Shown here: one piece after another, positions 1 to 64,000 of the stretch
How the letters are laid out: the number at the start of each line of letters is the position of its first letter
Numbering within the stretch: position 1 is the stretch's first letter
From: Chloroflexota bacterium
Lineage (GTDB): Bacteria; Chloroflexota; Anaerolineae; Aggregatilineales; J027
DNA length: 64,000 nt
Assembly (NCBI GenBank): GCA_024434115.1
Contig: QMIT01000003.1
Span: 157,282 to 221,281, forward strand
Direction: 5' to 3'
Position numbers and translations under genes: made by a program
The notes under the pieces: model-generated
Seen by the model: the letters and a program-made list of their open reading frames with translations, nothing else
The model's database searches: none
What the model was told of the DNA's origin: nothing

Positions 1-112
1 GACGATCTACGTGAAAATCTACCCCTCGTAGGGCTTGGACATGACCAAAGAACTTATAGATACCTCGCATTTCAACCAGCGGGGTTTCTTTTGATGATTT
101 TCTACCACCCAT
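1..112 (-). CDS. sugar ABC transporter ATP-binding protein, N-terminal fragment (continues off window)
   Basis: Own translation from ATG at 112-110 gives MGGRKSSKETPLVEMRGIYKFFGHVQALRGVDFHVDR, a typical RbsA/XylG-type N-terminus. It starts 14 nt after the permease stop. Confidence 0.6.
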   Translation of the reverse strand, partial: MGGRKSSKETPLVEMRGIYKFFGHVQALRGVDFHVDR

Positions 113-126
113 TATTCGTCTCCCCT

Positions 127-2373
127 CTAGCTGCGAGATCGCTTAACCGTATTGTTCAAAACAACGGCCAAAATCATGATGACGCCGATCACGCCTTGGA
201 ACATACGTGAATCCATGCCGACCAGTACCAAACCAGTTCCAAGCATCCCAAAAATCAATACCCCCAGCATGGTTCCAATAATGCTGCCATAACCACCCGT
301 CAAGAGTGTCCCGCCAATTACGGTCATCGCAATCACGTCCAGTTCCCAAGTATTGCCTTTAAGGGGGTCAACACCGGGGTTACGCGCCACTTCCATAATT
401 CCAGCAAGGCCAGTCAAGAATGAGCAGAGGACAAAATTTAGCACTTTTACACGATTGACATTGATACCCTGTGCGCGGGCCGCCCCACGATTTCCACCTA
501 CAGCAAACACACTGTTCCCATAGCGGGTGCGGAAAAGGATAACTTGGAAAATGGCTGCCAGAATGACCCACCAAGCAATGGCATTCCGCAGATTTGCTTG
601 ATTAGGAATATTTATATGAACGAGGCCGCGAGTGACCTGCTCGCCCGTGAAGCGCCACTGACCATTTGCCACATCAAAAAAGCCGATTTTAAGGGGGCTA
701 TCCACATTACCAAAACGATCATAGGCTGCTGCAAACAGCAAAGCGATCAACAGGCCAAGCGCCACCGAAACCGCGATATTCAGCCAGCCACGCTCTTGAA
801 GATAGGACCTTACCGGAATTACTTCCATTTTCTCCCCAACAACCGCCACCTGCTGACGGGCCAAACGATACTGGTGGAATGTAACAAACGTCAAATGAAT
901 AAAAGCGAGACCTGCGATCACAATCAAAATCGGCAAAGATTCGTCAGGATCGCTTAGGCTCAGTTTAAGGTTGTAGACCTTTATAATCAGTGCAAATATT
1001 GCAATCCATAAAATGGAGATGCTCACGCCAGTGGGAATGCTATAGGCCTCACCGGGTTTTATTTTGCGCCATGTCGGGAACAGATTAATGGCAGCAATGA
1101 CCCCCGCACCAGCTAAACCCAACACAATCGCTAACCAGAAATCGCCTTTGCCGAGGGTGTCGCCGAGGTGGACCCGTTCTAAATGATAATAGGCGACCAA
1201 CGCCAGCCATGCAAAAACGATTGCAAGCGCCGCCGCAGAAATGGCCGACCAGATCGTCACACCCAATGCAATCACTGATCCTAATTCACGGTCTTTGATA
1301 TTCGACCACGCCTTCAAGGTACGACGCCAATATTGAGGTATGGCTTGGGCGGCAGTGACCAGAACAAGGACACCCCCAATAATTGCTAGGGTAGCAATCG
1401 CCCATCGGCTAATGTGTACCTGCGGAAACTCAGCAGGGGGAGGGAAATAATCCCGATAGCGCAAAATGCGTCCACCGCCGATAAAAACAAGAGAAATTGC
1501 ACGATAGGCAAACAGTGTACCTAATGTCACAATAAAGGAGGGGATCTTGGTCGAGACCAATAGAATCCCGTTGATGAGGCCCATGACACAGGCACAGATT
1601 AAGGCAAGAATCGCTGCGACGACGGTGGGTTGTTGTTCGAAACTGAGGGGGCCAATTCCTTGAAAGCCCTCGCCCATAAAAATCATATAGGCCATCGCCG
1701 TGACACCCAATACCGAACCTACCGACAAATCAAATTCGCCTGAAATCATCAGGGTGGTGATGCCGATAGCGATAATGCCCTTACTTGCGTTGTTGCTCAA
1801 AATTGAGGCAATCGAGGTGGTCTCAAGAAACAAGTCCGATGCCATACTAAAGCCCATTAGGATTACGATCAAGCCAATAATCGCGCCCGCGCTGGGAGAT
1901 TCCGCAAGCTGAATACGCAACCGCTGATCGGGGGTGTAACTTGATCCCTGCACAGCAAAACGATAGACCACTGCGCTGAGGCAAAAACCGACAAAGCCAA
2001 TGATGACACGTTCAAGATTAAGGGTATCGGTCTGGGTAGCCCCGAGAATGGCACTCATGGCGATGGCAAAGCCAACCAAAAGGCTGACAAAGGCCATCCA
2101 TTGTAACCATGCCCAACTTGCTCGCTCGCGCTGAATCAGTCCCCACGCAGTGCGTAGCGCTCCAATGCCTAACAAGGCAGCACCGATGGCGACAGCCCAT
2201 TCATTGAAATTGATATCACGGCGGCTGATATTGGCACGATCCCCGAGGGCAATCCAACCAGTGAGTATGAGAAGGGCCACAGCTAGATAAGCTAGACCAA
2301 GTCCTCCCATAATGAGGGTGTAGAATCGCCCGGATTGGGCGTTTGATTGACGGTTTTCAAAATAGGCCTGCAT
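127..2373 (-). CDS. ribose/xylose-type ABC permease (BPD_transp_2 family), expanded to 748 aa by an N-terminal extension and a large internal insertion
   Basis: The RbsC-like segments GIIAIGITTLMISGEFDLSVGS and RTRYGNSVFAVGGNRGAARAQGINVNRVKV...ELDVIAMTVIGGTLLTGGYGSIIGT are present but separated by about 300 extra residues. ATG start at 2373. Confidence 0.8.
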   Translation of the reverse strand: MQAYFENRQSNAQSGRFYTLIMGGLGLAYLAVALLILTGWIALGDRANISRRDINFNEWAVAIGAALLGIGALRTAWGLIQRERASWAWLQWMAFVSLLVGFAIAMSAILGATQTDTLNLERVIIGFVGFCLSAVVYRFAVQGSSYTPDQRLRIQLAESPSAGAIIGLIVILMGFSMASDLFLETTSIASILSNNASKGIIAIGITTLMISGEFDLSVGSVLGVTAMAYMIFMGEGFQGIGPLSFEQQPTVVAAILALICACVMGLINGILLVSTKIPSFIVTLGTLFAYRAISLVFIGGGRILRYRDYFPPPAEFPQVHISRWAIATLAIIGGVLVLVTAAQAIPQYWRRTLKAWSNIKDRELGSVIALGVTIWSAISAAALAIVFAWLALVAYYHLERVHLGDTLGKGDFWLAIVLGLAGAGVIAAINLFPTWRKIKPGEAYSIPTGVSISILWIAIFALIIKVYNLKLSLSDPDESLPILIVIAGLAFIHLTFVTFHQYRLARQQVAVVGEKMEVIPVRSYLQERGWLNIAVSVALGLLIALLFAAAYDRFGNVDSPLKIGFFDVANGQWRFTGEQVTRGLVHINIPNQANLRNAIAWWVILAAIFQVILFRTRYGNSVFAVGGNRGAARAQGINVNRVKVLNFVLCSFLTGLAGIMEVARNPGVDPLKGNTWELDVIAMTVIGGTLLTGGYGSIIGTMLGVLIFGMLGTGLVLVGMDSRMFQGVIGVIMILAVVLNNTVKRSRS

Positions 2374-2468
2374 TTTAAACTCTTCTTAAAGGCACAAAAT
2401 TTTGTCTATTAAAGACGGACGGAGCATTACGCCCCGCCCGTTTACTGACTGAAAATTACGTTTACGAA

Positions 2469-3458
2469 TTAACGATAGCCAGCGGCGGTCAATTCAATGA
2501 TCGCGTCAACATTGCTACCATCAATGACGCCGGGGCCGGTCAGAATGTCACCACCGGGGGCGAGGGCATAGCGGCTGTTCAGATACAACCACATAATGGT
2601 TTCAAAGCCTTGCAGGTAGGGCTGTTGATCAATCGCCTGCAATAGATACCCATCTTTGATCATCTGATAGATTTCAGAACTGGTGTCGTGCGTGGTTGCA
2701 TAGATTTCACGCGGGGCGCGACCAGCTTCTTGTAGATACAGATTGAAGGAACCAGCAGGGGTTGGGCCAAGGAAGAACGCGGCATTGGTGTCGGGGTTAG
2801 CCGTGAAGTAGTCCGCCAACACACCAGCACTCTCGGTTCCATCGTTGCTGATGGTCAGGCCGTCCAACGGAATGCCAGCTTCTTCAAAGACACTGCGGAC
2901 ACCCGCGCAACGGGCTTCCAAACCACTGTGACCCACTTCTTGGATGGGGCACACACCGCGATTAATGGTGACGCCGTCCGCCGCAGCCTCCGCCAGAACG
3001 CGGGTCGCATTGGAACGTCCACCGAGGAATTCGTTCGCGCCGATGTAGAACAAGATGGGCAGGGCTTGGTCGGTACCAGCATTGGGGTCGGCGGTGTTGA
3101 AGGCAATCACGGGGATGCCAGCTTCGGCAGCGCGACCCACCGCGTCACGGATCACTTCAGGATTAGGAACGGTAGTGCCAATACCATCGGGATTAGCCGC
3201 GAGTGCATCGTCCCAGTAACCAGCCATGTCATCTACATTGTCCACTGGGTCGGCAAGCCAAGCGCAGTCCGCACCGAGGATAGCACAAGCATCTTCCATA
3301 CCCTTGATCACGACGATCCAGAAGGGATTCCCGACACCGCCGTGCGACACCATACGGAAGACATCTTGGTCATCTTGGGCGCTTGAGGCCCCTACGGTGG
3401 CAATCAAAAGACCTACTACTAACAAAATAACGGGGGCAATACGTCTAGCTCTACGCAT
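2469..3458 (-). CDS. sugar ABC transporter substrate-binding protein (RbsB/XylF-like periplasmic binding protein)
   Basis: N-terminal signal/TM (RRIAPVILLVVGLLIATVGASSAQ). Type I periplasmic-binding-protein-like sequence. Located upstream of the permease and ATPase. Confidence 0.85.
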   Translation of the reverse strand: MRRARRIAPVILLVVGLLIATVGASSAQDDQDVFRMVSHGGVGNPFWIVVIKGMEDACAILGADCAWLADPVDNVDDMAGYWDDALAANPDGIGTTVPNPEVIRDAVGRAAEAGIPVIAFNTADPNAGTDQALPILFYIGANEFLGGRSNATRVLAEAAADGVTINRGVCPIQEVGHSGLEARCAGVRSVFEEAGIPLDGLTISNDGTESAGVLADYFTANPDTNAAFFLGPTPAGSFNLYLQEAGRAPREIYATTHDTSSEIYQMIKDGYLLQAIDQQPYLQGFETIMWLYLNSRYALAPGGDILTGPGVIDGSNVDAIIELTAAGYR

Positions 3459-3780
3459 TTAAAAGTTCTCCTTACGGGCTAAGATGTTTATTTTTTGTAG
3501 GCATAACTAAAAACGATCGGAGGGTTTTACCGATGATGCACACCTACTAGTAATTAGTTCGGCCTCACAACAAAATTCTTGTAGACTGGGAAATCATCAG
3601 CTACACTGTATACTATATACTAATCTTGGCATTTTTGCACAAACTTTTTTTCCATCTAATTTGTAAAGATTTTGTCAATGGAAATTCAGTTCGTCGTAAG
3701 GTCTTATCATTCTTCATCTCTGTCGTGTTACCTACCTCGTCAGATGAATATCAATTTACTCAGTTTCAAGGAGCGATACA

Positions 3781-4947
3781 ATGGCTAATTATGACCCACG
3801 TCCCGAACACAAATTCACCTTCGGGCTTTGGACTGTCGGCAATACTGGACGTGACCCGTTTGGTCTGCCCGTCCGCAATGCCTTGGCCCCTCATGAACTC
3901 GTTCATGTGCTCGCCGAAGTAGGGGCATATGGCGTTAACTTCCATGACAACGACCTCATCCCAATTGATGCAACTCCCTCCGAGCGCGACCAAATCTTGA
4001 AAGATTTCCGCGCTGCCCTCAACGCGACGGGTCTAAAAGTCCCAATGGCGACGACCAATCTGTTCCACGATCCAGCTTTCAAGGACGGCGCGTTCACATC
4101 GAATGACCCCAATGTACGCGCCTATGCTCTGCAAAAAACCATGCACGCGATTGATTTAGGGGCATCGTTGGGCGCAGGCATCTACGTATTTTGGGGTGGT
4201 CGTGAAGGGACAGAAACCGATGCCAGCAAGAATCCACTTGATGCTGGCAAACGCTTCCGCGAAGCGCTCAACTTCCTATGCAATTATGTTAAAGATCAGG
4301 GCTATGATCTAAAGTTCGCATTGGAAGCCAAACCCAATGAGCCGCGTTCGGATATTTATCTGCCAACGACGGGTGCGATGCTTGGGTTTATCGCCACGCT
4401 TGATTATCCAGAGATGGTCGGCGTCAATCCCGAAGTGGCACATGAACATATGGCCGGACTGAATTTTATGCACGCCGTTGCCCAAGCGTGGGATGCAGGC
4501 AAACTGTTCCATATTGACCTGAATGACCAAAAATTTGGGCGCTATGACCAAGATTTTCGTTTTGGGGCCGATATGCTGAAGCAGGCGTTCTTCCTAGTCA
4601 AGTTCCTAGAGGATGTAGGGTATACAGGTAGCCGCCACTTTGATGCTCACGCCTATCGAACCGAAGACTACGTTGGGGTGAAGGATTTCGCGGTGGGCTG
4701 TATGCGAACCTATCTCATTTTGAAAGAAAAGGCGCAGCGGTTTAATCAAGATAAAGAAATTCAGGCCCTGTTAGCCGAAATTAATGCCGACAACGGGCAT
4801 TTCAACTATTTGGCAGGCGGTTATAGTCGAGATAAAGCCAATCGTCTAAAGGGCGAATCCTTTGATCGTCCGGCCCTCGGCGCACGCGGATTAGGTTATG
4901 AGCGACTGGATCAACTCACCGTTGAAGTGTTGTTGGGTGTGCGGTAG
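3781..4947 (+). CDS. xylA: xylose isomerase (class I, actinobacterial/Thermus type)
   Basis: 388 aa. N-terminus [28 protein letters not shown], plus FHDNDL and FEAKPNEPR-type blocks characteristic of class I XylA. RBS-like AAGGAG lies upstream. Confidence 0.95.
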
Positions 4948-4949
4948 TC

Positions 4950-6437
4950 ATGCGCTATCTGCTTGGCCTCGACATTAGTACCACCGGGGCGAAGGCGTTG
5001 CTGATTGACGAAAAAGGGGAAGTGGTGGCAAGTCACACCACTCCTCAACCCATCAGCACCCCCAAGCCATTGTGGAGTGAACAGAATCCTGCCGATTGGT
5101 GGGAGGGCATGGTACTGGCGATTCGGGCGGTGCTGCAAAAAACGAATGCCGCCGATTCGATTGCCGCGATTGGCCTGACCGGACAAATGCACGGATTGGT
5201 TTGCCTAGATCGGGATGGCAATGTTTTGCGCCCTGCCATCTTATGGAACGACCAACGCACCCAAGCCGAGTGTGATTGGATTACGGAGACCATTGGGCCA
5301 AAGCGCCTGATTCAGTTGACTGGTAATCGCGCCCTGACAGGATTCACAGCGCCCAAAATTATCTGGGTGCGTAATCATGAGCCACAGGTTTATGACAAAA
5401 TGGCCCATGTCCTGCTGCCCAAAGATTTCATCCGCTACAAACTGACAGGCGACTACGCCACCGATTTGGCGGATGGGGCAGGGATGGTGTTGGTGGATGT
5501 CGCCAACCGCCGCTGGTCAGATGCGGTGTTGACCGAATTGGATATCCCCGCCGAATGGATGCCGACTCTCTATGAAGGCACGCAGGTTACGGGGGTAATC
5601 AACTCGGCCGCCGCCCAGTTGACCGGATTAAAAGAAGGTATACCTGTCGTAGGTGGGGGTGGCGACCAAGCAGCGCAGGCTTTCGGCGTTGGGGCGGTGA
5701 CTCCCGGTGTCATCGCGCTGACGGTGGGCACATCGGGTGTGGTTTTTGCCCCGCTTGGCAGCTATGCCTATGAACCCGAAGGTCGTTTACACGCTTTTTG
5801 TCATGCCGCCCCCGGTCTATGGCATTTTATGGGGGTGATGCTCTCCGCTGCGGGCAGTTTGCAGTGGTATCACGATACCCTTGCGCCAGACACCAGTTTT
5901 GATGCGTTAATTAATGAGGCCGCCAACGTCATCCCCGGCAGCGAGGGCTTGCAGTTTTTACCCTACCTGACAGGGGAACGCACCCCACATCCCGACCCAT
6001 TGGCACGCGGCGGATTTATTGGACTAACGGCCCGCCACAACCGTGCCCATCTGACCCATGCCGTACTGGAAGGGGTCGCATTTGGCCTACGGGACAGCTT
6101 TGAGTTGATTAAGCAGAGCGCGGCGGGCCGCGATATTCAGCAAGTTCGGATTAGCGGCGGCGGTGCTAAGAGTCCTATCTGGCGTCAAATCATGGCCGAT
6201 GTGCTGAATGTGCCACTCGTGAGCGTTGAGGCCCTTGAAGGGGCGGCATATGGGGCTGCTCTACTGGCAGGTGTCGGAGCAGGTATTTGGGAAGATGCAC
6301 AAAAAGCCGCTTCGGTAGTACATTTAGGGGAAGAAACACTGCCGGGTGAAAATGTAAAGGCTTATGAAGATGCCTATCAGATTTACCGGACATTGTATCC
6401 CTTACTTACAAACACCTTTAAGGAGTTGGCAAATTGA
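4950..6437 (+). CDS. xylB: xylulokinase (FGGY family)
   Basis: 495 aa. [20 protein letters not shown] start and [17 protein letters not shown]-terminal FGGY motif. Begins 2 nt after the xylA stop. Confidence 0.9.
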
Positions 6438-7339
6438 GCAAAATCCAGATCGCCAATGCTCCATGTTCGTGGGGCATCATCGAAATTGGGCCAAAAGGGG
6501 AAACCGTTGGGTACACCCAAATGCTGGATGAGATGCAAGAATCTGGTTATGCCGGAACGGAATTGGGGGATTGGGGGGTTATGCCCACCGATCCCGCCAA
6601 ATTACGCTCTGAATTGGCAGCCCGCAATCTGAGCCTGATGGCGGCCTTTGTTCCCGTCGCGCTTATTCATCCTGAAAAACATACCAAAGGGGAAGAGATC
6701 GCCCTGCGCACCGCTGGATTGTTAGCGGCAACAGCAGGAGAACAATGCTTCATTGTGCTGTCCGATGACAACGCCGCCGACCCCAATCGCACGCTGAAAG
6801 CTGGGCGGATTCAACCGGAAGATGGCCTTAATGAAGATCAATGGAAAATCGCCGCCGATGGAGCGAACCGTATTGCACAAATCGTCAATCGGGAGACGGG
6901 ATTACGCACGGTGTTTCATCATCATTCGGCGGGCTACGTGGAAACTCCCGCCGAGACAGCCAGATTTTTAGAATTGACAGACCCACAGGTGGTGGGGTTG
7001 TGTTTCGATACAGGCCACTATGCTTTTGCGGGGGGCGATCCGCTGCAAGGGCTACGCGAACATCGCAGTCGGATTTGGCATGTCCATTTTAAAGATTGCG
7101 AACCGAACATTGCTGATCGTTCGCGCCGTGAAGGATGGGAATACTTCAAGACCGTCGGGCATGGGGTTTACTGCGAATTAGGCAAGGGTATGGTAGATTT
7201 TCCTGCCATCGTTGCAGAATTACAGGCTACTGACTACGACGGGTGGATCGTGGTCGAACAAGATGTACTGCCGGGGATGGGTGCGCCTTTGGAAAGCGCC
7301 AAACGAAATCGGGAATACTTACACAGCATTGGTCTTTAA
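6434..7339 (+). CDS. sugar phosphate isomerase/epimerase TIM-barrel protein, probably inosose dehydratase (IolE-like)
   Basis: 301 aa xylose-isomerase-like TIM barrel (ANAPCSWG..., [12 protein letters not shown]). TTG start overlaps the xylB stop, with AAGGAG 10 nt upstream. Context: iolG/iolB/iolC follow. Confidence 0.6.
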
Positions 7340-7364
7340 ATTTTAAACTTAAGGAGAGAACGGG

Positions 7365-8375
7365 ATGAGCCTTAGAGTTGGGGTCATCGGCGCAGGGCGT
7401 ATTGGCAAGCTCCACGCCGAGAATTTAGTTTATCGTGTTCCCGAAGCCGAAGTATTGGCGATTGCCGATGTCAACAAAGCAGCGGCAGAAGAATGTGCCA
7501 AGCGGTTGAAAATCCCCACAGCGACGGGCAGGTATCAAGATATTATAGAGAATCCAGCAATTGAAGCCGTACTGATTTGTTCCTCCACCGATACCCACTC
7601 CCAAATTATTGAAGAGTCAGCAGCGGCGGGCAAACATATTTTTTGCGAAAAACCGATTGATTCTGATCTTAAACGCATTGAACATGCCCTTAAAGCGGTT
7701 GAAAAAGCAGGCGTAAAATTGCAGATTGGCTTCAACCGCCGCTTCGATCCCAATTTTCGCCATGTACGGGAACAAGTAGTAGCAGGTAAAATCGGCGAAC
7801 CTGCCATCTTGCGAATTACCAGCCGCGACCCTGCTCCACCTCCCATTGAATATGTCAAAGTATCTGGCGGCATCTTCCTCGACATGACCATTCATGACTT
7901 CGACATGGCCCGCTACTTGATTGGCAGTGAGGTGGTGGAAGTTTACGCGGTTGGCGGCGTAACGGTTGACCCAGCCATTGGCGCAGCCGGAGACGTGGAC
8001 ACCGTGGTGATTACATTGAAGTTTGCCAACGGGGTCATCGGTACGATTGATAACTGCCGTCGTGCAGTCTATGGTTATGACCAGCGTATCGAGGTCTTTG
8101 GCTCGGCAGGATGCTTGGTCGCGGCAAATAACACCCCGCATAATGTCACCTTGAGTAATGGTGATGCGGTGATTAACGCCAAACCCCTCTGGTTCTTCTT
8201 GGAACGCTATACCGAATCGTTTGTCGAAGAAATGCGCCAATTTATCGCCGCCGTTACGAAAAATGAACCGATACCTGTCACCGGGCGTGATGGCCTTACC
8301 CCGGTCATCATGGGTATGGCTGCCAAAAAATCACTAAGTGAAGGTCGGCCAGTCAAATTGAGCGAGATAAGCTGA
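7365..8375 (+). CDS. iolG: inositol 2-dehydrogenase (Gfo/Idh/MocA family)
   Basis: MSLRVGVIGAGRIGKLHAENL Rossmann start and FCEKP motif. Lies in the iol gene context. Confidence 0.7.
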   Translation: MSLRVGVIGAGRIGKLHAENLVYRVPEAEVLAIADVNKAAAEECAKRLKIPTATGRYQDIIENPAIEAVLICSSTDTHSQIIEESAAAGKHIFCEKPIDSDLKRIEHALKAVEKAGVKLQIGFNRRFDPNFRHVREQVVAGKIGEPAILRITSRDPAPPPIEYVKVSGGIFLDMTIHDFDMARYLIGSEVVEVYAVGGVTVDPAIGAAGDVDTVVITLKFANGVIGTIDNCRRAVYGYDQRIEVFGSAGCLVAANNTPHNVTLSNGDAVINAKPLWFFLERYTESFVEEMRQFIAAVTKNEPIPVTGRDGLTPVIMGMAAKKSLSEGRPVKLSEIS

Positions 8376-9250
8376 TGCGATATACAGCAGAAACGATGCT
8401 AGTGCGGGCCAAACCAGACCCGCACTTTTTGAATAAGATCACCGCCGATGAAGCCGGATGGGAATACCTCAATATGGAAGTGCGGCGTTTTTCGGCGGGA
8501 CAAACGTGGCAGCACGATACCAGTTCCAATGAGGCCGCGCTGGTCATTCTAGGTGGTCAATGCCGCATTGAATCGGTGCATGGCACATGGGAAAAAGTAG
8601 GACGGCGACCCGACGTATTTAGTGGAATGCCGTATGCCGCCTATTTTTCGCGCCATAGCCAATTTCAAGTGACCGCCCTCACCGATGAATTAGAAATCGC
8701 GCATGGCTGGGTTAAGACGGATGAAGATCACCCGGCCCGCCTGATTACGCCAGATGATTCCCCTATCGAAATTCGCGGTGGGAACAATGCAACCCGTCAG
8801 ATTAATGGCATTATTCCACCCGGTTTCGACTGCCATCGTCTTATCGTGGTCGAAGTCTATACGCCGGGGGGGAATTGGAGTAGCTATCCGCCCCATAAAC
8901 ATGATGTCCATCGGGTGGACACGCAGGGCAATATCATCGAAGCTGACCTTGAGGAAATCTACTATTACAAGCTAGACAAGCCAGAAGGATTTGCTTTTCA
9001 GCGGGTCTATAACGACAGCCGTAGCATTGATGCCGTCATGACCGCCCAAGATAACGATATTGTGTTGGTTCCAGAGGGGTATCACCCTGTCAGCGCCGCT
9101 TATGGCTACAACTGCTACTATCTGAATATTCTGGCAGGATCGGCGCAGTCATTAGCGAATTCTGACGATCCGGCACATGTGTGGGCCAAAACGACATGGA
9201 CAATGCCAGACCCACGCCTGCCACTGGTCACTCATGCGATGGAAAGGTAG
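8375..9250 (+). CDS. iolB: 5-deoxy-glucuronate isomerase (KduI/IolB family)
   Basis: 291 aa cupin with GGNWSSYPPHKHD and EEIYYYK blocks. ATG overlaps the iolG stop (ATGA-type overlap). Confidence 0.85.
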   Translation: MRYTAETMLVRAKPDPHFLNKITADEAGWEYLNMEVRRFSAGQTWQHDTSSNEAALVILGGQCRIESVHGTWEKVGRRPDVFSGMPYAAYFSRHSQFQVTALTDELEIAHGWVKTDEDHPARLITPDDSPIEIRGGNNATRQINGIIPPGFDCHRLIVVEVYTPGGNWSSYPPHKHDVHRVDTQGNIIEADLEEIYYYKLDKPEGFAFQRVYNDSRSIDAVMTAQDNDIVLVPEGYHPVSAAYGYNCYYLNILAGSAQSLANSDDPAHVWAKTTWTMPDPRLPLVTHAMER

Positions 9251-10279
9251 ATGGGCATGACGAATCAGCCAAACCGTACCTATGACCTTTTGACGATGGG
9301 GCGCAGTTCTATTGACCTGTACGCCAACGATGTTGGGGCGAAATTTGTGGATATTCAAAGTTTCGCAGCCTATGTCGGGGGCTGCCCCACCAATATCAGT
9401 GTTGGGACACGGCGCTTGGGAGTACGTTCGGCCTTGCTGACAGGTGTTGGTGAAGACCCCGTTGGTGATTTCATACTCAATTTTCTGAAGAATGAAGGAG
9501 TGGAGACGCGCTTTATCGTGCGGAAACCCGGCAAACGCAGCAGCGCCGTTGTTTTGGGCATTGAACCACCCGATAAATTCCCCCTAGTCTACTATCGGGA
9601 TAACTGCGCTGACATCGAACTGACGATTGATGACGTCTTAGCCGCACCCATCGCCGACAGTCGCGCCCTTGTCATTTCGGGAACAGGTCTCAGCAAAGAA
9701 CCTAGCCGCAGTGCCACTATTTTCGCCGCCGAATTAGCGAAGGCCGCTGGCACAAACGTTTATCTAGATATTGATTTTCGCCCTGACCAATGGCATGACC
9801 TCCGTGCTTTTGGTGTGACCATTCGCTCCGTATTGCGCCTTGTAGATGTGGCGATTGGCACGGAAGATGAGGTAAAAGCCGCCATCATCAGTGAGGCCGG
9901 TCAAGTCACCGTCAAGGATTTGCAGGTCTCTGGTGCGGAGGTCAAAGGCAATGTACAGCAGGCCATCCAGACGTTATTGGCAGGCGGACCACAGGCGTTG
10001 GCCGTCAAACGTGGGGCGCATGGGGCCGCCATTCATCTTGCTAATGGGGATGTGATTGACGCACCCGGCTTCCCCGTCGAAATCTATAATGTTTTGGGAG
10101 CGGGGGATGCCTTTGCCAGCGGGTTTATCTATGGACGCTTAAAAGGCTGGGACTGGTATCAAGCGGGGCGCATGGGTAATGCTGCCGGGGCGATTGTAGT
10201 GACTCGGCATGGTTGCGCGAATTTTATGCCCTACGAGCAAGAGGCGTTGGATTTTGTCCAAGCGCGTGGTGGATTTTAG
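9251..10279 (+). CDS. iolC: 5-dehydro-2-deoxygluconokinase (PfkB family)
   Basis: YDLLTMGRSSIDLYAN...YVGGCPTNISVG N-terminus and GAGDAFASGF PfkB motif. Directly follows iolB. Confidence 0.85.
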   Translation: MGMTNQPNRTYDLLTMGRSSIDLYANDVGAKFVDIQSFAAYVGGCPTNISVGTRRLGVRSALLTGVGEDPVGDFILNFLKNEGVETRFIVRKPGKRSSAVVLGIEPPDKFPLVYYRDNCADIELTIDDVLAAPIADSRALVISGTGLSKEPSRSATIFAAELAKAAGTNVYLDIDFRPDQWHDLRAFGVTIRSVLRLVDVAIGTEDEVKAAIISEAGQVTVKDLQVSGAEVKGNVQQAIQTLLAGGPQALAVKRGAHGAAIHLANGDVIDAPGFPVEIYNVLGAGDAFASGFIYGRLKGWDWYQAGRMGNAAGAIVVTRHGCANFMPYEQEALDFVQARGGF

Positions 10280-10283
10280 ATTA

Positions 10284-10377
10284 GGAGTGGCTCGTCTAAG
10301 GGTAAGGACTTACTCAATAAGAGGATGAATATCGGTATTTGAGGGTAGAATGGGGTTCGAGTCCCCACCACTCCACC
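10284..10377 (+). ncRNA. tRNA-like element (class-II-length pseudo-tRNA or atypical tRNA); anticodon arm not canonical
   Basis: GGAGTGG (10284-10290) pairs perfectly with CCACTCC (10368-10374). Canonical T arm TGGGG-TTCGAGT-CCCCA (10351-10367). D arm GTC-TAAGGGTAAG-GAC contains the conserved GG. Discriminator A is followed by CC. No clean 5-bp anticodon stem with a 7-nt loop could be drawn. Confidence 0.35.
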
Positions 10378-10393
10378 TTTATCTAAAATCGCA

Positions 10394-11308
10394 TTACTCT
10401 TTCACCGCGACGACAATATCCTGCCAATCCACGACACCCTGCCGACCCGACCAAATGCCATAGCGGATGGGGCCTTCGATTCGCAGGCCATATTTTGCAT
10501 AGAGTCCCCGGATGTAGGCTTCGTCAAACGCAATGGCCTCTTCGGGGACATGCTTATTCCGTGCCCAAAACTCCGCCGTGCGATACTCCATCGGGATATT
10601 ATTCTTGCCCGCCTCAATCAGTTGGCGCGATTCCTCATTTAGCAGAAAGTAAGTAATCAGGCAGCGTCCGCCTTGTTTCAACATTCGCGCAATCTCAGCT
10701 AGATAATTTTCGAGTTCGGCGGGCAGCATATGGGTAAAAACCGAGACCAAAAAAACTAAATCAAAGGTCTGGGCGTCAAACGGAAATATATAATCCGCCG
10801 CCTTGCCGTGCCCTTTGGGGTTATACATCTTGTTGTAAATATCTATGAGTTGAAATTGGAAGTTGGGGTGGGCGGAGGTGATATGCTGCTGACACCATGC
10901 AATACCGTCCGGAACAATATCCATCCCGACATAGCGCCCCTCAGCACCTAACGTCTGGGTTAAGGCCAATGCCATGCGTCCTATGCCCGAACCAATTTCC
11001 AAGACGGCATGGTTCGACTGTAAATGTCCCAACTCTTTGAAATAGACCACAAAGGTCTGCCCTGCTATATCAAAATGATTACGCAGATCGTGGCCTGCAA
11101 AACCATAAATAAAGGCTTGGGAACGTGAGGGCATAGAGGGGTCGGTCTTGCCGCGTACCCGATCCATCCAATCCAAAGTGCAATAATAGATTCTCGCGGT
11201 GTGTTGCCAAAGAAAATAGCGGGCCTGACCGGGGATTAGACTGCGAACAATGCGCTTCATGAATTGAATTATGTCTCCAAATTGAACAAACAGGAAAGCA
11301 TCAATCAT
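10394..11308 (-). CDS. class I SAM-dependent methyltransferase
   Basis: VLEIGSGIGRMALAL motif I and the following Rossmann-like blocks. Start is ambiguous (ATG at 11308 or 11260; the ORF opens with TTG at 11332). Confidence 0.8.
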   Translation of the reverse strand: MIDAFLFVQFGDIIQFMKRIVRSLIPGQARYFLWQHTARIYYCTLDWMDRVRGKTDPSMPSRSQAFIYGFAGHDLRNHFDIAGQTFVVYFKELGHLQSNHAVLEIGSGIGRMALALTQTLGAEGRYVGMDIVPDGIAWCQQHITSAHPNFQFQLIDIYNKMYNPKGHGKAADYIFPFDAQTFDLVFLVSVFTHMLPAELENYLAEIARMLKQGGRCLITYFLLNEESRQLIEAGKNNIPMEYRTAEFWARNKHVPEEAIAFDEAYIRGLYAKYGLRIEGPIRYGIWSGRQGVVDWQDIVVAVKE

Positions 11309-11418
11309 CCTGATCCCATCTGTTTCTGTCAATTGGGAAGTTCAATTTAAGGAGAAGGTGTGCAAAAAATGGAGTTTCGCGGGGGCGCAATCAGGTCTAA
11401 CTGCTAATTTGTTATGAA

Positions 11419-11448
11419 AATGCCCCCATGCAGTGCAATGAGGGCATT
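11419..11448 (-). terminator. hairpin after the csbD-like gene
   Basis: AATGCCC (11419-11425) pairs with GGGCATT (11442-11448). On the minus strand the stem is followed by TTTTC. Confidence 0.35.
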
Positions 11449-11470
11449 CCGTTTGCTCTAGCAGCAGTGG

Positions 11471-11686
11471 CTAGGCTCTTACGTTACGTTCCCATTCCTC
11501 AACTTGACGGCTTGCGGCCTCACGGGTGATGCCATAGGTCTCTTGGATTTTGCCAATCAACTTATCGCGGTTGCCAGCGATTTGTTGCCATTGATCGTCG
11601 GTCAGCTTGCCCCATTGAAGGCGTGCCTCCCCCATCAATTGTTTCCAATTACCAGCAATCTTATCCCAGTTTGAAGGTTGAGACAT
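11471..11686 (-). CDS. CsbD-family general stress protein
   Basis: MSQPSNWDKIAGNWKQLMGEARLQWGKLTDDQWQQIAGNRDKLIGKIQETYG is a textbook CsbD repeat pattern. ATG at 11686 has a GGACGGA RBS. Confidence 0.85.
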   Translation of the reverse strand: MSQPSNWDKIAGNWKQLMGEARLQWGKLTDDQWQQIAGNRDKLIGKIQETYGITREAASRQVEEWERNVRA

Positions 11687-11944
11687 TTTGTTCCGTCCTT
11701 TCCATTCGTTTGAACGCTTACAGAATATATTCAACTGAATTCCAAAACATGGGACAGGTGGTCAAAACATACCCCACCAACTAGGTATCATTCGAAGGCA
11801 CTAACGACCCAGACCAAAACCCGCTCATTTACCCATGCCAATCTTGCTGATTACTTCTAAAGTAAGATGGCCTGTTGAAATCTGCCTACACCCAATCGGG
11901 GCAAAGGCAGGCAATCATATATGGAGATGGTAAGGAGACACATC

Positions 11945-12112
11945 ATGTTAAGTTGGGCGTTGATTTTCTTGGTTATTGCGCTCATTGCTGGGTTAATGGG
12001 ATTCGGAGTGATCGCGGGGACGGCTGCTGGTATTGCCAAAATCCTATTCTTCGTCTTCTTGGTGTTGTTTGTCCTATCCCTGCTGATGGGACGGCGACCC
12101 GTCATTCAATAA
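11945..12112 (+). CDS. DUF1328/UPF0391 small membrane protein (YtjA-like)
   Basis: [57 protein letters not shown] lies 7 nt upstream of ATG 11945. Confidence 0.85.
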
Positions 12113-12135
12113 CCACCACCAGTTCCTTTTCCACT

Positions 12136-12165
12136 GAAAGCCGTGTCGGACTAGGCTCGGCTTTC
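12136..12165. terminator. shared hairpin between convergent genes
   Basis: GAAAGCCG (12136-12143) and CGGCTTTC (12158-12165) form an 8-bp stem between the DUF1328 stop (12112) and the AAC(3)-like stop (12254). Confidence 0.4.
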
Positions 12166-12253
12166 TACACTTACCTAGCCGCGTTAATCCCTAGACGGGG
12201 TAGCTTGGCAGGACATCGTGATGAATAGACTGACCCATAGAATCCCCCATATC

Positions 12254-13144
12254 TCATTGCCCAAAATGACTTTCAAGCCAACGGATGGCATAGGCTGATA
12301 AATCGAAAGCATCTAATAAGTAGGATTCTGCTTGACCCACTTGGCCGCGCCGCCCCTTGCCTTCTGCTAGATAGGCCATCGCAATCTGTTCAAACGAATA
12401 GTCATCATGGACTTCGCCGGTAGCATAATCTTCAATGTCGAGCCAGATTTTCTGACCATTTTGCAGCACTGGGCATGGGTAATGAATGATCTTTTTGTGG
12501 CGTAGCCTTGCACAATATTCGGCATAATGCAGCAGTGTAATGGTATAGAGCGGCGCTCCAAGTACCAAAACCCGCCCCTTGAGTTGCACTAGTTTCTCCA
12601 AAGGCGAACCCGTTCCATACCCATAATTTAGGGGATGGTCTTGAGTAAGCTGGACAGCGTGGGGGCCTAATGCTACCATCGAGGCTTCAGGGTTGGCGCT
12701 GCGCTGAGTACCGGGCCAAGTCCGCAGGAACTCCACCAAAATACTGTTTTCGCGCACCGAGTGTGCAATTGCAGGGTCAAATGCCGGGTGCTGTGCATAG
12801 TAGACCTGCCGAACCTCCGGCGATAACTCATCTACAAAATCCGGGATGTCCTGCCACCCTGCATACATCATCACTGTGCCAGTGGGTGTCAAGGCTTCTA
12901 AAAGAGCCTGCAAAATCACGTTGGGGCCGCCCATGACGTGGCCTACCGATTTCACCGAGGCGTGCAGCATTACGACCTGTCCGGGGCTTACCCCCAGTGC
13001 CTTGAACCCCTCGAGCAATTGGGTCTGTGTGTAGGGGATAGAATCGCCCACTGTTTGGCTTGATCCTTTCGCTGTACACCCGTTGAGTTTGAAGTCGTGC
13101 GAACGATTTCTATTGGATAGGCCGACCGGGTATATCCTCCACAA
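12254..13144 (-). CDS. aminoglycoside 3-N-acetyltransferase family protein (AAC(3)/Antibiotic_NAT)
   Basis: LGVSPGQVVMLHASVKSVGHVMGGPNVILQALLEALTPTGTVMMY matches the AAC(3) N-terminal core. The ORF opens with TTG at 13144, abutting the pgmB stop. A GTG at 13051 would give a more typical 266 aa. Confidence 0.75.
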   Translation of the reverse strand: MWRIYPVGLSNRNRSHDFKLNGCTAKGSSQTVGDSIPYTQTQLLEGFKALGVSPGQVVMLHASVKSVGHVMGGPNVILQALLEALTPTGTVMMYAGWQDIPDFVDELSPEVRQVYYAQHPAFDPAIAHSVRENSILVEFLRTWPGTQRSANPEASMVALGPHAVQLTQDHPLNYGYGTGSPLEKLVQLKGRVLVLGAPLYTITLLHYAEYCARLRHKKIIHYPCPVLQNGQKIWLDIEDYATGEVHDDYSFEQIAMAYLAEGKGRRGQVGQAESYLLDAFDLSAYAIRWLESHFGQ

Positions 13145-13786
13145 TTACTTGATGTGAAAATCGTGGATGTGAGCGGTTTTGAGACCTTCCGGGAGAACAT
13201 AATGTGCCCGTCCAACCCGCTCATCTGGCCCGATCCCAACGGCATGAAAGCCACCAGCAATTGCGGCGTCCACACCCGCCTCCGCATCCTCAAATACAAA
13301 ACAATGGGTAGGCCACAACCCTAGACGCCCTGCGACCCAAATAAACAAATCCGGCGCAGGTTTATGATTAACCACGCAATAACCATCCCCGATTGCGTCA
13401 AAAAGGGGTTCAATCCCCAAACGCCGAATGACGGTCATGGCATTTTTGCTGGCAGACCCCAACCCTAGTCGAATACCTGTAACTTGGGCCTCTGTAAGGA
13501 AAGGAAATACCCCCGGCAGAAGATCATCGGGAGTGATGTTTTCAAGCAACGCCTGATAATAGGTGTTTTTGCGGGTTTCCATTTCAACCAGCTTGTCTTC
13601 TGGAAAAACCCGTCCTTTGAGGAGTAACTCAAGGCTGCGACGGCGCGGCACTCCCCGTAGGGCCTCATTGTCTTGGCGCGTAAAGGGGATATTTTCTTCA
13701 TCCGCCACCTGCTTCCAAGCCTGATAGTGATACTCGGCAGTGTCCGTTATGACCCCATCTAGGTCGAAGATGAAACCAAGTTCCAT
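13145..13786 (-). CDS. pgmB: beta-phosphoglucomutase (HAD superfamily)
   Basis: MELGFIFDLDGVITDTAEYHYQAW (DxDG HAD motif I). Lies immediately downstream of a GH65 phosphorylase, the classic pairing. Confidence 0.9.
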   Translation of the reverse strand: MELGFIFDLDGVITDTAEYHYQAWKQVADEENIPFTRQDNEALRGVPRRRSLELLLKGRVFPEDKLVEMETRKNTYYQALLENITPDDLLPGVFPFLTEAQVTGIRLGLGSASKNAMTVIRRLGIEPLFDAIGDGYCVVNHKPAPDLFIWVAGRLGLWPTHCFVFEDAEAGVDAAIAGGFHAVGIGPDERVGRAHYVLPEGLKTAHIHDFHIK

Positions 13787-13787
13787 G

Positions 13788-15944
13788 TTATTCCACCGTG
13801 ATTGTCATAGGTGTGCCCCGATAGAAAATGCGGAAGGTCACACGCTTCCAATGTTCAGGCAAATGTGGACGGGTGATCGGGCCATTTTCGGTCAATTCCA
13901 ATCCACACAACCCCTTCACAACCGCCTGCCACACACCACCACAAGAAGCCGCATGGATGCCATCACGGACATTGCCCTTGTGGTCATCCAAATCAAGAGT
14001 GGCCGCATAGATAAAATAGTCGTAGGCTTCTTCATTCAAACCTAAATGAGCCGCGACAATCGCGTGCATGGCCGGACTCAGTGATGACCCGTGATCCACC
14101 ACTCCCGCATATTCATCCCAATTGCGCCGCAGGAAAACATCATCACCTAATTGATTTCCAAGAAGGGCCATCAGCATCACTACATCCGCCTGTTTAATGA
14201 CCCGTGACACTTGCGTTTTGGCATGGCCCAAAATCATGTCCATATTAGTGGTGCGCGGAGTATAGTCCTCTAAGTTGATGGGTTTGAGCCGTTCAAAGAA
14301 GTTCTCGAACTGCTCTAATACCCCATTTTGCATTGGAATCCACATTTTTTCGGCAACCGTTTGCCAGTGACTAAACAGGGTATCTGATAACCCAAGCTGT
14401 TTAGCTAATCGGACAGCATCGGCAGGGTAGTTGTCCTGCAAATACACCCAAACGCCAAGCGCCTCCTGCAAATGCCAAACCACCATACGGTTCGTAAACA
14501 CGCTGTTGTCAATATTTTCGTGATATTCGTCCGGGCCGATTTGTTGACGAAGTTCATAACGATCAAGCGCTTGGTTATATTCGACCCGGCTGCCCCAAAA
14601 TTTGGCCGTATCCAGCACGATTTCTGCCCCGTACTGCCGAAGCCAATCATGGTCGTGCGTCCAGTGCCAATAGTGCAAAATGGCATAGGCAATGTCTGTC
14701 GAAATATGCTGCTCATGATCACCCGTCCAGATGCGAATTGGATTACCATCCAATCCTGTTACCCAGCGCGGGGTGGTTTCTTCACCTGTATCAGCACTCT
14801 CCCACGGGAACATTGCCCCCTGATAGCCCAACTCAGCCGCTTTGTGACGAGCACCCGGCAGATTGTGATAACGATACATCAACAAGCGCCGCGCCAAATC
14901 CGGTTGGGCAAGGGTAAGCGGTGGCAGGATAAATAATTCGGTGTCCCAAAATACATGTCCCTTATACCCATGCCCACTCAGCGTCTTTGCGCCAATACTG
15001 ACCCGCTCTTCATGTGTTGGGCTGGCGATCAGAAAGTGGTAGGTGCAGAAACGGACGGCACGTTGGGCAATTTCGTCGCCTTCAATTTGAATGTCGAAAT
15101 GCTGCCAATAGACATCCCAAGCCTTAACATGAGCCGCATATAAGGCCGCGTAACCGGATTGAACCGCCGAACGGAGCGTATTCACCGCGTCAGTAAGGGG
15201 GTCTTGTCCTTCACGGTTGGTATGTAAGGAGAGCAATTTGATCAGCACCACTTTTTGGTTTTGGGATACCTCAAACTTGCTCTGATAACCTTCCGCATCC
15301 ATTTGGATGGTTGCAGTTGCCCCCTCAATTTGCACATGGGCCGCCATGCCAATTTCATATCCACTTGGCGCGGTCTTCCCATGCAAGGTCACAAAGGGCT
15401 GGGCGTCAACCGATTTGAGAAAGTCCCAATGATTCACATCTTCGTAATGATAGGAAGCCGCTTCGAGAGGGGCCTTCACCTCAATCGTATGTTCGCCTTC
15501 ATTCAAGACTTGCACCAAAACCTGTACACCCATCACATGGGGATTCGCAAGGCTGGCAAATCGCTCGAAAGCGAAACGTATCGTATCACCATTTGGAGAG
15601 CGCCACAGCACCCTCCGCCGCAAAACTGCCTCTTTCAGATTCAAGGTGCGGTCATAGCCGAGGATTTTGCCTTCGCTGAGTTGAAACCAAGCGCCGTTCA
15701 CAGCAATGTGGAGCGACAGCCAATTGGGGAGCGGCACTAATTCTGGCACAATTTGTTCCGAGGTCTGGTTAAATATACCCGCCGCCAGTGTTAAGGCACT
15801 ATCGTTGGGATACCCCTCCTCAAAACTACCGCGCACCCCTACCAAGCCATTGCCGATGGTGTAGATCGTTTCTGAATGTAATAGTTGACCGGGTTTAAAG
15901 GGATATTCGGTCACTTCCCATTGTCTGCGTTCAAAAGACTTCAT
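13788..15944 (-). CDS. glycoside hydrolase family 65 disaccharide phosphorylase (maltose/trehalose/kojibiose type; specificity unknown)
   Basis: 718 aa. GHVFWDTELF and MFPWESA-type GH65 blocks. Paired with pgmB. Confidence 0.9.
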   Translation of the reverse strand: MKSFERRQWEVTEYPFKPGQLLHSETIYTIGNGLVGVRGSFEEGYPNDSALTLAAGIFNQTSEQIVPELVPLPNWLSLHIAVNGAWFQLSEGKILGYDRTLNLKEAVLRRRVLWRSPNGDTIRFAFERFASLANPHVMGVQVLVQVLNEGEHTIEVKAPLEAASYHYEDVNHWDFLKSVDAQPFVTLHGKTAPSGYEIGMAAHVQIEGATATIQMDAEGYQSKFEVSQNQKVVLIKLLSLHTNREGQDPLTDAVNTLRSAVQSGYAALYAAHVKAWDVYWQHFDIQIEGDEIAQRAVRFCTYHFLIASPTHEERVSIGAKTLSGHGYKGHVFWDTELFILPPLTLAQPDLARRLLMYRYHNLPGARHKAAELGYQGAMFPWESADTGEETTPRWVTGLDGNPIRIWTGDHEQHISTDIAYAILHYWHWTHDHDWLRQYGAEIVLDTAKFWGSRVEYNQALDRYELRQQIGPDEYHENIDNSVFTNRMVVWHLQEALGVWVYLQDNYPADAVRLAKQLGLSDTLFSHWQTVAEKMWIPMQNGVLEQFENFFERLKPINLEDYTPRTTNMDMILGHAKTQVSRVIKQADVVMLMALLGNQLGDDVFLRRNWDEYAGVVDHGSSLSPAMHAIVAAHLGLNEEAYDYFIYAATLDLDDHKGNVRDGIHAASCGGVWQAVVKGLCGLELTENGPITRPHLPEHWKRVTFRIFYRGTPMTITVE

Positions 15945-16954
15945 TGACCAAAATCTCCAAGACTGCTTGCTCGAACGACAAGCGTGGGTAAAAGTAGATG
16001 CTGTTGTGGAACAAATGACTCGTCATCAATCTGTTGGATGAGCATCTCAACCATCAACGCAGCAACATCTTGTATTGGCTGACGCACCGAAGTTAATGGT
16101 GGAGTCAAAAATTCTCCCAGTGGTATATCGTCAAAGCCGGTGATCGCGGCACGGCAGCCCCGGTCACGCAGCGCCTGCATTGCGCCCAAAGCAATCGTAT
16201 CGCTCATGGCGACAATTCCGGTTGGAAGTGTTGGTAAATCCAACAAGGCTTGAGCAGCCAGATAGCCGTCGGACACGCGATGTTCCGCAACCACCACCAA
16301 TTCCGGACTATAGGGCACGCCAGAGTCCGCGAGTGCCGCCACATAACCTCGGTAGCGGGCATCCCCTGAGACCGAACCCGCTGGTTCACGGATCAAAGCG
16401 ATTCGGCGATGGCCTTGTTCGATGAGATGTTGGGTTGCCATACGAATCCCATTCATCCCATCCACGTCTACCCAGCAGGTTTCTTCATCCAGAGGAGAGG
16501 TACTCTGCCCAAATGCCACAAACGGGAATTTGATCTTATGCAGGTGCTGGATACGCAGGTCGTAAGGTACGGTATGCGACAAAATAAATCCGTCGACCCG
16601 CTGGCTTTTGATTAGATCATCGTAAACAACTAACCCGTTTTCGGCAGGAGCACGTACCAAAAGCAGATGACGACCACGTTGTTCGGTATAAAACATCGTG
16701 TAATGCAAGAACTCTTCTAAGATAGCGTTGACATCACCCGGGCTAGGGCCAAAGTTCCAAGGATACCCCACGATACGAGCGCGGTTGTCCCGCAGGCTCT
16801 GAGCGCCAATGCGCGGCACGTAACCCAAACGCTCTACCACGTCCATCACCTTTTGACGGGTCTCCTCACTAATATGGCCTTTATTGTTGAGCACGTAAGA
16901 GACTGTTGTGACCGACACACCAGCTTCACGTGCCACTTCCCGAATTGAAATCAT
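15941..16954 (-). CDS. LacI-family transcriptional regulator
   Basis: MISIREVAREAGVSVTTVSYVLNNKG HTH begins at ATG 16954. The longer 407-aa ORF is an upstream read-through. ATGA overlaps with both neighbours. Confidence 0.9.
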   Translation of the reverse strand: MISIREVAREAGVSVTTVSYVLNNKGHISEETRQKVMDVVERLGYVPRIGAQSLRDNRARIVGYPWNFGPSPGDVNAILEEFLHYTMFYTEQRGRHLLLVRAPAENGLVVYDDLIKSQRVDGFILSHTVPYDLRIQHLHKIKFPFVAFGQSTSPLDEETCWVDVDGMNGIRMATQHLIEQGHRRIALIREPAGSVSGDARYRGYVAALADSGVPYSPELVVVAEHRVSDGYLAAQALLDLPTLPTGIVAMSDTIALGAMQALRDRGCRAAITGFDDIPLGEFLTPPLTSVRQPIQDVAALMVEMLIQQIDDESFVPQQHLLLPTLVVRASSLGDFGQ

Positions 16955-17583
16955 GCGTGTTTTTCCTGAGATGATCGAAACTCTGCAAGGCGATTTAAAA
17001 CAGCCGCCGTGCCGATGGCAGCAACAGTGCTCCATGTCAACAAAATCCATAACATGGGAAGAGCCGTACTGACAGCGGAAAGGAGCATAACACCTATCAC
17101 AACAGCGAATGTGAAAAGTGGGTTTTTGAGGGTCATCACTAATGCGTTGCGGGTCGCCCCCCAAACAGACGGGTTTTCCATTTCATAATACAAGGCCCAC
17201 GTATATAACACGATGCCGCACCATGCCAACGTGCTGGCTAACCATGCAAGCCGTAGGCAGAAGACGGTAAAACCCGGCACATGATTATAGGCCAAAAAAT
17301 TGGAAAATGTGACCCCCACAAACAATACATTCACCATACCCCAAGGCAAAGCTCGCCATAAATTCTTGCGGAATGTTTCCCAAAACAGGCCGAGATCAGC
17401 AGTGGTGGGTTCAGTCTGTGTTTCATAGGCCATCCGCACCAATGCACTGTAAGCAGCAGGGGCAGTGACAATCGGCAGCGACAGCAGCAAAAAAGCTAGA
17501 TTGCCCCATATATAGGCATAGCCATTTCGTCGCACACTGTTCATGCCTTGCAAGACCACACCCCACCCCTGCCAAATTGCCAT
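16951..17583 (-). CDS. DUF624 (YesL-like) membrane protein of sugar ABC operons
   Basis: 210 aa with multiple TM segments (NLAFLLLSLPIVTAPAAYSAL...). Typical position after the permease genes. Confidence 0.7.
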   Translation of the reverse strand: MAIWQGWGVVLQGMNSVRRNGYAYIWGNLAFLLLSLPIVTAPAAYSALVRMAYETQTEPTTADLGLFWETFRKNLWRALPWGMVNVLFVGVTFSNFLAYNHVPGFTVFCLRLAWLASTLAWCGIVLYTWALYYEMENPSVWGATRNALVMTLKNPLFTFAVVIGVMLLSAVSTALPMLWILLTWSTVAAIGTAAVLNRLAEFRSSQEKHA

Positions 17584-17589
17584 ATCAGT

Positions 17590-18573
17590 TTATCCTTTTA
17601 GTCCTGTGTAGCTCACCCCTTCTACAAAATATCGCTGAAACATAAAGAAAATCAAGGCTAAGGGCAAGGTGGTAATTACCGAACCTGCTAGAAAAGAGTG
17701 CCAACGAAGCGCCTCACCAAATTCGCCGCGCAGGAATGATAACCCTAGTGGCAGCGTCCACAATTCGCTCTTGGATGAGACCAGCAGCAGCACTTGGAGA
17801 AACTCGTTCCACATACCCTGAAAGCTGAAAATCGCTAGGGCAGTCATGGCAGGAGTAGAAATGGGCAGGATGAGTCGAAAAAAGATGGTAAAGCGACCTG
17901 CACCATCTACCATTGCGGCTTCTTCGAGTTCCTTGGGGATAGATTCAAAAAACTGCTTCATCAAAAACACCCCAAATAGGCTGGCAGAAAACGGAATAAT
18001 CAGGGCGGGATAGCTGTTGAGCAGGCCAATCTCCTTTAGCAATATAAAGCGCGGCAAGAGCAGCACAATTCCCGGAATCATCAACAGGCTTAACACAAAA
18101 AAGAAGATGATCCGATTGCCGGGAAATTTGAGCCGAGCCAAGGCGTACCCTGCCAGTGAATCAAACAAAAGCCGCAGGAACATCACCCCCAATGACACAA
18201 AAGCGGTATTAAATAGCCAGCGTGGTAGTTTCTGATCAAAAATTTCTCGATAACCATCGAGGGTTGGGTTAAAAGTGACCTGTTTAGAAGTCTCATTCGC
18301 TGGGAGAACGGTTTTTCGTTCCCGCCCCGTGTCGTCAATAATGGTGGGTTCACACGTAACATCCATTGGCGGCACAGGCACCAGCGATTGCGGATAGGCT
18401 TGGATGGCAGGCAGGCATTTGAACGAGTTACTGATCGTAAAAAGGAACGGCAGGATTTGTATCAACGCGAAGATCACCAGAATGGAATAGCCAATCGTCG
18501 GCATCGCAATATTGACCATTCGTCTGGTGCCACTGTGAGCCTGTTGGGTTTGGGTGGAGGCAATAGTTGTCAT
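17590..18573 (-). CDS. carbohydrate ABC transporter permease (MalG-like)
   Basis: EAA-loop region ELEEAAMVDGAGRFTIFFRLILP. ATG at 18573 is preceded by AAGGGAGA. Confidence 0.9.
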   Translation of the reverse strand: MTTIASTQTQQAHSGTRRMVNIAMPTIGYSILVIFALIQILPFLFTISNSFKCLPAIQAYPQSLVPVPPMDVTCEPTIIDDTGRERKTVLPANETSKQVTFNPTLDGYREIFDQKLPRWLFNTAFVSLGVMFLRLLFDSLAGYALARLKFPGNRIIFFFVLSLLMIPGIVLLLPRFILLKEIGLLNSYPALIIPFSASLFGVFLMKQFFESIPKELEEAAMVDGAGRFTIFFRLILPISTPAMTALAIFSFQGMWNEFLQVLLLVSSKSELWTLPLGLSFLRGEFGEALRWHSFLAGSVITTLPLALIFFMFQRYFVEGVSYTGLKG

Positions 18574-18586
18574 CTCAGTGTCTCCC

Positions 18587-19684
18587 TTACCAATTGGCCC
18601 GTTCGCCGCCAAAAAATCGGCGCTGCAAAACGGTGAAGATGAAGATAATCACAAACAGAATCATCGCCGTAGCGGTTGCTAATCCCATATTTGAGCCAGT
18701 GCCAAACGCATTACGATAGACCAAGACCGCCACCGTTAACGTCGCATCACCTCCCCCGATGATATACACTTGGTCAAACACTTGAAAACAACCGATTAAT
18801 CCCAACGTAATGACAAAAAATGTCGTAGGCCTGAGCAGGGGAACGGTCACCTTACGGAAGATTTGCCATATATTCGCACCATCAATCGCGGCTGCTTCAT
18901 ACACATAGGATGGGATGTTTTGCAGGGCGGCAAGGAAAATCACCATCAGCGTACCAATGGTTGTCCATGTATTTAAAATCATAATCATCAACATCGTCAC
19001 ACTTGGGCCGCTGATCCAATCCCACGTCCGCAACCCATAATGTTTCTCACTAGCCCAATCACCCACATCGGCCCGGGTAACGCCGAATTGTTTCAGTACC
19101 CAGTGAAACACACCTGTTGAATCATCTGTCCAATTGATGGCTTTATCGCCATAGGCGGGATATAGCAGTTCAATGAAGGCATTCACCAAGCCCCCGCGTG
19201 AAAAAAGCCATAGGAACACAATCGAAATCACCACCGAGGATGTAATCGAGGGGAGATAGGCAATAGTACGAAATGTACCACGTGCCTTCAGCCATTTCTG
19301 ATTGACGATAACGGCCAAAATTAGGGCGATAAGTGTTTGAGTCGGTACTACCCCAATCACATAATAGGTCGTGTTTTTGACAGCGGTGAAAAAGCGGGTT
19401 TGGCGGCGACCTTCTTGGGTCAACAGTTGTTGATAATTGTCATTACCAACGGTTTTAAAGGCATCCTCATCCCTTAGCGGGGTAATGCCATTCCAGTCGG
19501 TGAAGCTGATATACACAGCCATAACCAGTGGAATCACCAAAAACACAATGAATATAATCAACGCCGGGGCTAGAAATAGATAACCCGCAACAGTTTCCTC
19601 AAACTTGGTGGTTCGCATGGTCGCAACTTTTTTGGGAGGCACGGCGGGGACAGGCCCGCTGGTAGGGCTTTTTTCTTCAATCAT
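18587..19684 (-). CDS. carbohydrate ABC transporter permease (MalF-like)
   Basis: YEAAAIDGANIWQIFRKVTVPLL EAA loop. ATG at 19684 (the ORF extends to 19753). Confidence 0.9.
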   Translation of the reverse strand: MIEEKSPTSGPVPAVPPKKVATMRTTKFEETVAGYLFLAPALIIFIVFLVIPLVMAVYISFTDWNGITPLRDEDAFKTVGNDNYQQLLTQEGRRQTRFFTAVKNTTYYVIGVVPTQTLIALILAVIVNQKWLKARGTFRTIAYLPSITSSVVISIVFLWLFSRGGLVNAFIELLYPAYGDKAINWTDDSTGVFHWVLKQFGVTRADVGDWASEKHYGLRTWDWISGPSVTMLMIMILNTWTTIGTLMVIFLAALQNIPSYVYEAAAIDGANIWQIFRKVTVPLLRPTTFFVITLGLIGCFQVFDQVYIIGGGDATLTVAVLVYRNAFGTGSNMGLATATAMILFVIIFIFTVLQRRFFGGERANW

Positions 19685-19785
19685 GGGAACCCTTTCTGTC
19701 AATAAATCTAGTTGGTGAGGTGCAAAAACAAAAGGAAGCATCCCCTCTACCAATGGCAGATGGAACGCTCCCTAACAGAAAGTCT

Positions 19786-21009
19786 TTATTCCGCGAGAAT
19801 TTCTTCGGCAATTGCTACTGAGTCTTCCAAAACCTCTTCAGGCAGCATATTGCCAGCCATCGCTTCTCTCAGGCCATTGTTGAAGGTGTCGGTGAAATCA
19901 CCAAAGCCGACCGGGAATTGCCAACGATGAGCGTTCGCTGCACCCGTAACGAAGGCTTCAAATTCTAGGCCACGAGTTTCCAGCCAGATTTCGGCGGCAT
20001 CTTGACGGGCAGGCATCACACCAAAACCAGCTTCGGCAACCATCGTCGCGCCTTCTGGCCCCGTAAGGAAGTTTACCAACGCCCATGATTCTTCAGGGTG
20101 ATCGTTATCCTCGGAGACCCCATAGCATACCGTGAAGGCCATTGTGGCTTCACCAGCGGGGCCGGCGGGCAGTTCGACCACACCATATTGGATATCGGGA
20201 TAGTTTTCCTCAATGGCACCGATAACCCAGTTACCTTCCATTGCCATCGCGGCACGACCAATTCCAAAGGCCTCACCACCCCAACCCGCATCGAGTTCGG
20301 ATGGAGGTGCGGCAATACCGTCTTCCACCATACCCAGATAGAATTCAAGGGCAGCTAGGGCTTCTTCACTGTCGAAGGTCACTTCGGTACCATCTTCGCT
20401 CAACACAGAGCCACCTGCCTGATAGAGGAAGGGCAACCAACGTGGCAGTTCGGGCGGAACCACCAACCCTACAGTGTCACCGTTGGTGAGGGCTTCAGCG
20501 GCGGCAGTCAGATCGTCCCACGTCCAGTCATTGGTTGGGTATTCCAGACCAGCGGCATCAAACAGGGCTTTATTGTATTGCAAAGCCATTGTCGAAAAGT
20601 CTTTGGGTGGGCAATAGAATGTGTCATCAATCGTGAACACATCCACTAGAGAGGGGAAAAAGCCTTCTGGGTCAACGATCATGTCACCCCCAGCGGCGAT
20701 TACACCAGCATCCACAAAATCCGGTAGGCGGCTGCTGTCTGCATAAAAGACATTCGGCGCATCTCCACTGGCAAATGCTGCTTGGAGCGTCGTGTCATAT
20801 TCGGGGACAAGTTGTAAATCAACATCAATATTTGGATTGGCCTCTTCAAAGGCTGCAATCATTTCTTCGAGCGCCGCATTTTCGGCTGCAGAGGATGACC
20901 ATCCCATCAATTGGATAGTCACTGTATCTTGGGCGCGGCTGGAGGGAACACGGGCAAAAACTGCGAGAGCGAGGGTTAAGACAAGTACGAGCGCTAGTGA
21001 GCGTTTCAT
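19786..21009 (-). CDS. ABC transporter extracellular solute-binding protein (family 1, sugar)
   Basis: Signal peptide MKRSLALVLVLTLALAVFA. AGGAGG RBS lies before ATG 21009. First gene of the operon. Confidence 0.9.
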   Translation of the reverse strand: MKRSLALVLVLTLALAVFARVPSSRAQDTVTIQLMGWSSSAAENAALEEMIAAFEEANPNIDVDLQLVPEYDTTLQAAFASGDAPNVFYADSSRLPDFVDAGVIAAGGDMIVDPEGFFPSLVDVFTIDDTFYCPPKDFSTMALQYNKALFDAAGLEYPTNDWTWDDLTAAAEALTNGDTVGLVVPPELPRWLPFLYQAGGSVLSEDGTEVTFDSEEALAALEFYLGMVEDGIAAPPSELDAGWGGEAFGIGRAAMAMEGNWVIGAIEENYPDIQYGVVELPAGPAGEATMAFTVCYGVSEDNDHPEESWALVNFLTGPEGATMVAEAGFGVMPARQDAAEIWLETRGLEFEAFVTGAANAHRWQFPVGFGDFTDTFNNGLREAMAGNMLPEEVLEDSVAIAEEILAE

Positions 21010-21053
21010 CAAAAAACCTCCTAAAAAATCTCACTTGTTCAAGATGCTCTAAG

Positions 21054-21079
21054 GTGAAACGATTTACTGAAACGTTTCA
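21054..21079. promoter_or_regulatory. tandem LacI-type operators upstream of the disaccharide operon
   Basis: GTGAAACGATTTAC (21054-21067, imperfect) is directly followed by the perfect 12-bp palindrome TGAAACGTTTCA (21068-21079), 45-70 bp upstream of the SBP start. Confidence 0.6.
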
Positions 21080-21088
21080 CTAAAATCA

Positions 21089-21117
21089 TATTCTGACGCA
21101 TCTCCCAAACCTTGTCA
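21089..21117 (-). promoter_or_regulatory. candidate sigma-70 promoter of the disaccharide operon
   Basis: The minus strand reads TTGACA (21117-21112), a 17-nt spacer, then CAGAAT (21094-21089). The operators sit just downstream. Confidence 0.4.
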
Positions 21118-21143
21118 AGTAGCTTGCCAAGATTTGTAGCTAA

Positions 21144-22015
21144 GAATCCATCTGAAAATTAAGCAGGGAAGCGTCGGAGCAAGGTAAAAATGGAAGCGAG
21201 ATAGATCATGGCCTCACTACACAAGGGCGAACGCTCATAGTCTCCGAAACTTGCCTAACCAAGCAAAAGTGCGTTCAACGACCCAGCGCCGGGGTTGGAC
21301 CTCAAAACCAACCTGATCCGGCTGGGCGGTGACAATCTCGAGTTGAATGTGGAACTGCTCGTGCAACCAATCAGCCAGTTTGCCTTGATAGCTATGATCA
21401 GCCCAGAGGTGGAGCAAGCGCATGGCAAGCGTGCGCTCCAGTTTGGTCAAGACCGCTTTAGCACCCGTCACATCCGAGCGATTGGCGGCCAGCACGACTA
21501 CTTCCAAGAGATTGCCCAAGGTATCGACCAAGACATGGCGTTTGCGTCCTTGCACTTTTTTGTGTCCATCATAGCCGCGTTCTGGCCCACTCCCGCTCGT
21601 TTTCACGCTTTGGCTATCCAGTACCCCGGCACTGGGACGGGCAAAGCGCTCCAACCGCCGCCGTTCCAGATACACCATCGCCCGATTGATCCGCTGCCAT
21701 GTCCCATCCTGACTCCATTTGCGAAAATGATAGTACACACTCTTGGGGTGGGGATACTCTTTGGGCAAATTGTGCCATTGACAGCCTGTCACCAGCACAT
21801 ACAGGATCGCATTCACCACCGCCCGCTGGCTCAGGCTCATCGGTCGCCCCGCTCCTTTCCGTTTGGGCAGCAACCCCTTCAGCCTTGCCCATTGTCCATC
21901 ACTCAATTCACTAGTATATCTTCTGCTTTTGTGCGACACTTGTTTCGTTCCTATTCGGTAATTGGGTCTTTCGCAATTCCCTTATTCTACCGAATAGGAA
22001 TTTTCAGATGGATTC
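21144..22015 (-). mobile_element. IS5-family insertion sequence (872 bp)
   Basis: Perfect 17-bp terminal inverted repeats GAATCCATCTGAAAATT (21144-21160) and AATTTTCAGATGGATTC (21999-22015). Flanked by TAA direct repeats (21141-21143 and 22016-22018). Encodes a DDE transposase. Confidence 0.85.
21159..21939 (-). pseudogene. IS5-family (DUF4096 + DDE_Tnp_1) transposase with a frameshifted C-terminus
   Basis: The GTG-start ORF ...CQWHNLPKEYPHPKSVYYHFRKW...ERTFAWLGKFRRL stops at 21235. The expected tail DYERSPLCSEAMIYLASIFTLLRRFPA continues in another frame down to TAA at 21161-21159 inside the inverted repeat. Confidence 0.75.
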
Positions 22016-22099
22016 TAATTACCCTTGACAAAACTATCTATAAACATTGTGAGGTATGTTGCTGAATTGCTGTCTAATCCGCTAGATGTATATTGGCTA

Positions 22100-22915
22100 T
22101 CAATCATCCTCACCACCCTCGTTGTCATTATTGCCATCGCTGTTGCCGTTCTCATCGCTACCATGCCCGCTGTCGTCGGTGTCATTGTCATTTTCATTGC
22201 TATTACCATTGTCGTCATCACTTTCGCTGTTATCGTCATCCGTCGGCAGGGGGTTTTGAGATGGCAAAGGTGTTGGGTTGGCAGGGCGGGGTGTTAGTGT
22301 CATGGATGGGCTAGGTGTACTTGTGCGACTAGCAGTTACCGTCCTTGTGCCAGTCACTGTGCGGGTAATAGAGGCTGTAGTAGTTGGTGTTGAAGTACGC
22401 GACAGACTAGCAGTTGGCGAACTGGTGGAAGTGGGAGTCAGAGAGGTAGTAACAGTGGCTGAGGGTGTGACTGAGAGCGTTGGGGTAGAGGTCGCGGTCA
22501 ATATAGCTGTCGGCGAATAGGTCATGGTGGGTTGCGCTGATGGGGTCCCAAAGTGTATATCATCATTGTCCAGATCAATAATCCCCGTTGCGATCAATCC
22601 AGCGCCACTACCAATAATACAGAGGCAGGTCAGCATTAGGGCGGCGGCAATATTTAAAATAGGGGGCAAAGGATAGATTCTACGCCTAGGGGTGGCACGA
22701 TATTCCCGCAGCACCTCAGATCGTAGGCGGTTTTGCGATTCGGCAATCTCGGCTGAGGGCACACGTATCCGCTGAATACCGCGTGTAATCTCCAACATAG
22801 GCCGTAGCGTGTCGGCGTAGCGGGGATATTGGCGCAAAATATCCTCAACCGACTGACCCGCTTGGAGTCGTTCAACACAATCGTTAAATATATCTACCAT
22901 AGGACGATCAGCCAT
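22100..22915 (-). CDS. putative anti-sigma factor: cytoplasmic helix, single TM, T/S/P-rich linker, D/N/S/G acidic tail
   Basis: Overlaps the ECF sigma gene by 8 nt. N-terminus FNDCVERLQAGQSVEDILRQYPRYADTLRPMLE resembles anti-sigma proteins found next to ECF sigmas. TM segment ILNIAAALMLTCLCIIGSGAGLIATGII. Confidence 0.6.
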   Translation of the reverse strand: MADRPMVDIFNDCVERLQAGQSVEDILRQYPRYADTLRPMLEITRGIQRIRVPSAEIAESQNRLRSEVLREYRATPRRRIYPLPPILNIAAALMLTCLCIIGSGAGLIATGIIDLDNDDIHFGTPSAQPTMTYSPTAILTATSTPTLSVTPSATVTTSLTPTSTSSPTASLSRTSTPTTTASITRTVTGTRTVTASRTSTPSPSMTLTPRPANPTPLPSQNPLPTDDDNSESDDDNGNSNENDNDTDDSGHGSDENGNSDGNNDNEGGEDD

Positions 22916-23519
22916 AGGATTCCTCCTTGCGATTCGCGTTTAATAAGCGGCGCATGGATTCGACGGCACGAAATTGCATTGTTTTAATCGCCCCAATGGA
23001 TTTCCCCATGATGTCGGCGGTTTCTTCAAGGCTCAACTGCTGTCCAAAACGCAAGACTAAGACTTCCTGTTGGTCGGCAGTTAGGCGGCGCATGGCTTCG
23101 TGAATGGTGTGGCTGTTCAGATTATGTAAAAAAATGATCTCCGGGTCTTGATCAGAGGGGGCAGCAAACCATTCCTCCAATTCAATTTCTGGCTGCTGTT
23201 TGAGCTTGACATGATGTGTGGCGATAACATTCCGTGCCACTTTAAACAACCATCCACGTAAGCTATGTCGGGGAGCGTTGGGACCACGCAGGGCTTTAAC
23301 GAATTTGAAAAATACCTCACTGGCAAGGTCTTCGGCCTCGTGCCGGTCATTAACCCGCAGGCGGATGTATTCATAAATCGGTGGAAAATAGCTTTCATAA
23401 ATCTGCATCACGGCGGCCTCTTGCCCTTGTCGTGCAGCGGTGAGAAGCGCATCTTCTTCGGGAATATCCGGCAGTACCAATACGATCATGGGCCCCAACT
23501 TTGAACGGTTGACGGTCAA
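22908..23519 (-). CDS. RNA polymerase ECF-type sigma-70 factor
   Basis: Region 2 (IYESYFPPIYEYIRLRVNDRHEAEDLASEVFFKF) and region 4 (EVLVLRFGQQLSLEETADIMGKSIGAIKTMQFRA). Start is uncertain (TTG 23519 or ATG 23489). Confidence 0.9.
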   Translation of the reverse strand: MTVNRSKLGPMIVLVLPDIPEEDALLTAARQGQEAAVMQIYESYFPPIYEYIRLRVNDRHEAEDLASEVFFKFVKALRGPNAPRHSLRGWLFKVARNVIATHHVKLKQQPEIELEEWFAAPSDQDPEIIFLHNLNSHTIHEAMRRLTADQQEVLVLRFGQQLSLEETADIMGKSIGAIKTMQFRAVESMRRLLNANRKEESYG

Positions 23520-23556
23520 ACATGGTGATTATAACGAGAAGTATCTCAACGGGTAT

Positions 23557-25098
23557 TTATTGTTTGGGTGCAGGCAGAACCTCCCATACATAACAATTGA
23601 CATCACGATATACCATCCTAAGACGAGGGTCAGCGTCAGCAACGCGAGCAAACTTACGATGGCGGGTGTCGCTGATGATATATCGCGCCCCAAACTCCCT
23701 TTCAATAATCGCGGCGGGGTTTTCAATATCCCCCTGCGTGATGGCAACCCACTGATCCCAAAGGGTAGAGTCAAACCGCTGCATATAGGTTGGATCGAGT
23801 CCTACGAGATAACGATTATGTGTGTTGTGATAATACAGGTATGGGAAATCGTCCCAATCTGTCTGAAAAACCATCGAACCCGCTGGTGTATTTTTTTCCA
23901 ACCATGCCGATCCGCCAGCTAAATAATCGGGGTGAGTTGCATGGCTAATATCATCACGGGCGTTGATTACAGCGATACGAACCGTCATGGCGGCAAACAG
24001 TACCACGCCTGCTGATGTGACATACCGTAATCCACGAATTTGGGGCAGCAGATTGAAAAAATCGGCGGGTTCGCGTCCCCACGTTGCCGCTCCACAAAGC
24101 AATGCAAAGGCCGGAAAATATTCGATGAAACGGCGTGACCGAAACAACATGTAGAGGGTTAGAAGCGCGACCAAAAGCAGGGTGGTATTCATGTGGTCAG
24201 GTCGGCGGCGACTGAAACTTGACCATAATAGCCCCATTGCCAATAAAATAAGCGCTCCTTTGGAATTATCCAATAGCTGCTCCGTCGTATAGGGATACCA
24301 TTCATTGCCCACACGGATGCTGGTTTCAATATCGGTTTTCGCACCAAGATGCTCACCGATAAAAGCAAGGTTATCGGGGAAATAGGGGTTGATGACTAAA
24401 CCCAATACCACTCCGCCGAGGCTCAACACGACAGGTTGCCAAACAATCTCACGCCGTTCCAGCCAAACCGCCAGTGCGTAAAGAATCACAATAGCAGGCA
24501 GCAGTACAAATCCGTTGAATAACCATGCAAAGGCAAATCCGAGTGGCAGGATAGCCCGACGATGCCGTTGGAAAAGACAGTGCAAGCTGATGATTAAAAC
24601 CAGCAGGGCTGCACCTTGTGTTCGGGTCATGAGCAGGCGATAGGTAAAAGGACTGGATACCCCAAGTAATAACAGTGTCCATCCTAGCGGATAACGCACC
24701 CCGATGCCGCGCAGCAATACCCAAGTTGCTACAAATACCCCTGCGCCAATCAGCGCCGTTGCCAATTTCGCTCCGTCCATCCCACCATAATGAATCCAAG
24801 GGGCGAGATAAAGATGAAACAGTAAATGATGATCTACAAAATCATCTTGATTGAGGATGGTATAGGGTAGGGCTGTGAATTTCACTCGCAAACGTTGCTG
24901 TTCAATCATTTGGTCAGCGATCCGGGCATGATAGTAATCATCATTGCTCACGAAGCCGGGGGTTGCGCTGATCAACCACCATAAAATTGCTAATGCACCA
25001 GCAAATAACACGACGCCTTGACCGAAACTCACCCATGAGGCAAAGCCCAAACCAATCTTCGGTTGAGTCGCAGTAAATGTTGGGGCATTTAGGTTCAT
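23557..25098 (-). CDS. polytopic membrane protein, putative GT-C-fold glycosyltransferase (ArnT/PMT-like)
   Basis: More than 10 predicted TM helices. Acidic NDDYYH motif in the first external loop, as in GT-C enzymes. C-terminal soluble domain. ATG 25098 has an AGGAG RBS. Confidence 0.45.
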   Translation of the reverse strand: MNLNAPTFTATQPKIGLGFASWVSFGQGVVLFAGALAILWWLISATPGFVSNDDYYHARIADQMIEQQRLRVKFTALPYTILNQDDFVDHHLLFHLYLAPWIHYGGMDGAKLATALIGAGVFVATWVLLRGIGVRYPLGWTLLLLGVSSPFTYRLLMTRTQGAALLVLIISLHCLFQRHRRAILPLGFAFAWLFNGFVLLPAIVILYALAVWLERREIVWQPVVLSLGGVVLGLVINPYFPDNLAFIGEHLGAKTDIETSIRVGNEWYPYTTEQLLDNSKGALILLAMGLLWSSFSRRRPDHMNTTLLLVALLTLYMLFRSRRFIEYFPAFALLCGAATWGREPADFFNLLPQIRGLRYVTSAGVVLFAAMTVRIAVINARDDISHATHPDYLAGGSAWLEKNTPAGSMVFQTDWDDFPYLYYHNTHNRYLVGLDPTYMQRFDSTLWDQWVAITQGDIENPAAIIEREFGARYIISDTRHRKFARVADADPRLRMVYRDVNCYVWEVLPAPKQ

Positions 25099-25191
25099 AG
25101 GCTGTAGTCTCCTGATTAGGGTCAAGGACGAAAATTTCCCCTCCTCGCGTTGGGCAAAGGAGGGGTTATATTTGCTGGGGTTGTCTACGGT

Positions 25192-26298
25192 TTAGTCATC
25201 ATCGCCGCTGTCGTCATCTCCACCATGATCGTCGTTACTGTTGTTATCGTCGCCATGATCGTCATTTTGATTGTGGTCATCATCCCCGCCGTTGTCGTTC
25301 TCATTGGAATTCGCGGTGTTCTGATTGCTCTCGTCGCCATCGTCATCGTTGGAGTTATTGACATTGCTGTTGCTTTCATTTTCGTTCTCGTCCTCGTTTT
25401 CATTCTCATTCGAGTTCGAGTTGCTGACATTGTTGTCATCGTCATCATTCGAGTTATTGGAATTACTGTTGGAATTGGTGTTGCTGTTATCGTCGCTGCC
25501 ATCATCGTCGGAGCCGTCGTCATCATTGGGGCGGCTGTCATGTAGTTCAACTTCCCGCGCCACCAAGACCCCATCTACCAAACTCAGATGAACTTTGACT
25601 AAGGCACCCTCTACCAACATCCCTTTGATTTCAGCAGTGGCAATGTCAATCGTCAGACCAGATACCACAATCGTATCGTCATCAACGGACGTGAGTGTAC
25701 CAACCATCTCAAATTCACCGGGATGGCTGTCATTACCGTTGTCATCGTTGCTATCGTCAGAGTTGTCATCTTGGCTGTTGTCGTCAGTGCCGTCTTGAAC
25801 TTCCCGCGCTACCCACGATTCAACCCCTGCCGCGTCAGTCACCAATGACATATGCACTTTTACAATTGCGCCAACTTCCAAAACGAGGGTATCTTCCAAC
25901 TCGGCAGTCGTAATGTCAATCACAAGGCCGCCAATGGTAAGGGAATCCGTGTCAAAGGCTTCCACCGGGCCAACAATTTCAACCTCACCGGGTAAAAGTT
26001 CGCCTTCTTCAACTGATTTCACCTCACGGGCGACAATCGAACCATCCGCTTCGAGCGTCCCTTCAACTTTAACCACCCCTCCAACGGCGAGGGTTGTGTT
26101 TAGTTCGGCGACACTGATGTCAACAACCTGACCGTTGATGGTCAGCGTGGTGGTCGAGAGCGCTTCAATCTCACCCACCAATTCGATTTGTATAACATCA
26201 TCACCTGATTGAGCATAGATTTTGGGTAGGCCGATGAGCGTTGCAAGCAAGAGTGTTAAAGCGACTACCAATGCAGATCGGATAGATTTGGATACCAT
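25192..26298 (-). CDS. secreted protein with three DUF5666-like repeats and a long D/N/S-rich acidic tail
   Basis: Signal peptide. Three roughly 55-aa repeats ending in ...VAREV (e.g. TLTINGQVVDISVAELNTTLAVGGVVKVEGTLEADGSIVAREV). ATG 26298 has a GGAGG RBS. Confidence 0.7.
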   Translation of the reverse strand: MVSKSIRSALVVALTLLLATLIGLPKIYAQSGDDVIQIELVGEIEALSTTTLTINGQVVDISVAELNTTLAVGGVVKVEGTLEADGSIVAREVKSVEEGELLPGEVEIVGPVEAFDTDSLTIGGLVIDITTAELEDTLVLEVGAIVKVHMSLVTDAAGVESWVAREVQDGTDDNSQDDNSDDSNDDNGNDSHPGEFEMVGTLTSVDDDTIVVSGLTIDIATAEIKGMLVEGALVKVHLSLVDGVLVAREVELHDSRPNDDDGSDDDGSDDNSNTNSNSNSNNSNDDDDNNVSNSNSNENENEDENENESNSNVNNSNDDDGDESNQNTANSNENDNGGDDDHNQNDDHGDDNNSNDDHGGDDDSGDDD

Positions 26299-26496
26299 GT
26301 TATTCCTCCACAAGTGAACTAGGGATTTTCGTTCATGCAGCTATACCGACAGAAAATTTGTAAAAAGGTTACGGGTGAAAATTAGAAATTTCAAAATAGA
26401 GGAGTTTTACCCCTCTACGAGCTTAGGTTTTCCCGCTGCAATTCGCTTCTTCCAAGAAATATTTGACAAAAATTTTGAAGTGCGATACTCTTTTAT

Positions 26497-26512
26497 TTGA
26501 GAGCGCTCTCAA
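26497..26512. promoter_or_regulatory. LacI-type operator O1 (perfect palindrome TTGAGAGCGCTCTCAA) at the lacI-like gene promoter
   Basis: Perfect 16-bp palindrome, 24 bp upstream of ATG 26536. TTGACA at 26463-26468 and GATACT at 26484-26489 lie just upstream. Confidence 0.65.
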
Positions 26513-26535
26513 GTAGAAATGAGCGGTCACAAATT

Positions 26536-27600
26536 ATGAAAAAATTGACCTTAGAAGAAGTTGGAAAATTAGCTGGAGTTTCGAGGGCCACCGTTTCACG
26601 AGTTGTGAATGGGTATCCGCATATACGTCCTGAAATTCGTGAACGGGTCCAACGGGTGATTGATGAAACAGGGTATCGCCCAAATCTCCTAGCTCGCTCA
26701 CTGGCCTCAGATCGCTCCAATATTATCGGTCTCGTCATTCCAAGCGGCGCACAGGCCGTTTTCACCGACCCCTATTTCCCCTGTCTAACTCAAGGTATAG
26801 CACGCGGCGTCAACAGCAATAACCTAACCCTTGCTCTGTTTATGGTGCATTCCGAGCAGGAAGAAGAGCGTACCATCCTAAGTATTTTAGGCACGGGTTT
26901 GGTGGATGGCCTGATTGTAACCAGCGATAACAAGGGTGATGTTTTTATCCCCGAATTGCTAAAACACGATATGCCATTTGTCCAGATTGGCAGGTCACTT
27001 TATAGCAACCAAGTCTATCGTGTAGATACAGACAATGTTACGGGTAGCTACCTTGCCACCAAGCATCTCCTTTCATTGGGGTATCAACGCATCGCCACCA
27101 TCGCCACCAACCGCAACTGCTCCGGTGATGATCGTTTTACAGGTTATGCCAATGCTTTTGCCGAATACGGAAGGACTATTGATCGCCGACTGGTGGCCTA
27201 TGGAGACTACGGGCTTGAAAGCGGCTATCATGCAATGAGGCAGTTGATTCCACAGCGCCCAGATGCTGTCTTTGTTACGTCCGACACAATGGCTTTGGGT
27301 GCGCTCCGAGCCTTGCAGGAAGCTCAACTGCGTGTACCAGATGACATCGCCATCGTCGGCTACGATGATTTACCCCCGGCGGTGCAAGCCAATCCGCAAC
27401 TTACAACCATCCGCCAACCCATCGAGCAAACTGGATTTTTGGCGGTAGCAACCTTAGTCAAAATTCTATCCGGCGAACCACCAGAATCGCATGAAATTGT
27501 TTTGCCTGTCGAATTAGTGGTTCGTGCCAGTTGTGGTGCAGTGCGAATGAGTGCTGTAGAGTCTGCGATACAAAAAGTGAGTTATCAAGTCAATCCGTAG
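26536..27600 (+). CDS. LacI-family transcriptional regulator of the beta-glucan locus
   Basis: MKKLTLEEVGKLAGVSRATVSRVVNG HTH begins at ATG 26536, followed by a periplasmic-binding-protein-like effector domain. Confidence 0.9.
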   Translation: MKKLTLEEVGKLAGVSRATVSRVVNGYPHIRPEIRERVQRVIDETGYRPNLLARSLASDRSNIIGLVIPSGAQAVFTDPYFPCLTQGIARGVNSNNLTLALFMVHSEQEEERTILSILGTGLVDGLIVTSDNKGDVFIPELLKHDMPFVQIGRSLYSNQVYRVDTDNVTGSYLATKHLLSLGYQRIATIATNRNCSGDDRFTGYANAFAEYGRTIDRRLVAYGDYGLESGYHAMRQLIPQRPDAVFVTSDTMALGALRALQEAQLRVPDDIAIVGYDDLPPAVQANPQLTTIRQPIEQTGFLAVATLVKILSGEPPESHEIVLPVELVVRASCGAVRMSAVESAIQKVSYQVNP

Positions 27601-27620
27601 AGAGATTTTTTTCTCTCTAA

Positions 27621-27636
27621 TTGAGAGCGCTTTCAA
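27621..27636. promoter_or_regulatory. LacI-type operator O2 (TTGAGAGCGCTTTCAA, one mismatch)
   Basis: Same 16-mer with one substitution, 21 bp after the regulator stop. Confidence 0.55.
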
Positions 27637-27733
27637 AGATGCGCTTAGGTTCATGAGTTCAGAGTAAATCGAATAGGTGCAGGAGGTGTGAATGGTCTAA
27701 GGAGTAATAAAGTGGGATTTTTTTAGGGTGCTT

Positions 27734-27749
27734 TTGAGAGCGCTCTCAA
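27734..27749. promoter_or_regulatory. LacI-type operator O3 (perfect TTGAGAGCGCTCTCAA) upstream of the SBP gene
   Basis: Identical to O1. Lies 39 bp upstream of ATG 27788, with an AGGAG RBS in between. Confidence 0.65.
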
Positions 27750-27787
27750 GTTGATAGTGTATCAGAGTCTTTAGGAGAAAAAATACC

Positions 27788-29200
27788 ATGCGTAAGTTTC
27801 GCTTTTTAGCGATAGTTCTTTTAGTCGCTCTAGTTGCTGTGGTTCTACCCTCATCCGACAAGCCAGTTGTCAAAGCCCAAGATAAGGTTCAAATCCGTTG
27901 GTATGTCGGCTTGGGTGCTGGAACAGATGCCCCCCTCATTGAAGCACAAAATAAGCTCGTTGAAGAATACAATGCCTCTCAAGATAAAATTGAACTCGTA
28001 ATTGAAATCGTCCCGAACGCCCAAGCCTATGACGTACTCAGCACGCAAATCGCGGCGGGTAACGCGCCAGATATTGTTGGCCCAATGGGTATTCGTGGTC
28101 GCGCCTCTTTCCCCGGCGTTTGGATGGACCTTACATCACTCATCGAGAAGAACAGCTACGACCTCAGTGACTTTGACCCGGCGCTGGTTGATTTCTATAA
28201 AGTCGAGGGTGAAGGCCAGCTAGGGATTCCGTTTGCTGTGTTCCCCTCGTTTTTGATTTATAACACAGCGCTGTTTGATGAAGCAGGCATCCCCTATCCA
28301 CCCAAAGCCTATGGCGAACCCTATGTGGATGCTGACGGTGTGGAACACGAATGGAATATGGATACTCTACGCGACATCGCCATGTTCCTGACCGTAGATG
28401 CAAACGGCAGTGACGCCACGATGGAAGAATTTGATCCCGAAAACATTGTCCAATTTGGTTATGGCAATCAATTCACCGATGTGCGTGGTCGTGACACCTT
28501 GTTTGGCTCCGGCAACTTTGTAGACGCTGACGGCAACGCGGTCATTCCTGAGAATTGGCGTGAAGCGGAACAGTGGTATCACAAAGCCATGTGGGAAGAT
28601 TATTTCTACCCCAATGGCGTCTATGGTAACAGCGAATTGCTCGGTGGCTCTGGTGGCAACTGGTTTGGTACAGGCAACATTGCGATGATTACCATTCACA
28701 CGTGGTTCTTGGGCTGGGGCACGGATGGTTTGGAAGGCACTTGGGATTTTGCCCCCGTACCGTCCTATGAAGGTGTAACCACCGCCAAACTCCATGCGGA
28801 CACCTTTGGCATGATGAACACCACCGAACATCCGGATGAAGCGTTTGAAGTGCTTTCTTACCTCTTGGGAGAACGCGCCGAAGACCTGACCGCCCTCTAT
28901 AATGGGATGCCTGCCCGTCTGAGCCTGCAAGGTACATACATTGAGCACTATATTGCCCAACTGACCGAAACCTATCCAGACACCGACTTCGCCAGCAAGA
29001 ATTGGCCCGTCGTGCCTGCGGGGTTGGCCTATCCTGACAATCCCAATCACGAAGAAGGAATGCCCAGTTTCCTAGAAGCCAGTGACCGTTATACCTCTTA
29101 TACCCAAGAGGCGGATAACAACGCCGACTTTGATGTGGACGCTGGTTTGGATGCTTTGCAAGCAGATCTACAGGCGATTTTTGACGCGCGGGCTGAATAA
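27788..29200 (+). CDS. ABC transporter extracellular solute-binding protein (oligosaccharide)
   Basis: 470 aa with signal peptide MRKFRFLAIVLLVALVAVVL. Family 1 SBP. First gene after operator O3. Confidence 0.9.
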   Translation: MRKFRFLAIVLLVALVAVVLPSSDKPVVKAQDKVQIRWYVGLGAGTDAPLIEAQNKLVEEYNASQDKIELVIEIVPNAQAYDVLSTQIAAGNAPDIVGPMGIRGRASFPGVWMDLTSLIEKNSYDLSDFDPALVDFYKVEGEGQLGIPFAVFPSFLIYNTALFDEAGIPYPPKAYGEPYVDADGVEHEWNMDTLRDIAMFLTVDANGSDATMEEFDPENIVQFGYGNQFTDVRGRDTLFGSGNFVDADGNAVIPENWREAEQWYHKAMWEDYFYPNGVYGNSELLGGSGGNWFGTGNIAMITIHTWFLGWGTDGLEGTWDFAPVPSYEGVTTAKLHADTFGMMNTTEHPDEAFEVLSYLLGERAEDLTALYNGMPARLSLQGTYIEHYIAQLTETYPDTDFASKNWPVVPAGLAYPDNPNHEEGMPSFLEASDRYTSYTQEADNNADFDVDAGLDALQADLQAIFDARAE

Positions 29201-29212
29201 GGTTATCTCATC

Positions 29213-29252
29213 CCGAACCCCTCTCAAAACTGGCCGGTTCGGACAGGGGTTC
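29213..29252 (+). terminator. alternative hairpins after the SBP gene (partial terminator/attenuator)
   Basis: CCGAACC (29213-29219) pairs with GGTTCGG (29236-29242). This competes with GAACCCCT (29215-29222) pairing with AGGGGTTC (29245-29252), which is followed by TTCTTCT. Confidence 0.3.
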
Positions 29253-29382
29253 TTCTCCTACTTCCAAAGGTAGGGGGCGAGATAAAACCTCTTCTCAAAA
29301 GGGTACGGCAGATTCTGGCTGATTCTGTCAGAGTCTGCCACAACCTTTATTCCCAATCGCCAAATAGAAAGGATTTAGGACG

Positions 29383-30378
29383 ATGGGCGTCTCTCTAAAA
29401 TGGACACGTGTAGTACGCGCACAACCTCGATCACGGTTTCATATCGGATTAAGAAGTATGTCGCCAGCACAACGGCGAGAAGCACGTTGGGGATTAATCT
29501 TCATTAGCCCGTGGTTAGTTGGTTTTACGTTCTTCTACTTAATGCCAATGATTGCTTCGCTTATTTTTTCGACCTATGATTTTACGCTTTCAGCACCCGA
29601 AGATGCCCATTTTGTTGGACTGGATAATTGGAATCGTATGTTGTTCCATGATTCCAACGTGTGGGAAGGCCTGCGTATCACATTTACTTTCGGGACGATT
29701 TCATTGTTAATTGGCATGACTTCTGCGTTTCTGCTGGCAGTCTTGCTCAATTCCAAACATTTGTTAGCCCGTAATGTGTTTCGTACTTTGTTTTATGCAC
29801 CAACGATGGTGCCCCTGATCGCAGCAATTGTCATTTGGTCGCGGGTTCTGAATCCCCAAACCGGTTGGCTAAATAAAATCATAGACTCGTTCGGCATCAA
29901 TGCTGTAGGTGTTGATGGCCTGCGCTGGTTGGATGATCCCAATTTGGTCTATTTCGCCTATACCTTTATCGGATTATGGGGTATTGGGAACGCGGTACTG
30001 ATTAATCTTGCGGGGTTACAGGGTGTCCCAACAGAGCTTTACGAAGCCGCTGAGATTGATGGGGCGGGATGGGGTCGCCGACTTTGGAAAATCACCATCC
30101 CAATGGTCAGCCCAATTATTTTCTACAACCTCATCCTAAACGTACTTGGCCTCTTGCAATACTTCATTGTGCCCTGGGTCTTAAATCAGGGTAACGGCTA
30201 TCCCGAAGGCTCGACCCGTTTTTATATGGTCTATTTCTACAAACAGGCTTTCACCTTCCAAAACATGGGCTACGGCGCGGCACTGGCATGGATGCTGTTC
30301 ATTGTTGCTCTGATTATCACAATGTTCCTGTTTACAACAGGCCGTTCGTGGGTCTATTACTCAAGTGAGGAGCACTAA
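29383..30378 (+). CDS. carbohydrate ABC transporter permease (MalF-like)
   Basis: YEAAEIDGAGWGRRLWKITIPMVSP EAA loop. An alternative start is possible at 29458. Confidence 0.9.
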   Translation: MGVSLKWTRVVRAQPRSRFHIGLRSMSPAQRREARWGLIFISPWLVGFTFFYLMPMIASLIFSTYDFTLSAPEDAHFVGLDNWNRMLFHDSNVWEGLRITFTFGTISLLIGMTSAFLLAVLLNSKHLLARNVFRTLFYAPTMVPLIAAIVIWSRVLNPQTGWLNKIIDSFGINAVGVDGLRWLDDPNLVYFAYTFIGLWGIGNAVLINLAGLQGVPTELYEAAEIDGAGWGRRLWKITIPMVSPIIFYNLILNVLGLLQYFIVPWVLNQGNGYPEGSTRFYMVYFYKQAFTFQNMGYGAALAWMLFIVALIITMFLFTTGRSWVYYSSEEH

Positions 30379-30381
30379 ATC

Positions 30382-31461
30382 ATGGCAAAACGTCCTGATA
30401 TAGAAAAACCCCTATCGTCCTATCAAGCCGCCCGTAAACGCCGCAATCTGCTGATCCAAATGGGTATTACCCTGTTCGCTTTGGTCATTTTGTCCATCTA
30501 CACCATGCCACTTGGCTATGGCGTCATGACCTCACTCAAAACCAAAGATCAAGCCTCTGACCCCCAAGGCCCTGTTATCCCTTCCGAAGCCTTACAGTAT
30601 GAATATGAAGGCGAAAAATATGATGTCGTTTATGTCCCAACGGATGACGGCCTGCAACAATGGGCCTTAATTAAGCCAACGCGAAGGGTCAGTCAATTTA
30701 TTGACATCAACAACCCTGAGGCGGGCATTATTGAATGGGAAGGCAATTGGCGGGCACTTGAACCCGTTTTTGAGACTTCGTTCCAATGGGGCAACTACAA
30801 AGAAGCGTGGGAGACAATTGAATTTCTCAAGCTGCTGAAAAATACATTCATTTATGCTTTTGTAACCATGATAGGAACCTTAGTGGCCTCGGCACTGGTG
30901 GCCTATGGTTTCGCGCGGTTCAGATTCCCCTTCCGCAATACATTGTTTATGGTGATGATTTCGACGATCATCCTGCCCCCGGCGGTGACGCTCGTACCGA
31001 CCTATGCTTTTTTCGTCAAAGTCTTGGATTGGGGCGGAACGTGGCTACCGTTGATTGTGCCGCAGATGTTTGGCAATGCGTATAATGTGTTTTTGCTGCG
31101 GCAATACTTCATGACTATCCCACGCGAATTAGACGACGCCGCGAAGATTGACGGCGCTGGCCCTATGCGGACATTTATCTCGGTCATTTTGCCACAGGCC
31201 GTTCCTGCGCTGACCGCTGTCTCTCTATTTCATTTCTTCTTTGCATGGAATGACTTCTTTGGCCCTCTAATCTATTTGGCGGGCAGCCGTGACCTGCGTC
31301 CCATCACTGTCGGTCTAACCGAATTTAACGGCTTGTATCGGACAGAACCACAGCTTATTTTGGCCGCCGCGACCATTTCAATGATCCTGCCGTTGACCAT
31401 CTTCTTCATCGCCCAACGGGTCTTTATTCAAGGGATTGTCATCACAGGTGTTGATAAATAA
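30382..31461 (+). CDS. carbohydrate ABC transporter permease (MalG-like) with a large first external loop
   Basis: ELDDAAKIDGAGPMRTFISVILP EAA loop. 359 aa. Confidence 0.9.
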   Translation: MAKRPDIEKPLSSYQAARKRRNLLIQMGITLFALVILSIYTMPLGYGVMTSLKTKDQASDPQGPVIPSEALQYEYEGEKYDVVYVPTDDGLQQWALIKPTRRVSQFIDINNPEAGIIEWEGNWRALEPVFETSFQWGNYKEAWETIEFLKLLKNTFIYAFVTMIGTLVASALVAYGFARFRFPFRNTLFMVMISTIILPPAVTLVPTYAFFVKVLDWGGTWLPLIVPQMFGNAYNVFLLRQYFMTIPRELDDAAKIDGAGPMRTFISVILPQAVPALTAVSLFHFFFAWNDFFGPLIYLAGSRDLRPITVGLTEFNGLYRTEPQLILAAATISMILPLTIFFIAQRVFIQGIVITGVDK

Positions 31462-31488
31462 TTCTTCCCAACATTGTAAGGAGTCTGT

Positions 31489-33291
31489 ATGTCTTCTCAG
31501 CCAACCGTAAGCTTGACCACTGCTGCTAAGGAACGCGCCGCCACTTTGCTTGCTCAGATGACGCTACCCGAAAAAATTGGTCAGATGACCCAAGTCGAAA
31601 AAAATAGTCTGACCCCTGCCGATGTCGCCGAGTTTTATATCGGGTCGGTACTCAGCGGTGGCGGTGGCAACCCAACTCCAAATGATGTAGTTCATTGGGC
31701 CAAAATGGTACGCGGTTTCCAAGAAGCGGCCTTGCAAACTCGGTTGGCAATTCCACTTCTCTATGGAGCGGACGCGGTGCATGGGCACAACAATGTCAAA
31801 GGCACGGTCATCTTTCCACATAATGTCGGTTTAGGCGCGACCCACGATGCTGACCTGCTAGAGCGCATTGGGCAAATCACCGCAACAGAGACCCTAGCAA
31901 CCAGCGTACATTGGACATTTGCCCCGGCGGTATCCGTCCCACAGGATATTCGATGGGGGCGTATCTATGAGGGTTTCAGCGAAGACACCGATGTGGTGAT
32001 TGAACTGGCGACGGCCTTGATACGTGGCCTACAAAGGCCAAATGCCGAAGGGTTATGGGTGCTGCCATCAGTCAAGCATTTTGTGGCAGATGGTGGCGCC
32101 AAATGGAATTCAACTAAGCCACTCGAATGGATGTCGGGGAGTAATTGGCAGGCCGCAACCCCCTTCTACAAAATTGATCAAGGGGACGCCCGCATGGATG
32201 AGGCGACCTTACGACAGGTTCACCTGCGTCCCTACGTAGCGGCGATTGCTGAAGGGGCACTCAATATCATGGTATCACTTTCGTCGTGGCAGGGCCTCAA
32301 GATGCACGCCCAACACTATCTGCTGACGGACGTACTCAAAAATGAATTCGGCTTTGAAGGCTTCCTCGTTTCCGACTGGATGGCGATTCAGCAGTTAAAC
32401 GCCGATTTTTATGCCTGCGTAGTCCAGTCCATCAATGCTGGGTTGGATATGGTGATGGTACCTTTTGAATATCAGCGCTTCATCACCACCCTAACCGAAG
32501 CAGTTGAAAAAGGCGATGTTTCACAAACCCGCATTGATGATGCCGTTCTCCGAATTCTACGAGCCAAATTTGAACTCGGCCTGTTTGAAAATCCCATCGT
32601 GGATGATGCCTATATGCCCAAAGTAGGGTGCGCCGAACACCGCGCCGTCGCTCGTGAAGCAGTCCGTAAATCAGCCGTGCTGCTGAAAAATGAGGGGAAT
32701 GTCCTGCCCCTATCTAAGAATTTGACCGAAGTTATCATTGCAGGCGCAGCAGCGGCGGATTTGGGAATGCACTGTGGTGGCTGGACAATCGAGTGGCAGG
32801 GGGCGCATGGCGAACTCACATTAGGAACGACCATCTACAAGGCGATCCAAGAGCAGATCGGCTCCACTTCTGAGATTATATTCACCGACAGTGGGGATTT
32901 AGCAGCCGACCTCAACGTTGAAGTGGGTATCGTGGTAATTGGCGAATATCCCTATGCCGAAGGGTTTGGCGATCGGCCCGATCTATCCCTTACCCCCGAG
33001 CAAATCGCTTTGATAGAAAAAGTGCGTCCGCATTGCCAAAAATTAGTGCTCATCCTGCTTTCAGGACGACCCTTGATTATCACACCCCAGCTACCGTTAG
33101 TGGATGCGGTGGTCGCGGCGTGGCTGCCGGGTACAGAAGGGGCAGGCATTACGGACGTGATTTTTGGTGATTATCCCTTCACAGGGAAATTGGCCTATAC
33201 ATGGCCGCGCACGATGGCCCAACTCGACCAAAAATCGGCGGGACAGCCCATCACCGACCCGCTGTTTCCTTTTGGTTTTGGCCTAGCATAA
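31489..33291 (+). CDS. glycoside hydrolase family 3 beta-glucosidase
   Basis: LPEKIGQMTQVEK start and FLVSDWMA catalytic-nucleophile region. 600 aa with no signal peptide. Confidence 0.9.
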   Translation: MSSQPTVSLTTAAKERAATLLAQMTLPEKIGQMTQVEKNSLTPADVAEFYIGSVLSGGGGNPTPNDVVHWAKMVRGFQEAALQTRLAIPLLYGADAVHGHNNVKGTVIFPHNVGLGATHDADLLERIGQITATETLATSVHWTFAPAVSVPQDIRWGRIYEGFSEDTDVVIELATALIRGLQRPNAEGLWVLPSVKHFVADGGAKWNSTKPLEWMSGSNWQAATPFYKIDQGDARMDEATLRQVHLRPYVAAIAEGALNIMVSLSSWQGLKMHAQHYLLTDVLKNEFGFEGFLVSDWMAIQQLNADFYACVVQSINAGLDMVMVPFEYQRFITTLTEAVEKGDVSQTRIDDAVLRILRAKFELGLFENPIVDDAYMPKVGCAEHRAVAREAVRKSAVLLKNEGNVLPLSKNLTEVIIAGAAAADLGMHCGGWTIEWQGAHGELTLGTTIYKAIQEQIGSTSEIIFTDSGDLAADLNVEVGIVVIGEYPYAEGFGDRPDLSLTPEQIALIEKVRPHCQKLVLILLSGRPLIITPQLPLVDAVVAAWLPGTEGAGITDVIFGDYPFTGKLAYTWPRTMAQLDQKSAGQPITDPLFPFGFGLA

Positions 33292-33311
33292 GTAAAGGAA
33301 AATTCATAAAA

Positions 33312-35432
33312 ATGAAACGACTATGGTCAGTAATTTTGATAATTAGCCTGCTTCTTGCAGTGCTCAATTTTGCCCACCTGCCAACAGCTACTTACGGACA
33401 GGGGGGTGGAAATCTCGCTCCCGATGGCGTTTTTGGGGAAACCTATTACGCGCCATTTCCAGTGAATATCGAACTAGATGGCGAATTCGAGGATTGGGAT
33501 GGTGTGCCACTTGTCTATCTCGAACGCGGGGTTGGTGGGCCGGCGGTCAACTTTGGGGCTGCCGCCGATGATGAATTTTTATATCTGTATGGCGACATTA
33601 TTGATAGCCTCATTATCAGTGGTGAGCACGGTGAAAACTATTGGAATGAAGACTCCATTGAATTTTATCTGAACGGCACGGGTGATTTGAGCCTGCGCGG
33701 TTACACCGATGGGGTGGTACAAATCACCATTCCCGCCCTCAACCGCGATTTGCCCCCTGAAGAAGCCATTATCGCCGGGGTACGTGGGACATCCGCCGAA
33801 GCCACAATTTTTGCCGTAACCACCGAAAAGGGTTGGGCCGTCGAAGTGGCTATCCCTTTGAAGAGCAGCATCTGGGAAATTACCCCCAAACATGAAGCCG
33901 AAATGGGTTTTCAGGTACATCTGAATGCGGCGTCGGAATTCAACCGCGATAGCAAGCTGATATGGTCGGTATTTGATACCAGCGACCAGTCCTACCAGAA
34001 TCCCAGTCTATTCGGCAAGCTAATTTTCTTTGAGGCTGCTGCCCAGCCCGTCGCTTCAGGGGTCTATCAATTTATGTCCGCGCTCGACGACGATGGCATG
34101 TTGGATGATTTTGAAAATGGCATCTGGCTTGATTACGACGATGCTGACCAACCCATCGGCCTTGTCCCCAGTGAGAATTCGGCCTTAGCGATTCGTCAGG
34201 TGTTGCCAAACACAGCACTTGCCCTGCCCGACCAAGAAGAAGTAACGAATGTTCTCGCCGTGCAATACGAAGCAAGTGGCGGAATGCAGCATCGCTTCAC
34301 CGATGGCTCCGACGCGATTCAACTCGATTGGTCGGCCCATAATGCCATTGGCTTTTGGATGTCGGGTGCAACGAGTGGCACTATCGAATTGATGGCAGGC
34401 GATCCCACTGATACTTGGGTCTATCCCTTCGAAAATACTGCCGAGGGTTGGCAATATATCATTGTGCCGTTCAATCTGTTCCAGAATTCAGCAGGCACAT
34501 CATTACCACTAACCACAGTTGCTGGATACGGTTTTGAATTCACCTCTGCTGATGAAACCAGCATGGCGTATATGGATGATGTTAAGCTGTTTATGGTCGA
34601 GAACACCAGCGCCGCGAGTTATCTCATCCAACAACCAAGCGCTGCTTTCGTGATTGATGACAGCATTAATTGGGAATCGCGGGAATGGGCGCTGGTCTGG
34701 TCAGATGAATTTGAAGGCGAAGCCAACACCCCCATCAATGCCGATAACTGGACATGCGAAATCGGCGGACACGGTTGGGGCAATGGCGAAATGGAATATT
34801 ACACTGACCGCGTAGAAAATGTCTCACTGGATGGTTCTGGCAATCTTGCAATTGTCGCTCGTGCCGAAAACCCCGGTGATTACACCTGCCACTATGGGCG
34901 CTGTGCTTTTACCTCCGCACGCTGCATCACCGCCGATAAGGTCGAGTTTACCTATGGTCGGGTTGAAGCCCGCCTAAAAATCCCCTATGGGCAGGGCATT
35001 TGGCCCGCTTTCTGGATGCTCGGCGCGAATTTTGGCGAGGTCGGCTGGCCCGATTCGGGTGAAATTGACATCATGGAGAACGTCGGCTACGAACCCCGCA
35101 CCGTTCACGGCACAGTACACGGGCCGGGCTATTCGGGAGCCAGCGGGATTGGCGGTGGATACAGTTTGGAAGAGGATTTTTCTGCCGATTTCCACATCTA
35201 TGCCATTGAATGGGACGCCAATGTCATTCGCTGGTACGTAGACGGCAATCTCTATAACTCGGTTTCATTAAATGACCTGCGGAACCGTGAATGGGTATTT
35301 GACCACGACTTCTTCCTACTGCTCAATGTCGCGGTGGGCGGTGGATGGCCCGGCTATCCAGATACAACCACTGAATTCCCCCAGACCCTGTTGGTAGATT
35401 ATGTCCGTGTCTATCAGCTTGCGTCTAATTGA
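33312..35432 (+). CDS. secreted multidomain beta-glucanase: CBM9-like N-terminal domain plus C-terminal GH16 catalytic domain
   Basis: Signal peptide MKRLWSVILIISLLLAVLNFA at ATG 33312. GH16 catalytic signature GEIDIMENVG. WPAFWMLG block. Confidence 0.85.
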   Translation: MKRLWSVILIISLLLAVLNFAHLPTATYGQGGGNLAPDGVFGETYYAPFPVNIELDGEFEDWDGVPLVYLERGVGGPAVNFGAAADDEFLYLYGDIIDSLIISGEHGENYWNEDSIEFYLNGTGDLSLRGYTDGVVQITIPALNRDLPPEEAIIAGVRGTSAEATIFAVTTEKGWAVEVAIPLKSSIWEITPKHEAEMGFQVHLNAASEFNRDSKLIWSVFDTSDQSYQNPSLFGKLIFFEAAAQPVASGVYQFMSALDDDGMLDDFENGIWLDYDDADQPIGLVPSENSALAIRQVLPNTALALPDQEEVTNVLAVQYEASGGMQHRFTDGSDAIQLDWSAHNAIGFWMSGATSGTIELMAGDPTDTWVYPFENTAEGWQYIIVPFNLFQNSAGTSLPLTTVAGYGFEFTSADETSMAYMDDVKLFMVENTSAASYLIQQPSAAFVIDDSINWESREWALVWSDEFEGEANTPINADNWTCEIGGHGWGNGEMEYYTDRVENVSLDGSGNLAIVARAENPGDYTCHYGRCAFTSARCITADKVEFTYGRVEARLKIPYGQGIWPAFWMLGANFGEVGWPDSGEIDIMENVGYEPRTVHGTVHGPGYSGASGIGGGYSLEEDFSADFHIYAIEWDANVIRWYVDGNLYNSVSLNDLRNREWVFDHDFFLLLNVAVGGGWPGYPDTTTEFPQTLLVDYVRVYQLASN

Positions 35433-35452
35433 TCAAGAATGTCCTTTCTACA

Positions 35453-35488
35453 AAATCTGCTCCGGTTCAAGCGGGGCAGATTTTTCTT
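35453..35488 (+). terminator. intrinsic terminator of the beta-glucan operon
   Basis: AAATCTGCTCCG-GTTCAAG-CGGGGCAGATTT stem-loop followed by TTCTT. Confidence 0.6.
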
Positions 35489-35770
35489 CCCAAAACTTCG
35501 ATTAACCCATAATATGAAAGTGTAAATTCAATTTCACACGCCCGGTAGCAATTGACCAACCTATATTGCCATGAACCAAACAGACTTGATTAACGTGATT
35601 CAAATCAAATCTGCCGAAGGGGTCAATGCAGATCGTTTGACGGCCCAAATCGAAAGAGCATTGGGCAAGGATTTTGAAGCCAACGCCGAACCAGAGAACG
35701 AAATGGGTTATGTCGGGCAAACATCAAGCACCCGTACACAACCCATTTTTACTAGCAATAGAACCGCGTT

Positions 35771-38700
35771 TTACGGCTCAACCGTAAAGAGCATCCCTGA
35801 ACTGCGGCCATAGACCTCCGGGAAATAGAATTCCTGCCCGGTGGCCGGAATCACATTAAATTGCCCCGGCACCCCCAACCGCAACCGATAAACATAGGTA
35901 TAGGTTCCCGGCCCAAGATACGTCGCGTACAAGACCACTTTTTCATCGCGTAATTCGGTATGCGAGAAATACCACCATCCCCAGTCGGCGCGGTCAGCTA
36001 TTTCGAGATGGGGACGCTGACCGACGATACTCGTGGTCAACAGATGCGGGTCAACCGCTTCTGCACCTGCCGGAATGGGGTCTTCAATCACCACGTAATT
36101 GAGCGAACGCAGGGCTGTAATCGTCAGCATCACGACCACCTCATCGCCCACTTTGGCGCTGGTAATCGGCTGGCGGGCAGGGTCATCGGCAAGGTAATAT
36201 TGGCGCTCGATGGAGATACCCCGCGATGCTGGCTCAATTCCCGGCACATCCAAAAATGTCGTCAGATGGAGGGTGTAATACAGATTACCCGGCCCGTCGC
36301 CATGCGTGATAACGACTTGATTGGCCTCATCCCACAACAATTCTTCGATCTCGACTCTCAGACGCTGCGATTCCCGCACGGTTTCCGGGGTAACTTGTGT
36401 ATCTTCGGGCAATAGTGCTTCGCCATTCAGATCAACGCCAAAAGCATAGTTGGCCTCAAGTTCGCGGGTCAGCAGCATCCAATCGGTGAGAGCCATCACC
36501 GACCATGCGGTTTCTTGAGTCGTCTCCCATGCGTCGGCTTGGCGGGCCGTCATCAACCAGCGCACCGCCCCCGGCAGGAGGTCATTCGTAACATCATAAT
36601 GCGCTAATGCCATCAAAACCAAAGCCGTCGTGCGGGTGTCGGTTGTCCAGTTGTAATAATCAGGCCGATCTTCCCAATGAATCCCTGTCGCGCTGGCACT
36701 GCCCGCAAACGTGGCGGCACTCATGAAATCACTCTTCAGTGTTTCAAGGCGCGGGTCGTTGGGGTCATTTGCCATCATGCTCATCATGAGAAATGCCTGT
36801 GCATCCAGATTCAGGCGGTGACGCTGCTCGTACATCAATGTCAAACGGGCCGCATAGGTCGCCGAATCTAGACCACTGGCGTAGGCGCTGCGATTCAGGG
36901 CATAGAGGATAAAAGCCCGTTGGTTGAGTTGCCAATTCTGTAAACTATCGAGTCCACCACTGCCCTCTTGCTGGGCGATATATCCGTACAAAAAGTCGCC
37001 CGCTCGTTCAATGACACTGGTATCCACCGCCGCAAAACCACTGTTACGCGCCTCACTCAAACCAATCAGGGCGTAGGCCGTCGTTAAAGGATTGGAGGCA
37101 TCACCGGGGAACCAACCCCACCCGCCATCGGAATGTTGAAGCGCATAAAGTCGCTGCAATCCCAAAATCACTTGTTGATTCAGATTTTGCTTCAGTTCCG
37201 GGTTCGATTGATTGAGTTCCGCCAGTGCCCGCATGGTCATGATATTCGGCAAAAAACGACTGACTGTCTGCTCAATACATTGGTGCGGATAGTTCTGCAA
37301 ATAGTTTAGACCATCCAACATCGGCCCGGCCAATGTGTGGTCAAGCCGAATGCGCAGGCTACCACGTTCGGTGTCGGCTTGTTCGGGAAGCTCAATCGTT
37401 TCGGTAACGCGCCGCGCATCTGGCCCATCCAGAACACCCGCCGTGCCAACGGTTTCATGGGCCACATAACGGTATACGGGTAGTAGGCGCTCATCGCCTT
37501 GACCGAGCAAGGGTTTGCTACCATCGGTATAGGAGCCATCTTCATTCCGAACAGTGAAGGTCGCGTCAATGTCCGAAACATCTAGGACGACAATGGGCCA
37601 ATCCACACGCTGCCGCCCTTGTGCCGGAATGGTAACGGTTTGGATAAGGGCAACATCGTTAAGCACATTAAACCCCGTCCCAATTAACTCCACCTGTACG
37701 GTTTGCTCTTGGCGGGTATTGTTGTTAACAATTGCACCGATGCTGAGTTCATCGCCCACGACAAAAAAGCGCGGGGTAACGGGTCGAATCAGCAGCGGCT
37801 TGGTGCTGACAAAATCCGCTGTAGACTGCCCGACCAACATTGGCCCATCGGCCCCTGTCGTAATAGCACGGGCATCAATATGCCATGTGGTCAAATTATC
37901 GGGCAGGGTAATACTCACTTGGGCTTGCCCATTTTCATCCGTAACTACGCTGGGTTCCCAAAGGGGGGTATCCACAAAATCTTGGCGGATTTCGATAATC
38001 CCCGGATACCCGCCGCCACCGCCGCCACCGCCTTTACGCCCATTGGTGACATATTGAACATAATCATCAGCGGAGATCGTTAAGGTAGAGGCCGTCATAA
38101 TCCCCAAACCGCGCCGACTGTAAAAGTATTCCAACAGGGGTGGACTATTGGGGGACATAAGCCCTAAAACTGATAAGTCCGTGACTCCAATCCCCACTTC
38201 GGCACTCACCGGATTACCTGCCCAATCGTGTGTTTTGACATCAAGGGTGACAGTATCTCCCGGCCCGACGGTTTCAACACCCTCTGGCATAACGGGCGTC
38301 ACTTCCACATCCATCACCAACCGCTCAGTATCAACCGTCAAGGGAATCATGCCAAAGCGGAACTGCGCGTAAGTGGTATGCTCGTCAATGCCCTTAACCA
38401 ACATCACCGAGACATAGATATTGGGGGCATAGAGGTCTTGAATCGGCAGTTGATAAACATAGGAATTGGTGGTCATGTGAATAACTTCGGTATGCAAAAA
38501 GCTGTCGCGTTCCACCGTGACCAATGCTAGGGTTTCGCCTTGAAATGGACTGGGGATCAAAATTTGGGCCGTATCACCGGGGCGATAGGTATCAGCATCA
38601 GCAATGAGGGTAATGCGATTGTCGTTGCGCTGTCGCCATGAGACATATTCAGGGCTGGAAACCCACATAAATCCACTGCTTAGGATTTCGTTGCCAGCAT

Positions 38701-41700
38701 CATCACGGGTCGTGGCATAGAGCTTATATGTTCCCCCACGCGGCGGCACGTATTCCACTTGACCCTTGCCCTCGGCATCCAACGTTACGGAACCGCTGGC
38801 GACTTCGACCTCTTCCAAATCCCATGTCCATGCCATGCGTCCGTCAGTATCTTTTTCCAACACACTCGTCCAGCGGCGCTCGACAATGCGGTAATCTATC
38901 ACCTGATTCGGTACGGCTTGGCTGTCCCAATCGACTGCGATCAAATTAAAGCGCGATGTTTTGCCAGCCTCACTCAAATAGCTATCTGGCGCGACTCCCA
39001 CATAAACCTTGCCTTGATGCACCACCACTCGCACACGTCCGGAGACGGGTTGATTACTTTCATCGGTGACGGTGGCCTCAATCGTATAGACTTGGCTGCC
39101 GGGGTGATTAGCGGCTCCGGCGGGTAGGCGGATAACAAAACGGCCTTCTGCATCGGTCACACCTTCGCCTTCCGATACTTTTTCGGCCCACACCCCCGAG
39201 GTCGTCTCGATATAGTTCTCGGTATCAAGGCGGTCATAGTCAAAATCTTGGAACGTCCAGCGTCCACGTCCCTGATAGTTAAAGTAATAGTCTTGGCCCA
39301 GTGCTACCCATTTAATCTGGGCGTTGCTGACCGCGCCCCCAAAAAAGTATCGGGCATCAATGGTCACATCTACCATCTCGCCCATCAACACTTCACTGGC
39401 TGCGGGGGTCGCTTGGACTTCATATTCCGGCGCGTGATACTCCGCGACATTAAAGGTTAAACCCGGCAGATTCCAATAGTACCCCGTGTAGCGGTTGTAA
39501 TATTCCTGATAGCTTGGCAGCGCAACCGCAATACGATAGTTGCCAAGACTGGCCTCGTCATCCAATTTGAATTCGCCAGAAAATGTGCCCTGCGGATTAA
39601 CCTCAATGCGCTCCTCGTAGATTTTCTGATTTGACGCATCATAAATTTCGATGGGGACAGTTCGGTGTCCCGGCATCACACTGTACAAAACATCGTCTTG
39701 TTTACGTAGGATGCCCCGGAAATAGACGGTCTGACCGGGGCGATAAACCGGACGATCACTGTAGAGATACAGACGTTGATTACTCTGTTGGTAATCCATC
39801 TCGACATTAAAATCGCCGGGTTGGATGCCGTAGATGAGACGGTTTGAGACGAAGCCGAAATGTTCAGGCGTCTGTACTACTGCGTAGAGCGTGCCGTAAG
39901 TATCCAGTTTGGGTAGATCAACGATCACAAGGCCGTTTTCATCGGTGCGCCCAAAAGCGACCACACTGAACTTGTCGTCATAAAATTTCACCAGCAAATT
40001 GGGTTCGGGATTCCCCGTTTGCATGTTTGTAACCCATGCAAGGGCTTCATGTTGGCTGTACTTAAACGTGATATTGACGGTTGCCACAACCATCACATGG
40101 GCATTAGCTGGATAACCGCGTTTATTGGATTGAGGCGAGTTGACGTAGAGCAGATACGCCCCCGGTTCAAGGGCTTTATATTCACCGTTTTCAATCAAGG
40201 GCACATCGGAAAGGGGTTCGACAAAATACGCGGATAGGCTGCCTTCTGGAATCCAGCCTTCGGTCTCATCTTCAAAGTTCTTGACCATCCACCACAAATA
40301 CCCCTCGGCACATATCGGGCCGTCTTGCACCCAGAAGGTTGTGCCAGCGGCATATTGGGTCACGGTTTCGCTGCCAAAACTGGCCTCAGCATGAATGGGC
40401 AACGGGCGAGGGTCATCGTCTGTCACACGTGCCTCAATATCCACACTCAAGCGTCGGGCCGCCACTCCCTGACAGGCGAAGTCCTCCAGACCACGATCTA
40501 CTTCTTCGGGTGAAATCAAAACCATCCGGTCACGCGATACATTCAGGGGTGAGGCCACCGGAACTTGCCATGAACGCAACCGTTGGTTGGCACGATTATC
40601 CCGGTCAGGTTGGCTATTGCTACGTGCCACCCCTGCCAGCGAGGGTAAATCCAACCGATAAAGCTGTAATTCAATGGTATCAATGTTGCGATGTGAGACA
40701 AACAAGCGTGTTGTGGGGTCATACGCATTGTAGACTGCCATCATACCGGGGACATTCAGTCTGAGAGATGGCTCATAGGCCCGCGTCGCAAAATTGATTT
40801 CGGCGGATGTAGTGATTTCATTGCCATAAATATCACGCATCCCCGGTTCTAGGGTAATGGCGTAATTGACATTGGGCAGGCTTCGGAAAATCACAAAATA
40901 GGCATTCCGCCATTCTTCATAATACCCGCCGATTTCCCCTTCCGGGGCAGGGTCTATCTTAATCTTATCCGCGATGCTGTCGGCGTCCATCGGGGCATTA
41001 AAGAAGATACTGAAACTGCCACCGGGGTCAACATTACGTTCTCCATCGGCGGGATACGTCCGATAGTAATCAGGATAGGGCACGGTGCGTAAGGGCCGCA
41101 AATAGTCATTATTCAGTTCCGCACCCGTCATAGATCGCAGAATGGCCTCATCACCAACCAGCAAATAAATCGAGTCGAGTTCAAGGGTATCAAGCGTGCG
41201 CAGTCGAACCGTCCGACGATCCATTGACCACGAATATCCCATGCGCACTCTGTCCCCATCCCAAGACTCGATATACAGGCCATTTTGTGTAACAGGATTC
41301 ATGGGCTGGGTAAAGCTCAATTCGAGAATAGGTTTTAGGGGTATATCAAATGGGGCAAAAAGTTCTCGCTCGGCTATCAGGCGCTCAACGGCCTCGTCTT
41401 GTTCTTCGGTATGACGCACACGTGGGGCATTCAACACACGGGCATTGGCAAACGTGGGTTTAACAGTGGAAAAGCTAAACTGATAATCCTCTTCCAATAC
41501 GGCGTCGGTGGGGGTTTTAAGTCCGGCATCAATCGTAATGGTATAGGTCGTTCCACCAATAAATCCCAGTTCAGGCTTAAAGGTGTAGATAGAGGTATTG
41601 AGCCACTCGCCTGTCCCAGTCGTTTCTGGTTCGATGTGTACCGGGTTAACGAGATCGGCCTGATACCCAATACTGGTCAGGGGCACAACCGGACGGTTAA

Positions 41701-42193
41701 AGATCACTGTGACGACGGTATCGGTGGAAACATTGGTAGACCCGTTTCCCGGCAGGACTTCCGATATTTGCAGAGAATTCGTGGTAAATAAATGGAGCCG
41801 ATAGGCATCCTCCATTGGGACATCTTGTGTATCCTCGGCAAATACACTGAAGATCACATCGCTGTCGGTTGGATACCCTTCGAGCGGTGGGGAAAACCTG
41901 AGAATACGTCCCCCATCCACCCATTCCCACACGCCGCCTTCTATAGCGGGGTCAACGCTAAAGGTGCCGCCGCTCTCCATATTCATGGGACGGTCAAAGG
42001 TAAACTCAACTGAACGTTGCAGACCTAGTTCTTCGCCATTTTCCGGCGATGTTTCAATAATCTTTGGTGTTGTATTTCCGGCTTGATTGGGTGGAGCGGC
42101 CTGTGGAGAATTCGGTCTAATAAGGGCAAAAATAACGGTACAGATTATCAGTGCCAATGGCAGAGATACCAAAACACGCTTGCGCTTCAGCAT
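35771..42193 (-). CDS. alpha-2-macroglobulin family protein with thioester motif (2140 aa)
   Basis: CIEQ thioester site in YPHQCIEQTVSRFLPN. A2M domain DFVDTPLWEPSVVTDENGQAQVSITLPDNLTTWHIDARAI. HSDGGWGWFPG helical-toroid block. N-terminal TM anchor from ATG 42193. Confidence 0.9.
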   Translation of the reverse strand: MLKRKRVLVSLPLALIICTVIFALIRPNSPQAAPPNQAGNTTPKIIETSPENGEELGLQRSVEFTFDRPMNMESGGTFSVDPAIEGGVWEWVDGGRILRFSPPLEGYPTDSDVIFSVFAEDTQDVPMEDAYRLHLFTTNSLQISEVLPGNGSTNVSTDTVVTVIFNRPVVPLTSIGYQADLVNPVHIEPETTGTGEWLNTSIYTFKPELGFIGGTTYTITIDAGLKTPTDAVLEEDYQFSFSTVKPTFANARVLNAPRVRHTEEQDEAVERLIAERELFAPFDIPLKPILELSFTQPMNPVTQNGLYIESWDGDRVRMGYSWSMDRRTVRLRTLDTLELDSIYLLVGDEAILRSMTGAELNNDYLRPLRTVPYPDYYRTYPADGERNVDPGGSFSIFFNAPMDADSIADKIKIDPAPEGEIGGYYEEWRNAYFVIFRSLPNVNYAITLEPGMRDIYGNEITTSAEINFATRAYEPSLRLNVPGMMAVYNAYDPTTRLFVSHRNIDTIELQLYRLDLPSLAGVARSNSQPDRDNRANQRLRSWQVPVASPLNVSRDRMVLISPEEVDRGLEDFACQGVAARRLSVDIEARVTDDDPRPLPIHAEASFGSETVTQYAAGTTFWVQDGPICAEGYLWWMVKNFEDETEGWIPEGSLSAYFVEPLSDVPLIENGEYKALEPGAYLLYVNSPQSNKRGYPANAHVMVVATVNITFKYSQHEALAWVTNMQTGNPEPNLLVKFYDDKFSVVAFGRTDENGLVIVDLPKLDTYGTLYAVVQTPEHFGFVSNRLIYGIQPGDFNVEMDYQQSNQRLYLYSDRPVYRPGQTVYFRGILRKQDDVLYSVMPGHRTVPIEIYDASNQKIYEERIEVNPQGTFSGEFKLDDEASLGNYRIAVALPSYQEYYNRYTGYYWNLPGLTFNVAEYHAPEYEVQATPAASEVLMGEMVDVTIDARYFFGGAVSNAQIKWVALGQDYYFNYQGRGRWTFQDFDYDRLDTENYIETTSGVWAEKVSEGEGVTDAEGRFVIRLPAGAANHPGSQVYTIEATVTDESNQPVSGRVRVVVHQGKVYVGVAPDSYLSEAGKTSRFNLIAVDWDSQAVPNQVIDYRIVERRWTSVLEKDTDGRMAWTWDLEEVEVASGSVTLDAEGKGQVEYVPPRGGTYKLYATTRDDAGNEILSSGFMWVSSPEYVSWRQRNDNRITLIADADTYRPGDTAQILIPSPFQGETLALVTVERDSFLHTEVIHMTTNSYVYQLPIQDLYAPNIYVSVMLVKGIDEHTTYAQFRFGMIPLTVDTERLVMDVEVTPVMPEGVETVGPGDTVTLDVKTHDWAGNPVSAEVGIGVTDLSVLGLMSPNSPPLLEYFYSRRGLGIMTASTLTISADDYVQYVTNGRKGGGGGGGGYPGIIEIRQDFVDTPLWEPSVVTDENGQAQVSITLPDNLTTWHIDARAITTGADGPMLVGQSTADFVSTKPLLIRPVTPRFFVVGDELSIGAIVNNNTRQEQTVQVELIGTGFNVLNDVALIQTVTIPAQGRQRVDWPIVVLDVSDIDATFTVRNEDGSYTDGSKPLLGQGDERLLPVYRYVAHETVGTAGVLDGPDARRVTETIELPEQADTERGSLRIRLDHTLAGPMLDGLNYLQNYPHQCIEQTVSRFLPNIMTMRALAELNQSNPELKQNLNQQVILGLQRLYALQHSDGGWGWFPGDASNPLTTAYALIGLSEARNSGFAAVDTSVIERAGDFLYGYIAQQEGSGGLDSLQNWQLNQRAFILYALNRSAYASGLDSATYAARLTLMYEQRHRLNLDAQAFLMMSMMANDPNDPRLETLKSDFMSAATFAGSASATGIHWEDRPDYYNWTTDTRTTALVLMALAHYDVTNDLLPGAVRWLMTARQADAWETTQETAWSVMALTDWMLLTRELEANYAFGVDLNGEALLPEDTQVTPETVRESQRLRVEIEELLWDEANQVVITHGDGPGNLYYTLHLTTFLDVPGIEPASRGISIERQYYLADDPARQPITSAKVGDEVVVMLTITALRSLNYVVIEDPIPAGAEAVDPHLLTTSIVGQRPHLEIADRADWGWWYFSHTELRDEKVVLYATYLGPGTYTYVYRLRLGVPGQFNVIPATGQEFYFPEVYGRSSGMLFTVEP

Positions 42194-42405
42194 TTGAAAT
42201 CTCCCCTCGTCAAAACTACTTTTCACGAGGTTATAACATGGGGCTGATGCTTCTGTTGAACGCGCAGGCCACGTCTGTTCAATTGCTACCCCATGCCCGT
42301 CTTCCAAAAGGCTGACAAATAGCTGACGTGGTTAATTTACGCTAGGCGGTCATTGAATAAATTGTTTCAGGCGGAAAAACTGAAGAGGGTTCTTTTCTGC
42401 CGATC

Positions 42406-43812
42406 TTATTCGCTTAATTTTGTGTTTGCCTCATTTATCACCTCAATCAAATCAAGATTTTGGCCTTGCTGAATGATTTGCATGTACTGGTCACCGCCGA
42501 GCACCACTTCCAATTCTCGGCAAATAGAATCAAATAAGCGACGATTGAGATGGAAGGCATACCGATGCAGAACGCCAGTCCATCGTGCTGCTTGTTCATA
42601 TTCTTGACCGTGCCAGAAAAAATGAACCACGATAAGCAGCGTTTTTGCCAAATAGGGTTCAATCTTAAGCTGAAGAGCAAGTTCAATGGCCTCCAAAATG
42701 GCTTGACGGGCTGGTTCATACCGATTTTGCAGAAGGTCTAAGTAGGCCATATACCCTCGCGCGAGGCAGACATAGTAAGGGGTCTTTCTTAGGTGGGCCA
42801 ATTCAAGGGCGTCATCATAACACTTGACTGCTGCCTCAAAGTTACCGAGGTGGGTATAAATAAGGCCCAGATCAATCATCCCACTCACCACCAAGTTTTT
42901 CATATTGATCGAGTCGGCAACTTGGATACCCTCTTGATAATGGCTAATGGCAGAATCCAGCTTATCCAGTTCGACTTCACACATCGCCAAACTAAGCAAG
43001 GCGGCGGGCAGCATTCGCATAAACCCAACATTACGGCATATTTGCACAGACCGTTCGGCTTGCTGCTCCGCCGTGACAAAATCTTGCAGGGAGACAAGGC
43101 TGTTGCTAAGGGTGAGTAGCGCGACGCTCAACTCTCCCTCACGGCCTGTTCCCTCTACGATTGCCAAATATTTGGCAAAATAATCGTATGCCAACTGATA
43201 GTCGCCGCGAAAATGTGCCACTCGGCCAATCCCCTGATAAACACGACCAATCTCGGCGGTTGCTTGGCATTTTTCAAATAGAACGAGCGCTCTATTTAGC
43301 AAATCTTCCGATTCATCGAACTTGCCTAGTTGTTGGGCAACTGATGCCAATGTATAGTAAGCTCGCCCTATACTTAAGGCATCTTTGGCCCGTTGACCTA
43401 AAATCAATAGCTGGTTGGCAAGCTGGGTGGCTTGTTCCGCGCGAGCCGAATAAAAATGGGCCTGTGCAAGATGATGCAATATAGTACACTGAGCCTCAGC
43501 ATTTCCGACCAGAATCGCCGCATCAAGTGCCTGTTGCAGCCAAGTTACCCGCTCGGATGGCGTTTGGCGTACCCGCAAAATATCAATTCCCGCAATAGAA
43601 AATCCCACACATAATTGGGCTTTGTCTAGCTCATCCGCTGCGCTAACTGACCATGCTTGCCATTGGCGGATTTGACTCCAGTCCTGTTCGATATGGTTAT
43701 ACCAATAGGTGCGGTTACCATGCCCCCGCCGAAAGGCTGTATTTGCCTGTTGCAGCCGCGTCACATAATGTTGAGCCAACCGATATTGAAGCGTGCCAAC
43801 AGAAGATGCCAT
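42406..43812 (-). CDS. tetratricopeptide-repeat protein (the TPR sensor part of an AfsR-like STAND regulator, encoded separately)
   Basis: 468 aa of degenerate TPR units (e.g. GRVYQGIGRVAHFRGDYQLAYDYFAKYLAI). The ATG shares one nucleotide with the upstream stop codon (TAATG). Confidence 0.85.
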   Translation of the reverse strand: MASSVGTLQYRLAQHYVTRLQQANTAFRRGHGNRTYWYNHIEQDWSQIRQWQAWSVSAADELDKAQLCVGFSIAGIDILRVRQTPSERVTWLQQALDAAILVGNAEAQCTILHHLAQAHFYSARAEQATQLANQLLILGQRAKDALSIGRAYYTLASVAQQLGKFDESEDLLNRALVLFEKCQATAEIGRVYQGIGRVAHFRGDYQLAYDYFAKYLAIVEGTGREGELSVALLTLSNSLVSLQDFVTAEQQAERSVQICRNVGFMRMLPAALLSLAMCEVELDKLDSAISHYQEGIQVADSINMKNLVVSGMIDLGLIYTHLGNFEAAVKCYDDALELAHLRKTPYYVCLARGYMAYLDLLQNRYEPARQAILEAIELALQLKIEPYLAKTLLIVVHFFWHGQEYEQAARWTGVLHRYAFHLNRRLFDSICRELEVVLGGDQYMQIIQQGQNLDLIEVINEANTKLSE

Positions 43813-45635
43813 TAGCTCATCACCTCATCTAAAAGCGAGCGTGCATGTAAGACCAAGAGGGCGTGCATTTGGAAGCGCCCCCCACCAACGGGTTCTAAGA
43901 GGCCACGATTGACCAGTAACCTTGCAATCGGTTTGGGGTCGTCTACCTCCCATACGACGGCCATCGCGGGCAAGTCAAATGTCGCAGGTTTGGCAACAAA
44001 TAATCCCAAATAAGCGAAATACTGGCGAGTTAAGGCATCAAGCGAATCCGTGCTACGTTTGAGAAGCGCGGTAATCGTCAGCGAGGTATCGGACTTGTTT
44101 CCCAACATATCACTAGGCGCTTGAGCGGTCAGTAAACTGGCCCCCTCTCTTAAATCCGCCAATAACTCACTCACACCCCATCCCAATCGAGCCTCGCTAT
44201 GCAACAAACGACCTGCCACATGAATCGCCAAAGGTAGGCCTTCGAGATCACGTACCAATTGTGTGGCTTCATCAAATTGATTGGCAACGGTTTCGGGGGT
44301 GAATTTTGCTAATAGTTCCAGTGCTGCCTGTTCCGTCAAGACCGGCAGGCGATAAATATCATTAGCGGTCGGAGCAAGAGCAGTTGCTACGTCATTCAAA
44401 CGACTGGTCATGACCAATGCGCAATTCTTTCCCCCAACTCGAAACGGTTGGGCATGATCCGCCTGCCACACATCATCCACAATCAGCAGCATTCGTTTGT
44501 CCCGCAGCACCGCCGTCAATTGGGCACTGATTTCTTCGACGGTGCGGGCTTGACCGGGTTCATTTAAACGCAATGCCTCCGCCCAAACTCCGATTTCACT
44601 CGCAATACTAGGATTTTCGCCTAACGAAGCCCATAAGACACCATCGGGATAATACTGGCTGAGTTCCAAATCGTGGGCCAGTGTTGCCACAAGGGTGCTT
44701 TTGCCAACACCCGGCCAGCCTTGAATAACGGTGATTGGACGTGCTTCCGGACTGCCCACGCCAAGCCGCTGCTTAATCGCATGGAGCGCGGCTTCACGTC
44801 CCACCAAAAGCGATGGGAGGGGCGGCATCACACCTGAAATAGGTGGGCTAATCAAATCGGTGGACGACACAAACGTAGGAGTACCCTGTTGAATAGCCTC
44901 AAAAAGTCGGGTGGTCTCGCTTTCGGGTGGAGTAGCAAGTTCACTATCCAAAATTTCCACACACTGGCGATACTGGCGCAGTGCTTCTGACCGCTGACCA
45001 TTCGCAGCATACAAACGCATCAAGTGGCGATGGGCAGGCTCGTGCAGGGTATCAATCTCCAACCACTGGATGGCATGACGAATCGCTTGTTCATACTGGT
45101 CCAAGTCAGCATAATAGTGAGCTAGGCGGCGTTGGACATCGGCATATTCGCGGCGCAACCATTCGCGTTGGGCCAACTGCCAGTTCTCAAATTCCAAATC
45201 ATCCGGCAGATTAAATCCGATCAAAAAATCATCGCTATAGAGTGTTGCAGCTTGTTGATAAAAATCTACACAATCTTTACAAATGCTATCCGAGCCGTGC
45301 GGATGGGCGCTATTCGCTGCGAGTAGTTTTTGGAAAGCGATCACATCAACCCATACTACTTCTCGTTTGAGACCAATGGTCATACGATCCGCTTGAATCC
45401 ATTCGATATCCATCACTTTGGTCAGTGCTCGTAGGGCACTTCGCAAAGCTGACCGCGCATGATCCTCATCTTGATCCGGCCACAATAGACTGGCGATCAC
45501 CTCGCGGCTCTGCATTTGTTCAGATAATGCGAGATAGGCGATAAGGGCCACGGCCTTGCGGCGTTCAACTTTGACGGCTGTGCCTTGAAATTCGATGCGT
45601 GGGGTTCCTAACAAATACACCCGCAAGCCACTCAT
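43812..45635 (-). CDS. SARP-family regulator (OmpR-type wHTH + BTAD) fused to an NB-ARC/STAND ATPase (AfsR-like)
   Basis: LLGTPRIEFQGTAVKVERRKAVALIAYLAL wHTH. BTAD helices (HEPAHRHLMRLYAANGQRSEALRQYRQC). Walker A GWPGVGKSTL and Walker B LLIVDDVW. Confidence 0.85.
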   Translation of the reverse strand: MSGLRVYLLGTPRIEFQGTAVKVERRKAVALIAYLALSEQMQSREVIASLLWPDQDEDHARSALRSALRALTKVMDIEWIQADRMTIGLKREVVWVDVIAFQKLLAANSAHPHGSDSICKDCVDFYQQAATLYSDDFLIGFNLPDDLEFENWQLAQREWLRREYADVQRRLAHYYADLDQYEQAIRHAIQWLEIDTLHEPAHRHLMRLYAANGQRSEALRQYRQCVEILDSELATPPESETTRLFEAIQQGTPTFVSSTDLISPPISGVMPPLPSLLVGREAALHAIKQRLGVGSPEARPITVIQGWPGVGKSTLVATLAHDLELSQYYPDGVLWASLGENPSIASEIGVWAEALRLNEPGQARTVEEISAQLTAVLRDKRMLLIVDDVWQADHAQPFRVGGKNCALVMTSRLNDVATALAPTANDIYRLPVLTEQAALELLAKFTPETVANQFDEATQLVRDLEGLPLAIHVAGRLLHSEARLGWGVSELLADLREGASLLTAQAPSDMLGNKSDTSLTITALLKRSTDSLDALTRQYFAYLGLFVAKPATFDLPAMAVVWEVDDPKPIARLLVNRGLLEPVGGGRFQMHALLVLHARSLLDEVMS

Positions 45636-45648
45636 TGGTCTTGTCCCC

Positions 45649-45693
45649 CTGTCACGATTCTGTCACCAAGCTGTCGCGCAGCTTCCCTATACT
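45649..45693 (+). promoter_or_regulatory. candidate SARP box plus -10 element (P1) upstream of the PD40/FG-GAP gene
   Basis: CTGTCAC (45649-45655), CTGTCAC (45660-45666) and CTGTCGC (45671-45677) lie at exact 11-bp spacing. They are followed by GCAG, 6 nt and TATACT (45688-45693). No -35 hexamer is present. Confidence 0.5.
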
Positions 45694-45891
45694 GACCGTC
45701 AATCAAGCAATGCTTGAGCTGTGTGTCAGTCAGCAATGTTTCCACCCATTGTAGTGGAATTTGCAGCACGGCGTTTCCCAGCAACGAAATTACACATGGC
45801 AATGACCATGTAATCGTGGGACAGCCGTACTGGATAGGCTCCATTGCTGACAATGCCACATTTCGTTGGATCAAAGGGTTGGGAGAATATC

Positions 45892-48447
45892 ATGCGAATA
45901 TCAGCAAATGAGTATCGTACAGTGCGGACATCTGTCATCTTATTGGCAGTGGTCGCCATCTTGTTTTTTCTGATTGGCTGGCCGGCCCATTCTCAGGGGC
46001 AGTCAAGTCAACGGATTGAGTCGGATAATGCGTTGGTCAGTCGTGAAGGCAATTGGTCATCACAAACAACGGCAGCAGCCAGCGACGGAACCTATCTCTA
46101 TTCGAGCGGGGCCGAAGGGGATGTGCTGGAATTGGAGTTTGTTGGCACCACACTGGAAGTCATCTATATCGCTGGGCCAGCCTTAGGCACATTGGCCCTA
46201 GAGGTGGACGGCACAGTGCTACGAACAGTCATCACGAGAACTGACCAAACCGCGTATGGACAAAGCACCATTATCAACTATCTGAGCAATGAACCCCATA
46301 TCCTCCGAGTCTATGCCCAAGAGGGCGGCATCGTGGCGGTGGATGCTTTTGTCATCTCCACCGAAGAAGCCACCGATACAACCACCAGTGGCGACGAGGA
46401 AGGTGGGATATTTGCCAGCACCTGCACTCCGGTGAATGCCATCCATCGCGTCAGTCTCGACTATCACAATCAGCAGGTATCCGGCGCATTTACCAACAGT
46501 GACTCGGCTCTATCGGAAGATGGACGTTTTGTCGCCTTCGAATCTGCCTCGTCGGAATTGGTAGCAGGCGATACCAATGGCCTGATTGATATTTTTGTGT
46601 ATGACCGCCAAACCTGCCAAATTAGCCGAGTGTCCGTTGCGAGTGATGGTACGGAGGCAACCTTGTCATCCGTCAATCCTGATATTTCAGCCGATGGACG
46701 TTATGTCGTATTTGAGACAAGTGCTGCGTTGGTTAGCGCAGATTCAAATGGCGTCAGCGACATTTACATGTATGACCGCGACACCTTTACGATCACCCGT
46801 ATCTCGCGGGGCAACATTGCTCTTCCCCAAGCGAATGGGGCTTCCCGTAACGCCTCGATTTCTGGCGATGGGACACGCATTGCCTTCGAGTCTACCGCCA
46901 CCAATCTAGTGACGGGTGATACGAATGGCGAATCAGATATTTTCCTGCGTGATCTCACGGCAGGTACGACAACCCGAGTCTCGCTGACCAATGCCGGAAA
47001 TGAAGCGACAGGGGGTGGCTCGTTTATGCCAGATATTGCCTCAGCGGGCGGTCATGTCGCCTTTGAATCCGAGGCGACCAATCTAGTAGCGAATGATAAC
47101 AATGGTGAACGTGATATTTTTGCGCGGGCACTGACGGCGGGGACTACTATTCGCGTCTCCATACCATCCGGCGGAGGCCAAGCCAACGGGAATTCATGGG
47201 ACCCGGCGATCTCGTCCAATGGTACGATTATCGCCTTTGAATCCGATGCGACGAACATGGTTGCAGGCGATACCAATAATTTCCGGGATGTGTTTGTGCG
47301 CACCACCAGCGGCGCCCCCACCACCTCATTGGTTTCGGCCTCGACTGCGGGAACACTCGGCGCTCTTCCATCAGCGAACCCTGCGATTGCGAATGGTGGA
47401 CGTCAAATCGTCTTTGAATCCGATTCCCCCTTAGCCACTGAAGACACTAATGGTTGGACGGACATCTACGTGCGTGACCGCGTTGCCAATACGACCACCC
47501 TCGTTTCGATAGCACGGGATGGAACGTTGGGGGATGACAATACCAGCTATCCGGCCATTTCGGGCAATGGTAATTATGTCAGCTTTGAATCGGAAGCCAC
47601 CAATCTGATTTCAGGGGATACGAACGATGACCCGGATATTTATGTTGCACCGCGTTTCCCCACACCTGCTGATAATCTCGCAGTGTTCAGTCCCAATTTC
47701 CAGATTGTTGGTCTCGTAGATGGCTTGGGCGATCCACCTGCTGCCGATGACTACACCTTCTATTCAGCTTATGCACCAACAACGGGCGGGCTGTGGGTCA
47801 TGGGTGACTGGGACAGCGATGGCCTAGAAACTCCCGGCGTCTATAGTAATGGCGCGTTTTTCTTCACCAATGAACCGGGTGAGACGGAGGATTGGGAACT
47901 ACTCTGGATCGGTGTGACCGGGCCGCCTGTAACCGGACGGTTCGATGCAGCCCTTTCCAATGACTGTATTGGAGTCATTGATGGGGCAGATTTTCCGCCC
48001 TACGGAATGGCCTTTGTCCTCTACTACACCTGTGACCTATCGGGCAATCTCCTGCCCGCCATCGGGTATCAATGGCTGAGTGTCTTGTTACCCGATTCGG
48101 CAGGTTTTACAGGCACACATCAGTTCTCCGCAGGCGATTTTGATGGGGACGGGGTGGCAACGATTGCGTGTCGGCGCGGGACTTCGATCACGTGGACTAA
48201 CGATGCAGCCACAACAGGCACTGGAGGCTTCCCGTTTGCGCAATATATCGGCGCACCGGGTATCAGTGATGAAGGCGCTTTTGTAGCGGGCGATTGGGAT
48301 GGCGACACCATCGCCTCATTCGGGCTGTACTATCAAGATGGGGAATTCTACTATCGCCACGATCTCGATTGGAACTCAGGGGTATATTTCAATCAATCGC
48401 TTGGTGTGCCGTTGGCAGGTGTGACACAGGTCTCAGCTTGGCGATAG
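45892..48447 (+). CDS. secreted protein: N-terminal beta-sandwich, about nine PD40/TolB-like propeller repeats, C-terminal FG-GAP/VCBS-like repeats
   Basis: Signal/TM after ATG 45892 (GGGAG RBS). Repeated unit S.DGR.VAFES.A.NLV.GDTNG..DIF. C-terminal GDWDSDG, GDFDGDG and GDWDGDT motifs. Confidence 0.8.
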   Translation: MRISANEYRTVRTSVILLAVVAILFFLIGWPAHSQGQSSQRIESDNALVSREGNWSSQTTAAASDGTYLYSSGAEGDVLELEFVGTTLEVIYIAGPALGTLALEVDGTVLRTVITRTDQTAYGQSTIINYLSNEPHILRVYAQEGGIVAVDAFVISTEEATDTTTSGDEEGGIFASTCTPVNAIHRVSLDYHNQQVSGAFTNSDSALSEDGRFVAFESASSELVAGDTNGLIDIFVYDRQTCQISRVSVASDGTEATLSSVNPDISADGRYVVFETSAALVSADSNGVSDIYMYDRDTFTITRISRGNIALPQANGASRNASISGDGTRIAFESTATNLVTGDTNGESDIFLRDLTAGTTTRVSLTNAGNEATGGGSFMPDIASAGGHVAFESEATNLVANDNNGERDIFARALTAGTTIRVSIPSGGGQANGNSWDPAISSNGTIIAFESDATNMVAGDTNNFRDVFVRTTSGAPTTSLVSASTAGTLGALPSANPAIANGGRQIVFESDSPLATEDTNGWTDIYVRDRVANTTTLVSIARDGTLGDDNTSYPAISGNGNYVSFESEATNLISGDTNDDPDIYVAPRFPTPADNLAVFSPNFQIVGLVDGLGDPPAADDYTFYSAYAPTTGGLWVMGDWDSDGLETPGVYSNGAFFFTNEPGETEDWELLWIGVTGPPVTGRFDAALSNDCIGVIDGADFPPYGMAFVLYYTCDLSGNLLPAIGYQWLSVLLPDSAGFTGTHQFSAGDFDGDGVATIACRRGTSITWTNDAATTGTGGFPFAQYIGAPGISDEGAFVAGDWDGDTIASFGLYYQDGEFYYRHDLDWNSGVYFNQSLGVPLAGVTQVSAWR

Positions 48448-48474
48448 GATATAACATCCGTTGATTTCTACAAA

Positions 48475-48505
48475 GGTCGGGTTACAAAGCCCGGCCTTTT
48501 TGTTT
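48475..48505 (+). terminator. intrinsic terminator of the PD40/FG-GAP gene
   Basis: GGTCGGG (48475-48481) pairs with CCCGGCC (48490-48496), including one G-U pair, followed by TTTTTGTTT. Confidence 0.65.
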
Positions 48506-48518
48506 AGGCCCTATACGG

Positions 48519-48552
48519 TTGTCACGTTTCTGTCGCGCAGTTTTTTTATACT
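48519..48552 (+). promoter_or_regulatory. second copy of the SARP-box promoter module (P2)
   Basis: TTGTCAC (48519-48525), 4 nt, CTGTCGC (48530-48536), GCAG, 6 nt, TATACT (48547-48552). 23 of 27 nt are identical to P1 across CTGTCGCGCAG-N6-TATACTGACC. Confidence 0.45.
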
Positions 48553-48558
48553 GACCTC

Positions 48559-48640
48559 TGTCTCGATCATCTTGCACTTGTATTGTCTCAACCCTTCTCA
48601 TCTGCTCCCATTTTTGCAGGGGTTGAGACATACCTTTTTT
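48559..48640 (+). ncRNA. candidate small RNA (about 80 nt) between promoter P2 and an intrinsic terminator
   Basis: No ATG or RBS-preceded ORF. 11-bp stem TGTCTCAACCC (48584-48594) with GGGTTGAGACA (48620-48630), plus an inner CTGC/GCAG stem, followed by TACC and TTTTTT (48635-48640). Confidence 0.3.
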
Positions 48641-48645
48641 GAGAA

Positions 48646-49527
48646 TTAGCCCAATTCCCTATTCCGGGTTTGGCCCATTAGATGGATATAACCATCTTCC
48701 AGACTTGGCTCAGTGGATATGGCGTTCGGAAAGGCCCCTGCATCCCCGATCACCCGATACTGCGTCCCTTGCGCCAACTGAAGTGTGGAAACCACATTTA
48801 GACCGTGATTCGGGCGTTCTCCATCCGTCACAATGTTCCAGACCTGACCGCGTGTTTTTTGGATTAACTCATTGGGCGCACCGCGAAACAACACAGTGCC
48901 GTTATACATGATGGCTAAATCACGGCAACTTTGGCTAATGTCTTCAATGATATGGGTCGAAAGGATCACCGTCGCATTTTCCGCTAGTTCAGAAAACAGG
49001 TTTCGCAGCCGTACTCGTTCTTCGGGGTCAAGCCCTGCGGTTGGCTCGTCCACAATCATAAGCCGGGGGTTGCCAATGAGTGCCTGAGCGATGCCGATGC
49101 GCCGTTTCATACCGCCGGAATAAGTCTTTAGCCTGCGTTCTGCTACCTCGGTCAGATGTACTTTTTCTAAGGCTTCCTGTACTTGCTGTTTGCGCTGCTG
49201 ACGATTGGTAACACCCTTCAAAATAGCGACATAATCTAAAAACTCGGCCCCAGTTAGATGTGGATAGAGGCCAAGTTCTTGTGGCAGATAGCCCAATATA
49301 GCTTTGGCGGCTTGTTTACCTTTTAGGGTGTGCATATCGTGTCCATTGACTTCGACCCGACCCGCCGTCCAATGCAGCAATCCCGCGATAATTCGCATCA
49401 GGCTGGTTTTGCCCGCGCCATTTGGCCCAACCAAACCAAACATCCCAGTCCCGATTTCAAGTGAAATATCATTCAGTGCCGTGACATCGCCTTTATAGAT
49501 TTTGGTGAGGTGTTCAATCTTAATCAT
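48646..49527 (-). CDS. ABC transporter ATP-binding protein (ABC-2/DrrA-like)
   Basis: Walker A GPNGAGKTS, signature YSGGMKRR, Walker B LMIVDEPTAGLD. Confidence 0.9.
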   Translation of the reverse strand: MIKIEHLTKIYKGDVTALNDISLEIGTGMFGLVGPNGAGKTSLMRIIAGLLHWTAGRVEVNGHDMHTLKGKQAAKAILGYLPQELGLYPHLTGAEFLDYVAILKGVTNRQQRKQQVQEALEKVHLTEVAERRLKTYSGGMKRRIGIAQALIGNPRLMIVDEPTAGLDPEERVRLRNLFSELAENATVILSTHIIEDISQSCRDLAIMYNGTVLFRGAPNELIQKTRGQVWNIVTDGERPNHGLNVVSTLQLAQGTQYRVIGDAGAFPNAISTEPSLEDGYIHLMGQTRNRELG

Positions 49528-49537
49528 GGTATCGCTC

Positions 49538-50353
49538 CTAATGTTGTTCTTTCCAACGCATCCAGCCCCACATCGCCATCCCGATTAGGGCAAGTTCGCC
49601 TATGCCGACCAACGCCGTAATAACCGCATCCGTGAGTGCCCCAGCTTGATTAATCCGTATATAGTAGGCAAAGATCGGCCAACGTAACGGACTGATGAAA
49701 TCCCAGAGGTCAGCACTTTCCCTTATGTTGCTGTCCATGCCCAGAAAATTGGGTAGGATAAACATGCAGCCAATGGTTAACAGCACGGCTCTTAGGCGGT
49801 TGGGTTGAGTGGCGGTGAGCAAAACACCCATACCCCCGTTGAGTACAGTCAGGATACCGAGGCCCATCATCCACATGCCGATATAAGGTAAGGGTTTGTA
49901 GCCTCCCAGAAAAAACCACCATAACACACCTGTAATGACCATTAGAACAATATTGCCCCATAATACCGCCGCCCATACCCCCATAACCTTCCCCGACAAA
50001 TATGTACCACGCGACAGAGGAAGGCTCTGGAAAAGCTCTGAGACCCCACTTTGTCGGTCAAGAGGGATGGTATCCGCAACACCAATGGGCAAAAGAAATC
50101 CGAAGGTTACCGCTCCAACAAACCACGTGGAAAAAATGGCAAACCACGTGTTCAACTCAGCATCTGATAGCCCCGTCTCATCCTTGACTGGCCCATAAAC
50201 ATTCTTCTCAAAGTCTTCGGTATGTTGGAGTAAACTGGTAATCACGATGAGCGCAAAAAGGGCAATCATCAAAATCTTCAAGGCCCGTCGTCGCCAGTGC
50301 ATTTTCAACTCGTACCAAATCATGCCGCGCAGTTGATGTGTAACGTTATTCAT
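49538..50353 (-). CDS. ABC-2-type transporter permease
   Basis: 271 aa with six predicted TM helices. Directly upstream of the ATPase, with a 4-nt overlap with the preceding gene. Confidence 0.65.
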   Translation of the reverse strand: MNNVTHQLRGMIWYELKMHWRRRALKILMIALFALIVITSLLQHTEDFEKNVYGPVKDETGLSDAELNTWFAIFSTWFVGAVTFGFLLPIGVADTIPLDRQSGVSELFQSLPLSRGTYLSGKVMGVWAAVLWGNIVLMVITGVLWWFFLGGYKPLPYIGMWMMGLGILTVLNGGMGVLLTATQPNRLRAVLLTIGCMFILPNFLGMDSNIRESADLWDFISPLRWPIFAYYIRINQAGALTDAVITALVGIGELALIGMAMWGWMRWKEQH

Positions 50354-51171
50354 AGCCCCTCCACTGTTTTTGAAATTGCGTTACGGGTACGTCCTTTGGA
50401 AGTAGCCCCCAGTAGGACGGTCTCTTCATCGCGTAGATAGGCCCCCGCCCGGCTGATCAAAAAACATCCGATTAAGGACACAAGAGCACGATTCACCCAA
50501 TAATCCTCCCAGCCTAAGTCCTCCGGATGCAAATAGGGGTTCACCGACCAGAGATAGGGCTGAACATGATTCAATGGAAAAATGACAGGCATACCGGGTA
50601 AAAGCAGAGGGCCAAAAAACAGCCCTACAAACCACACCAGTGCTGCGATTGCCACCCCGAAGGCCAGAACCCGCGATTTGAGCGTTGTATATGCCCCTAC
50701 ACCCATCAGCAAAAGCGTGGGTGGTAGCCAACGAATCAGGGCCAAACCAAGCATCTGATACTCAAAGAATAAAAAACTAATGAGAATGCCAGCAATGGCG
50801 GCAGCGGCTTGAAATATGAAGGCTAGGCCCAAGCGTTCGGCCAATATCCACGCCACAGGTCGGGGATACGTCAACAAGATTTCTAGTGCGTTTTCATCTG
50901 CTGGGGAAAACAAAACAGCAGCTTGAATACCCATGACCAGCGGAACAATGATTTCGACCACTCGGCCTTTATCCTCCCATAGTCCAAAATCGCCGCTTGC
51001 TAAGAACAGCATCAGGAAGAATCCCAGACTAGCCAACAATCCCCACACTCCAACCGTGCGGAAGGTCGTCCGTAGGGTAAATTGAGTCCGGTATCGGGCG
51101 AAGGTCTGGATCGCACGCCATCCGTTCCAAGAAACAATGGCTATCAATCCGACTAGAACTAAGTAAATCAT
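50350..51171 (-). CDS. polytopic membrane protein (second ABC-2-like permease subunit?)
   Basis: 273 aa and highly hydrophobic. 4-nt overlaps on both sides. Confidence 0.55.
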   Translation of the reverse strand: MIYLVLVGLIAIVSWNGWRAIQTFARYRTQFTLRTTFRTVGVWGLLASLGFFLMLFLASGDFGLWEDKGRVVEIIVPLVMGIQAAVLFSPADENALEILLTYPRPVAWILAERLGLAFIFQAAAAIAGILISFLFFEYQMLGLALIRWLPPTLLLMGVGAYTTLKSRVLAFGVAIAALVWFVGLFFGPLLLPGMPVIFPLNHVQPYLWSVNPYLHPEDLGWEDYWVNRALVSLIGCFLISRAGAYLRDEETVLLGATSKGRTRNAISKTVEGL

Positions 51172-52013
51172 GCCGTTGTCCTTAATTCCCGGTCAGATTT
51201 TTCAAGGAATAGAAATGTGGTCAATAGGGCCAATACTGCCGCTATCAAGAGAAAGGGGCGGGTACTTTCGTCACGCAGGCCGGGCAGTGACAGTGCATAA
51301 ACAAGCGTATGGTCAGGGGTTGCCTGGGTGAGAAAAACGTGCAGACTCCACATAAGCAGGGACACGGCGATGCTGAATGCTGTGCTGCGTAAAACGACGC
51401 TCATCAAAAAAGCAACCGACGACAAGAAGGTCATGGGCAAAAACCAAGCCAGAATCAGTGGGCCAAGCGAGATTTCAGCCCTTGCAATGGCTAAGATAAC
51501 ACTGCCACCTAAAGTCATGATGAGATTGAAGCTAAAAATCAGCATCAAACGAGCTAACAAAATCCGAAGGATACCTGTTGGGGTGGCGTCCTCAATTTCA
51601 AACTGGATTTCGTATTCGGCATCATAAAGCAGACCCACCCCCACTGCCGCCATAATCGGTGCGAGGATCACCAGCGGCGCAAAGGCATCAGTGTCTGGTT
51701 GATAGGCTACCAACGTGACAAAGGTGCCGATCAAGATGACCAGCGCGGAGGCTGCCCACAACTCCTTACGAATGATCCACAACTGGCCCTGCAAAATAAG
51801 CCACATCCAGCGCAGATTACGTCGTTGATTCCCACTAGTAGCCAATCCTTCAACTGAGAGCCGAGTGAGCAGTGCTTGAATTTCAGCATTGGACGTTGTC
51901 GGGTTAGGCCATTGTTTAAGGGCTTGGATAGGGCCTATGAGCGCATCTGCCGTACCATCCGAACCAGTATCCTCGACTAACATATCTCGCAAACGCTTAG
52001 GGTCGTCGGTCAT
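51168..52013 (-). CDS. membrane protein in the anti-sigma position (about 80-aa cytoplasmic N-terminus plus multiple TM helices)
   Basis: Starts 4 nt inside the ECF sigma gene. No zf-HC2 motif is visible, so the function is inferred from position only. Confidence 0.4.
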   Translation of the reverse strand: MTDDPKRLRDMLVEDTGSDGTADALIGPIQALKQWPNPTTSNAEIQALLTRLSVEGLATSGNQRRNLRWMWLILQGQLWIIRKELWAASALVILIGTFVTLVAYQPDTDAFAPLVILAPIMAAVGVGLLYDAEYEIQFEIEDATPTGILRILLARLMLIFSFNLIMTLGGSVILAIARAEISLGPLILAWFLPMTFLSSVAFLMSVVLRSTAFSIAVSLLMWSLHVFLTQATPDHTLVYALSLPGLRDESTRPFLLIAAVLALLTTFLFLEKSDRELRTTA

Positions 52014-52558
52014 GTTGATTCCTCCATTAACTCACGCAGCCGCCGGAGGCCTATACTTAAGCGCGATTTGACCGTGCCTTCTGGAATTTTTAGGCTTTCC
52101 GCGATCTGGGCCAGTGGCATTTCCTCGTAATAGCGCAAGAGAATGACTTCGCGCTGATGTAAGGGCAGTTTGGCAAGGGCTTGGATGACCTGCTGGGTTT
52201 CCTCATAGGTGGTCAACTGCGTTTCTGGCAATGGCTCGATATCCCTTAGGTTATGCCAGTCCATTTCCGACGCAGTAATCGTATGGCGCGTGTCGGCCTG
52301 TTCAAAATGCTGCCGGACGAGATTGGTGGCTATCGCATAAAGCCATGCTTTAAAAGGGCGGGGGTATTGATATTGATGGATGTTCCGCAGTGCCCGAAGA
52401 AACGTTTCTTGTGCCATATCCTCACTCAATAACAAATTCCCATTGGTCATCCGGTAAAGATAGCCTTTCAATGGGCTATAATGCCGCTCCACCAACAGTG
52501 CCAAATTGGGAATACACCCTTGTTGAATTCCTTGGGCCAGTGTTTCGTCGGTTTGCAA
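52010..52558 (-). CDS. RNA polymerase ECF-type sigma-70 factor
   Basis: Region 2 (SEDMAQETFLRALRNIHQY) and region 4 (REVILLRYYEEMPLAQIAESLKIPEGTVKSRL). TTG start is preceded by AGGAG. Confidence 0.9.
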   Translation of the reverse strand: MQTDETLAQGIQQGCIPNLALLVERHYSPLKGYLYRMTNGNLLLSEDMAQETFLRALRNIHQYQYPRPFKAWLYAIATNLVRQHFEQADTRHTITASEMDWHNLRDIEPLPETQLTTYEETQQVIQALAKLPLHQREVILLRYYEEMPLAQIAESLKIPEGTVKSRLSIGLRRLRELMEEST

Positions 52559-52808
52559 TCCCGATTCACTCCTATGCAGCGGCCTATCAACACCCTAATA
52601 TCGGATATGCCTCAAAAGGTTCACGTTTCCATATCGCATAAGCTAAATCATACGAGTTTAACAATGTACATTCGATATTCGCAGGCAATGAGCGATTTGA
52701 AGAAGCACCATCCCAAGATAAAAATACGAGCATAACTGTGCCCGTGTTTTTAAGGATGTTTCTGATGTCGAGCGGGGTTAGCGGTTTTCAGCGATTATGG
52801 GCACTGCT

Positions 52809-55355
52809 TTATAAGCGCGGATCTACGGGTTCGCTTTCAAGGGCAAGTACCCCAAAAACACACTCATGTACACGGCGTAGTGGTTCTTTTTGAACAAACC
52901 GTTCCAGCGACTCAATACTCAGGGCAAATTCGCGGGCGGCCAAAGATCGTTTACCCTTCAGACCTCGACTACGCAAACGGACTATCTGTTCGGGGGCGGT
53001 ATACTCTGGCCCATAAATAATTCGCAGATATTCACGGCCTCGCACTTTCATAGCAGGTTGAAGGATGCCATAACGACCCTTCACGATGAAATCCAGCGGT
53101 TTGACGACCATACCCTCACCACCTTTTTGGGTCATCTGCTCCCACCAGCGTACCCCTTCGGCTTGACTATCGGGATTCGTGACATCCACGATTTTATAGG
53201 CGGTTGGATACAACACGGTTTCGCCAACCTGATGTAGTTTGCCAATCATTTCCATATGCCACACATGCGATTTGTCGGCATGGGTCGTCCGTTCACTTGC
53301 GAGCAGATGAAAAGGGGCAAGTTTCAAATCATCAATCGAAGTCACCTCCCAGCAATAGCGTCGGTAGGCCTCAATATAGTGATTGACCATTGCGGCACGT
53401 GGCTGGAAACGGCCCAACAATTCAGAGGTAGCGGGCAATCGGGCGGCAGTCATTTCGAGAGCAGCGATGGTTTCACGCATCGCATTTCCTCCTGCTGACC
53501 CTACTGCCGCGTACTGCCGCTGTAATAATTCCTGCGCTTTGGCTGACCAAGGCATCAATTCGCAGTCAAGTGCCAGCCAATCCGTGTTGAGGTCATCCCA
53601 CAACCCCGCTTCATCAATGGCATCGTGTATCCGACCCAAAAATTCGGTTTCCAATGCCCGGTTATCAAAGAAACGGCGTCCGGTGCGGGTGTAACATACT
53701 CCGAAACCCTCCCCAATTACACCAAAACGCCGACGGGCAGCATCTTCATCTCGACAAACGATGACGACTGCCCGTGACCCCATATGTTTTTCTTCGCAGA
53801 TCACCTGTGGCACCCCATTATCACGGTAATACGCAAAAGCCTCTAACGGATGTTCCAATAGATCAGGAAATTGCGTCGTTTCCGTTGGCGACATAGTAGG
53901 CGGCAAATAGATCAGCCATTTGGGATTGACGGCAAAACGGCTCATAACTTCCAGTGCCGCAATCGCATTTTCTTCTCGAATGGTGATATGTTTCATCAAA
54001 CGAGTATTGATAAGGCGCTTGCCAATGACATCCTCAATATCCAGCACATCATCGTACTGCTGTTGGGAAGTCAAAGCCGGAGCGCTTTCAGCTAGGAAAG
54101 GTCGCACGGGTTCGGAATAGGTGTGCTGTGCAGGAACCGACACCACTTCTTTTTCAGGATAGCGTAAGGCTGATAATGCCCCACCAAATACGCAGCCCGT
54201 GTCAATATTGATGGTTCGATTTAACCATTCCGCTTGGGGTACAGGAGTATGACCATAGACGACGGTGGCCGAGCCGCGATACTCAGCCGCCCAATTGTGA
54301 CGCACGGGTAAGCCAAACTCGTCAGTCTCACCAGTCGTCTCGCCATACAGGGCAAATTCGCGGACAGTCCCGGAAGCGCGTCCGGCGTAATTTTCTTTCA
54401 TGCCCGCATGGGCCACCACCAAGCGACCCCCATCCAGCACATAATGGCTGACGAGGCCCTCGATAAAATCCGCCACCTGCTTTTTGAATTCAGGGGTCTC
54501 GTTTTCCAGCTGTGCCAGCGATTCAGCCAGACCATGTTTGATTTGCACGTCTCGTCCGCGCAATTTTCGCATGAGTTTGATGTCATGATTGCCGGGGATA
54601 CAGATGGCCGTACCCCTTTCGACCATATCCATAACCAATCGCAAAACATCGGGGATTTTTGGCCCACGATCTACCAAGTCGCCCAAAAAGATAGCTTTGC
54701 GACCATCGGGCGGGGTAACGTGTGTGCCATTGACAGCATAGCCCATGTTTTCTAGCAGCGTCACCAATTCATCAAAGCAGCCATGCACGTCGCCAATGAT
54801 GTCGAAGGGGCCATGTTCATGCTTCAGATTATTGTGTAAGGGTTGGCGGGTAATCTGCACATCGGCGATTTCTTCCTCCGATTTCAGCACATAGACCTGC
54901 CGAAAACCCTCCTTTTCCAATAGGCGCAGGGAGCGTTTTAGCTCTTGGCGCTGACGTTTGATGACCTGCGACCCAAAGTTTCGATCCGCCCGTTTCTGGT
55001 TGCGTTCAATACAGATGCGCTCTGGCACATCCAAAACAATCGCTACCAGCAAGGCATGATGTTCACGGGCTAATTTAATCAGCGGCTTACGAGCCTCGGG
55101 CTGCACGCTGGTCGCATCAATGACCGTCAATTTCATATTGGCAAGGCGTTTGCCTGCGATGAAATGCACCACATCAAACGCATCTTTGGTGGCATCTTGG
55201 CTGTTTTCGTCATCCGAGACCAACCCCCGGCAAAAATCCGAGGAGATGATCTCAGTCGGCAAAAAGTGTGTCCGTGCAAAAGTAGATTTGCCGCTGCCAG
55301 AGACGCCAATCAATACAACGAGTGAGAATTCAGGAAGGGTGATATTCAAGGTCAT
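52809..55355 (-). CDS. pnkp: polynucleotide kinase-phosphatase/ligase (bacterial Pnkp RNA repair enzyme)
   Basis: Three modules: P-loop kinase GVSGSGKST; calcineurin-type phosphoesterase GDVHGC, GDLVDRGP, GNHD, GHTP; C-terminal nucleotidyltransferase with CEEKHMGSR lysine motif. ATG 55355 lies 1 nt after the hen1 stop. Confidence 0.9.
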   Translation of the reverse strand: MTLNITLPEFSLVVLIGVSGSGKSTFARTHFLPTEIISSDFCRGLVSDDENSQDATKDAFDVVHFIAGKRLANMKLTVIDATSVQPEARKPLIKLAREHHALLVAIVLDVPERICIERNQKRADRNFGSQVIKRQRQELKRSLRLLEKEGFRQVYVLKSEEEIADVQITRQPLHNNLKHEHGPFDIIGDVHGCFDELVTLLENMGYAVNGTHVTPPDGRKAIFLGDLVDRGPKIPDVLRLVMDMVERGTAICIPGNHDIKLMRKLRGRDVQIKHGLAESLAQLENETPEFKKQVADFIEGLVSHYVLDGGRLVVAHAGMKENYAGRASGTVREFALYGETTGETDEFGLPVRHNWAAEYRGSATVVYGHTPVPQAEWLNRTINIDTGCVFGGALSALRYPEKEVVSVPAQHTYSEPVRPFLAESAPALTSQQQYDDVLDIEDVIGKRLINTRLMKHITIREENAIAALEVMSRFAVNPKWLIYLPPTMSPTETTQFPDLLEHPLEAFAYYRDNGVPQVICEEKHMGSRAVVIVCRDEDAARRRFGVIGEGFGVCYTRTGRRFFDNRALETEFLGRIHDAIDEAGLWDDLNTDWLALDCELMPWSAKAQELLQRQYAAVGSAGGNAMRETIAALEMTAARLPATSELLGRFQPRAAMVNHYIEAYRRYCWEVTSIDDLKLAPFHLLASERTTHADKSHVWHMEMIGKLHQVGETVLYPTAYKIVDVTNPDSQAEGVRWWEQMTQKGGEGMVVKPLDFIVKGRYGILQPAMKVRGREYLRIIYGPEYTAPEQIVRLRSRGLKGKRSLAAREFALSIESLERFVQKEPLRRVHECVFGVLALESEPVDPRL

Positions 55356-55356
55356 T

Positions 55357-56763
55357 TCACACTTTTTCTTCTGCCAATATCTCAAAAATCGCCATTTGGC
55401 TGGGTGGGCCAACCTGCAAATCCTCTGTCCCAATGGGTAAAAACCGCACGCGATAGCCAAAACGTTCTGCTATACCAGTGGCCCATGTCTGAAATTCGGC
55501 ACGTGTCCATTCAAAGCGGTGGTCGCGGTGGCGGAATTTTCCGGCGGGGAGGGTCTCCATCAACACGTTGTATTCGACATTTGGCGTTGTAATCACCACC
55601 ATTGTGGGGTGGGCAAATTCAAATAACACCCGCTCAAATGCCGCCAAACGGGGAGGGTCGAGATGTTCAATGACTTCGACCACCGCCGCCGCATCAAAGC
55701 CCTTTAGCCGCGCATCCCGATACATCAATGATCCCTGTGCGATTTGAATGCGTTCCCGCTGTTTAGGTGGCAAACGATCTAACCGTAGTTTGTCGCTGGC
55801 GATTTCCAACGCATGAATGGAAACATCTATGCCTAAAATGGAGGTAAACTGTGGTTCTTGCAGCAGCATGGATAACAGCCGCCCCTCACCGCAACCCAAA
55901 TCGAGAATACGCTGTGCCCCGCTGTTTTTGAGAACCGATAACACCGCCCCCAATCGCTGTTGATGCAGACTCACCCGTTCCTCAATTTTTGCTTCTTCCG
56001 CGTTGTGTTCATCGCTTTCTTCGTCAATGCGAGGACTATCTTCAACCAATCGGGCGAGTGCCTCGCGTTTGAGACTGTATTGGTGCTTCAAATAGCGGGC
56101 CGTGATTAATTCTTTAGCCGGATGCGCGGCTAACCACCCTTCGCCATGTCGCAGCAGTTTTTCCACTTCATCGCTGCCGACATAGTAATGTTTCTCGTCA
56201 TCCAGCACCGGAATCAGCACATAAAGATGGGAAAGCAGGTCAGTCAAACGAACGGTATGGCACAATGTCACCGTGTAATAAGCGCTTTCGCCCCATGCTG
56301 GAAAAGTGTCGTCTAGCAGATAGTGTTCAATCGTGAGGGTATATCCTAGTGGTTCAAACAGCTTTCGCAGCATAGCCTCACCCCCTCGACTGGGCAGGGA
56401 TGTAATTTTTGCTTCAAGCGGAATCGCGGTTTGGGCTAATTCTGGGCGTGTTTTGCAAATGCCTGATAATGCCGTTCCGTACACCTGCGAAATGGCGACA
56501 CTCATAAATGACGATGCCACATACGGGCGGTCATTGACATAAGGTTCAAGCGCAAAGGTACTCATCCCGCGTCCGCGTACCAACCCTACCGGATTGATGT
56601 CCAGTAGCAGAGCAGCAGTGCATCGTTCCGGTGTCGCTTCCGGATAAAACACATGGGCCTGCCCAAAATTCAGTTCAAACGATTGGACACGATCCGGATG
56701 TTTGTATAACAAATAGCCGAGATCAGTTGCGGGTGAGAGGGTTGTGGTAATGGTTAACAGCAT
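55357..56763 (-). CDS. hen1: 3'-terminal RNA ribose 2'-O-methyltransferase Hen1 (bacterial type)
   Basis: N-terminal domain MLLTITTTLSPATDLGYLLYKHPDRVQSF. SAM motif ILDLGCGEGRLL. Metal-site blocks VVEVIEHLD and HRDHRFEW. Confidence 0.9.
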   Translation of the reverse strand: MLLTITTTLSPATDLGYLLYKHPDRVQSFELNFGQAHVFYPEATPERCTAALLLDINPVGLVRGRGMSTFALEPYVNDRPYVASSFMSVAISQVYGTALSGICKTRPELAQTAIPLEAKITSLPSRGGEAMLRKLFEPLGYTLTIEHYLLDDTFPAWGESAYYTVTLCHTVRLTDLLSHLYVLIPVLDDEKHYYVGSDEVEKLLRHGEGWLAAHPAKELITARYLKHQYSLKREALARLVEDSPRIDEESDEHNAEEAKIEERVSLHQQRLGAVLSVLKNSGAQRILDLGCGEGRLLSMLLQEPQFTSILGIDVSIHALEIASDKLRLDRLPPKQRERIQIAQGSLMYRDARLKGFDAAAVVEVIEHLDPPRLAAFERVLFEFAHPTMVVITTPNVEYNVLMETLPAGKFRHRDHRFEWTRAEFQTWATGIAERFGYRVRFLPIGTEDLQVGPPSQMAIFEILAEEKV

Positions 56764-56923
56764 CGCCTTGATTTCTGGTTAGTGGTTTTTGGCCTATCAT
56801 AAAAGACCAAATTCAAAATGTTAAGGGTCAAGATTCACGTTTACATATTTTAAGATATTTTAATGGGTCATAATAGACCAAAGAATAGGTGGCAAGGATT
56901 AGAGGGACTTGGTTCGAATAGGT

Positions 56924-56963
56924 AAATAAAAAACCAGCCACCTGTTGAAGATGACTGGTTGGT
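56924..56963 (-). terminator. intrinsic terminator after the tRNA gene
   Basis: The minus strand reads ACCAACCA-loop-TGGCTGGT followed by TTTTTTATTT. Confidence 0.6.
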
Positions 56964-56977
56964 CAATTTGCAGATAG

Positions 56978-57050
56978 TGGGCCTAGAGGGATTCGAACCC
57001 CCAACCAAGCGATTATGAGTCGCCTGCTCTAACCGTTGAGCTACAGGCCC
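56978..57050 (-). tRNA. tRNA with CAT anticodon; elongator type, probably lysidine-dependent tRNA-Ile2 rather than tRNA-Met
   Basis: The reverse complement folds as a cloverleaf: GGGCCTG / GCTC-AACGGTTA-GAGC / GGCGA-CTCATAA-TCGCT / GGGGG-TTCGAAT-CCCTC / TAGGCCC-A. The G1:C72 pair excludes an initiator. No CCA is encoded. Confidence 0.93.
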
Positions 57051-57104
57051 ATCACCACTAAAAGTATACTGGACTCTCTTTTAATTGCAAAGCCAGAATT
57101 TATG

Positions 57105-58523
57105 TTATTGCGTCGGGATGGGCGGGATACGCCACTCAACAAAACGTCCTAACTGACCATTGGCATCTATGCCAGCCACCGCAACCATTTCATACAGAGA
57201 CATAGACTCCCACGTAAAGCTGCTCTCGGAGGTTGTAAAAATCTGGTTATAGACAGACGATCCCGGAAACCGCAAGGCCACTGCATAAGCCGTCGCGCCG
57301 GGAACTGGTGTCCACTCAAGGTGCCATGTGCTGGTATCAAGCCGATAATCTTGCGGCGAATTAGGGCCATCGGCCAACACCAATAGGGTCGCTAAGGCCA
57401 GTTTGGTGATGCGTCCCATATAAGCCGCGTCCACATCATCAGCGCGATCACGTGCATTGTGCTGGCGGCTCGGATCATCCCGATATTCAATCATACGGAT
57501 GGCGGAGATACCCTCCGCATTAAAGCTCATATGGTCGCCCCAACGCCCGGAACGGTCAATGGTCTCCTCAACCGTCACATTCAGTTCGCCCTGCATATAG
57601 GCCCGTGAAACTAATTCCATCAGTCGGGCAAGTTCGCGTGAGCCAGATTCGGCAGGTGGCTCAGAAAATACCCGCATCTGATTATCATATCGCTCGCCAT
57701 TTGGCCCGGTGGGGCTTCCCACCATATCCATTGTCAGAGTGGCATTGATGTCTAAATTATAATCTTTAAGGTATTTAACAAATTCAGTGCTGCCAAAACG
57801 TTGTTCAAATTCCTCCGCCGCGAACAATACAAAGATCACGGTAGCGCGGTGATACCCTTGTGCCATGATCCGGGCCAGTTCCAAGACCACCGATACCCCC
57901 GACCCATTGTCATTGGCACCGGGTTGATATAAATCGGCACTAGTAACAGAACTACTGTTGATGGTGTCATAATGTGCCCCGACCACAATTACGCCTGCCG
58001 ACGCATCCAAACCGGGCAGCACCATAAAAATATTGTCGTTGGTCGCACTTACACCACCATAATTAATCGAGAGAGGCTGGGTATAAACCACAATTTGCTT
58101 ATCTGGGTTCGCCGCCTTGATCTCTTCAAAACGACCCTTTAGATACAAGGCTGCCGCGTGTATGCCCTGATTTGGGGCAGGCAAGCCTAATGAATGGCGA
58201 TTTTGAAAGTTCTCCATAGCCAAAACCGTATTCATCATGCGGTTATTATCTATGTAAAGCATCCAATTGGTCACCGAATTATTGACAGGCACGTCCTCTT
58301 CTACTCCACCCGGTAATTCTGGCAAGACAGGGGGTGCTTGAATGGTGACAGGTCCGGGTGCGCCAAGTGTTGGCTGATTAGTGGTGGTAGACATAGGCTG
58401 GCGTGGGGCTAACGTTGGTGGGTCTTCTTCAGTCAGCGAACAAGCCAACATACTGCTGATAAGCATTGCCAACACCAGCAATAATGCAAGTGATTTATAC
58501 AGATGAGGTGGGTTTTGTTTCAT
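57105..58523 (-). CDS. M28-family aminopeptidase, probable lipoprotein
   Basis: VVGAHYDT and GANDNGSG zinc-ligand blocks. Signal sequence with a MLAC lipobox-like motif. C-terminal beta-sandwich. Confidence 0.85.
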   Translation of the reverse strand: MKQNPPHLYKSLALLLVLAMLISSMLACSLTEEDPPTLAPRQPMSTTTNQPTLGAPGPVTIQAPPVLPELPGGVEEDVPVNNSVTNWMLYIDNNRMMNTVLAMENFQNRHSLGLPAPNQGIHAAALYLKGRFEEIKAANPDKQIVVYTQPLSINYGGVSATNDNIFMVLPGLDASAGVIVVGAHYDTINSSSVTSADLYQPGANDNGSGVSVVLELARIMAQGYHRATVIFVLFAAEEFEQRFGSTEFVKYLKDYNLDINATLTMDMVGSPTGPNGERYDNQMRVFSEPPAESGSRELARLMELVSRAYMQGELNVTVEETIDRSGRWGDHMSFNAEGISAIRMIEYRDDPSRQHNARDRADDVDAAYMGRITKLALATLLVLADGPNSPQDYRLDTSTWHLEWTPVPGATAYAVALRFPGSSVYNQIFTTSESSFTWESMSLYEMVAVAGIDANGQLGRFVEWRIPPIPTQ

Positions 58524-58636
58524 ACCATTTGAGACCGAACTACTTTAGATGGCCGAGATTGTAGCATGGATTTGAGATAAACAAGCGTCCGATTTTATGA
58601 CGGTTGGGTGACTGTTACCTCTTGGCAATTCAAGTA

Positions 58637-58665
58637 TTCACACCGCGCGGGCTTTCCGCTACAAT
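58637..58665 (+). promoter_or_regulatory. candidate sigma-70 promoter of rpmG
   Basis: TTCACA (58637-58642), a 17-nt spacer, then TACAAT (58660-58665). Lies 37 nt upstream of the ATG. Confidence 0.4.
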
Positions 58666-58701
58666 GTGTACCAGAAAACGCATTTGGAGGCACACAAAGT
58701 C

Positions 58702-58866
58702 ATGGCAAAGAAAAAGAGAGACCGTAGCTGGGTTCGCTTGGTCAGCACCGAAAGCAATCACGTTTACTACACTGAGAAAAATAAACGGAACGACACGGGC
58801 CGCATGGAAATCAAAAAATATGATCCCACCCTGCGCCGCCATGTGCTCTATCGTGAAAGCAAGTAG
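58702..58866 (+). CDS. rpmG: 50S ribosomal protein L33 (Cys-less form)
   Basis: MAKKKRDRSWVRLVSTESNHVYYTEKNKRNDTGRMEIKKYDPTLRRHVLYRESK. L33 signature YxTxKNKRN...L.KYDP, with no CxxC pairs. Confidence 0.9.
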   Translation: MAKKKRDRSWVRLVSTESNHVYYTEKNKRNDTGRMEIKKYDPTLRRHVLYRESK

Positions 58867-58906
58867 CCCCAGCGAGTGTAGAAGGGCGGCTTTGCAGCTA
58901 AGAATC

Positions 58907-60487
58907 TTACTGGGTCGCCCCCTCTAACACTTTCATCGCCGCATTATGCCCCGGAATCCCACTGACCGCCCCGCCACGCTGTGCCCCTGATCCACAAATC
59001 AGAATGTTTTCGTAAGCAGTCTCGACGCCCCATTTCCCAACCCACTCGCTCCCATTTTCGGCAAAAGGCCACGATAGCGCGGTGTGGAAAATGTTCCCGG
59101 TGGGAAGTTTTAGTTCGTTTTCCAAATCAAGTGGGCTTTTTGCTTCGATACAGGACTGACCGTTTACATCAATTGCCAAACATTCCTCCAAAGGCTCATC
59201 CAAATAACGATTAATCCCCTGCACATATCTCCGCATGATGATTTCGCGCAATTCGGCGTTATTGGTTTCATTAAACAGCCGATAGGGAATATCCAAGCCA
59301 AATAGGGTAAGGGTCTGATAACCCTGCAATTCGGGCGACAAAATCGAGGGGTCGGTCAAGGAGTGGCAATACATTTCTCCCGACACCCGGTCAGGAAGCT
59401 GACCCAGCGCGGCAACCCGATGGTGTTCCTTCATCTCCTCGTAACCTTCATCAATATGAAATGTCCCGGTGAAAGCATCCTTTTGGGAATATTGGGTCGC
59501 TTTCAATTGAGGTAGGCGTTTCAGCAGCATGTTGATTTTGAAAACTGCCCCTTCATCGGCATCTTCAATCGGCAGCGGCGTCGGCAACAATTGATTGAGC
59601 ACCTGTGGGGCAGCATTCACCAGCACATATCGCGCTCGCACCGATTGAGTTTTACCATCGTGGGTATAATGCACAACGGCATAGGGGGTATCTGGTTCGA
59701 TTGCTTCAACTGGGGCAGAAGTCAGGATTGTGGCGCCATTCGCTTGGGCTACCCGTGCTAGTTCAGAGGTTAATGCTCCCATCCCACCAACGGGTACTGC
59801 CCATTCACCTGTTTCGTTGCCGATAAGGTGATATAAGAACGTGCGGTTTTGCAGCAGGGTCGGGTCATGGGGATCAGTGGATACACCAATCTTGGCATCG
59901 GTGAAAATCACCCCGCGCACAAGGTCATGCTGCACATTTTGTTCAATACCGATACCCAATGGCTGCTCAACAAACACTTCCCAAGCCGCCTTTAGTTCAT
60001 CGGTTCGGCATTGGGCCTTCATGCGATCACGGTTGACCATTGGGGATAACAAGGTGGGCCAGATAATGCCTGCTAATTGCCCCATCAAATGATAAAAGCG
60101 GCTGTACCCAATAAAATCAGCGGGATGGATGCCAAATTGGGCAAAAGACTGCTCCGTAGTTGCCAACGATTCATTACTCACGAGCAAAGCCTTATGTTGC
60201 CCATTTTCCACTGCCGGGGTAAATGACCCAACGGAACGACGGCGGGTTGAAAAATTGAGTTTTAAATCCCGCACGATCTTTTGGGGCAGCAGGCTCACCA
60301 AATAGGCATATTGGGACAATCGCGCATTCATGCCAGCAAAGACTTGTGCCGAGATCGCCGCGCCACCAACTATGGGTTTGCGTTCCACCAGCAATACGGA
60401 TTTACCAGCCCCGGCAAGATAGGCCGCCGCAACAAGGCCGTTATGTCCACCACCCACAATCACAACATCATAGCTGGTCTGTCTCAT
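58907..60487 (-). CDS. FAD/NAD(P)-binding oxidoreductase (phytoene desaturase/amine oxidase superfamily)
   Basis: YDVVIVGGGHNGLVAAAYLAGAGKSVLLVERKPIVGG dinucleotide-binding fold. 526 aa. Confidence 0.8.
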   Translation of the reverse strand: MRQTSYDVVIVGGGHNGLVAAAYLAGAGKSVLLVERKPIVGGAAISAQVFAGMNARLSQYAYLVSLLPQKIVRDLKLNFSTRRRSVGSFTPAVENGQHKALLVSNESLATTEQSFAQFGIHPADFIGYSRFYHLMGQLAGIIWPTLLSPMVNRDRMKAQCRTDELKAAWEVFVEQPLGIGIEQNVQHDLVRGVIFTDAKIGVSTDPHDPTLLQNRTFLYHLIGNETGEWAVPVGGMGALTSELARVAQANGATILTSAPVEAIEPDTPYAVVHYTHDGKTQSVRARYVLVNAAPQVLNQLLPTPLPIEDADEGAVFKINMLLKRLPQLKATQYSQKDAFTGTFHIDEGYEEMKEHHRVAALGQLPDRVSGEMYCHSLTDPSILSPELQGYQTLTLFGLDIPYRLFNETNNAELREIIMRRYVQGINRYLDEPLEECLAIDVNGQSCIEAKSPLDLENELKLPTGNIFHTALSWPFAENGSEWVGKWGVETAYENILICGSGAQRGGAVSGIPGHNAAMKVLEGATQ

Positions 60488-61686
60488 GCGTTTGCCCCTT
60501 CCTGCGCAATCATGGGAGTATGATGGGGTAGTTGGTTAGCCCAATAGACCAAGCCGATCATGACCATGCTAATCACTCCGATCATCCCATAAGCGGTACG
60601 AATGCTGCTGATGTCGGCCACAATCCCAAGCACCTGTGGCCCCAAGAAAATTGCCAAACCTGCGATAAATGAGATCCGTCCACTGGCTCTATCTGTTTCC
60701 GGTGGAGTGACCATCCCAAGTGCCATTGAAAGCGTGAGAGGGAAGCCATTTGCAACACCCAAGCCCGCGATAAATAGACCCATCACACTAATGGCTGGCG
60801 TCGGCGCTAACCACAAGGGTATAAATCCAATCACGACCAGACAATAGGTCATCAGCAGTAAATGTTTGACTTCGATAAAACGCGACAGGCGGCTGCCAAT
60901 TGTCCGACCAATCACCATTGCCAAGAAGAAGACAGTTATCGTGGTAGAAGCAGTGGTCGCCTTCAAGCCCGCATTTTTTTCAAGGAAGTCTGCTCCCCAA
61001 AAAATGAGTCCCCATTCAATGACCGCACCAAAGAAAATCACGGCTAGATAGACCCAAAAAGTAGTAGGTAGCGGCTGATGATGGCGTGTTGCCTGTTTAA
61101 TCACCTGCTGCGTTGGGGGAATTTCGACATCCCTCCACCACCACGCCGCAAATCCCCACGTAATCAGGCCAACGACCAGCGCCATACGCCAGCCAAGTCC
61201 AATATCCTCAAAAGTACCCACCGCTAAAGGTGCTAACACGGCGGAGGCACTGGCCGCGATATTCGATTCAGTAATCGCAATGGCCCGTTTTTCACCATGA
61301 TGATCGCTCAAGGTTGCCTGAATCGTCACCAACAGCCAACCAGAAGTCACTCCGATAAACAAAGTGCTGCCAATCGTCAAAACTGGATGATGCACGAGCA
61401 GAAAAATGGCTGTGAAGACGATACTTGCACCACCCCCACCCCAAAAAACCCAACGCCGTCCGTATCGGCGCGACAAACGATCTGTCGTTAATCCCGATAC
61501 GACAATACCAATCGCAAAAGCACTCAAGTGCATTCCGGCGACGCTATAGCTGAGATGGAGTTCATCGCGTAGAAATGGGATAAATGGCCCGCGTGTGGAA
61601 ACCATATAGGAGAAAAAGGCCAGCATAAAATAGGCCAACCACGTAAACCGATCACGTACAAACGTGGTAGAAGATTCCGTTTGCAT
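60484..61686 (-). CDS. MFS transporter
   Basis: 400 aa with about 12 TM helices. DRLSRRYGRR loop motif between TM2 and TM3. ATGA overlap with the downstream oxidoreductase gene. Confidence 0.85.
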   Translation of the reverse strand: MQTESSTTFVRDRFTWLAYFMLAFFSYMVSTRGPFIPFLRDELHLSYSVAGMHLSAFAIGIVVSGLTTDRLSRRYGRRWVFWGGGGASIVFTAIFLLVHHPVLTIGSTLFIGVTSGWLLVTIQATLSDHHGEKRAIAITESNIAASASAVLAPLAVGTFEDIGLGWRMALVVGLITWGFAAWWWRDVEIPPTQQVIKQATRHHQPLPTTFWVYLAVIFFGAVIEWGLIFWGADFLEKNAGLKATTASTTITVFFLAMVIGRTIGSRLSRFIEVKHLLLMTYCLVVIGFIPLWLAPTPAISVMGLFIAGLGVANGFPLTLSMALGMVTPPETDRASGRISFIAGLAIFLGPQVLGIVADISSIRTAYGMIGVISMVMIGLVYWANQLPHHTPMIAQEGANA

Positions 61687-61807
61687 ATTGTCTCGTTTCA
61701 GAAATACCGCTAAGAAAAACCCATGCGAAGTTTCATTATAACTTGACAGTACAAGAGGCGGGAAGAATAATCTTCTTCAAATACTTAGACGATTTGGAGA
61801 TAATTCT

Positions 61808-62932
61808 ATGACATCCCCCCTGCGTGTTGGTTTGATTGGTTGCGGCGCAATTGGTCAAATTATGCACATTCCATATTTAGTAGACTATGATGAAAAATTC
61901 GAACTGGTGGCCCTCTCCGATGCTTACGCCCCTGTATTGGAGGCTGTTGCCGATCACTACCACATTACCAATCGTTACACAAATTGGCACGAAATGTTGG
62001 CGCGAGAAGACATCGAAGCTGTCATCATCTGCCACAGTGGGTCGCACCGTGACACCGTATTTGCCGTGTTGGATGCAGGTAAACACATTTTTCTGGAAAA
62101 GCCCATCACATGGAATTTACGCGAAGCCAAAGAGGTCGCGGCACGGGTGGCCCAATCAGATCGAGTCGTGCAGGTGGCCTATCACAAGCGTTATGATCCA
62201 GCTTTTCAGTATGCCCACGAACAAGTCCAGCACATGCGGGATATTGGTTTGGTACGGGTCACGGTTTTGCATCCCCCCAATGAAATGGGCCTTTCGCCAT
62301 TTCGCATCCGACGTGGTAATGGCTTGATTGATGAAGGGCATCAGCCTGTCATGAATTTCGCAGAACAAGCCACCGCGCAACTGGGGTGGTTTGCGGGTGG
62401 GAGTTTGGCCCCGTTGGTAGATGAAGCACTCGGCCCACGCAAAGATGACCCCACCTTGCGCCTCGGTTATGGCATCATCGTCGTCAGCATGATTCATCAG
62501 GTCTACACCATGCACGGCTTTTTAGGAGTACCCACCCGTGTCCTGAGTACCGATATTTGGAGGAAGGGGCTGTCTATACACTCGATTGTCGAATATCCCA
62601 ACGATGTCCGCTGCACGTTTGATTGGCATTTTTTGGGGCATATCAAAGACTATCGTGAAGAATATGCCTTTTATGGCAACTATGACCGTGTAACTTTTCA
62701 ACTGCCATCGCCCTATTTGAAAAATGCGCCCAGTCCAGTGATTGTACAGGGTGGGGATGAAGAATTGGCATGGGAAAAGCGCGTGATTGTGTCCTATGAT
62801 GAGGCATTCCGGAACGAACTTTTGGCATTTCATGATAATATCCAGCACAACCGCCAACCCGCGACGGCTGTGCCAGAAGCAGTCCAACATATGGAATTGA
62901 TTCAGCAGATGATTGACGCGGCACGGGTCTAG
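61808..62932 (+). CDS. Gfo/Idh/MocA-family oxidoreductase
   Basis: LRVGLIGCGAIGQIMHIPYL Rossmann start and FLEKP motif. Confidence 0.85.
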   Translation: MTSPLRVGLIGCGAIGQIMHIPYLVDYDEKFELVALSDAYAPVLEAVADHYHITNRYTNWHEMLAREDIEAVIICHSGSHRDTVFAVLDAGKHIFLEKPITWNLREAKEVAARVAQSDRVVQVAYHKRYDPAFQYAHEQVQHMRDIGLVRVTVLHPPNEMGLSPFRIRRGNGLIDEGHQPVMNFAEQATAQLGWFAGGSLAPLVDEALGPRKDDPTLRLGYGIIVVSMIHQVYTMHGFLGVPTRVLSTDIWRKGLSIHSIVEYPNDVRCTFDWHFLGHIKDYREEYAFYGNYDRVTFQLPSPYLKNAPSPVIVQGGDEELAWEKRVIVSYDEAFRNELLAFHDNIQHNRQPATAVPEAVQHMELIQQMIDAARV

Positions 62933-62937
62933 GCAAG

Positions 62938-63291
62938 TTATTCGGTAGATTCGATCTCGTTTGGTGCTTGGCGGTTTTTGCGGAGAACAGGAATCAGTTC
63001 ATAGCCCAACCAACCTACTGAGACCACCGCCATACCAACGCCCATATACGGTAAGGCATCGGCCCGCTGGTCACGCAATTCATCACGCTCAACGGTGGCT
63101 TTAAACAACTCATAGCCCTCATTGAAGTTGTTGACTTCGACCTCTTGGCCGGAGTCAATCAATTTTTCGGCTTCATTGTCGCGCAGTTTTAGCTCGGCAT
63201 CTACATATTGATAAACGCCGTAACCGCCGATGGCAAAACCCAGCAGAATAATGGTAACGAGAATACCACTAGCAACTTTCTTTGAAGGCAT
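62938..63291 (-). CDS. hypothetical two-TM membrane protein
   Basis: ATG 63291 with a GAGGAAA RBS. TM helices at both ends flank a charged helical segment. Confidence 0.5.
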   Translation of the reverse strand: MPSKKVASGILVTIILLGFAIGGYGVYQYVDAELKLRDNEAEKLIDSGQEVEVNNFNEGYELFKATVERDELRDQRADALPYMGVGMAVVSVGWLGYELIPVLRKNRQAPNEIESTE

Positions 63292-63302
63292 TATCTTTTC
63301 CT

Positions 63303-63761
63303 CTAAAGTGGCTTCCAAATGTTTTCTCTTCGTACAAATTTTTCTTCAAATTCGACGTATTGATCTTCGATTGCCAAATCTAACTCATCATCTTCATCCA
63401 CATAGAAAATACCCGGATATAGTTCGATACCCCTTCCCATACTGCCGTGATCATCTTTTTCAATAACCTCCGCGTTACAATTAAAACATCGTTTTGCAAC
63501 GGTCAGTTTGTAGTGTCCGCCACAAGAGCATGTTTTCAATTGCGCTTCGATTTTGTCTATCAATGCTTTATAGTCATTTGATCTTTCTTTAGATCGCAGT
63601 TGATTTTGAATCACATTCACAACGGTATCATAAAAACTCACCTCAACGCGGCGCGGACAATGGTCACAATAGAATACCCATTCGTCACACATTGGTGAGC
63701 GATCTAGTCGCCAAAGTTGAAAACCACAGTGAGGGCAATCAAAAACCTCAGTCATGTTCAA
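63303..63761 (-). CDS. hypothetical double zinc-ribbon protein
   Basis: Cys pairs CPHCG...CDHCP and CSCGG...CFNC. Acidic C-terminus. No family recognised. Confidence 0.5.
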   Translation of the reverse strand: MNMTEVFDCPHCGFQLWRLDRSPMCDEWVFYCDHCPRRVEVSFYDTVVNVIQNQLRSKERSNDYKALIDKIEAQLKTCSCGGHYKLTVAKRCFNCNAEVIEKDDHGSMGRGIELYPGIFYVDEDDELDLAIEDQYVEFEEKFVRRENIWKPL

Positions 63762-63772
63762 AATCTAGCCTC

Positions 63773-64000
63773 TTAGCGTACATGATCAACTACCAATACA
63801 CGGGTTTTGGCGGGTAGGTTTGCCTTATCCAAAGCCACCTCATAATGGCTGGCGAAATCTATATCCCCATCGTCAAAATACTCCAAGAAACGTTCGATCC
63901 AATAAATATTGCGGAGTTTATAGGTCAGGGTGCGGAAGTGCATCGGCACAACCAAGCGTGGCTGTATGTGATCAATCACCCTTTTTAGTTCATCCAACTC
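63773..64000 (-). CDS. MBL-fold metallo-hydrolase-like protein, C-terminal part (continues off window)
   Basis: The C-terminal block RLVVPMHFRTLTY resembles UlaG-like MBL-fold hydrolases. The ORF is open to the window edge. Confidence 0.45.
   Translation of the reverse strand, partial: ELDELKRVIDHIQPRLVVPMHFRTLTYKLRNIYWIERFLEYFDDGDIDFASHYEVALDKANLPAKTRVLVVDHVR

Follow-up and report, generated by a model that had tools for sequence, protein, structure and literature searches.

The locus described here raises the question of whether three short direct repeats, found in front of a -10 hexamer between two divergent genes, form a promoter that depends on an activator and, if so, which protein reads them and which gene they serve. 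The repeats lie in a stretch of 64,000 nt of Chloroflexota DNA (the window in what follows; G+C about 50%), within the 256-bp gap (45636-45891) that separates a minus-strand gene for a SARP/NB-ARC regulator from a plus-strand gene for a PD40 protein with its ATG at 45892. To our knowledge, SARP activators have been studied almost only in actinomycetes, where they are switches of antibiotic gene clusters. A first-pass annotation made from the letters alone had proposed that the repeats are the operator of the adjacent regulator and drive the PD40 gene. The features of the locus are as follows.

42406-43812, minus strand: separate TPR protein, 468 aa (Pfam TPR_12, TPR_MalT)
43812-45635, minus strand: presumed cognate regulator, 607 aa, with OmpR-type winged helix, BTAD (SARP domain) and NB-ARC STAND ATPase
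45649-45656, plus strand: repeat unit 1, distal, CTGTCACG, the heptad CTGTCAC plus G; predicted position -51 to -44
45660-45667, plus strand: repeat unit 2, CTGTCACC, with the heptad CTGTCAC at 45660-45666; predicted position -40 to -33
45671-45678, plus strand: repeat unit 3, promoter-proximal, CTGTCGCG, with the heptad CTGTCGC at 45671-45677; predicted position -29 to -22
45688-45693, plus strand: -10 hexamer TATACT, 10 bp past heptad 3
45700-45891, plus strand: predicted start (about 45700-45701, in a conserved TCA) and leader of about 190 nt of the PD40 mRNA
45892-48447, plus strand: presumed target gene PD40, 851 aa; signal or anchor segment at the N-terminus, and PD40/beta-propeller repeats (Pfam PD40); gene call and RBS read from the sequence
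48475-48505, plus strand: intrinsic-terminator-like hairpin and T-run, read from the sequence, predicted to end the PD40 transcript

When the coordinates were re-read, the three heptads, their 11-bp phasing (starts at 45649, 45660 and 45671), the GCAG-N6-TATACT behind them and the limits of the divergent region proved to be exactly as first annotated. The repeats are laid out as 8-bp units with 3 non-conserved bp between them, the start of unit 3 lying 17 bp 5' of the start of the -10 hexamer, and heptad 3 is joined to TATACT by GCAG (45678-45681) and six further bases. The 11-bp period puts all three units on one face of the helix. The absence of a -35 hexamer, also noted at first pass, is confirmed by the hexamers 16-18 bp 5' of TATACT, which match TTGACA at no more than one of six positions, and by a sigma-70 scan, which returned no plus-strand promoter at the element. 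A search for triples of any heptamer with starts 11 bp apart, one mismatch at most being allowed, gave this site alone in the 64-kb window; in 300 first-order Markov simulations of the window the mean was 0.017 such triples per window, and five of the 300 contained any. Triple heptamers at periods of 9, 12 and 13 bp are missing from the window, and a period of 10 bp gave one unrelated triple. The latter (29311-29337; three GATTCTG/GAGTCTG heptamers) sits in a sugar-type ABC transporter operon, in the gap that separates the gene for the solute-binding protein (27788-29200) from that for the first permease (29383-30378), with a LacI-family regulator gene upstream (26497-27600).

The start of transcription is predicted at about 45700-45701 from the position of the -10 hexamer and from a conserved A or CA 7-8 nt downstream of it. 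In the leader that would result (45700-45891), neither a small ORF nor a riboswitch or Rfam family is recognisable (an Rfam search gave nothing above noise), and the fold of this leader is unexceptional, with a z-score of only -1.65. The public runs in which the sequence occurs are metagenomes of bioreactor and wastewater sludge; in those labelled as RNA, represented by assembled contigs, the coverage is flat and DNA-like, and a true metatranscriptome gave zero coverage of the sequence.

The arrangement can be compared in detail to known SARP promoters. SARP targets are direct repeats at 11 or 22 bp, the 3' repeat being held at a fixed short distance (about 8 bp) from the -10 (PMC10972967, PMC10936776). 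In the structure of AfsR with RNA polymerase, two protomers lie side by side on two 11-bp repeats, from -40 to -19 with the centre at -29.5, and displace sigma region 4 from a poor -35 (PMC10936776; bioRxiv 10.1101/2023.09.04.556155), while within each 11-bp repeat AfsR contacts the leading 8 bp and not the last 3 (PMC10936776). With TATACT set at -12 to -7, units 2 and 3 of the present element cover -40 to -19, again with the centre at -29.5, and unit 1 lies at -51 to -44; the geometry matches that of published SARP promoters (PMC10936776), as the first-pass annotation had maintained. Unit 2 would then occupy the usual place of the -35 and be the counterpart of DRup in the afs box, and unit 3 would be the counterpart of DRdown. 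The locus offers what is expected of a SARP operator: direct heptameric repeats, of which at least two are spaced at 11 (or 22) bp, a -10 located 10 bp after the last heptad and 9 bp after the 8-bp unit (with a predicted start site), a -35 that is poor or absent, and a protein with winged helix and BTAD encoded by the adjacent gene.

The afs box, through which AfsR acts on the afsS promoter of Streptomyces coelicolor, has the identical placement at -40 to -19 over the -35 and the same 11-bp direct repeats with about 8 conserved and 3 non-conserved bp. However, it has two repeats where the present element has three, and its sequence differs from the GTCAC core found here, where the -10 is also near consensus. 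A further difference from the afsS promoter is that the target here is divergent and the box abuts the start codon of the regulator. The operators of DnrI, ActII-ORF4 and PimR likewise consist of three heptameric repeats with 4-nt spacers at or over the -35, and their 3' repeat likewise keeps a fixed short distance from the -10 (PMC10972967, PMC10936776). They belong to actinomycete antibiotic clusters, though, and have another heptad sequence, whereas no antibiotic biosynthetic genes or cluster were seen near the SARP gene in the window.

The adjacent gene had been called an AfsR-like SARP, and this holds. Pfam places BTAD at residues 96-249 (1.7e-20) and NB-ARC at residues 281-481 (1.9e-23), and residues 4-602 align with Streptomyces AfsR (PDB 8k60, E 3e-21), so that the regulator shares with AfsR the order of an N-terminal SARP domain (winged helix and BTAD) followed by an NB-ARC/NOD ATPase. 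AfsR, however, is a single chain with a C-terminal TPR region and its host belongs to the Actinomycetota, whereas the TPR part here is a separate, translationally coupled protein in a Chloroflexota genome, its ORF start overlapping the regulator stop by 1 nt. The STAND/TPR sensor of the first-pass annotation needs refining in that its TPR part is not on the polypeptide of the regulator. The TPR protein is presumably a sensor or partner module of the kind that is fused to the regulator in AfsR. The same split into SARP-NB-ARC and TPR ORFs is present in all orthologous loci examined (L005, L007, L008 and L009), one of which (L008) has two consecutive TPR ORFs. The locus would work like AfsR yet is not a canonical single-chain member. 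The regulator belongs to a large family of proteins of about 608 aa, for which a search at E<=1e-30 gave 1380 matches; identity to the regulator is 60-72% in the best 120 of these, except for two at 95%, and the named sources among these 120 are Anaerolineae, Phototrophicaceae, Chloroflexi/Chloroflexota and Ktedonobacteria. Further genome records extend the family to Aggregatilineales and Chloroflexia, and the closest database proteins come from metagenome-assembled genomes (MAGs) of Anaerolineae and other Chloroflexota. On one flank the locus is bordered by the gene for a bacterial alpha-2-macroglobulin of 2178 aa (35771-42307, minus strand), and on the other (48646-52558, minus strand) by an operon for an ECF sigma factor, two proteins without a Pfam match, an ABC-2 permease and an ABC ATPase.

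Three orthologous loci were fetched by protein homology alone: L007 (72% identity), L008 (67%) and L009 (64%). All three carry three YYGTCAC heptads at 11 bp, followed by N10 and TATACT or TATAGT, with heptad 1 about 13 bp from the regulator ATG and the element pointing away from the regulator. Unit 1 is kept in the alignment of the loci, and the 4-bp spacers and the flanks differ among them. A second and unbiased sample consisted of orthologues taken from metagenome contigs by protein homology and scored with a 45-nt position weight matrix. The box lies above the 99.5th background percentile in 15 of 22 orthologues (identity of at least 54%), 7-30 nt from the start codon; by the same scoring the remaining seven have no recognisable box, nor does any of five paralogues (37-46% identity). 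The conservation of the heptads that the first-pass annotation had named as a check in related genomes is thus found upstream of orthologous regulator genes, where phasing and distance to the -10 are kept and spacers and flanks diverge.

Across the orthologues examined, all from Chloroflexota and with 54-72% protein identity, the unit consensus is yTGTCACG, three times, followed by TATAnT. The footprint of 26 aligned sites reads cctT-ctGTcACG-nnn-cTGTcACG-nnn-ttGTCaCG-N9-TATAcT, with 1.31 bits per position in the 8-nt units, 0.30 in the 3-nt spacers and 1.60 in the -10 hexamer. Fifteen of the 26 sites came from a pattern that forces the core bases and the other eleven were chosen by homology; both the positions left free by the pattern and the eleven sites chosen by homology agree with the picture given by all 26. 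The three units are about equally conserved in the 26 sites, and among the homology-chosen ones the middle unit is the most variable. A collection-wide scan, in which TATANT could lie 9, 10 or 11 bp past unit 3, yielded at least 119 loci, most of them in Firmicutes. The gap is 10 bp in 108 of the 119 matches listed (9 bp in two and 11 bp in nine), which indicates that this spacing is under strict constraint. Among the matches listed, 15 of the 23 from Chloroflexota immediately precede the gene of a SARP orthologue or paralogue, and in about 25 lineages the place of the box is fixed at 7-30 bp from the SARP start codon while the gene on its far side varies.

Three-unit GTCAC boxes were also seen in L057 (3172-3214) and L125 (2771-2813), just 5' of the start codons of distant SARP paralogues (33-36% identity to the SARP domain) in Anaerolineae and Caldilineales MAGs, which implies that such self-adjacent boxes reach beyond the orthologous family. 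In L014, from a Dehalococcoidia MAG, at least seven GTGTCAC-like units follow one another at an 11-bp period on the minus strand (about 5063-5105; GTCACATAAGTGTCACGTGAGTGTCACAAAAGTGTCACATAAGCGTCACGTAAGTGTCATATAGTGTCACC). This array is longer than any SARP box found here, and there is no SARP gene within 8 kb of it.

Conservation in orthologues, geometry and linkage to the regulator gene all speak for the reading put forward at first pass, and the element is, with good probability, a SARP-type activator-dependent promoter. Short repeats can of course arise by chance, as the unrelated period-10 triple at 29311 illustrates, and the three heptads could in principle be without function. Against this stand the low chance expectation (0.017 per window), the second copy of the element in the same window (see below) and the retention of position, phase and -10 distance in orthologues down to 54% protein identity; the conservation data effectively refute such a reading, whose likelihood is negligible. 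More weight attaches to the idea that the repeats are mainly an autoregulatory operator or a 5'-UTR element of the SARP gene, the PD40 gene being transcribed from elsewhere. This would account for a box that always lies beside the ribosome-binding site of the regulator with a far-side gene that is not conserved, and in L009, alone among the loci scanned, a sigma-70-like regulator promoter lies beyond the box, so that the regulator mRNA would cross the repeats. However, the -10 is directed away from the regulator and is conserved, with 1.6 bits per position, at a distance of exactly 10 bp from unit 3; its reverse complement, AGTATA, makes a poor -10. Nor did consensus scans of the window, L007 and L008 bring out a regulator-sense promoter in any consistent way. 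Moreover, boxes without an adjacent regulator gene stand before other genes (site 2 of the window, L031, L084, L104 and L115). As the principal role of the repeats, autoregulation is improbable; as a second function it is compatible with an activator-dependent promoter, since a box that abuts the ribosome-binding site of the regulator would, when occupied, probably also feed back on regulator expression.

The sequence comparisons make it highly likely that the site functions as a promoter with an activator site for a winged-helix protein, and the adjacent SARP is the likely binder. The question of the binder arises from the Firmicutes matches. GTCAC repeats of the MtrA type are boxes of OmpR/PhoB-family response regulators. 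In Lachnospiraceae, Oscillospiraceae, Paenibacillus, Brevibacillus and others, three xxGTCAC units at 11 bp are followed by N10 and TATACT (examples among L012-L129 are L030 2985-3027, L052 1713-1755 and L038 737-779), ahead of genes for MacB/Bce-like ABC-transporter ATPases or Van-type D-Ala-D-X ligases; this suggests a response-regulator box that is widespread and shares the geometry of SARP boxes. Most of the matches listed are of this kind, with the box just downstream of a response-regulator and histidine-kinase pair and upstream of the ATPase or ligase gene, and in one Anaerolineae MAG (L101) a box precedes an ABC-transporter ATPase gene of the Firmicutes kind. As the architecture of these VanR-like boxes is identical to that of the box here, and SARPs bind DNA through a domain of the same winged-helix class, the motif alone cannot name the binder, and a response regulator of the OmpR/PhoB family encoded elsewhere might read the box and control the SARP locus. 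Such a regulator, with receiver and Trans_reg_C domains, is not found at the locus: a phmmer search with a Firmicutes query against all six-frame ORFs gave no OmpR-type response regulator in the 64-kb window, and none is present in the 20-kb loci L005, L007 and L009, while a receiver-domain/kinase hybrid about 7 kb away in L008 has no DNA-binding domain. The Firmicutes boxes lie beside a receiver-domain regulator and a histidine kinase. They also have a signature of their own, an additional inverted GTGAC upstream and aGTCAC inner units, which is missing here. The constant position of the box before the SARP start codon in about 25 lineages, with a changing far-side gene, likewise ties it to the SARP, as does the box sequence, which tends to follow the SARP recognition helix: GTCAC units accompany HARSALRS, and in orthologues with ARAALRS..PAL the units are of the GTTGC type or no box can be recognised. 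This covariation, seen in few independent lineages, is suggestive. Control by a distant response regulator is accordingly an improbable explanation, slightly more so than a mainly autoregulatory operator.

The two-heptad form of the pattern has a further match in the window (48519-48536), which turned out to be part of a second copy of the whole element, downstream of the PD40 gene and past its predicted terminator.

48519-48552, plus strand: site 2 element, TTGTCAC-N4-CTGTCGC-GCAG-N6-TATACT, with the -10 at 48547-48552
48580-48640, plus strand: stable hairpin and U-run (fold -26.1 kcal/mol, z -3.8), about 20 nt past the predicted start of promoter 2

Written out, site 2 is TTGTCAC-gttt-CTGTCGC-GCAG-N6-TATACTGACC, and it has the GCAG and GACC flanks in common with site 1. 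Its two proximal heptads are intact and the distal one (48508-48514) is degenerate; in L005, a relative with 95% identity, this third heptad is intact and reads GTGTCAT. Given the hairpin and U-run at 48580-48640, promoter 2 would yield a transcript of only about 80 nt in the window. In L005 (4231-6820) the same promoter and hairpin precede a second PD40 paralogue of 719 aa, and the window lacks the 2.48-kb segment that holds this paralogue. Site 2 is best read as the promoter of a lost PD40 paralogue, now an orphan with a decayed distal unit. Site 2 and the hairpin are located between the PD40 gene and a convergent ABC-transporter gene, and strain variants in the sludge runs have 1-nt indels at 48512 and 48610.

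Additional boxes within one genome are found elsewhere as well. The MAGs BC1.4 and CHL11 each have a regulator-adjacent box (L087 and L075, respectively) and another box on a separate contig (L031 and L084, respectively) before unrelated genes. In Candidatus Leptovillus affinis (L115, about 2029-2075) a three-unit box with TATAGT was seen 12 bp 5' of a 92-aa ORF, which was judged MbtH-like by eye from a sequence motif. This hints that the regulon in some Chloroflexota reaches non-ribosomal peptide genes.

As regards the gene that is served, the first-pass annotation had tied the box to the PD40 gene. In the lineage of the window PD40 would indeed be the target, a secreted beta-propeller protein in the place that afsS has in the AfsR/afsS system, but what is conserved beside the box is the regulator gene and not PD40. 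The gene next downstream of the box in most relatives is instead an uncharacterised ORF of 60-83 aa, so that these loci, like afsR/afsS, have a small adjacent target. The small ORF is carried by the following loci.

L007 8463-8669, minus strand: small ORF
L009 9649-9831, minus strand: small ORF
L019, L023, L025, L072, L075: small ORF
L079, L094, L107, L134, L135, L146: small ORF

At its N-terminus the small protein carries the conserved peptide MKxFxPWQDTVxLLAG..PRPGExF, and its C-terminal tail is hydrophobic. It has no Pfam family and no detected similarity to anything named; its database relatives number only 13, twelve of them unnamed and one called 'hypothetical protein'. A class-V aminotransferase gene often comes after the ORF, and in one case precedes it. 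In L081 the small protein forms the N-terminal part of a fusion with a Big_9/cadherin-like secreted protein of 585 aa. No homologue of the small ORF was found in the window or in L005. A fragment (FHPL*) in the PD40 leader of about 190 nt resembles MKxIFHPWQD and was considered as a relic of the small ORF, but was rejected as the profile scores are negative. With a far-side gene that is not conserved, the stable unit is the regulator together with its box, and PD40 is a lineage-specific target.

Taken with the AfsR structures, these data allow a mechanism to be proposed. Protomers of the SARP domain of the adjacent regulator would bind abreast, one per unit, with the two proximal units taking up -40 to -19. 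Once bound, they would hold sigma region 4 and the core of RNA polymerase, and these contacts would make up for the missing -35. Transcription would then proceed from about 45700, away from the regulator gene and into the PD40 beta-propeller gene. The NB-ARC ATPase and the separate TPR protein (42406-43812) presumably gate this activity, and the promoter copy at 48519-48552 would belong to the same regulon and would once have served the second PD40 paralogue.

The phylum, the split regulator and the fixed attachment of the promoter to the regulator gene are new, and the mechanism is of a known kind. A more far-reaching interpretation, which is speculative and rather doubtful, is that the locus represents an undescribed and widespread Chloroflexota cassette, consisting of a two-polypeptide STAND switch with its own three-unit operator-promoter and an ancestral membrane-anchored target of 60-83 aa, which has been re-targeted and duplicated here. 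The small protein could then be the functional counterpart of AfsS, or a feedback ligand of the TPR partner, and the lineage of the window would have re-targeted the promoter to secreted beta-propeller proteins. The promoter logic of the SARPs, in which phased repeats stand in for the -35 and are placed as in the cryo-EM structures of AfsR, would extend to the Chloroflexota, in which the regulator is highly conserved and its sensor module is a separate protein, with named matches in Anaerolineae, Aggregatilineales, Chloroflexia and Ktedonobacteria. The analysis yields an operator consensus, yTGTCACG three times and then TATAcT, and with it a means of predicting regulons in uncultured Chloroflexota of wastewater and soil. 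The detached TPR protein offers a natural experiment on how STAND switches work, and the small protein is a candidate partner analogous to AfsS.

Follow-up and report, generated by a model that had tools for sequence, protein, structure and literature searches.

Introduction

Activators of the AfsR type join an OmpR-type DNA-binding domain to BTAD, NOD and TPR domains, and SARP promoters carry direct repeats, 11 or 22 bp apart, that lie between the -35 position and the -10 element and stand in for the -35 element, with the 3' repeat lying 8 bp from the -10 element (PMC10936776). The Pho box of E. coli, the site of PhoB, reads CTGTCAT-A(AT)A(TA)-CTGT(CA)A(CT) (PMC3465305, PMC4415409). PhoB and the SARPs have the OmpR/PhoB winged-helix fold in common, and a likeness to the Pho box is therefore to be expected in promoters of the SARP type.

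A second body of background concerns what becomes of messenger leaders. A 5' leader with a hairpin and a U-tract can end as a short stable RNA, and small RNAs can be born from gene remnants; SreA and SreB of Listeria, EutX of Enterococcus and Rli55 of Listeria are RNAs derived from leaders or riboswitches that function by themselves. To our knowledge, the Chloroflexota are a phylum without studied sRNAs.

The locus described here lies in a stretch of 64,000 nucleotides, all of which was analysed and which we call the window, from an uncultured Anaerolineae (Chloroflexota) bacterium in bioreactor sludge; runs X1-X4, from bioreactor communities, contain this organism at full identity. An earlier note on this DNA had described, at 48519-48640, an orphan second copy of a SARP-type promoter driving only a short, terminator-bounded unit, and had offered it as a candidate sRNA, an antisense regulator of the adjoining operon or a decayed promoter duplication. 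We compared the locus with its counterparts in related genomes, all of them metagenome assemblies. The comparison leads to a different origin for the unit and, at the same time, to a stronger case that the unit is kept for some purpose.

A second activator-type promoter and its candidate regulator

The regulator gene and the first of the two promoters, P1, stand side by side. On the minus strand at 43812-45635, divergent from P1, lies the gene for a 607-aa AfsR-like SARP regulator (Pfam BTAD, 1.7e-20; NB-ARC, 1.9e-23) that is laid out as an N-terminal OmpR-type DNA-binding region, a BTAD and an NB-ARC/NOD region. Its closest solved structure is S. coelicolor AfsR (8k60/8jke, E = 3e-21, residues 4-602), and its N-terminus aligns with AfsR, though the Pfam Trans_reg_C model finds no match on it. 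The stop of the regulator gene is overlapped by the start of a gene for a 468-aa TPR protein on the same strand (42406-43812; Pfam TPR_12, 1.4e-25, and TPR_MalT). The AfsR-like regulator is split here, its TPR part being made as a protein of its own, and the pair of genes recurs at loci L004 and L006.

P1 (45649-45697, plus strand) is the promoter of the gene at 45892-48447 on the same strand, which encodes an 851-aa PD40 beta-propeller protein (Pfam PD40) with an N-terminal membrane anchor or signal sequence, and whose homologues form tandem arrays in related MAGs. P1 is built from three heptamers, CTGTCAC, CTGTCAC and CTGTCGC, which start at 45649, 45660 and 45671 with an 11-bp period and are followed after 10 bp by TATACT and GACC; in the aligned part, the P1 region is about 99% identical between the window and DTUCFX7. 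The second promoter, P2 (48519-48556, plus strand), has the activator box TTGTCAC-GTTT-CTGTCGC at 48519-48536, that is, two heptamers starting 11 bp apart at 48519 and 48530. Beyond GCAG and a T-run follows TATACTGACC (48547-48556), a string common to P1, P2 and the promoters of locus L009, which comprises the -10 hexamer TATACT (48547-48552), 10 bp past the second heptamer, and the conserved GACC. From this arrangement we infer a transcription start at about 48559-48560.

The elements of P2 were all present at the positions reported for them in the earlier note. Its statement that P1 and P2 have the same internal spacing holds for the 11-bp period and for the 10 bp to TATACT; the number of heptamers differs, with three in P1 and two in P2. 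A search of the 64 kb of the window for CTGTCGCGCAG-N6-TATACTGACC gave two sites and no more, one at 45671 and one at 48530. The two promoters agree at each of the 21 specified bases, with no match in 100 shuffled controls, which marks P2 as a genuine second copy of an activator-type promoter; 2 of the 6 bases of the N6 spacer also agree, giving the 23 of 27 identities that had been counted before. Besides P1 and P2, the window holds no further copy of the heptamer-pair module. One heptamer-pair match at 38619, with one mismatch, lies inside an alpha-2-macroglobulin coding region and was put down to chance.

How do these promoters compare with those of Streptomyces, for example the afs box of afsS? 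They are alike in having direct repeats 11 bp apart, and in the presence next to P1 of a candidate cognate AfsR-like gene whose product can be aligned over residues 4-602. They are unlike in several respects: the gap from the repeats of P2 to the -10 element is 10 bp and not 8 bp, the heptamer here is YTGTCRC, the TPR part is encoded by a separate gene, the predicted targets are secreted PD40 propellers and not an antibiotic cluster, and the host is an uncultured member of the Anaerolineae. With the 11-bp repeats and a neighbouring gene that matches AfsR at E = 3e-21, the label SARP-type is nonetheless a reasonable one, provided that the gap of 10 instead of 8 bp is kept in mind.

The likeness to the Pho box is just as close at the level of the site itself. 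The heptamers and the 4-bp spacer are nearly the same (CTGTCAC-GATT-CTGTCAC and TTGTCAC-GTTT-CTGTCGC here), and in the Pho box, too, 10 bp separate the site from the -10 element downstream. The genomic setting is nevertheless unlike that of a Pho box, with no pho genes downstream and with recurrent neighbours that are AfsR-like and not phoBR. A scan of 185,579 species genomes in GTDB with the pattern TGTCAC-N5-TGTCRCGC-N8-TATACT returned 36 stretches, in which the downstream genes mostly encode secreted proteins, lipoproteins or large repeat proteins, not pho functions. AfsR-like genes adjoin the module in the window, at L025, L011, L016, L017 and L023, and at the motif-variant locus L006. In the genomes of CFX10 and DTUCFX7, the strict motif is found at P1 and P2 only. 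Elsewhere, modules of heptamers and a -10 element stand in front of propeller paralogs and neighbouring genes: locus L009 has two copies by the pattern scan, and L006 has five, four by the pattern scan and one, upstream of the first propeller, by eye. The gap between heptamer and -10 element is 10 bp in P1, P2 and L009, and 10, 10, 11 and 9 bp in L006. Given the downstream genes, the AfsR-like neighbours and the restriction of the strict motif to P1 and P2 in CFX10 and DTUCFX7, an AfsR-like activator is favoured over PhoB as the candidate regulator of both promoters.

The leader, its hairpin and its surroundings

P2 follows closely on the propeller gene's own intrinsic terminator (48472-48505, plus strand), a canonical structure with a 12-bp stem (48472-48499), a 4-nt loop and a T tail, as had been noted. 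Between the terminator and P2 lies a non-conserved spacer (48506-48518), which we used as a local neutral reference. On the other side, the earlier description of a convergent gene was likewise borne out by a confirmed reading frame: an ABC-transporter ATPase (Pfam ABC_tran, 2.3e-34) is encoded on the minus strand at 48646-49527, with its stop at 48646. It is the last gene of an ECF sigma/ABC-2 operon that extends to 52558 and includes the ECF sigma factor at 52010-52558 (Sigma70_r2 and r4). P2 points into this operon, and transcripts that read through from P2 would run antisense to the ATPase gene.

In this genome there is no coding gene downstream of P2, and 48557-48645 contains no ATG and no conserved open reading frame. 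The one frame that could be drawn there, a 25-codon frame starting with TTG (48572-48649), was rejected: it has no ribosome-binding site, in keeping with the earlier statement that no frame in the interval has one, and it is frameshifted in DTUCFX7 (+C, -T) and, by +T, in strain variants. A 90-aa frame antisense to the ATPase (48639-48911) was discarded as well, being absent in CFX10.

The transcribed part of the unit begins with a 5' segment (48553-48583, plus strand) that carries a conserved block, CTTGCAC, aligns with the leaders of genes 2 and 4 of L009, and varies in 3 of 31 columns among the four species compared below. It is followed by a hairpin (48584-48630, plus strand) whose arms, TGTCTCAACCC (48584-48594) and GGGTTGAGACA (48620-48630), are perfectly complementary over 11 bp, just as had been reported together with the T6 run at 48635-48640. 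Additional GUAU/AUAC pairs extend the stem to 14-15 bp, 1 nt short of U6, and the predicted fold has an MFE of -26.1 kcal/mol (z = -4.2). The 25-nt loop is C-rich, and its conserved motif reads CUGCUCCCA in the window, CCGCUCCCA in the other three P2-type species and CCGUCCCCC in L009. A simple terminator scan did not call this hairpin, the loop being 25 nt and thus far above 8 nt. The last part of the interval (48631-48645, plus strand) consists of TACC, T6 (48635-48640) and GAGAA, a U-rich tract and what is left of the Shine-Dalgarno region of a missing gene.

An RNAalifold consensus of the four P2 units and two L009 leaders gave a single stem at the same columns throughout. Its core of nine pairs can form in each of the six leaders, three of them through changes on both sides, so that the covariation proposed earlier as a check does occur, on the basis of two leader lineages only. 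The L009 leaders also fold a long-range helix over the ribosome-binding site, and their U-run lies 4-9 nt away from the stem. Leaders of other paralogs (L166, L167, L168 and L008) have other promoters or GGTGAC-type boxes and are short, and no hairpin was found in them. Pairing between the loop and the Shine-Dalgarno region, as a pseudoknot or anti-SD helix, was considered by eye and dropped: UUCUC:GAGAA can form in the window and not in DTUCFX7 (UCCUC), and CUCCC:GGGA in MAG_03 amounts to 4 bp only.

Relatives with and without the propeller paralog

The GTDB scan provided orthologous loci in DTUCFX7 (L045, the species of L004), CFX10 (L039/L041) and MAG_03 (L036/L028). In MAG_03 (L028), the same P2, leader and hairpin are followed by T5 and then by AGGGATT-GTG, which opens into a frameshifted remnant of about 75 C-terminal codons of one propeller paralog. 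After the remnant come a ribosome-binding site and a complete gene for a 719-aa PD40 protein, 48% identical to the propeller of the window, which meets the convergent ATPase gene; no T-run lies behind the 3' hairpin of this paralog, and the paralog converges on the ABC operon. A contig of 106,882 nt from run X23 matches the window up to 48639, has 2427 extra bases and resumes at 48654. Across the region of the 719-aa propeller gene it is about 88% identical to the MAG_03 stretch, so X23 is a fifth lineage with the same gene-bearing arrangement. The paralog remnant in MAG_03 and X23 has decayed by a 46-nt indel and many small indels.

The window, CFX10 and DTUCFX7 lack all of this from the start-codon region on, and GAGAA abuts the stop codon of the ATPase gene. 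The three species have one gene-less junction in common, ..CCTTTTT(T)GAGAA|TTAGCCC.., which differs among them only in T6 versus T5. What precedes the junction is still recognisable as the approach to a gene, for 48631-48645 aligns with C[CA]TTTTT[CA]AGGAGC-GTG/ATG in L009 and with TTTTTAGGGATT-GTG in MAG_03.

Tandem propeller paralogs are also found elsewhere in MAG_03 and in another Chloroflexi MAG, and most of them have a heptamer promoter of their own (L009, L008, L006). In the spacer between paralogs of L009, a AGGTCGGGTT...CCCGGCCT terminator is followed by a T-run, two heptamers and TATACTGACC, then by a leader with CTTGCAC, the hairpin, C[CA]TTTTT, AGGAGC and the start codon; the order of elements is that of 48472-48645 in the window. 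The P2 leader aligns over its full length with the leaders of L009 genes 2 and 4 (z = 5.4). Its likeness to the P1 leader, by comparison, ends at GACC (z = 1.0).

By alignment, then, 48472-48645 is a terminator-promoter-leader cassette of the kind that separates tandem PD40-propeller paralogs in this group of Anaerolineae, and what had been taken for an orphan reads as the promoter and 5' leader of a second propeller gene that is present in relatives and absent here. Since the leader is homologous to paralog leaders, and the gene stands behind P2 in relatives, P2 is not a duplicate of P1. The earlier designation as an orphan copy of P1 therefore has to be given up on both counts: the leader is unrelated to that of P1, and in MAG_03 and X23 the same unit does precede a propeller gene.

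The same comparison changes the meaning of the hairpin. In the gene-bearing copies, hairpin and U-run are a conserved 5'-UTR element directly upstream of the ribosome-binding site, and because they occur, with compensatory changes, ahead of real paralog genes, they are not simply the terminator of an sRNA. Of the earlier description of the unit as terminator-bounded, the well-folding hairpin with its U6 stands, and the boundary itself is put in doubt by the position of the element inside the 5' UTR of the relatives' genes. There it cannot be a fully efficient terminator, as the genes behind it are expressed; it is at best a partial terminator or attenuator, and given the read-through in relatives, the end of an RNA made in the window can be placed only tentatively. 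It resembles an intrinsic terminator or attenuator in its GC-containing stem, in the U6 within 1 nt of it and in its place between promoter and ribosome-binding site in the gene-bearing relatives. It is unlike one in the 25-nt loop of P2 and in the distance of 4-9 nt between stem and U-run in L009.

Conservation of the gene-less unit

The four species (window, CFX10, DTUCFX7 and MAG_03) have pairwise divergences of 0.25-0.30 at four-fold sites, and their 2:2 site patterns (75/64/59) leave the species tree star-like. At the four-fold rate, about 35 differences would be expected per 122 nt; over the 122 nt of the P2 unit, CFX10 differs from the window at 2 positions, DTUCFX7 at 9 and MAG_03 at 7 (binomial p = 5e-15, 4e-9 and 3e-11, respectively), and in every pair the divergence is 4-17 times below the four-fold rate.

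Conservation is also sharply bounded. Among the four species, 10 of 123 alignment columns vary in the P2 unit (48519-48640), as against 24 of 37 between the stop codon and the terminator, 7 of 19 in the T tail and spacer to the left of heptamer 1 (48500-48518) and 124 of 628 in the 3' coding sequence of the propeller gene. Set against the adjacent spacers (31 of 56 columns variable), the contrast is significant (Fisher p = 1.9e-11). Conservation sets in abruptly at heptamer 1, and the right flank shows ordinary coding divergence. Within the unit, the stem arms, the -10 hexamer TATACT and the heptamer cores are unchanged in all four species; the activator box varies in 1 of 18 columns, a C/T exchange at the first base of heptamer 2, and the loop in 4 of 26. 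Variable sites inside the unit are not significantly enriched outside these named elements (p = 0.16). The differences that do exist pair the window with CFX10 and DTUCFX7 with MAG_03.

The conservation is equally strong in gene-less and gene-bearing species. For this reason, and because the conserved block coincides with the functional unit to within a few bases, the recent spread of a deletion allele explains the pattern poorly; the best fit is with purifying selection acting on the unit without its gene. The proposal of a decayed or recent promoter duplication fails here, as a unit so strongly conserved in four species about 30% apart at four-fold sites is neither; nor is it a recent, non-conserved segment that lacks the hairpin elsewhere, for unit and hairpin alike are conserved in the four species. 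The two other options of the earlier note, an sRNA and an antisense function, are kept alive by the same result.

RNA families, targets and transcripts

Over the window, Rfam 15 gave only a tRNA above the gathering threshold, and at permissive settings 48400-48720 showed nothing but weak terminator-like matches at 48443-48509, leaving the P2 unit without a match. RNAduplex against the 53 start regions in the window returned a best energy of -45.9, next to a shuffle mean of -44.8, and thus no target signal. A search of metagenomes with TATACTGACC-N{12,20}-CTTGCAC yielded at least 120 stretches; none of those listed had upstream heptamers, and the matches were attributed to chance.

Several sequencing runs labelled as RNA or cDNA (X5/X7/X8/X9 and X23/X27) were set aside as transcript evidence, their contigs being 55-195 kb long with even depth on both strands and thus DNA-like. 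In true metatranscriptomes (X22/X29/X30) the organisms are almost absent, with 3 short contigs in 18 kb. X35/X36 have sparse contigs in paralog B of MAG_03 and in the ABC operon, none of them on the leader, and the sparse contigs of X32/X34 all fall in the propeller gene of a DTUCFX7-like organism. RNA coverage of the P2 unit was found in none of these public runs; short RNAs would also be lost in ordinary libraries and contigs.

Discussion

Overall, the origin, anatomy and conservation of the P2 unit are established as far as sequence comparison reaches, and from them we believe that a reasonably likely picture of its function can be drawn: the neighbouring AfsR-like SARP is predicted to fire P2, and either the leader RNA of about 80 nt or read-through antisense to the ABC operon is predicted to be what selection has kept. 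In this picture, the AfsR-like protein and its separate TPR partner would bind the heptamers in place of a -35 element and recruit RNA polymerase to TATACT, so that P2 would be fired together with P1. Transcription would start from about 48559-48560, and most transcripts would stop at the hairpin and U-tract near 48640, so that the product would be a leader RNA of about 80 nt that encodes no protein; this RNA, or the fraction of transcripts that reads antisense into the 3' end of the ATPase gene, would be the object of selection. As the left-over unit has changed so little in the three gene-less species, a candidate short non-coding RNA is probably still made from it. A more specific version, in which the AfsR-type promoter and leader of the lost paralog have been taken over as a stand-alone regulatory RNA gene, whose product of about 80 nt, with its C-rich loop, is made alongside the propeller protein and acts in trans or in antisense on the ECF-sigma/ABC operon, we regard as a tentative prediction. 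It would place the unit beside the leader- and riboswitch-derived RNAs, with which it has in common a 5' leader with a hairpin and U-tract, kept here without a coding gene behind it. At the same time the unit is unlike these RNAs in that it arose from the loss of a tandem paralog and not from premature termination before an intact gene, and it has no Rfam match.

It is also conceivable, though rather unlikely in our view, that the function kept by selection is antisense transcription. P2 transcription would then pass a leaky hairpin and run through the ATPase gene and the ECF-sigma operon, and whenever the SARP regulon is switched on, the exporter/sigma operon would be turned down through transcriptional interference or an RNA duplex. 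The geometry fits, in that the unit ends right at the stop codon of the convergent ATPase gene; read-through is, moreover, built into the design, as relatives must pass the same hairpin to express the downstream paralog, and that paralog, whose 3' hairpin has no T-run behind it, is itself convergent with the ABC operon. Nonetheless, a stem of 14-15 bp directly before U6 should halt a good share of transcripts, and the conserved loop and 5' leader would be left unexplained.

Conservation of the unit could also act on the DNA, via binding of the regulator, and not on an RNA. P2 would then be a second site for an oligomerising AfsR-like regulator, whether for cooperativity or looping with P1 or for titration, with the hairpin and U-run kept only to block transcription into the ABC operon and the RNA without a role. 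The NB-ARC/NOD region and TPR partner of the regulator, as in STAND-type oligomerising proteins, agree with this, as do the heptamers, -10 element and stem arms, which are the most invariant parts of the unit. We nevertheless consider it improbable, because 22 of 26 loop columns and 28 of 31 columns of the 5' leader are invariant, which is more than an insulating terminator needs.

We give an equally low probability to the proposition that the unit has no function at all, and is what remained of a paralog deletion whose young allele has spread between species by recombination. That the unit derives from a gene-bearing cassette is clear, the single junction in three species with a star-like tree is compatible with horizontal spread, and the pairing of the in-unit differences (window with CFX10, DTUCFX7 with MAG_03) points the same way; indeed, a single deletion and a spread by recombination may each account for the gene-less state under such a tree. 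As an account of the conservation, however, this proposition meets the neutral-looking sequence that begins within a few bases of the unit, with 31 of 56 columns variable in the left spacers and ordinary coding divergence on the right: given edges so sharp, a recombination tract would need to match the functional unit exactly. The divergence 4-17 times below the four-fold rate holds in every pair, too, and the true relic next door, in MAG_03 and X23, does decay. Finally, the idea that P1 was recently duplicated on the spot, or that a tiny protein is encoded here, is hardly credible in spite of the 23 of 27 bases in common with P1 and the 25-codon TTG frame at 48572-48649, because the likeness to P1 stops at GACC with unrelated leaders (z = 1.0), the unit predates the split of the four species, and the frame has no ribosome-binding site and is frameshifted in DTUCFX7 and strain variants.

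Regardless of which molecule selection acts on, this locus is a natural experiment, in which one promoter-leader unit can be compared with its gene (MAG_03, X23) and without it (the window, CFX10, DTUCFX7). What is new is the pairing of these two states, together with the clear selection on the gene-less one; comparison of sister species thereby becomes a direct test of how a non-coding RNA, or antisense control, can arise from the leader of an mRNA. If the more specific version, that of a stand-alone RNA gene, is true, the unit is a SARP-dependent sRNA seen soon after it arose from such a leader. There is a lesson for annotation as well, in that what looks like an 'orphan promoter plus terminator' can be all that is left of a deleted paralog, and relatives should for that reason be checked before an sRNA is called.

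The promoter type itself appears to reach beyond the actinomycetes. AfsR-type activators, acting at promoters with Pho-box-like heptamers, seem to control small, local regulons of secreted proteins in Chloroflexota and, judging from motif and gene neighbourhood, in Armatimonadota, Bipolaricaulota and Fraserbacteria. In the window, a weak heptamer-pair match at 52621, with 78% identity to the P2 reference copy, lies in the upstream region of the ECF operon and was not accepted as a further module. In the same upstream region, a GGAAAC-N17-CCGAT motif reads on the opposite strand.

Promoter family and regulator

The promoter carried by the gene-less unit belongs to a type that also occurs outside the propeller cassette. 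The pattern TGTCAC-N5-TGTCRCGC-N8-TATACT was found in 36 stretches of GTDB genomes (L010-L045). Chloroflexota, Armatimonas, Bipolaricaulota and Fraserbacteria account for most of them, and often a single genome holds several copies. The genes 3' of it encode mainly secreted proteins, lipoproteins or large repeat proteins, and several copies adjoin AfsR-like genes. These loci look like a widespread and undescribed SARP-type regulon design of non-actinomycetes.

At other propeller paralogs and genes nearby, the promoter architecture is unchanged while the heptamers differ, reading GGTGACG or TGTGAC/TGTAAT (L008:4690-4740 and 7480-7545; L168:2925-2965; and, in L006, another Chloroflexi MAG with a propeller array, 8181-8225, 8621-8665, 12680-12725 and 15487-15520). 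In L006 the box also lies 5' of genes for an 85-aa product, a cytochrome P460/copper-binding protein and a hybrid histidine kinase. Differing heptamers within one architecture suggest that regulator and box have diverged in step.

The AfsR-like regulator of the window is itself divided between two genes (42406-45635), one encoding SARP and NB-ARC domains (607 aa) and the other the TPR domain (468 aa), with a stop/start overlap at 43812; it is split likewise in L006 and in L004, which belongs to the same species as the related DTUCFX7. Immediately 3' of the TPR gene lies a giant bacterial alpha-2-macroglobulin gene of about 2140-2178 aa (35771-42307, minus strand), called as two ORFs in L004.

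Leader folds

In Armatimonas leaders behind the TGTCAC-type promoter, the first transcribed bases (GCUGUCC) pair with AAGGACAGC directly 5' of the ATG (L018:742-790; L023:133-190; L027 and L029, minus strand; L040:4055-4100). The ribosome-binding site lies within the hairpin stem, and this placement suggests translational control of the genes that follow. The leaders of real propeller paralogs in L009, from the related species MAG_03, form a long-range helix between CUCACGAUCC at their 5' end and GGAGCGUGA in the Shine-Dalgarno/start region, with the conserved hairpin enclosed (2400-2505 and 7974-8078), in what looks like a closed, translation-off conformation. The gene-less unit of the window retains a 6-bp version of this helix, UCUCGA:UUGAGA.

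Runs X5, X7-X9, X23-X27, X31 and X33, although labelled RNA-Seq or FL-cDNA, yield contigs of 55-195 kb, with depth flat across both strands and intergenic DNA; they behave like DNA and are unfit as evidence of expression.

Remnants and repeats in the propeller array

MAG_03 also carries a frameshifted pseudogene remnant (L028:6415-6615, minus strand), in which a propeller paralog's start-codon region runs directly into the last 75 or so codons of that paralog (..DTNGTDSFGLFYHNGKRFY..WR*). In X23, a run representing a fifth, gene-bearing lineage, the remnant has lost a further 46 nt relative to MAG_03. The fusion and the additional loss point to deletions having occurred repeatedly within the tandem array. 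Separately, the long MAG_03 inter-paralog spacers (L009:2093-2340 and 7673-7915; L168:2738-2840 and 5548-5800) share recurrent GC-rich hairpins, CCTCACCCCCC..GGCGAGGGGGAG and GCCCTTCCCTTTGTTAGGGGAAGGGTTGGGG among them, which may constitute a family of intergenic repeats.

Surroundings of the ECF operon

On the minus strand at 52595-52640, 5' of the ECF sigma gene (52010-52558), GGAAAC-N17-CCGAT is a candidate ECF-type promoter through which the sigma/ABC-2 operon is probably autoregulated. Adjoining the operon is a Pnkp (polynucleotide kinase-phosphatase/ligase) gene (52809-55460, minus strand); in the relative L004 (16930-20914) a Hen1 methyltransferase gene comes directly after the Pnkp gene, and the two are a bacterial RNA-repair pair.
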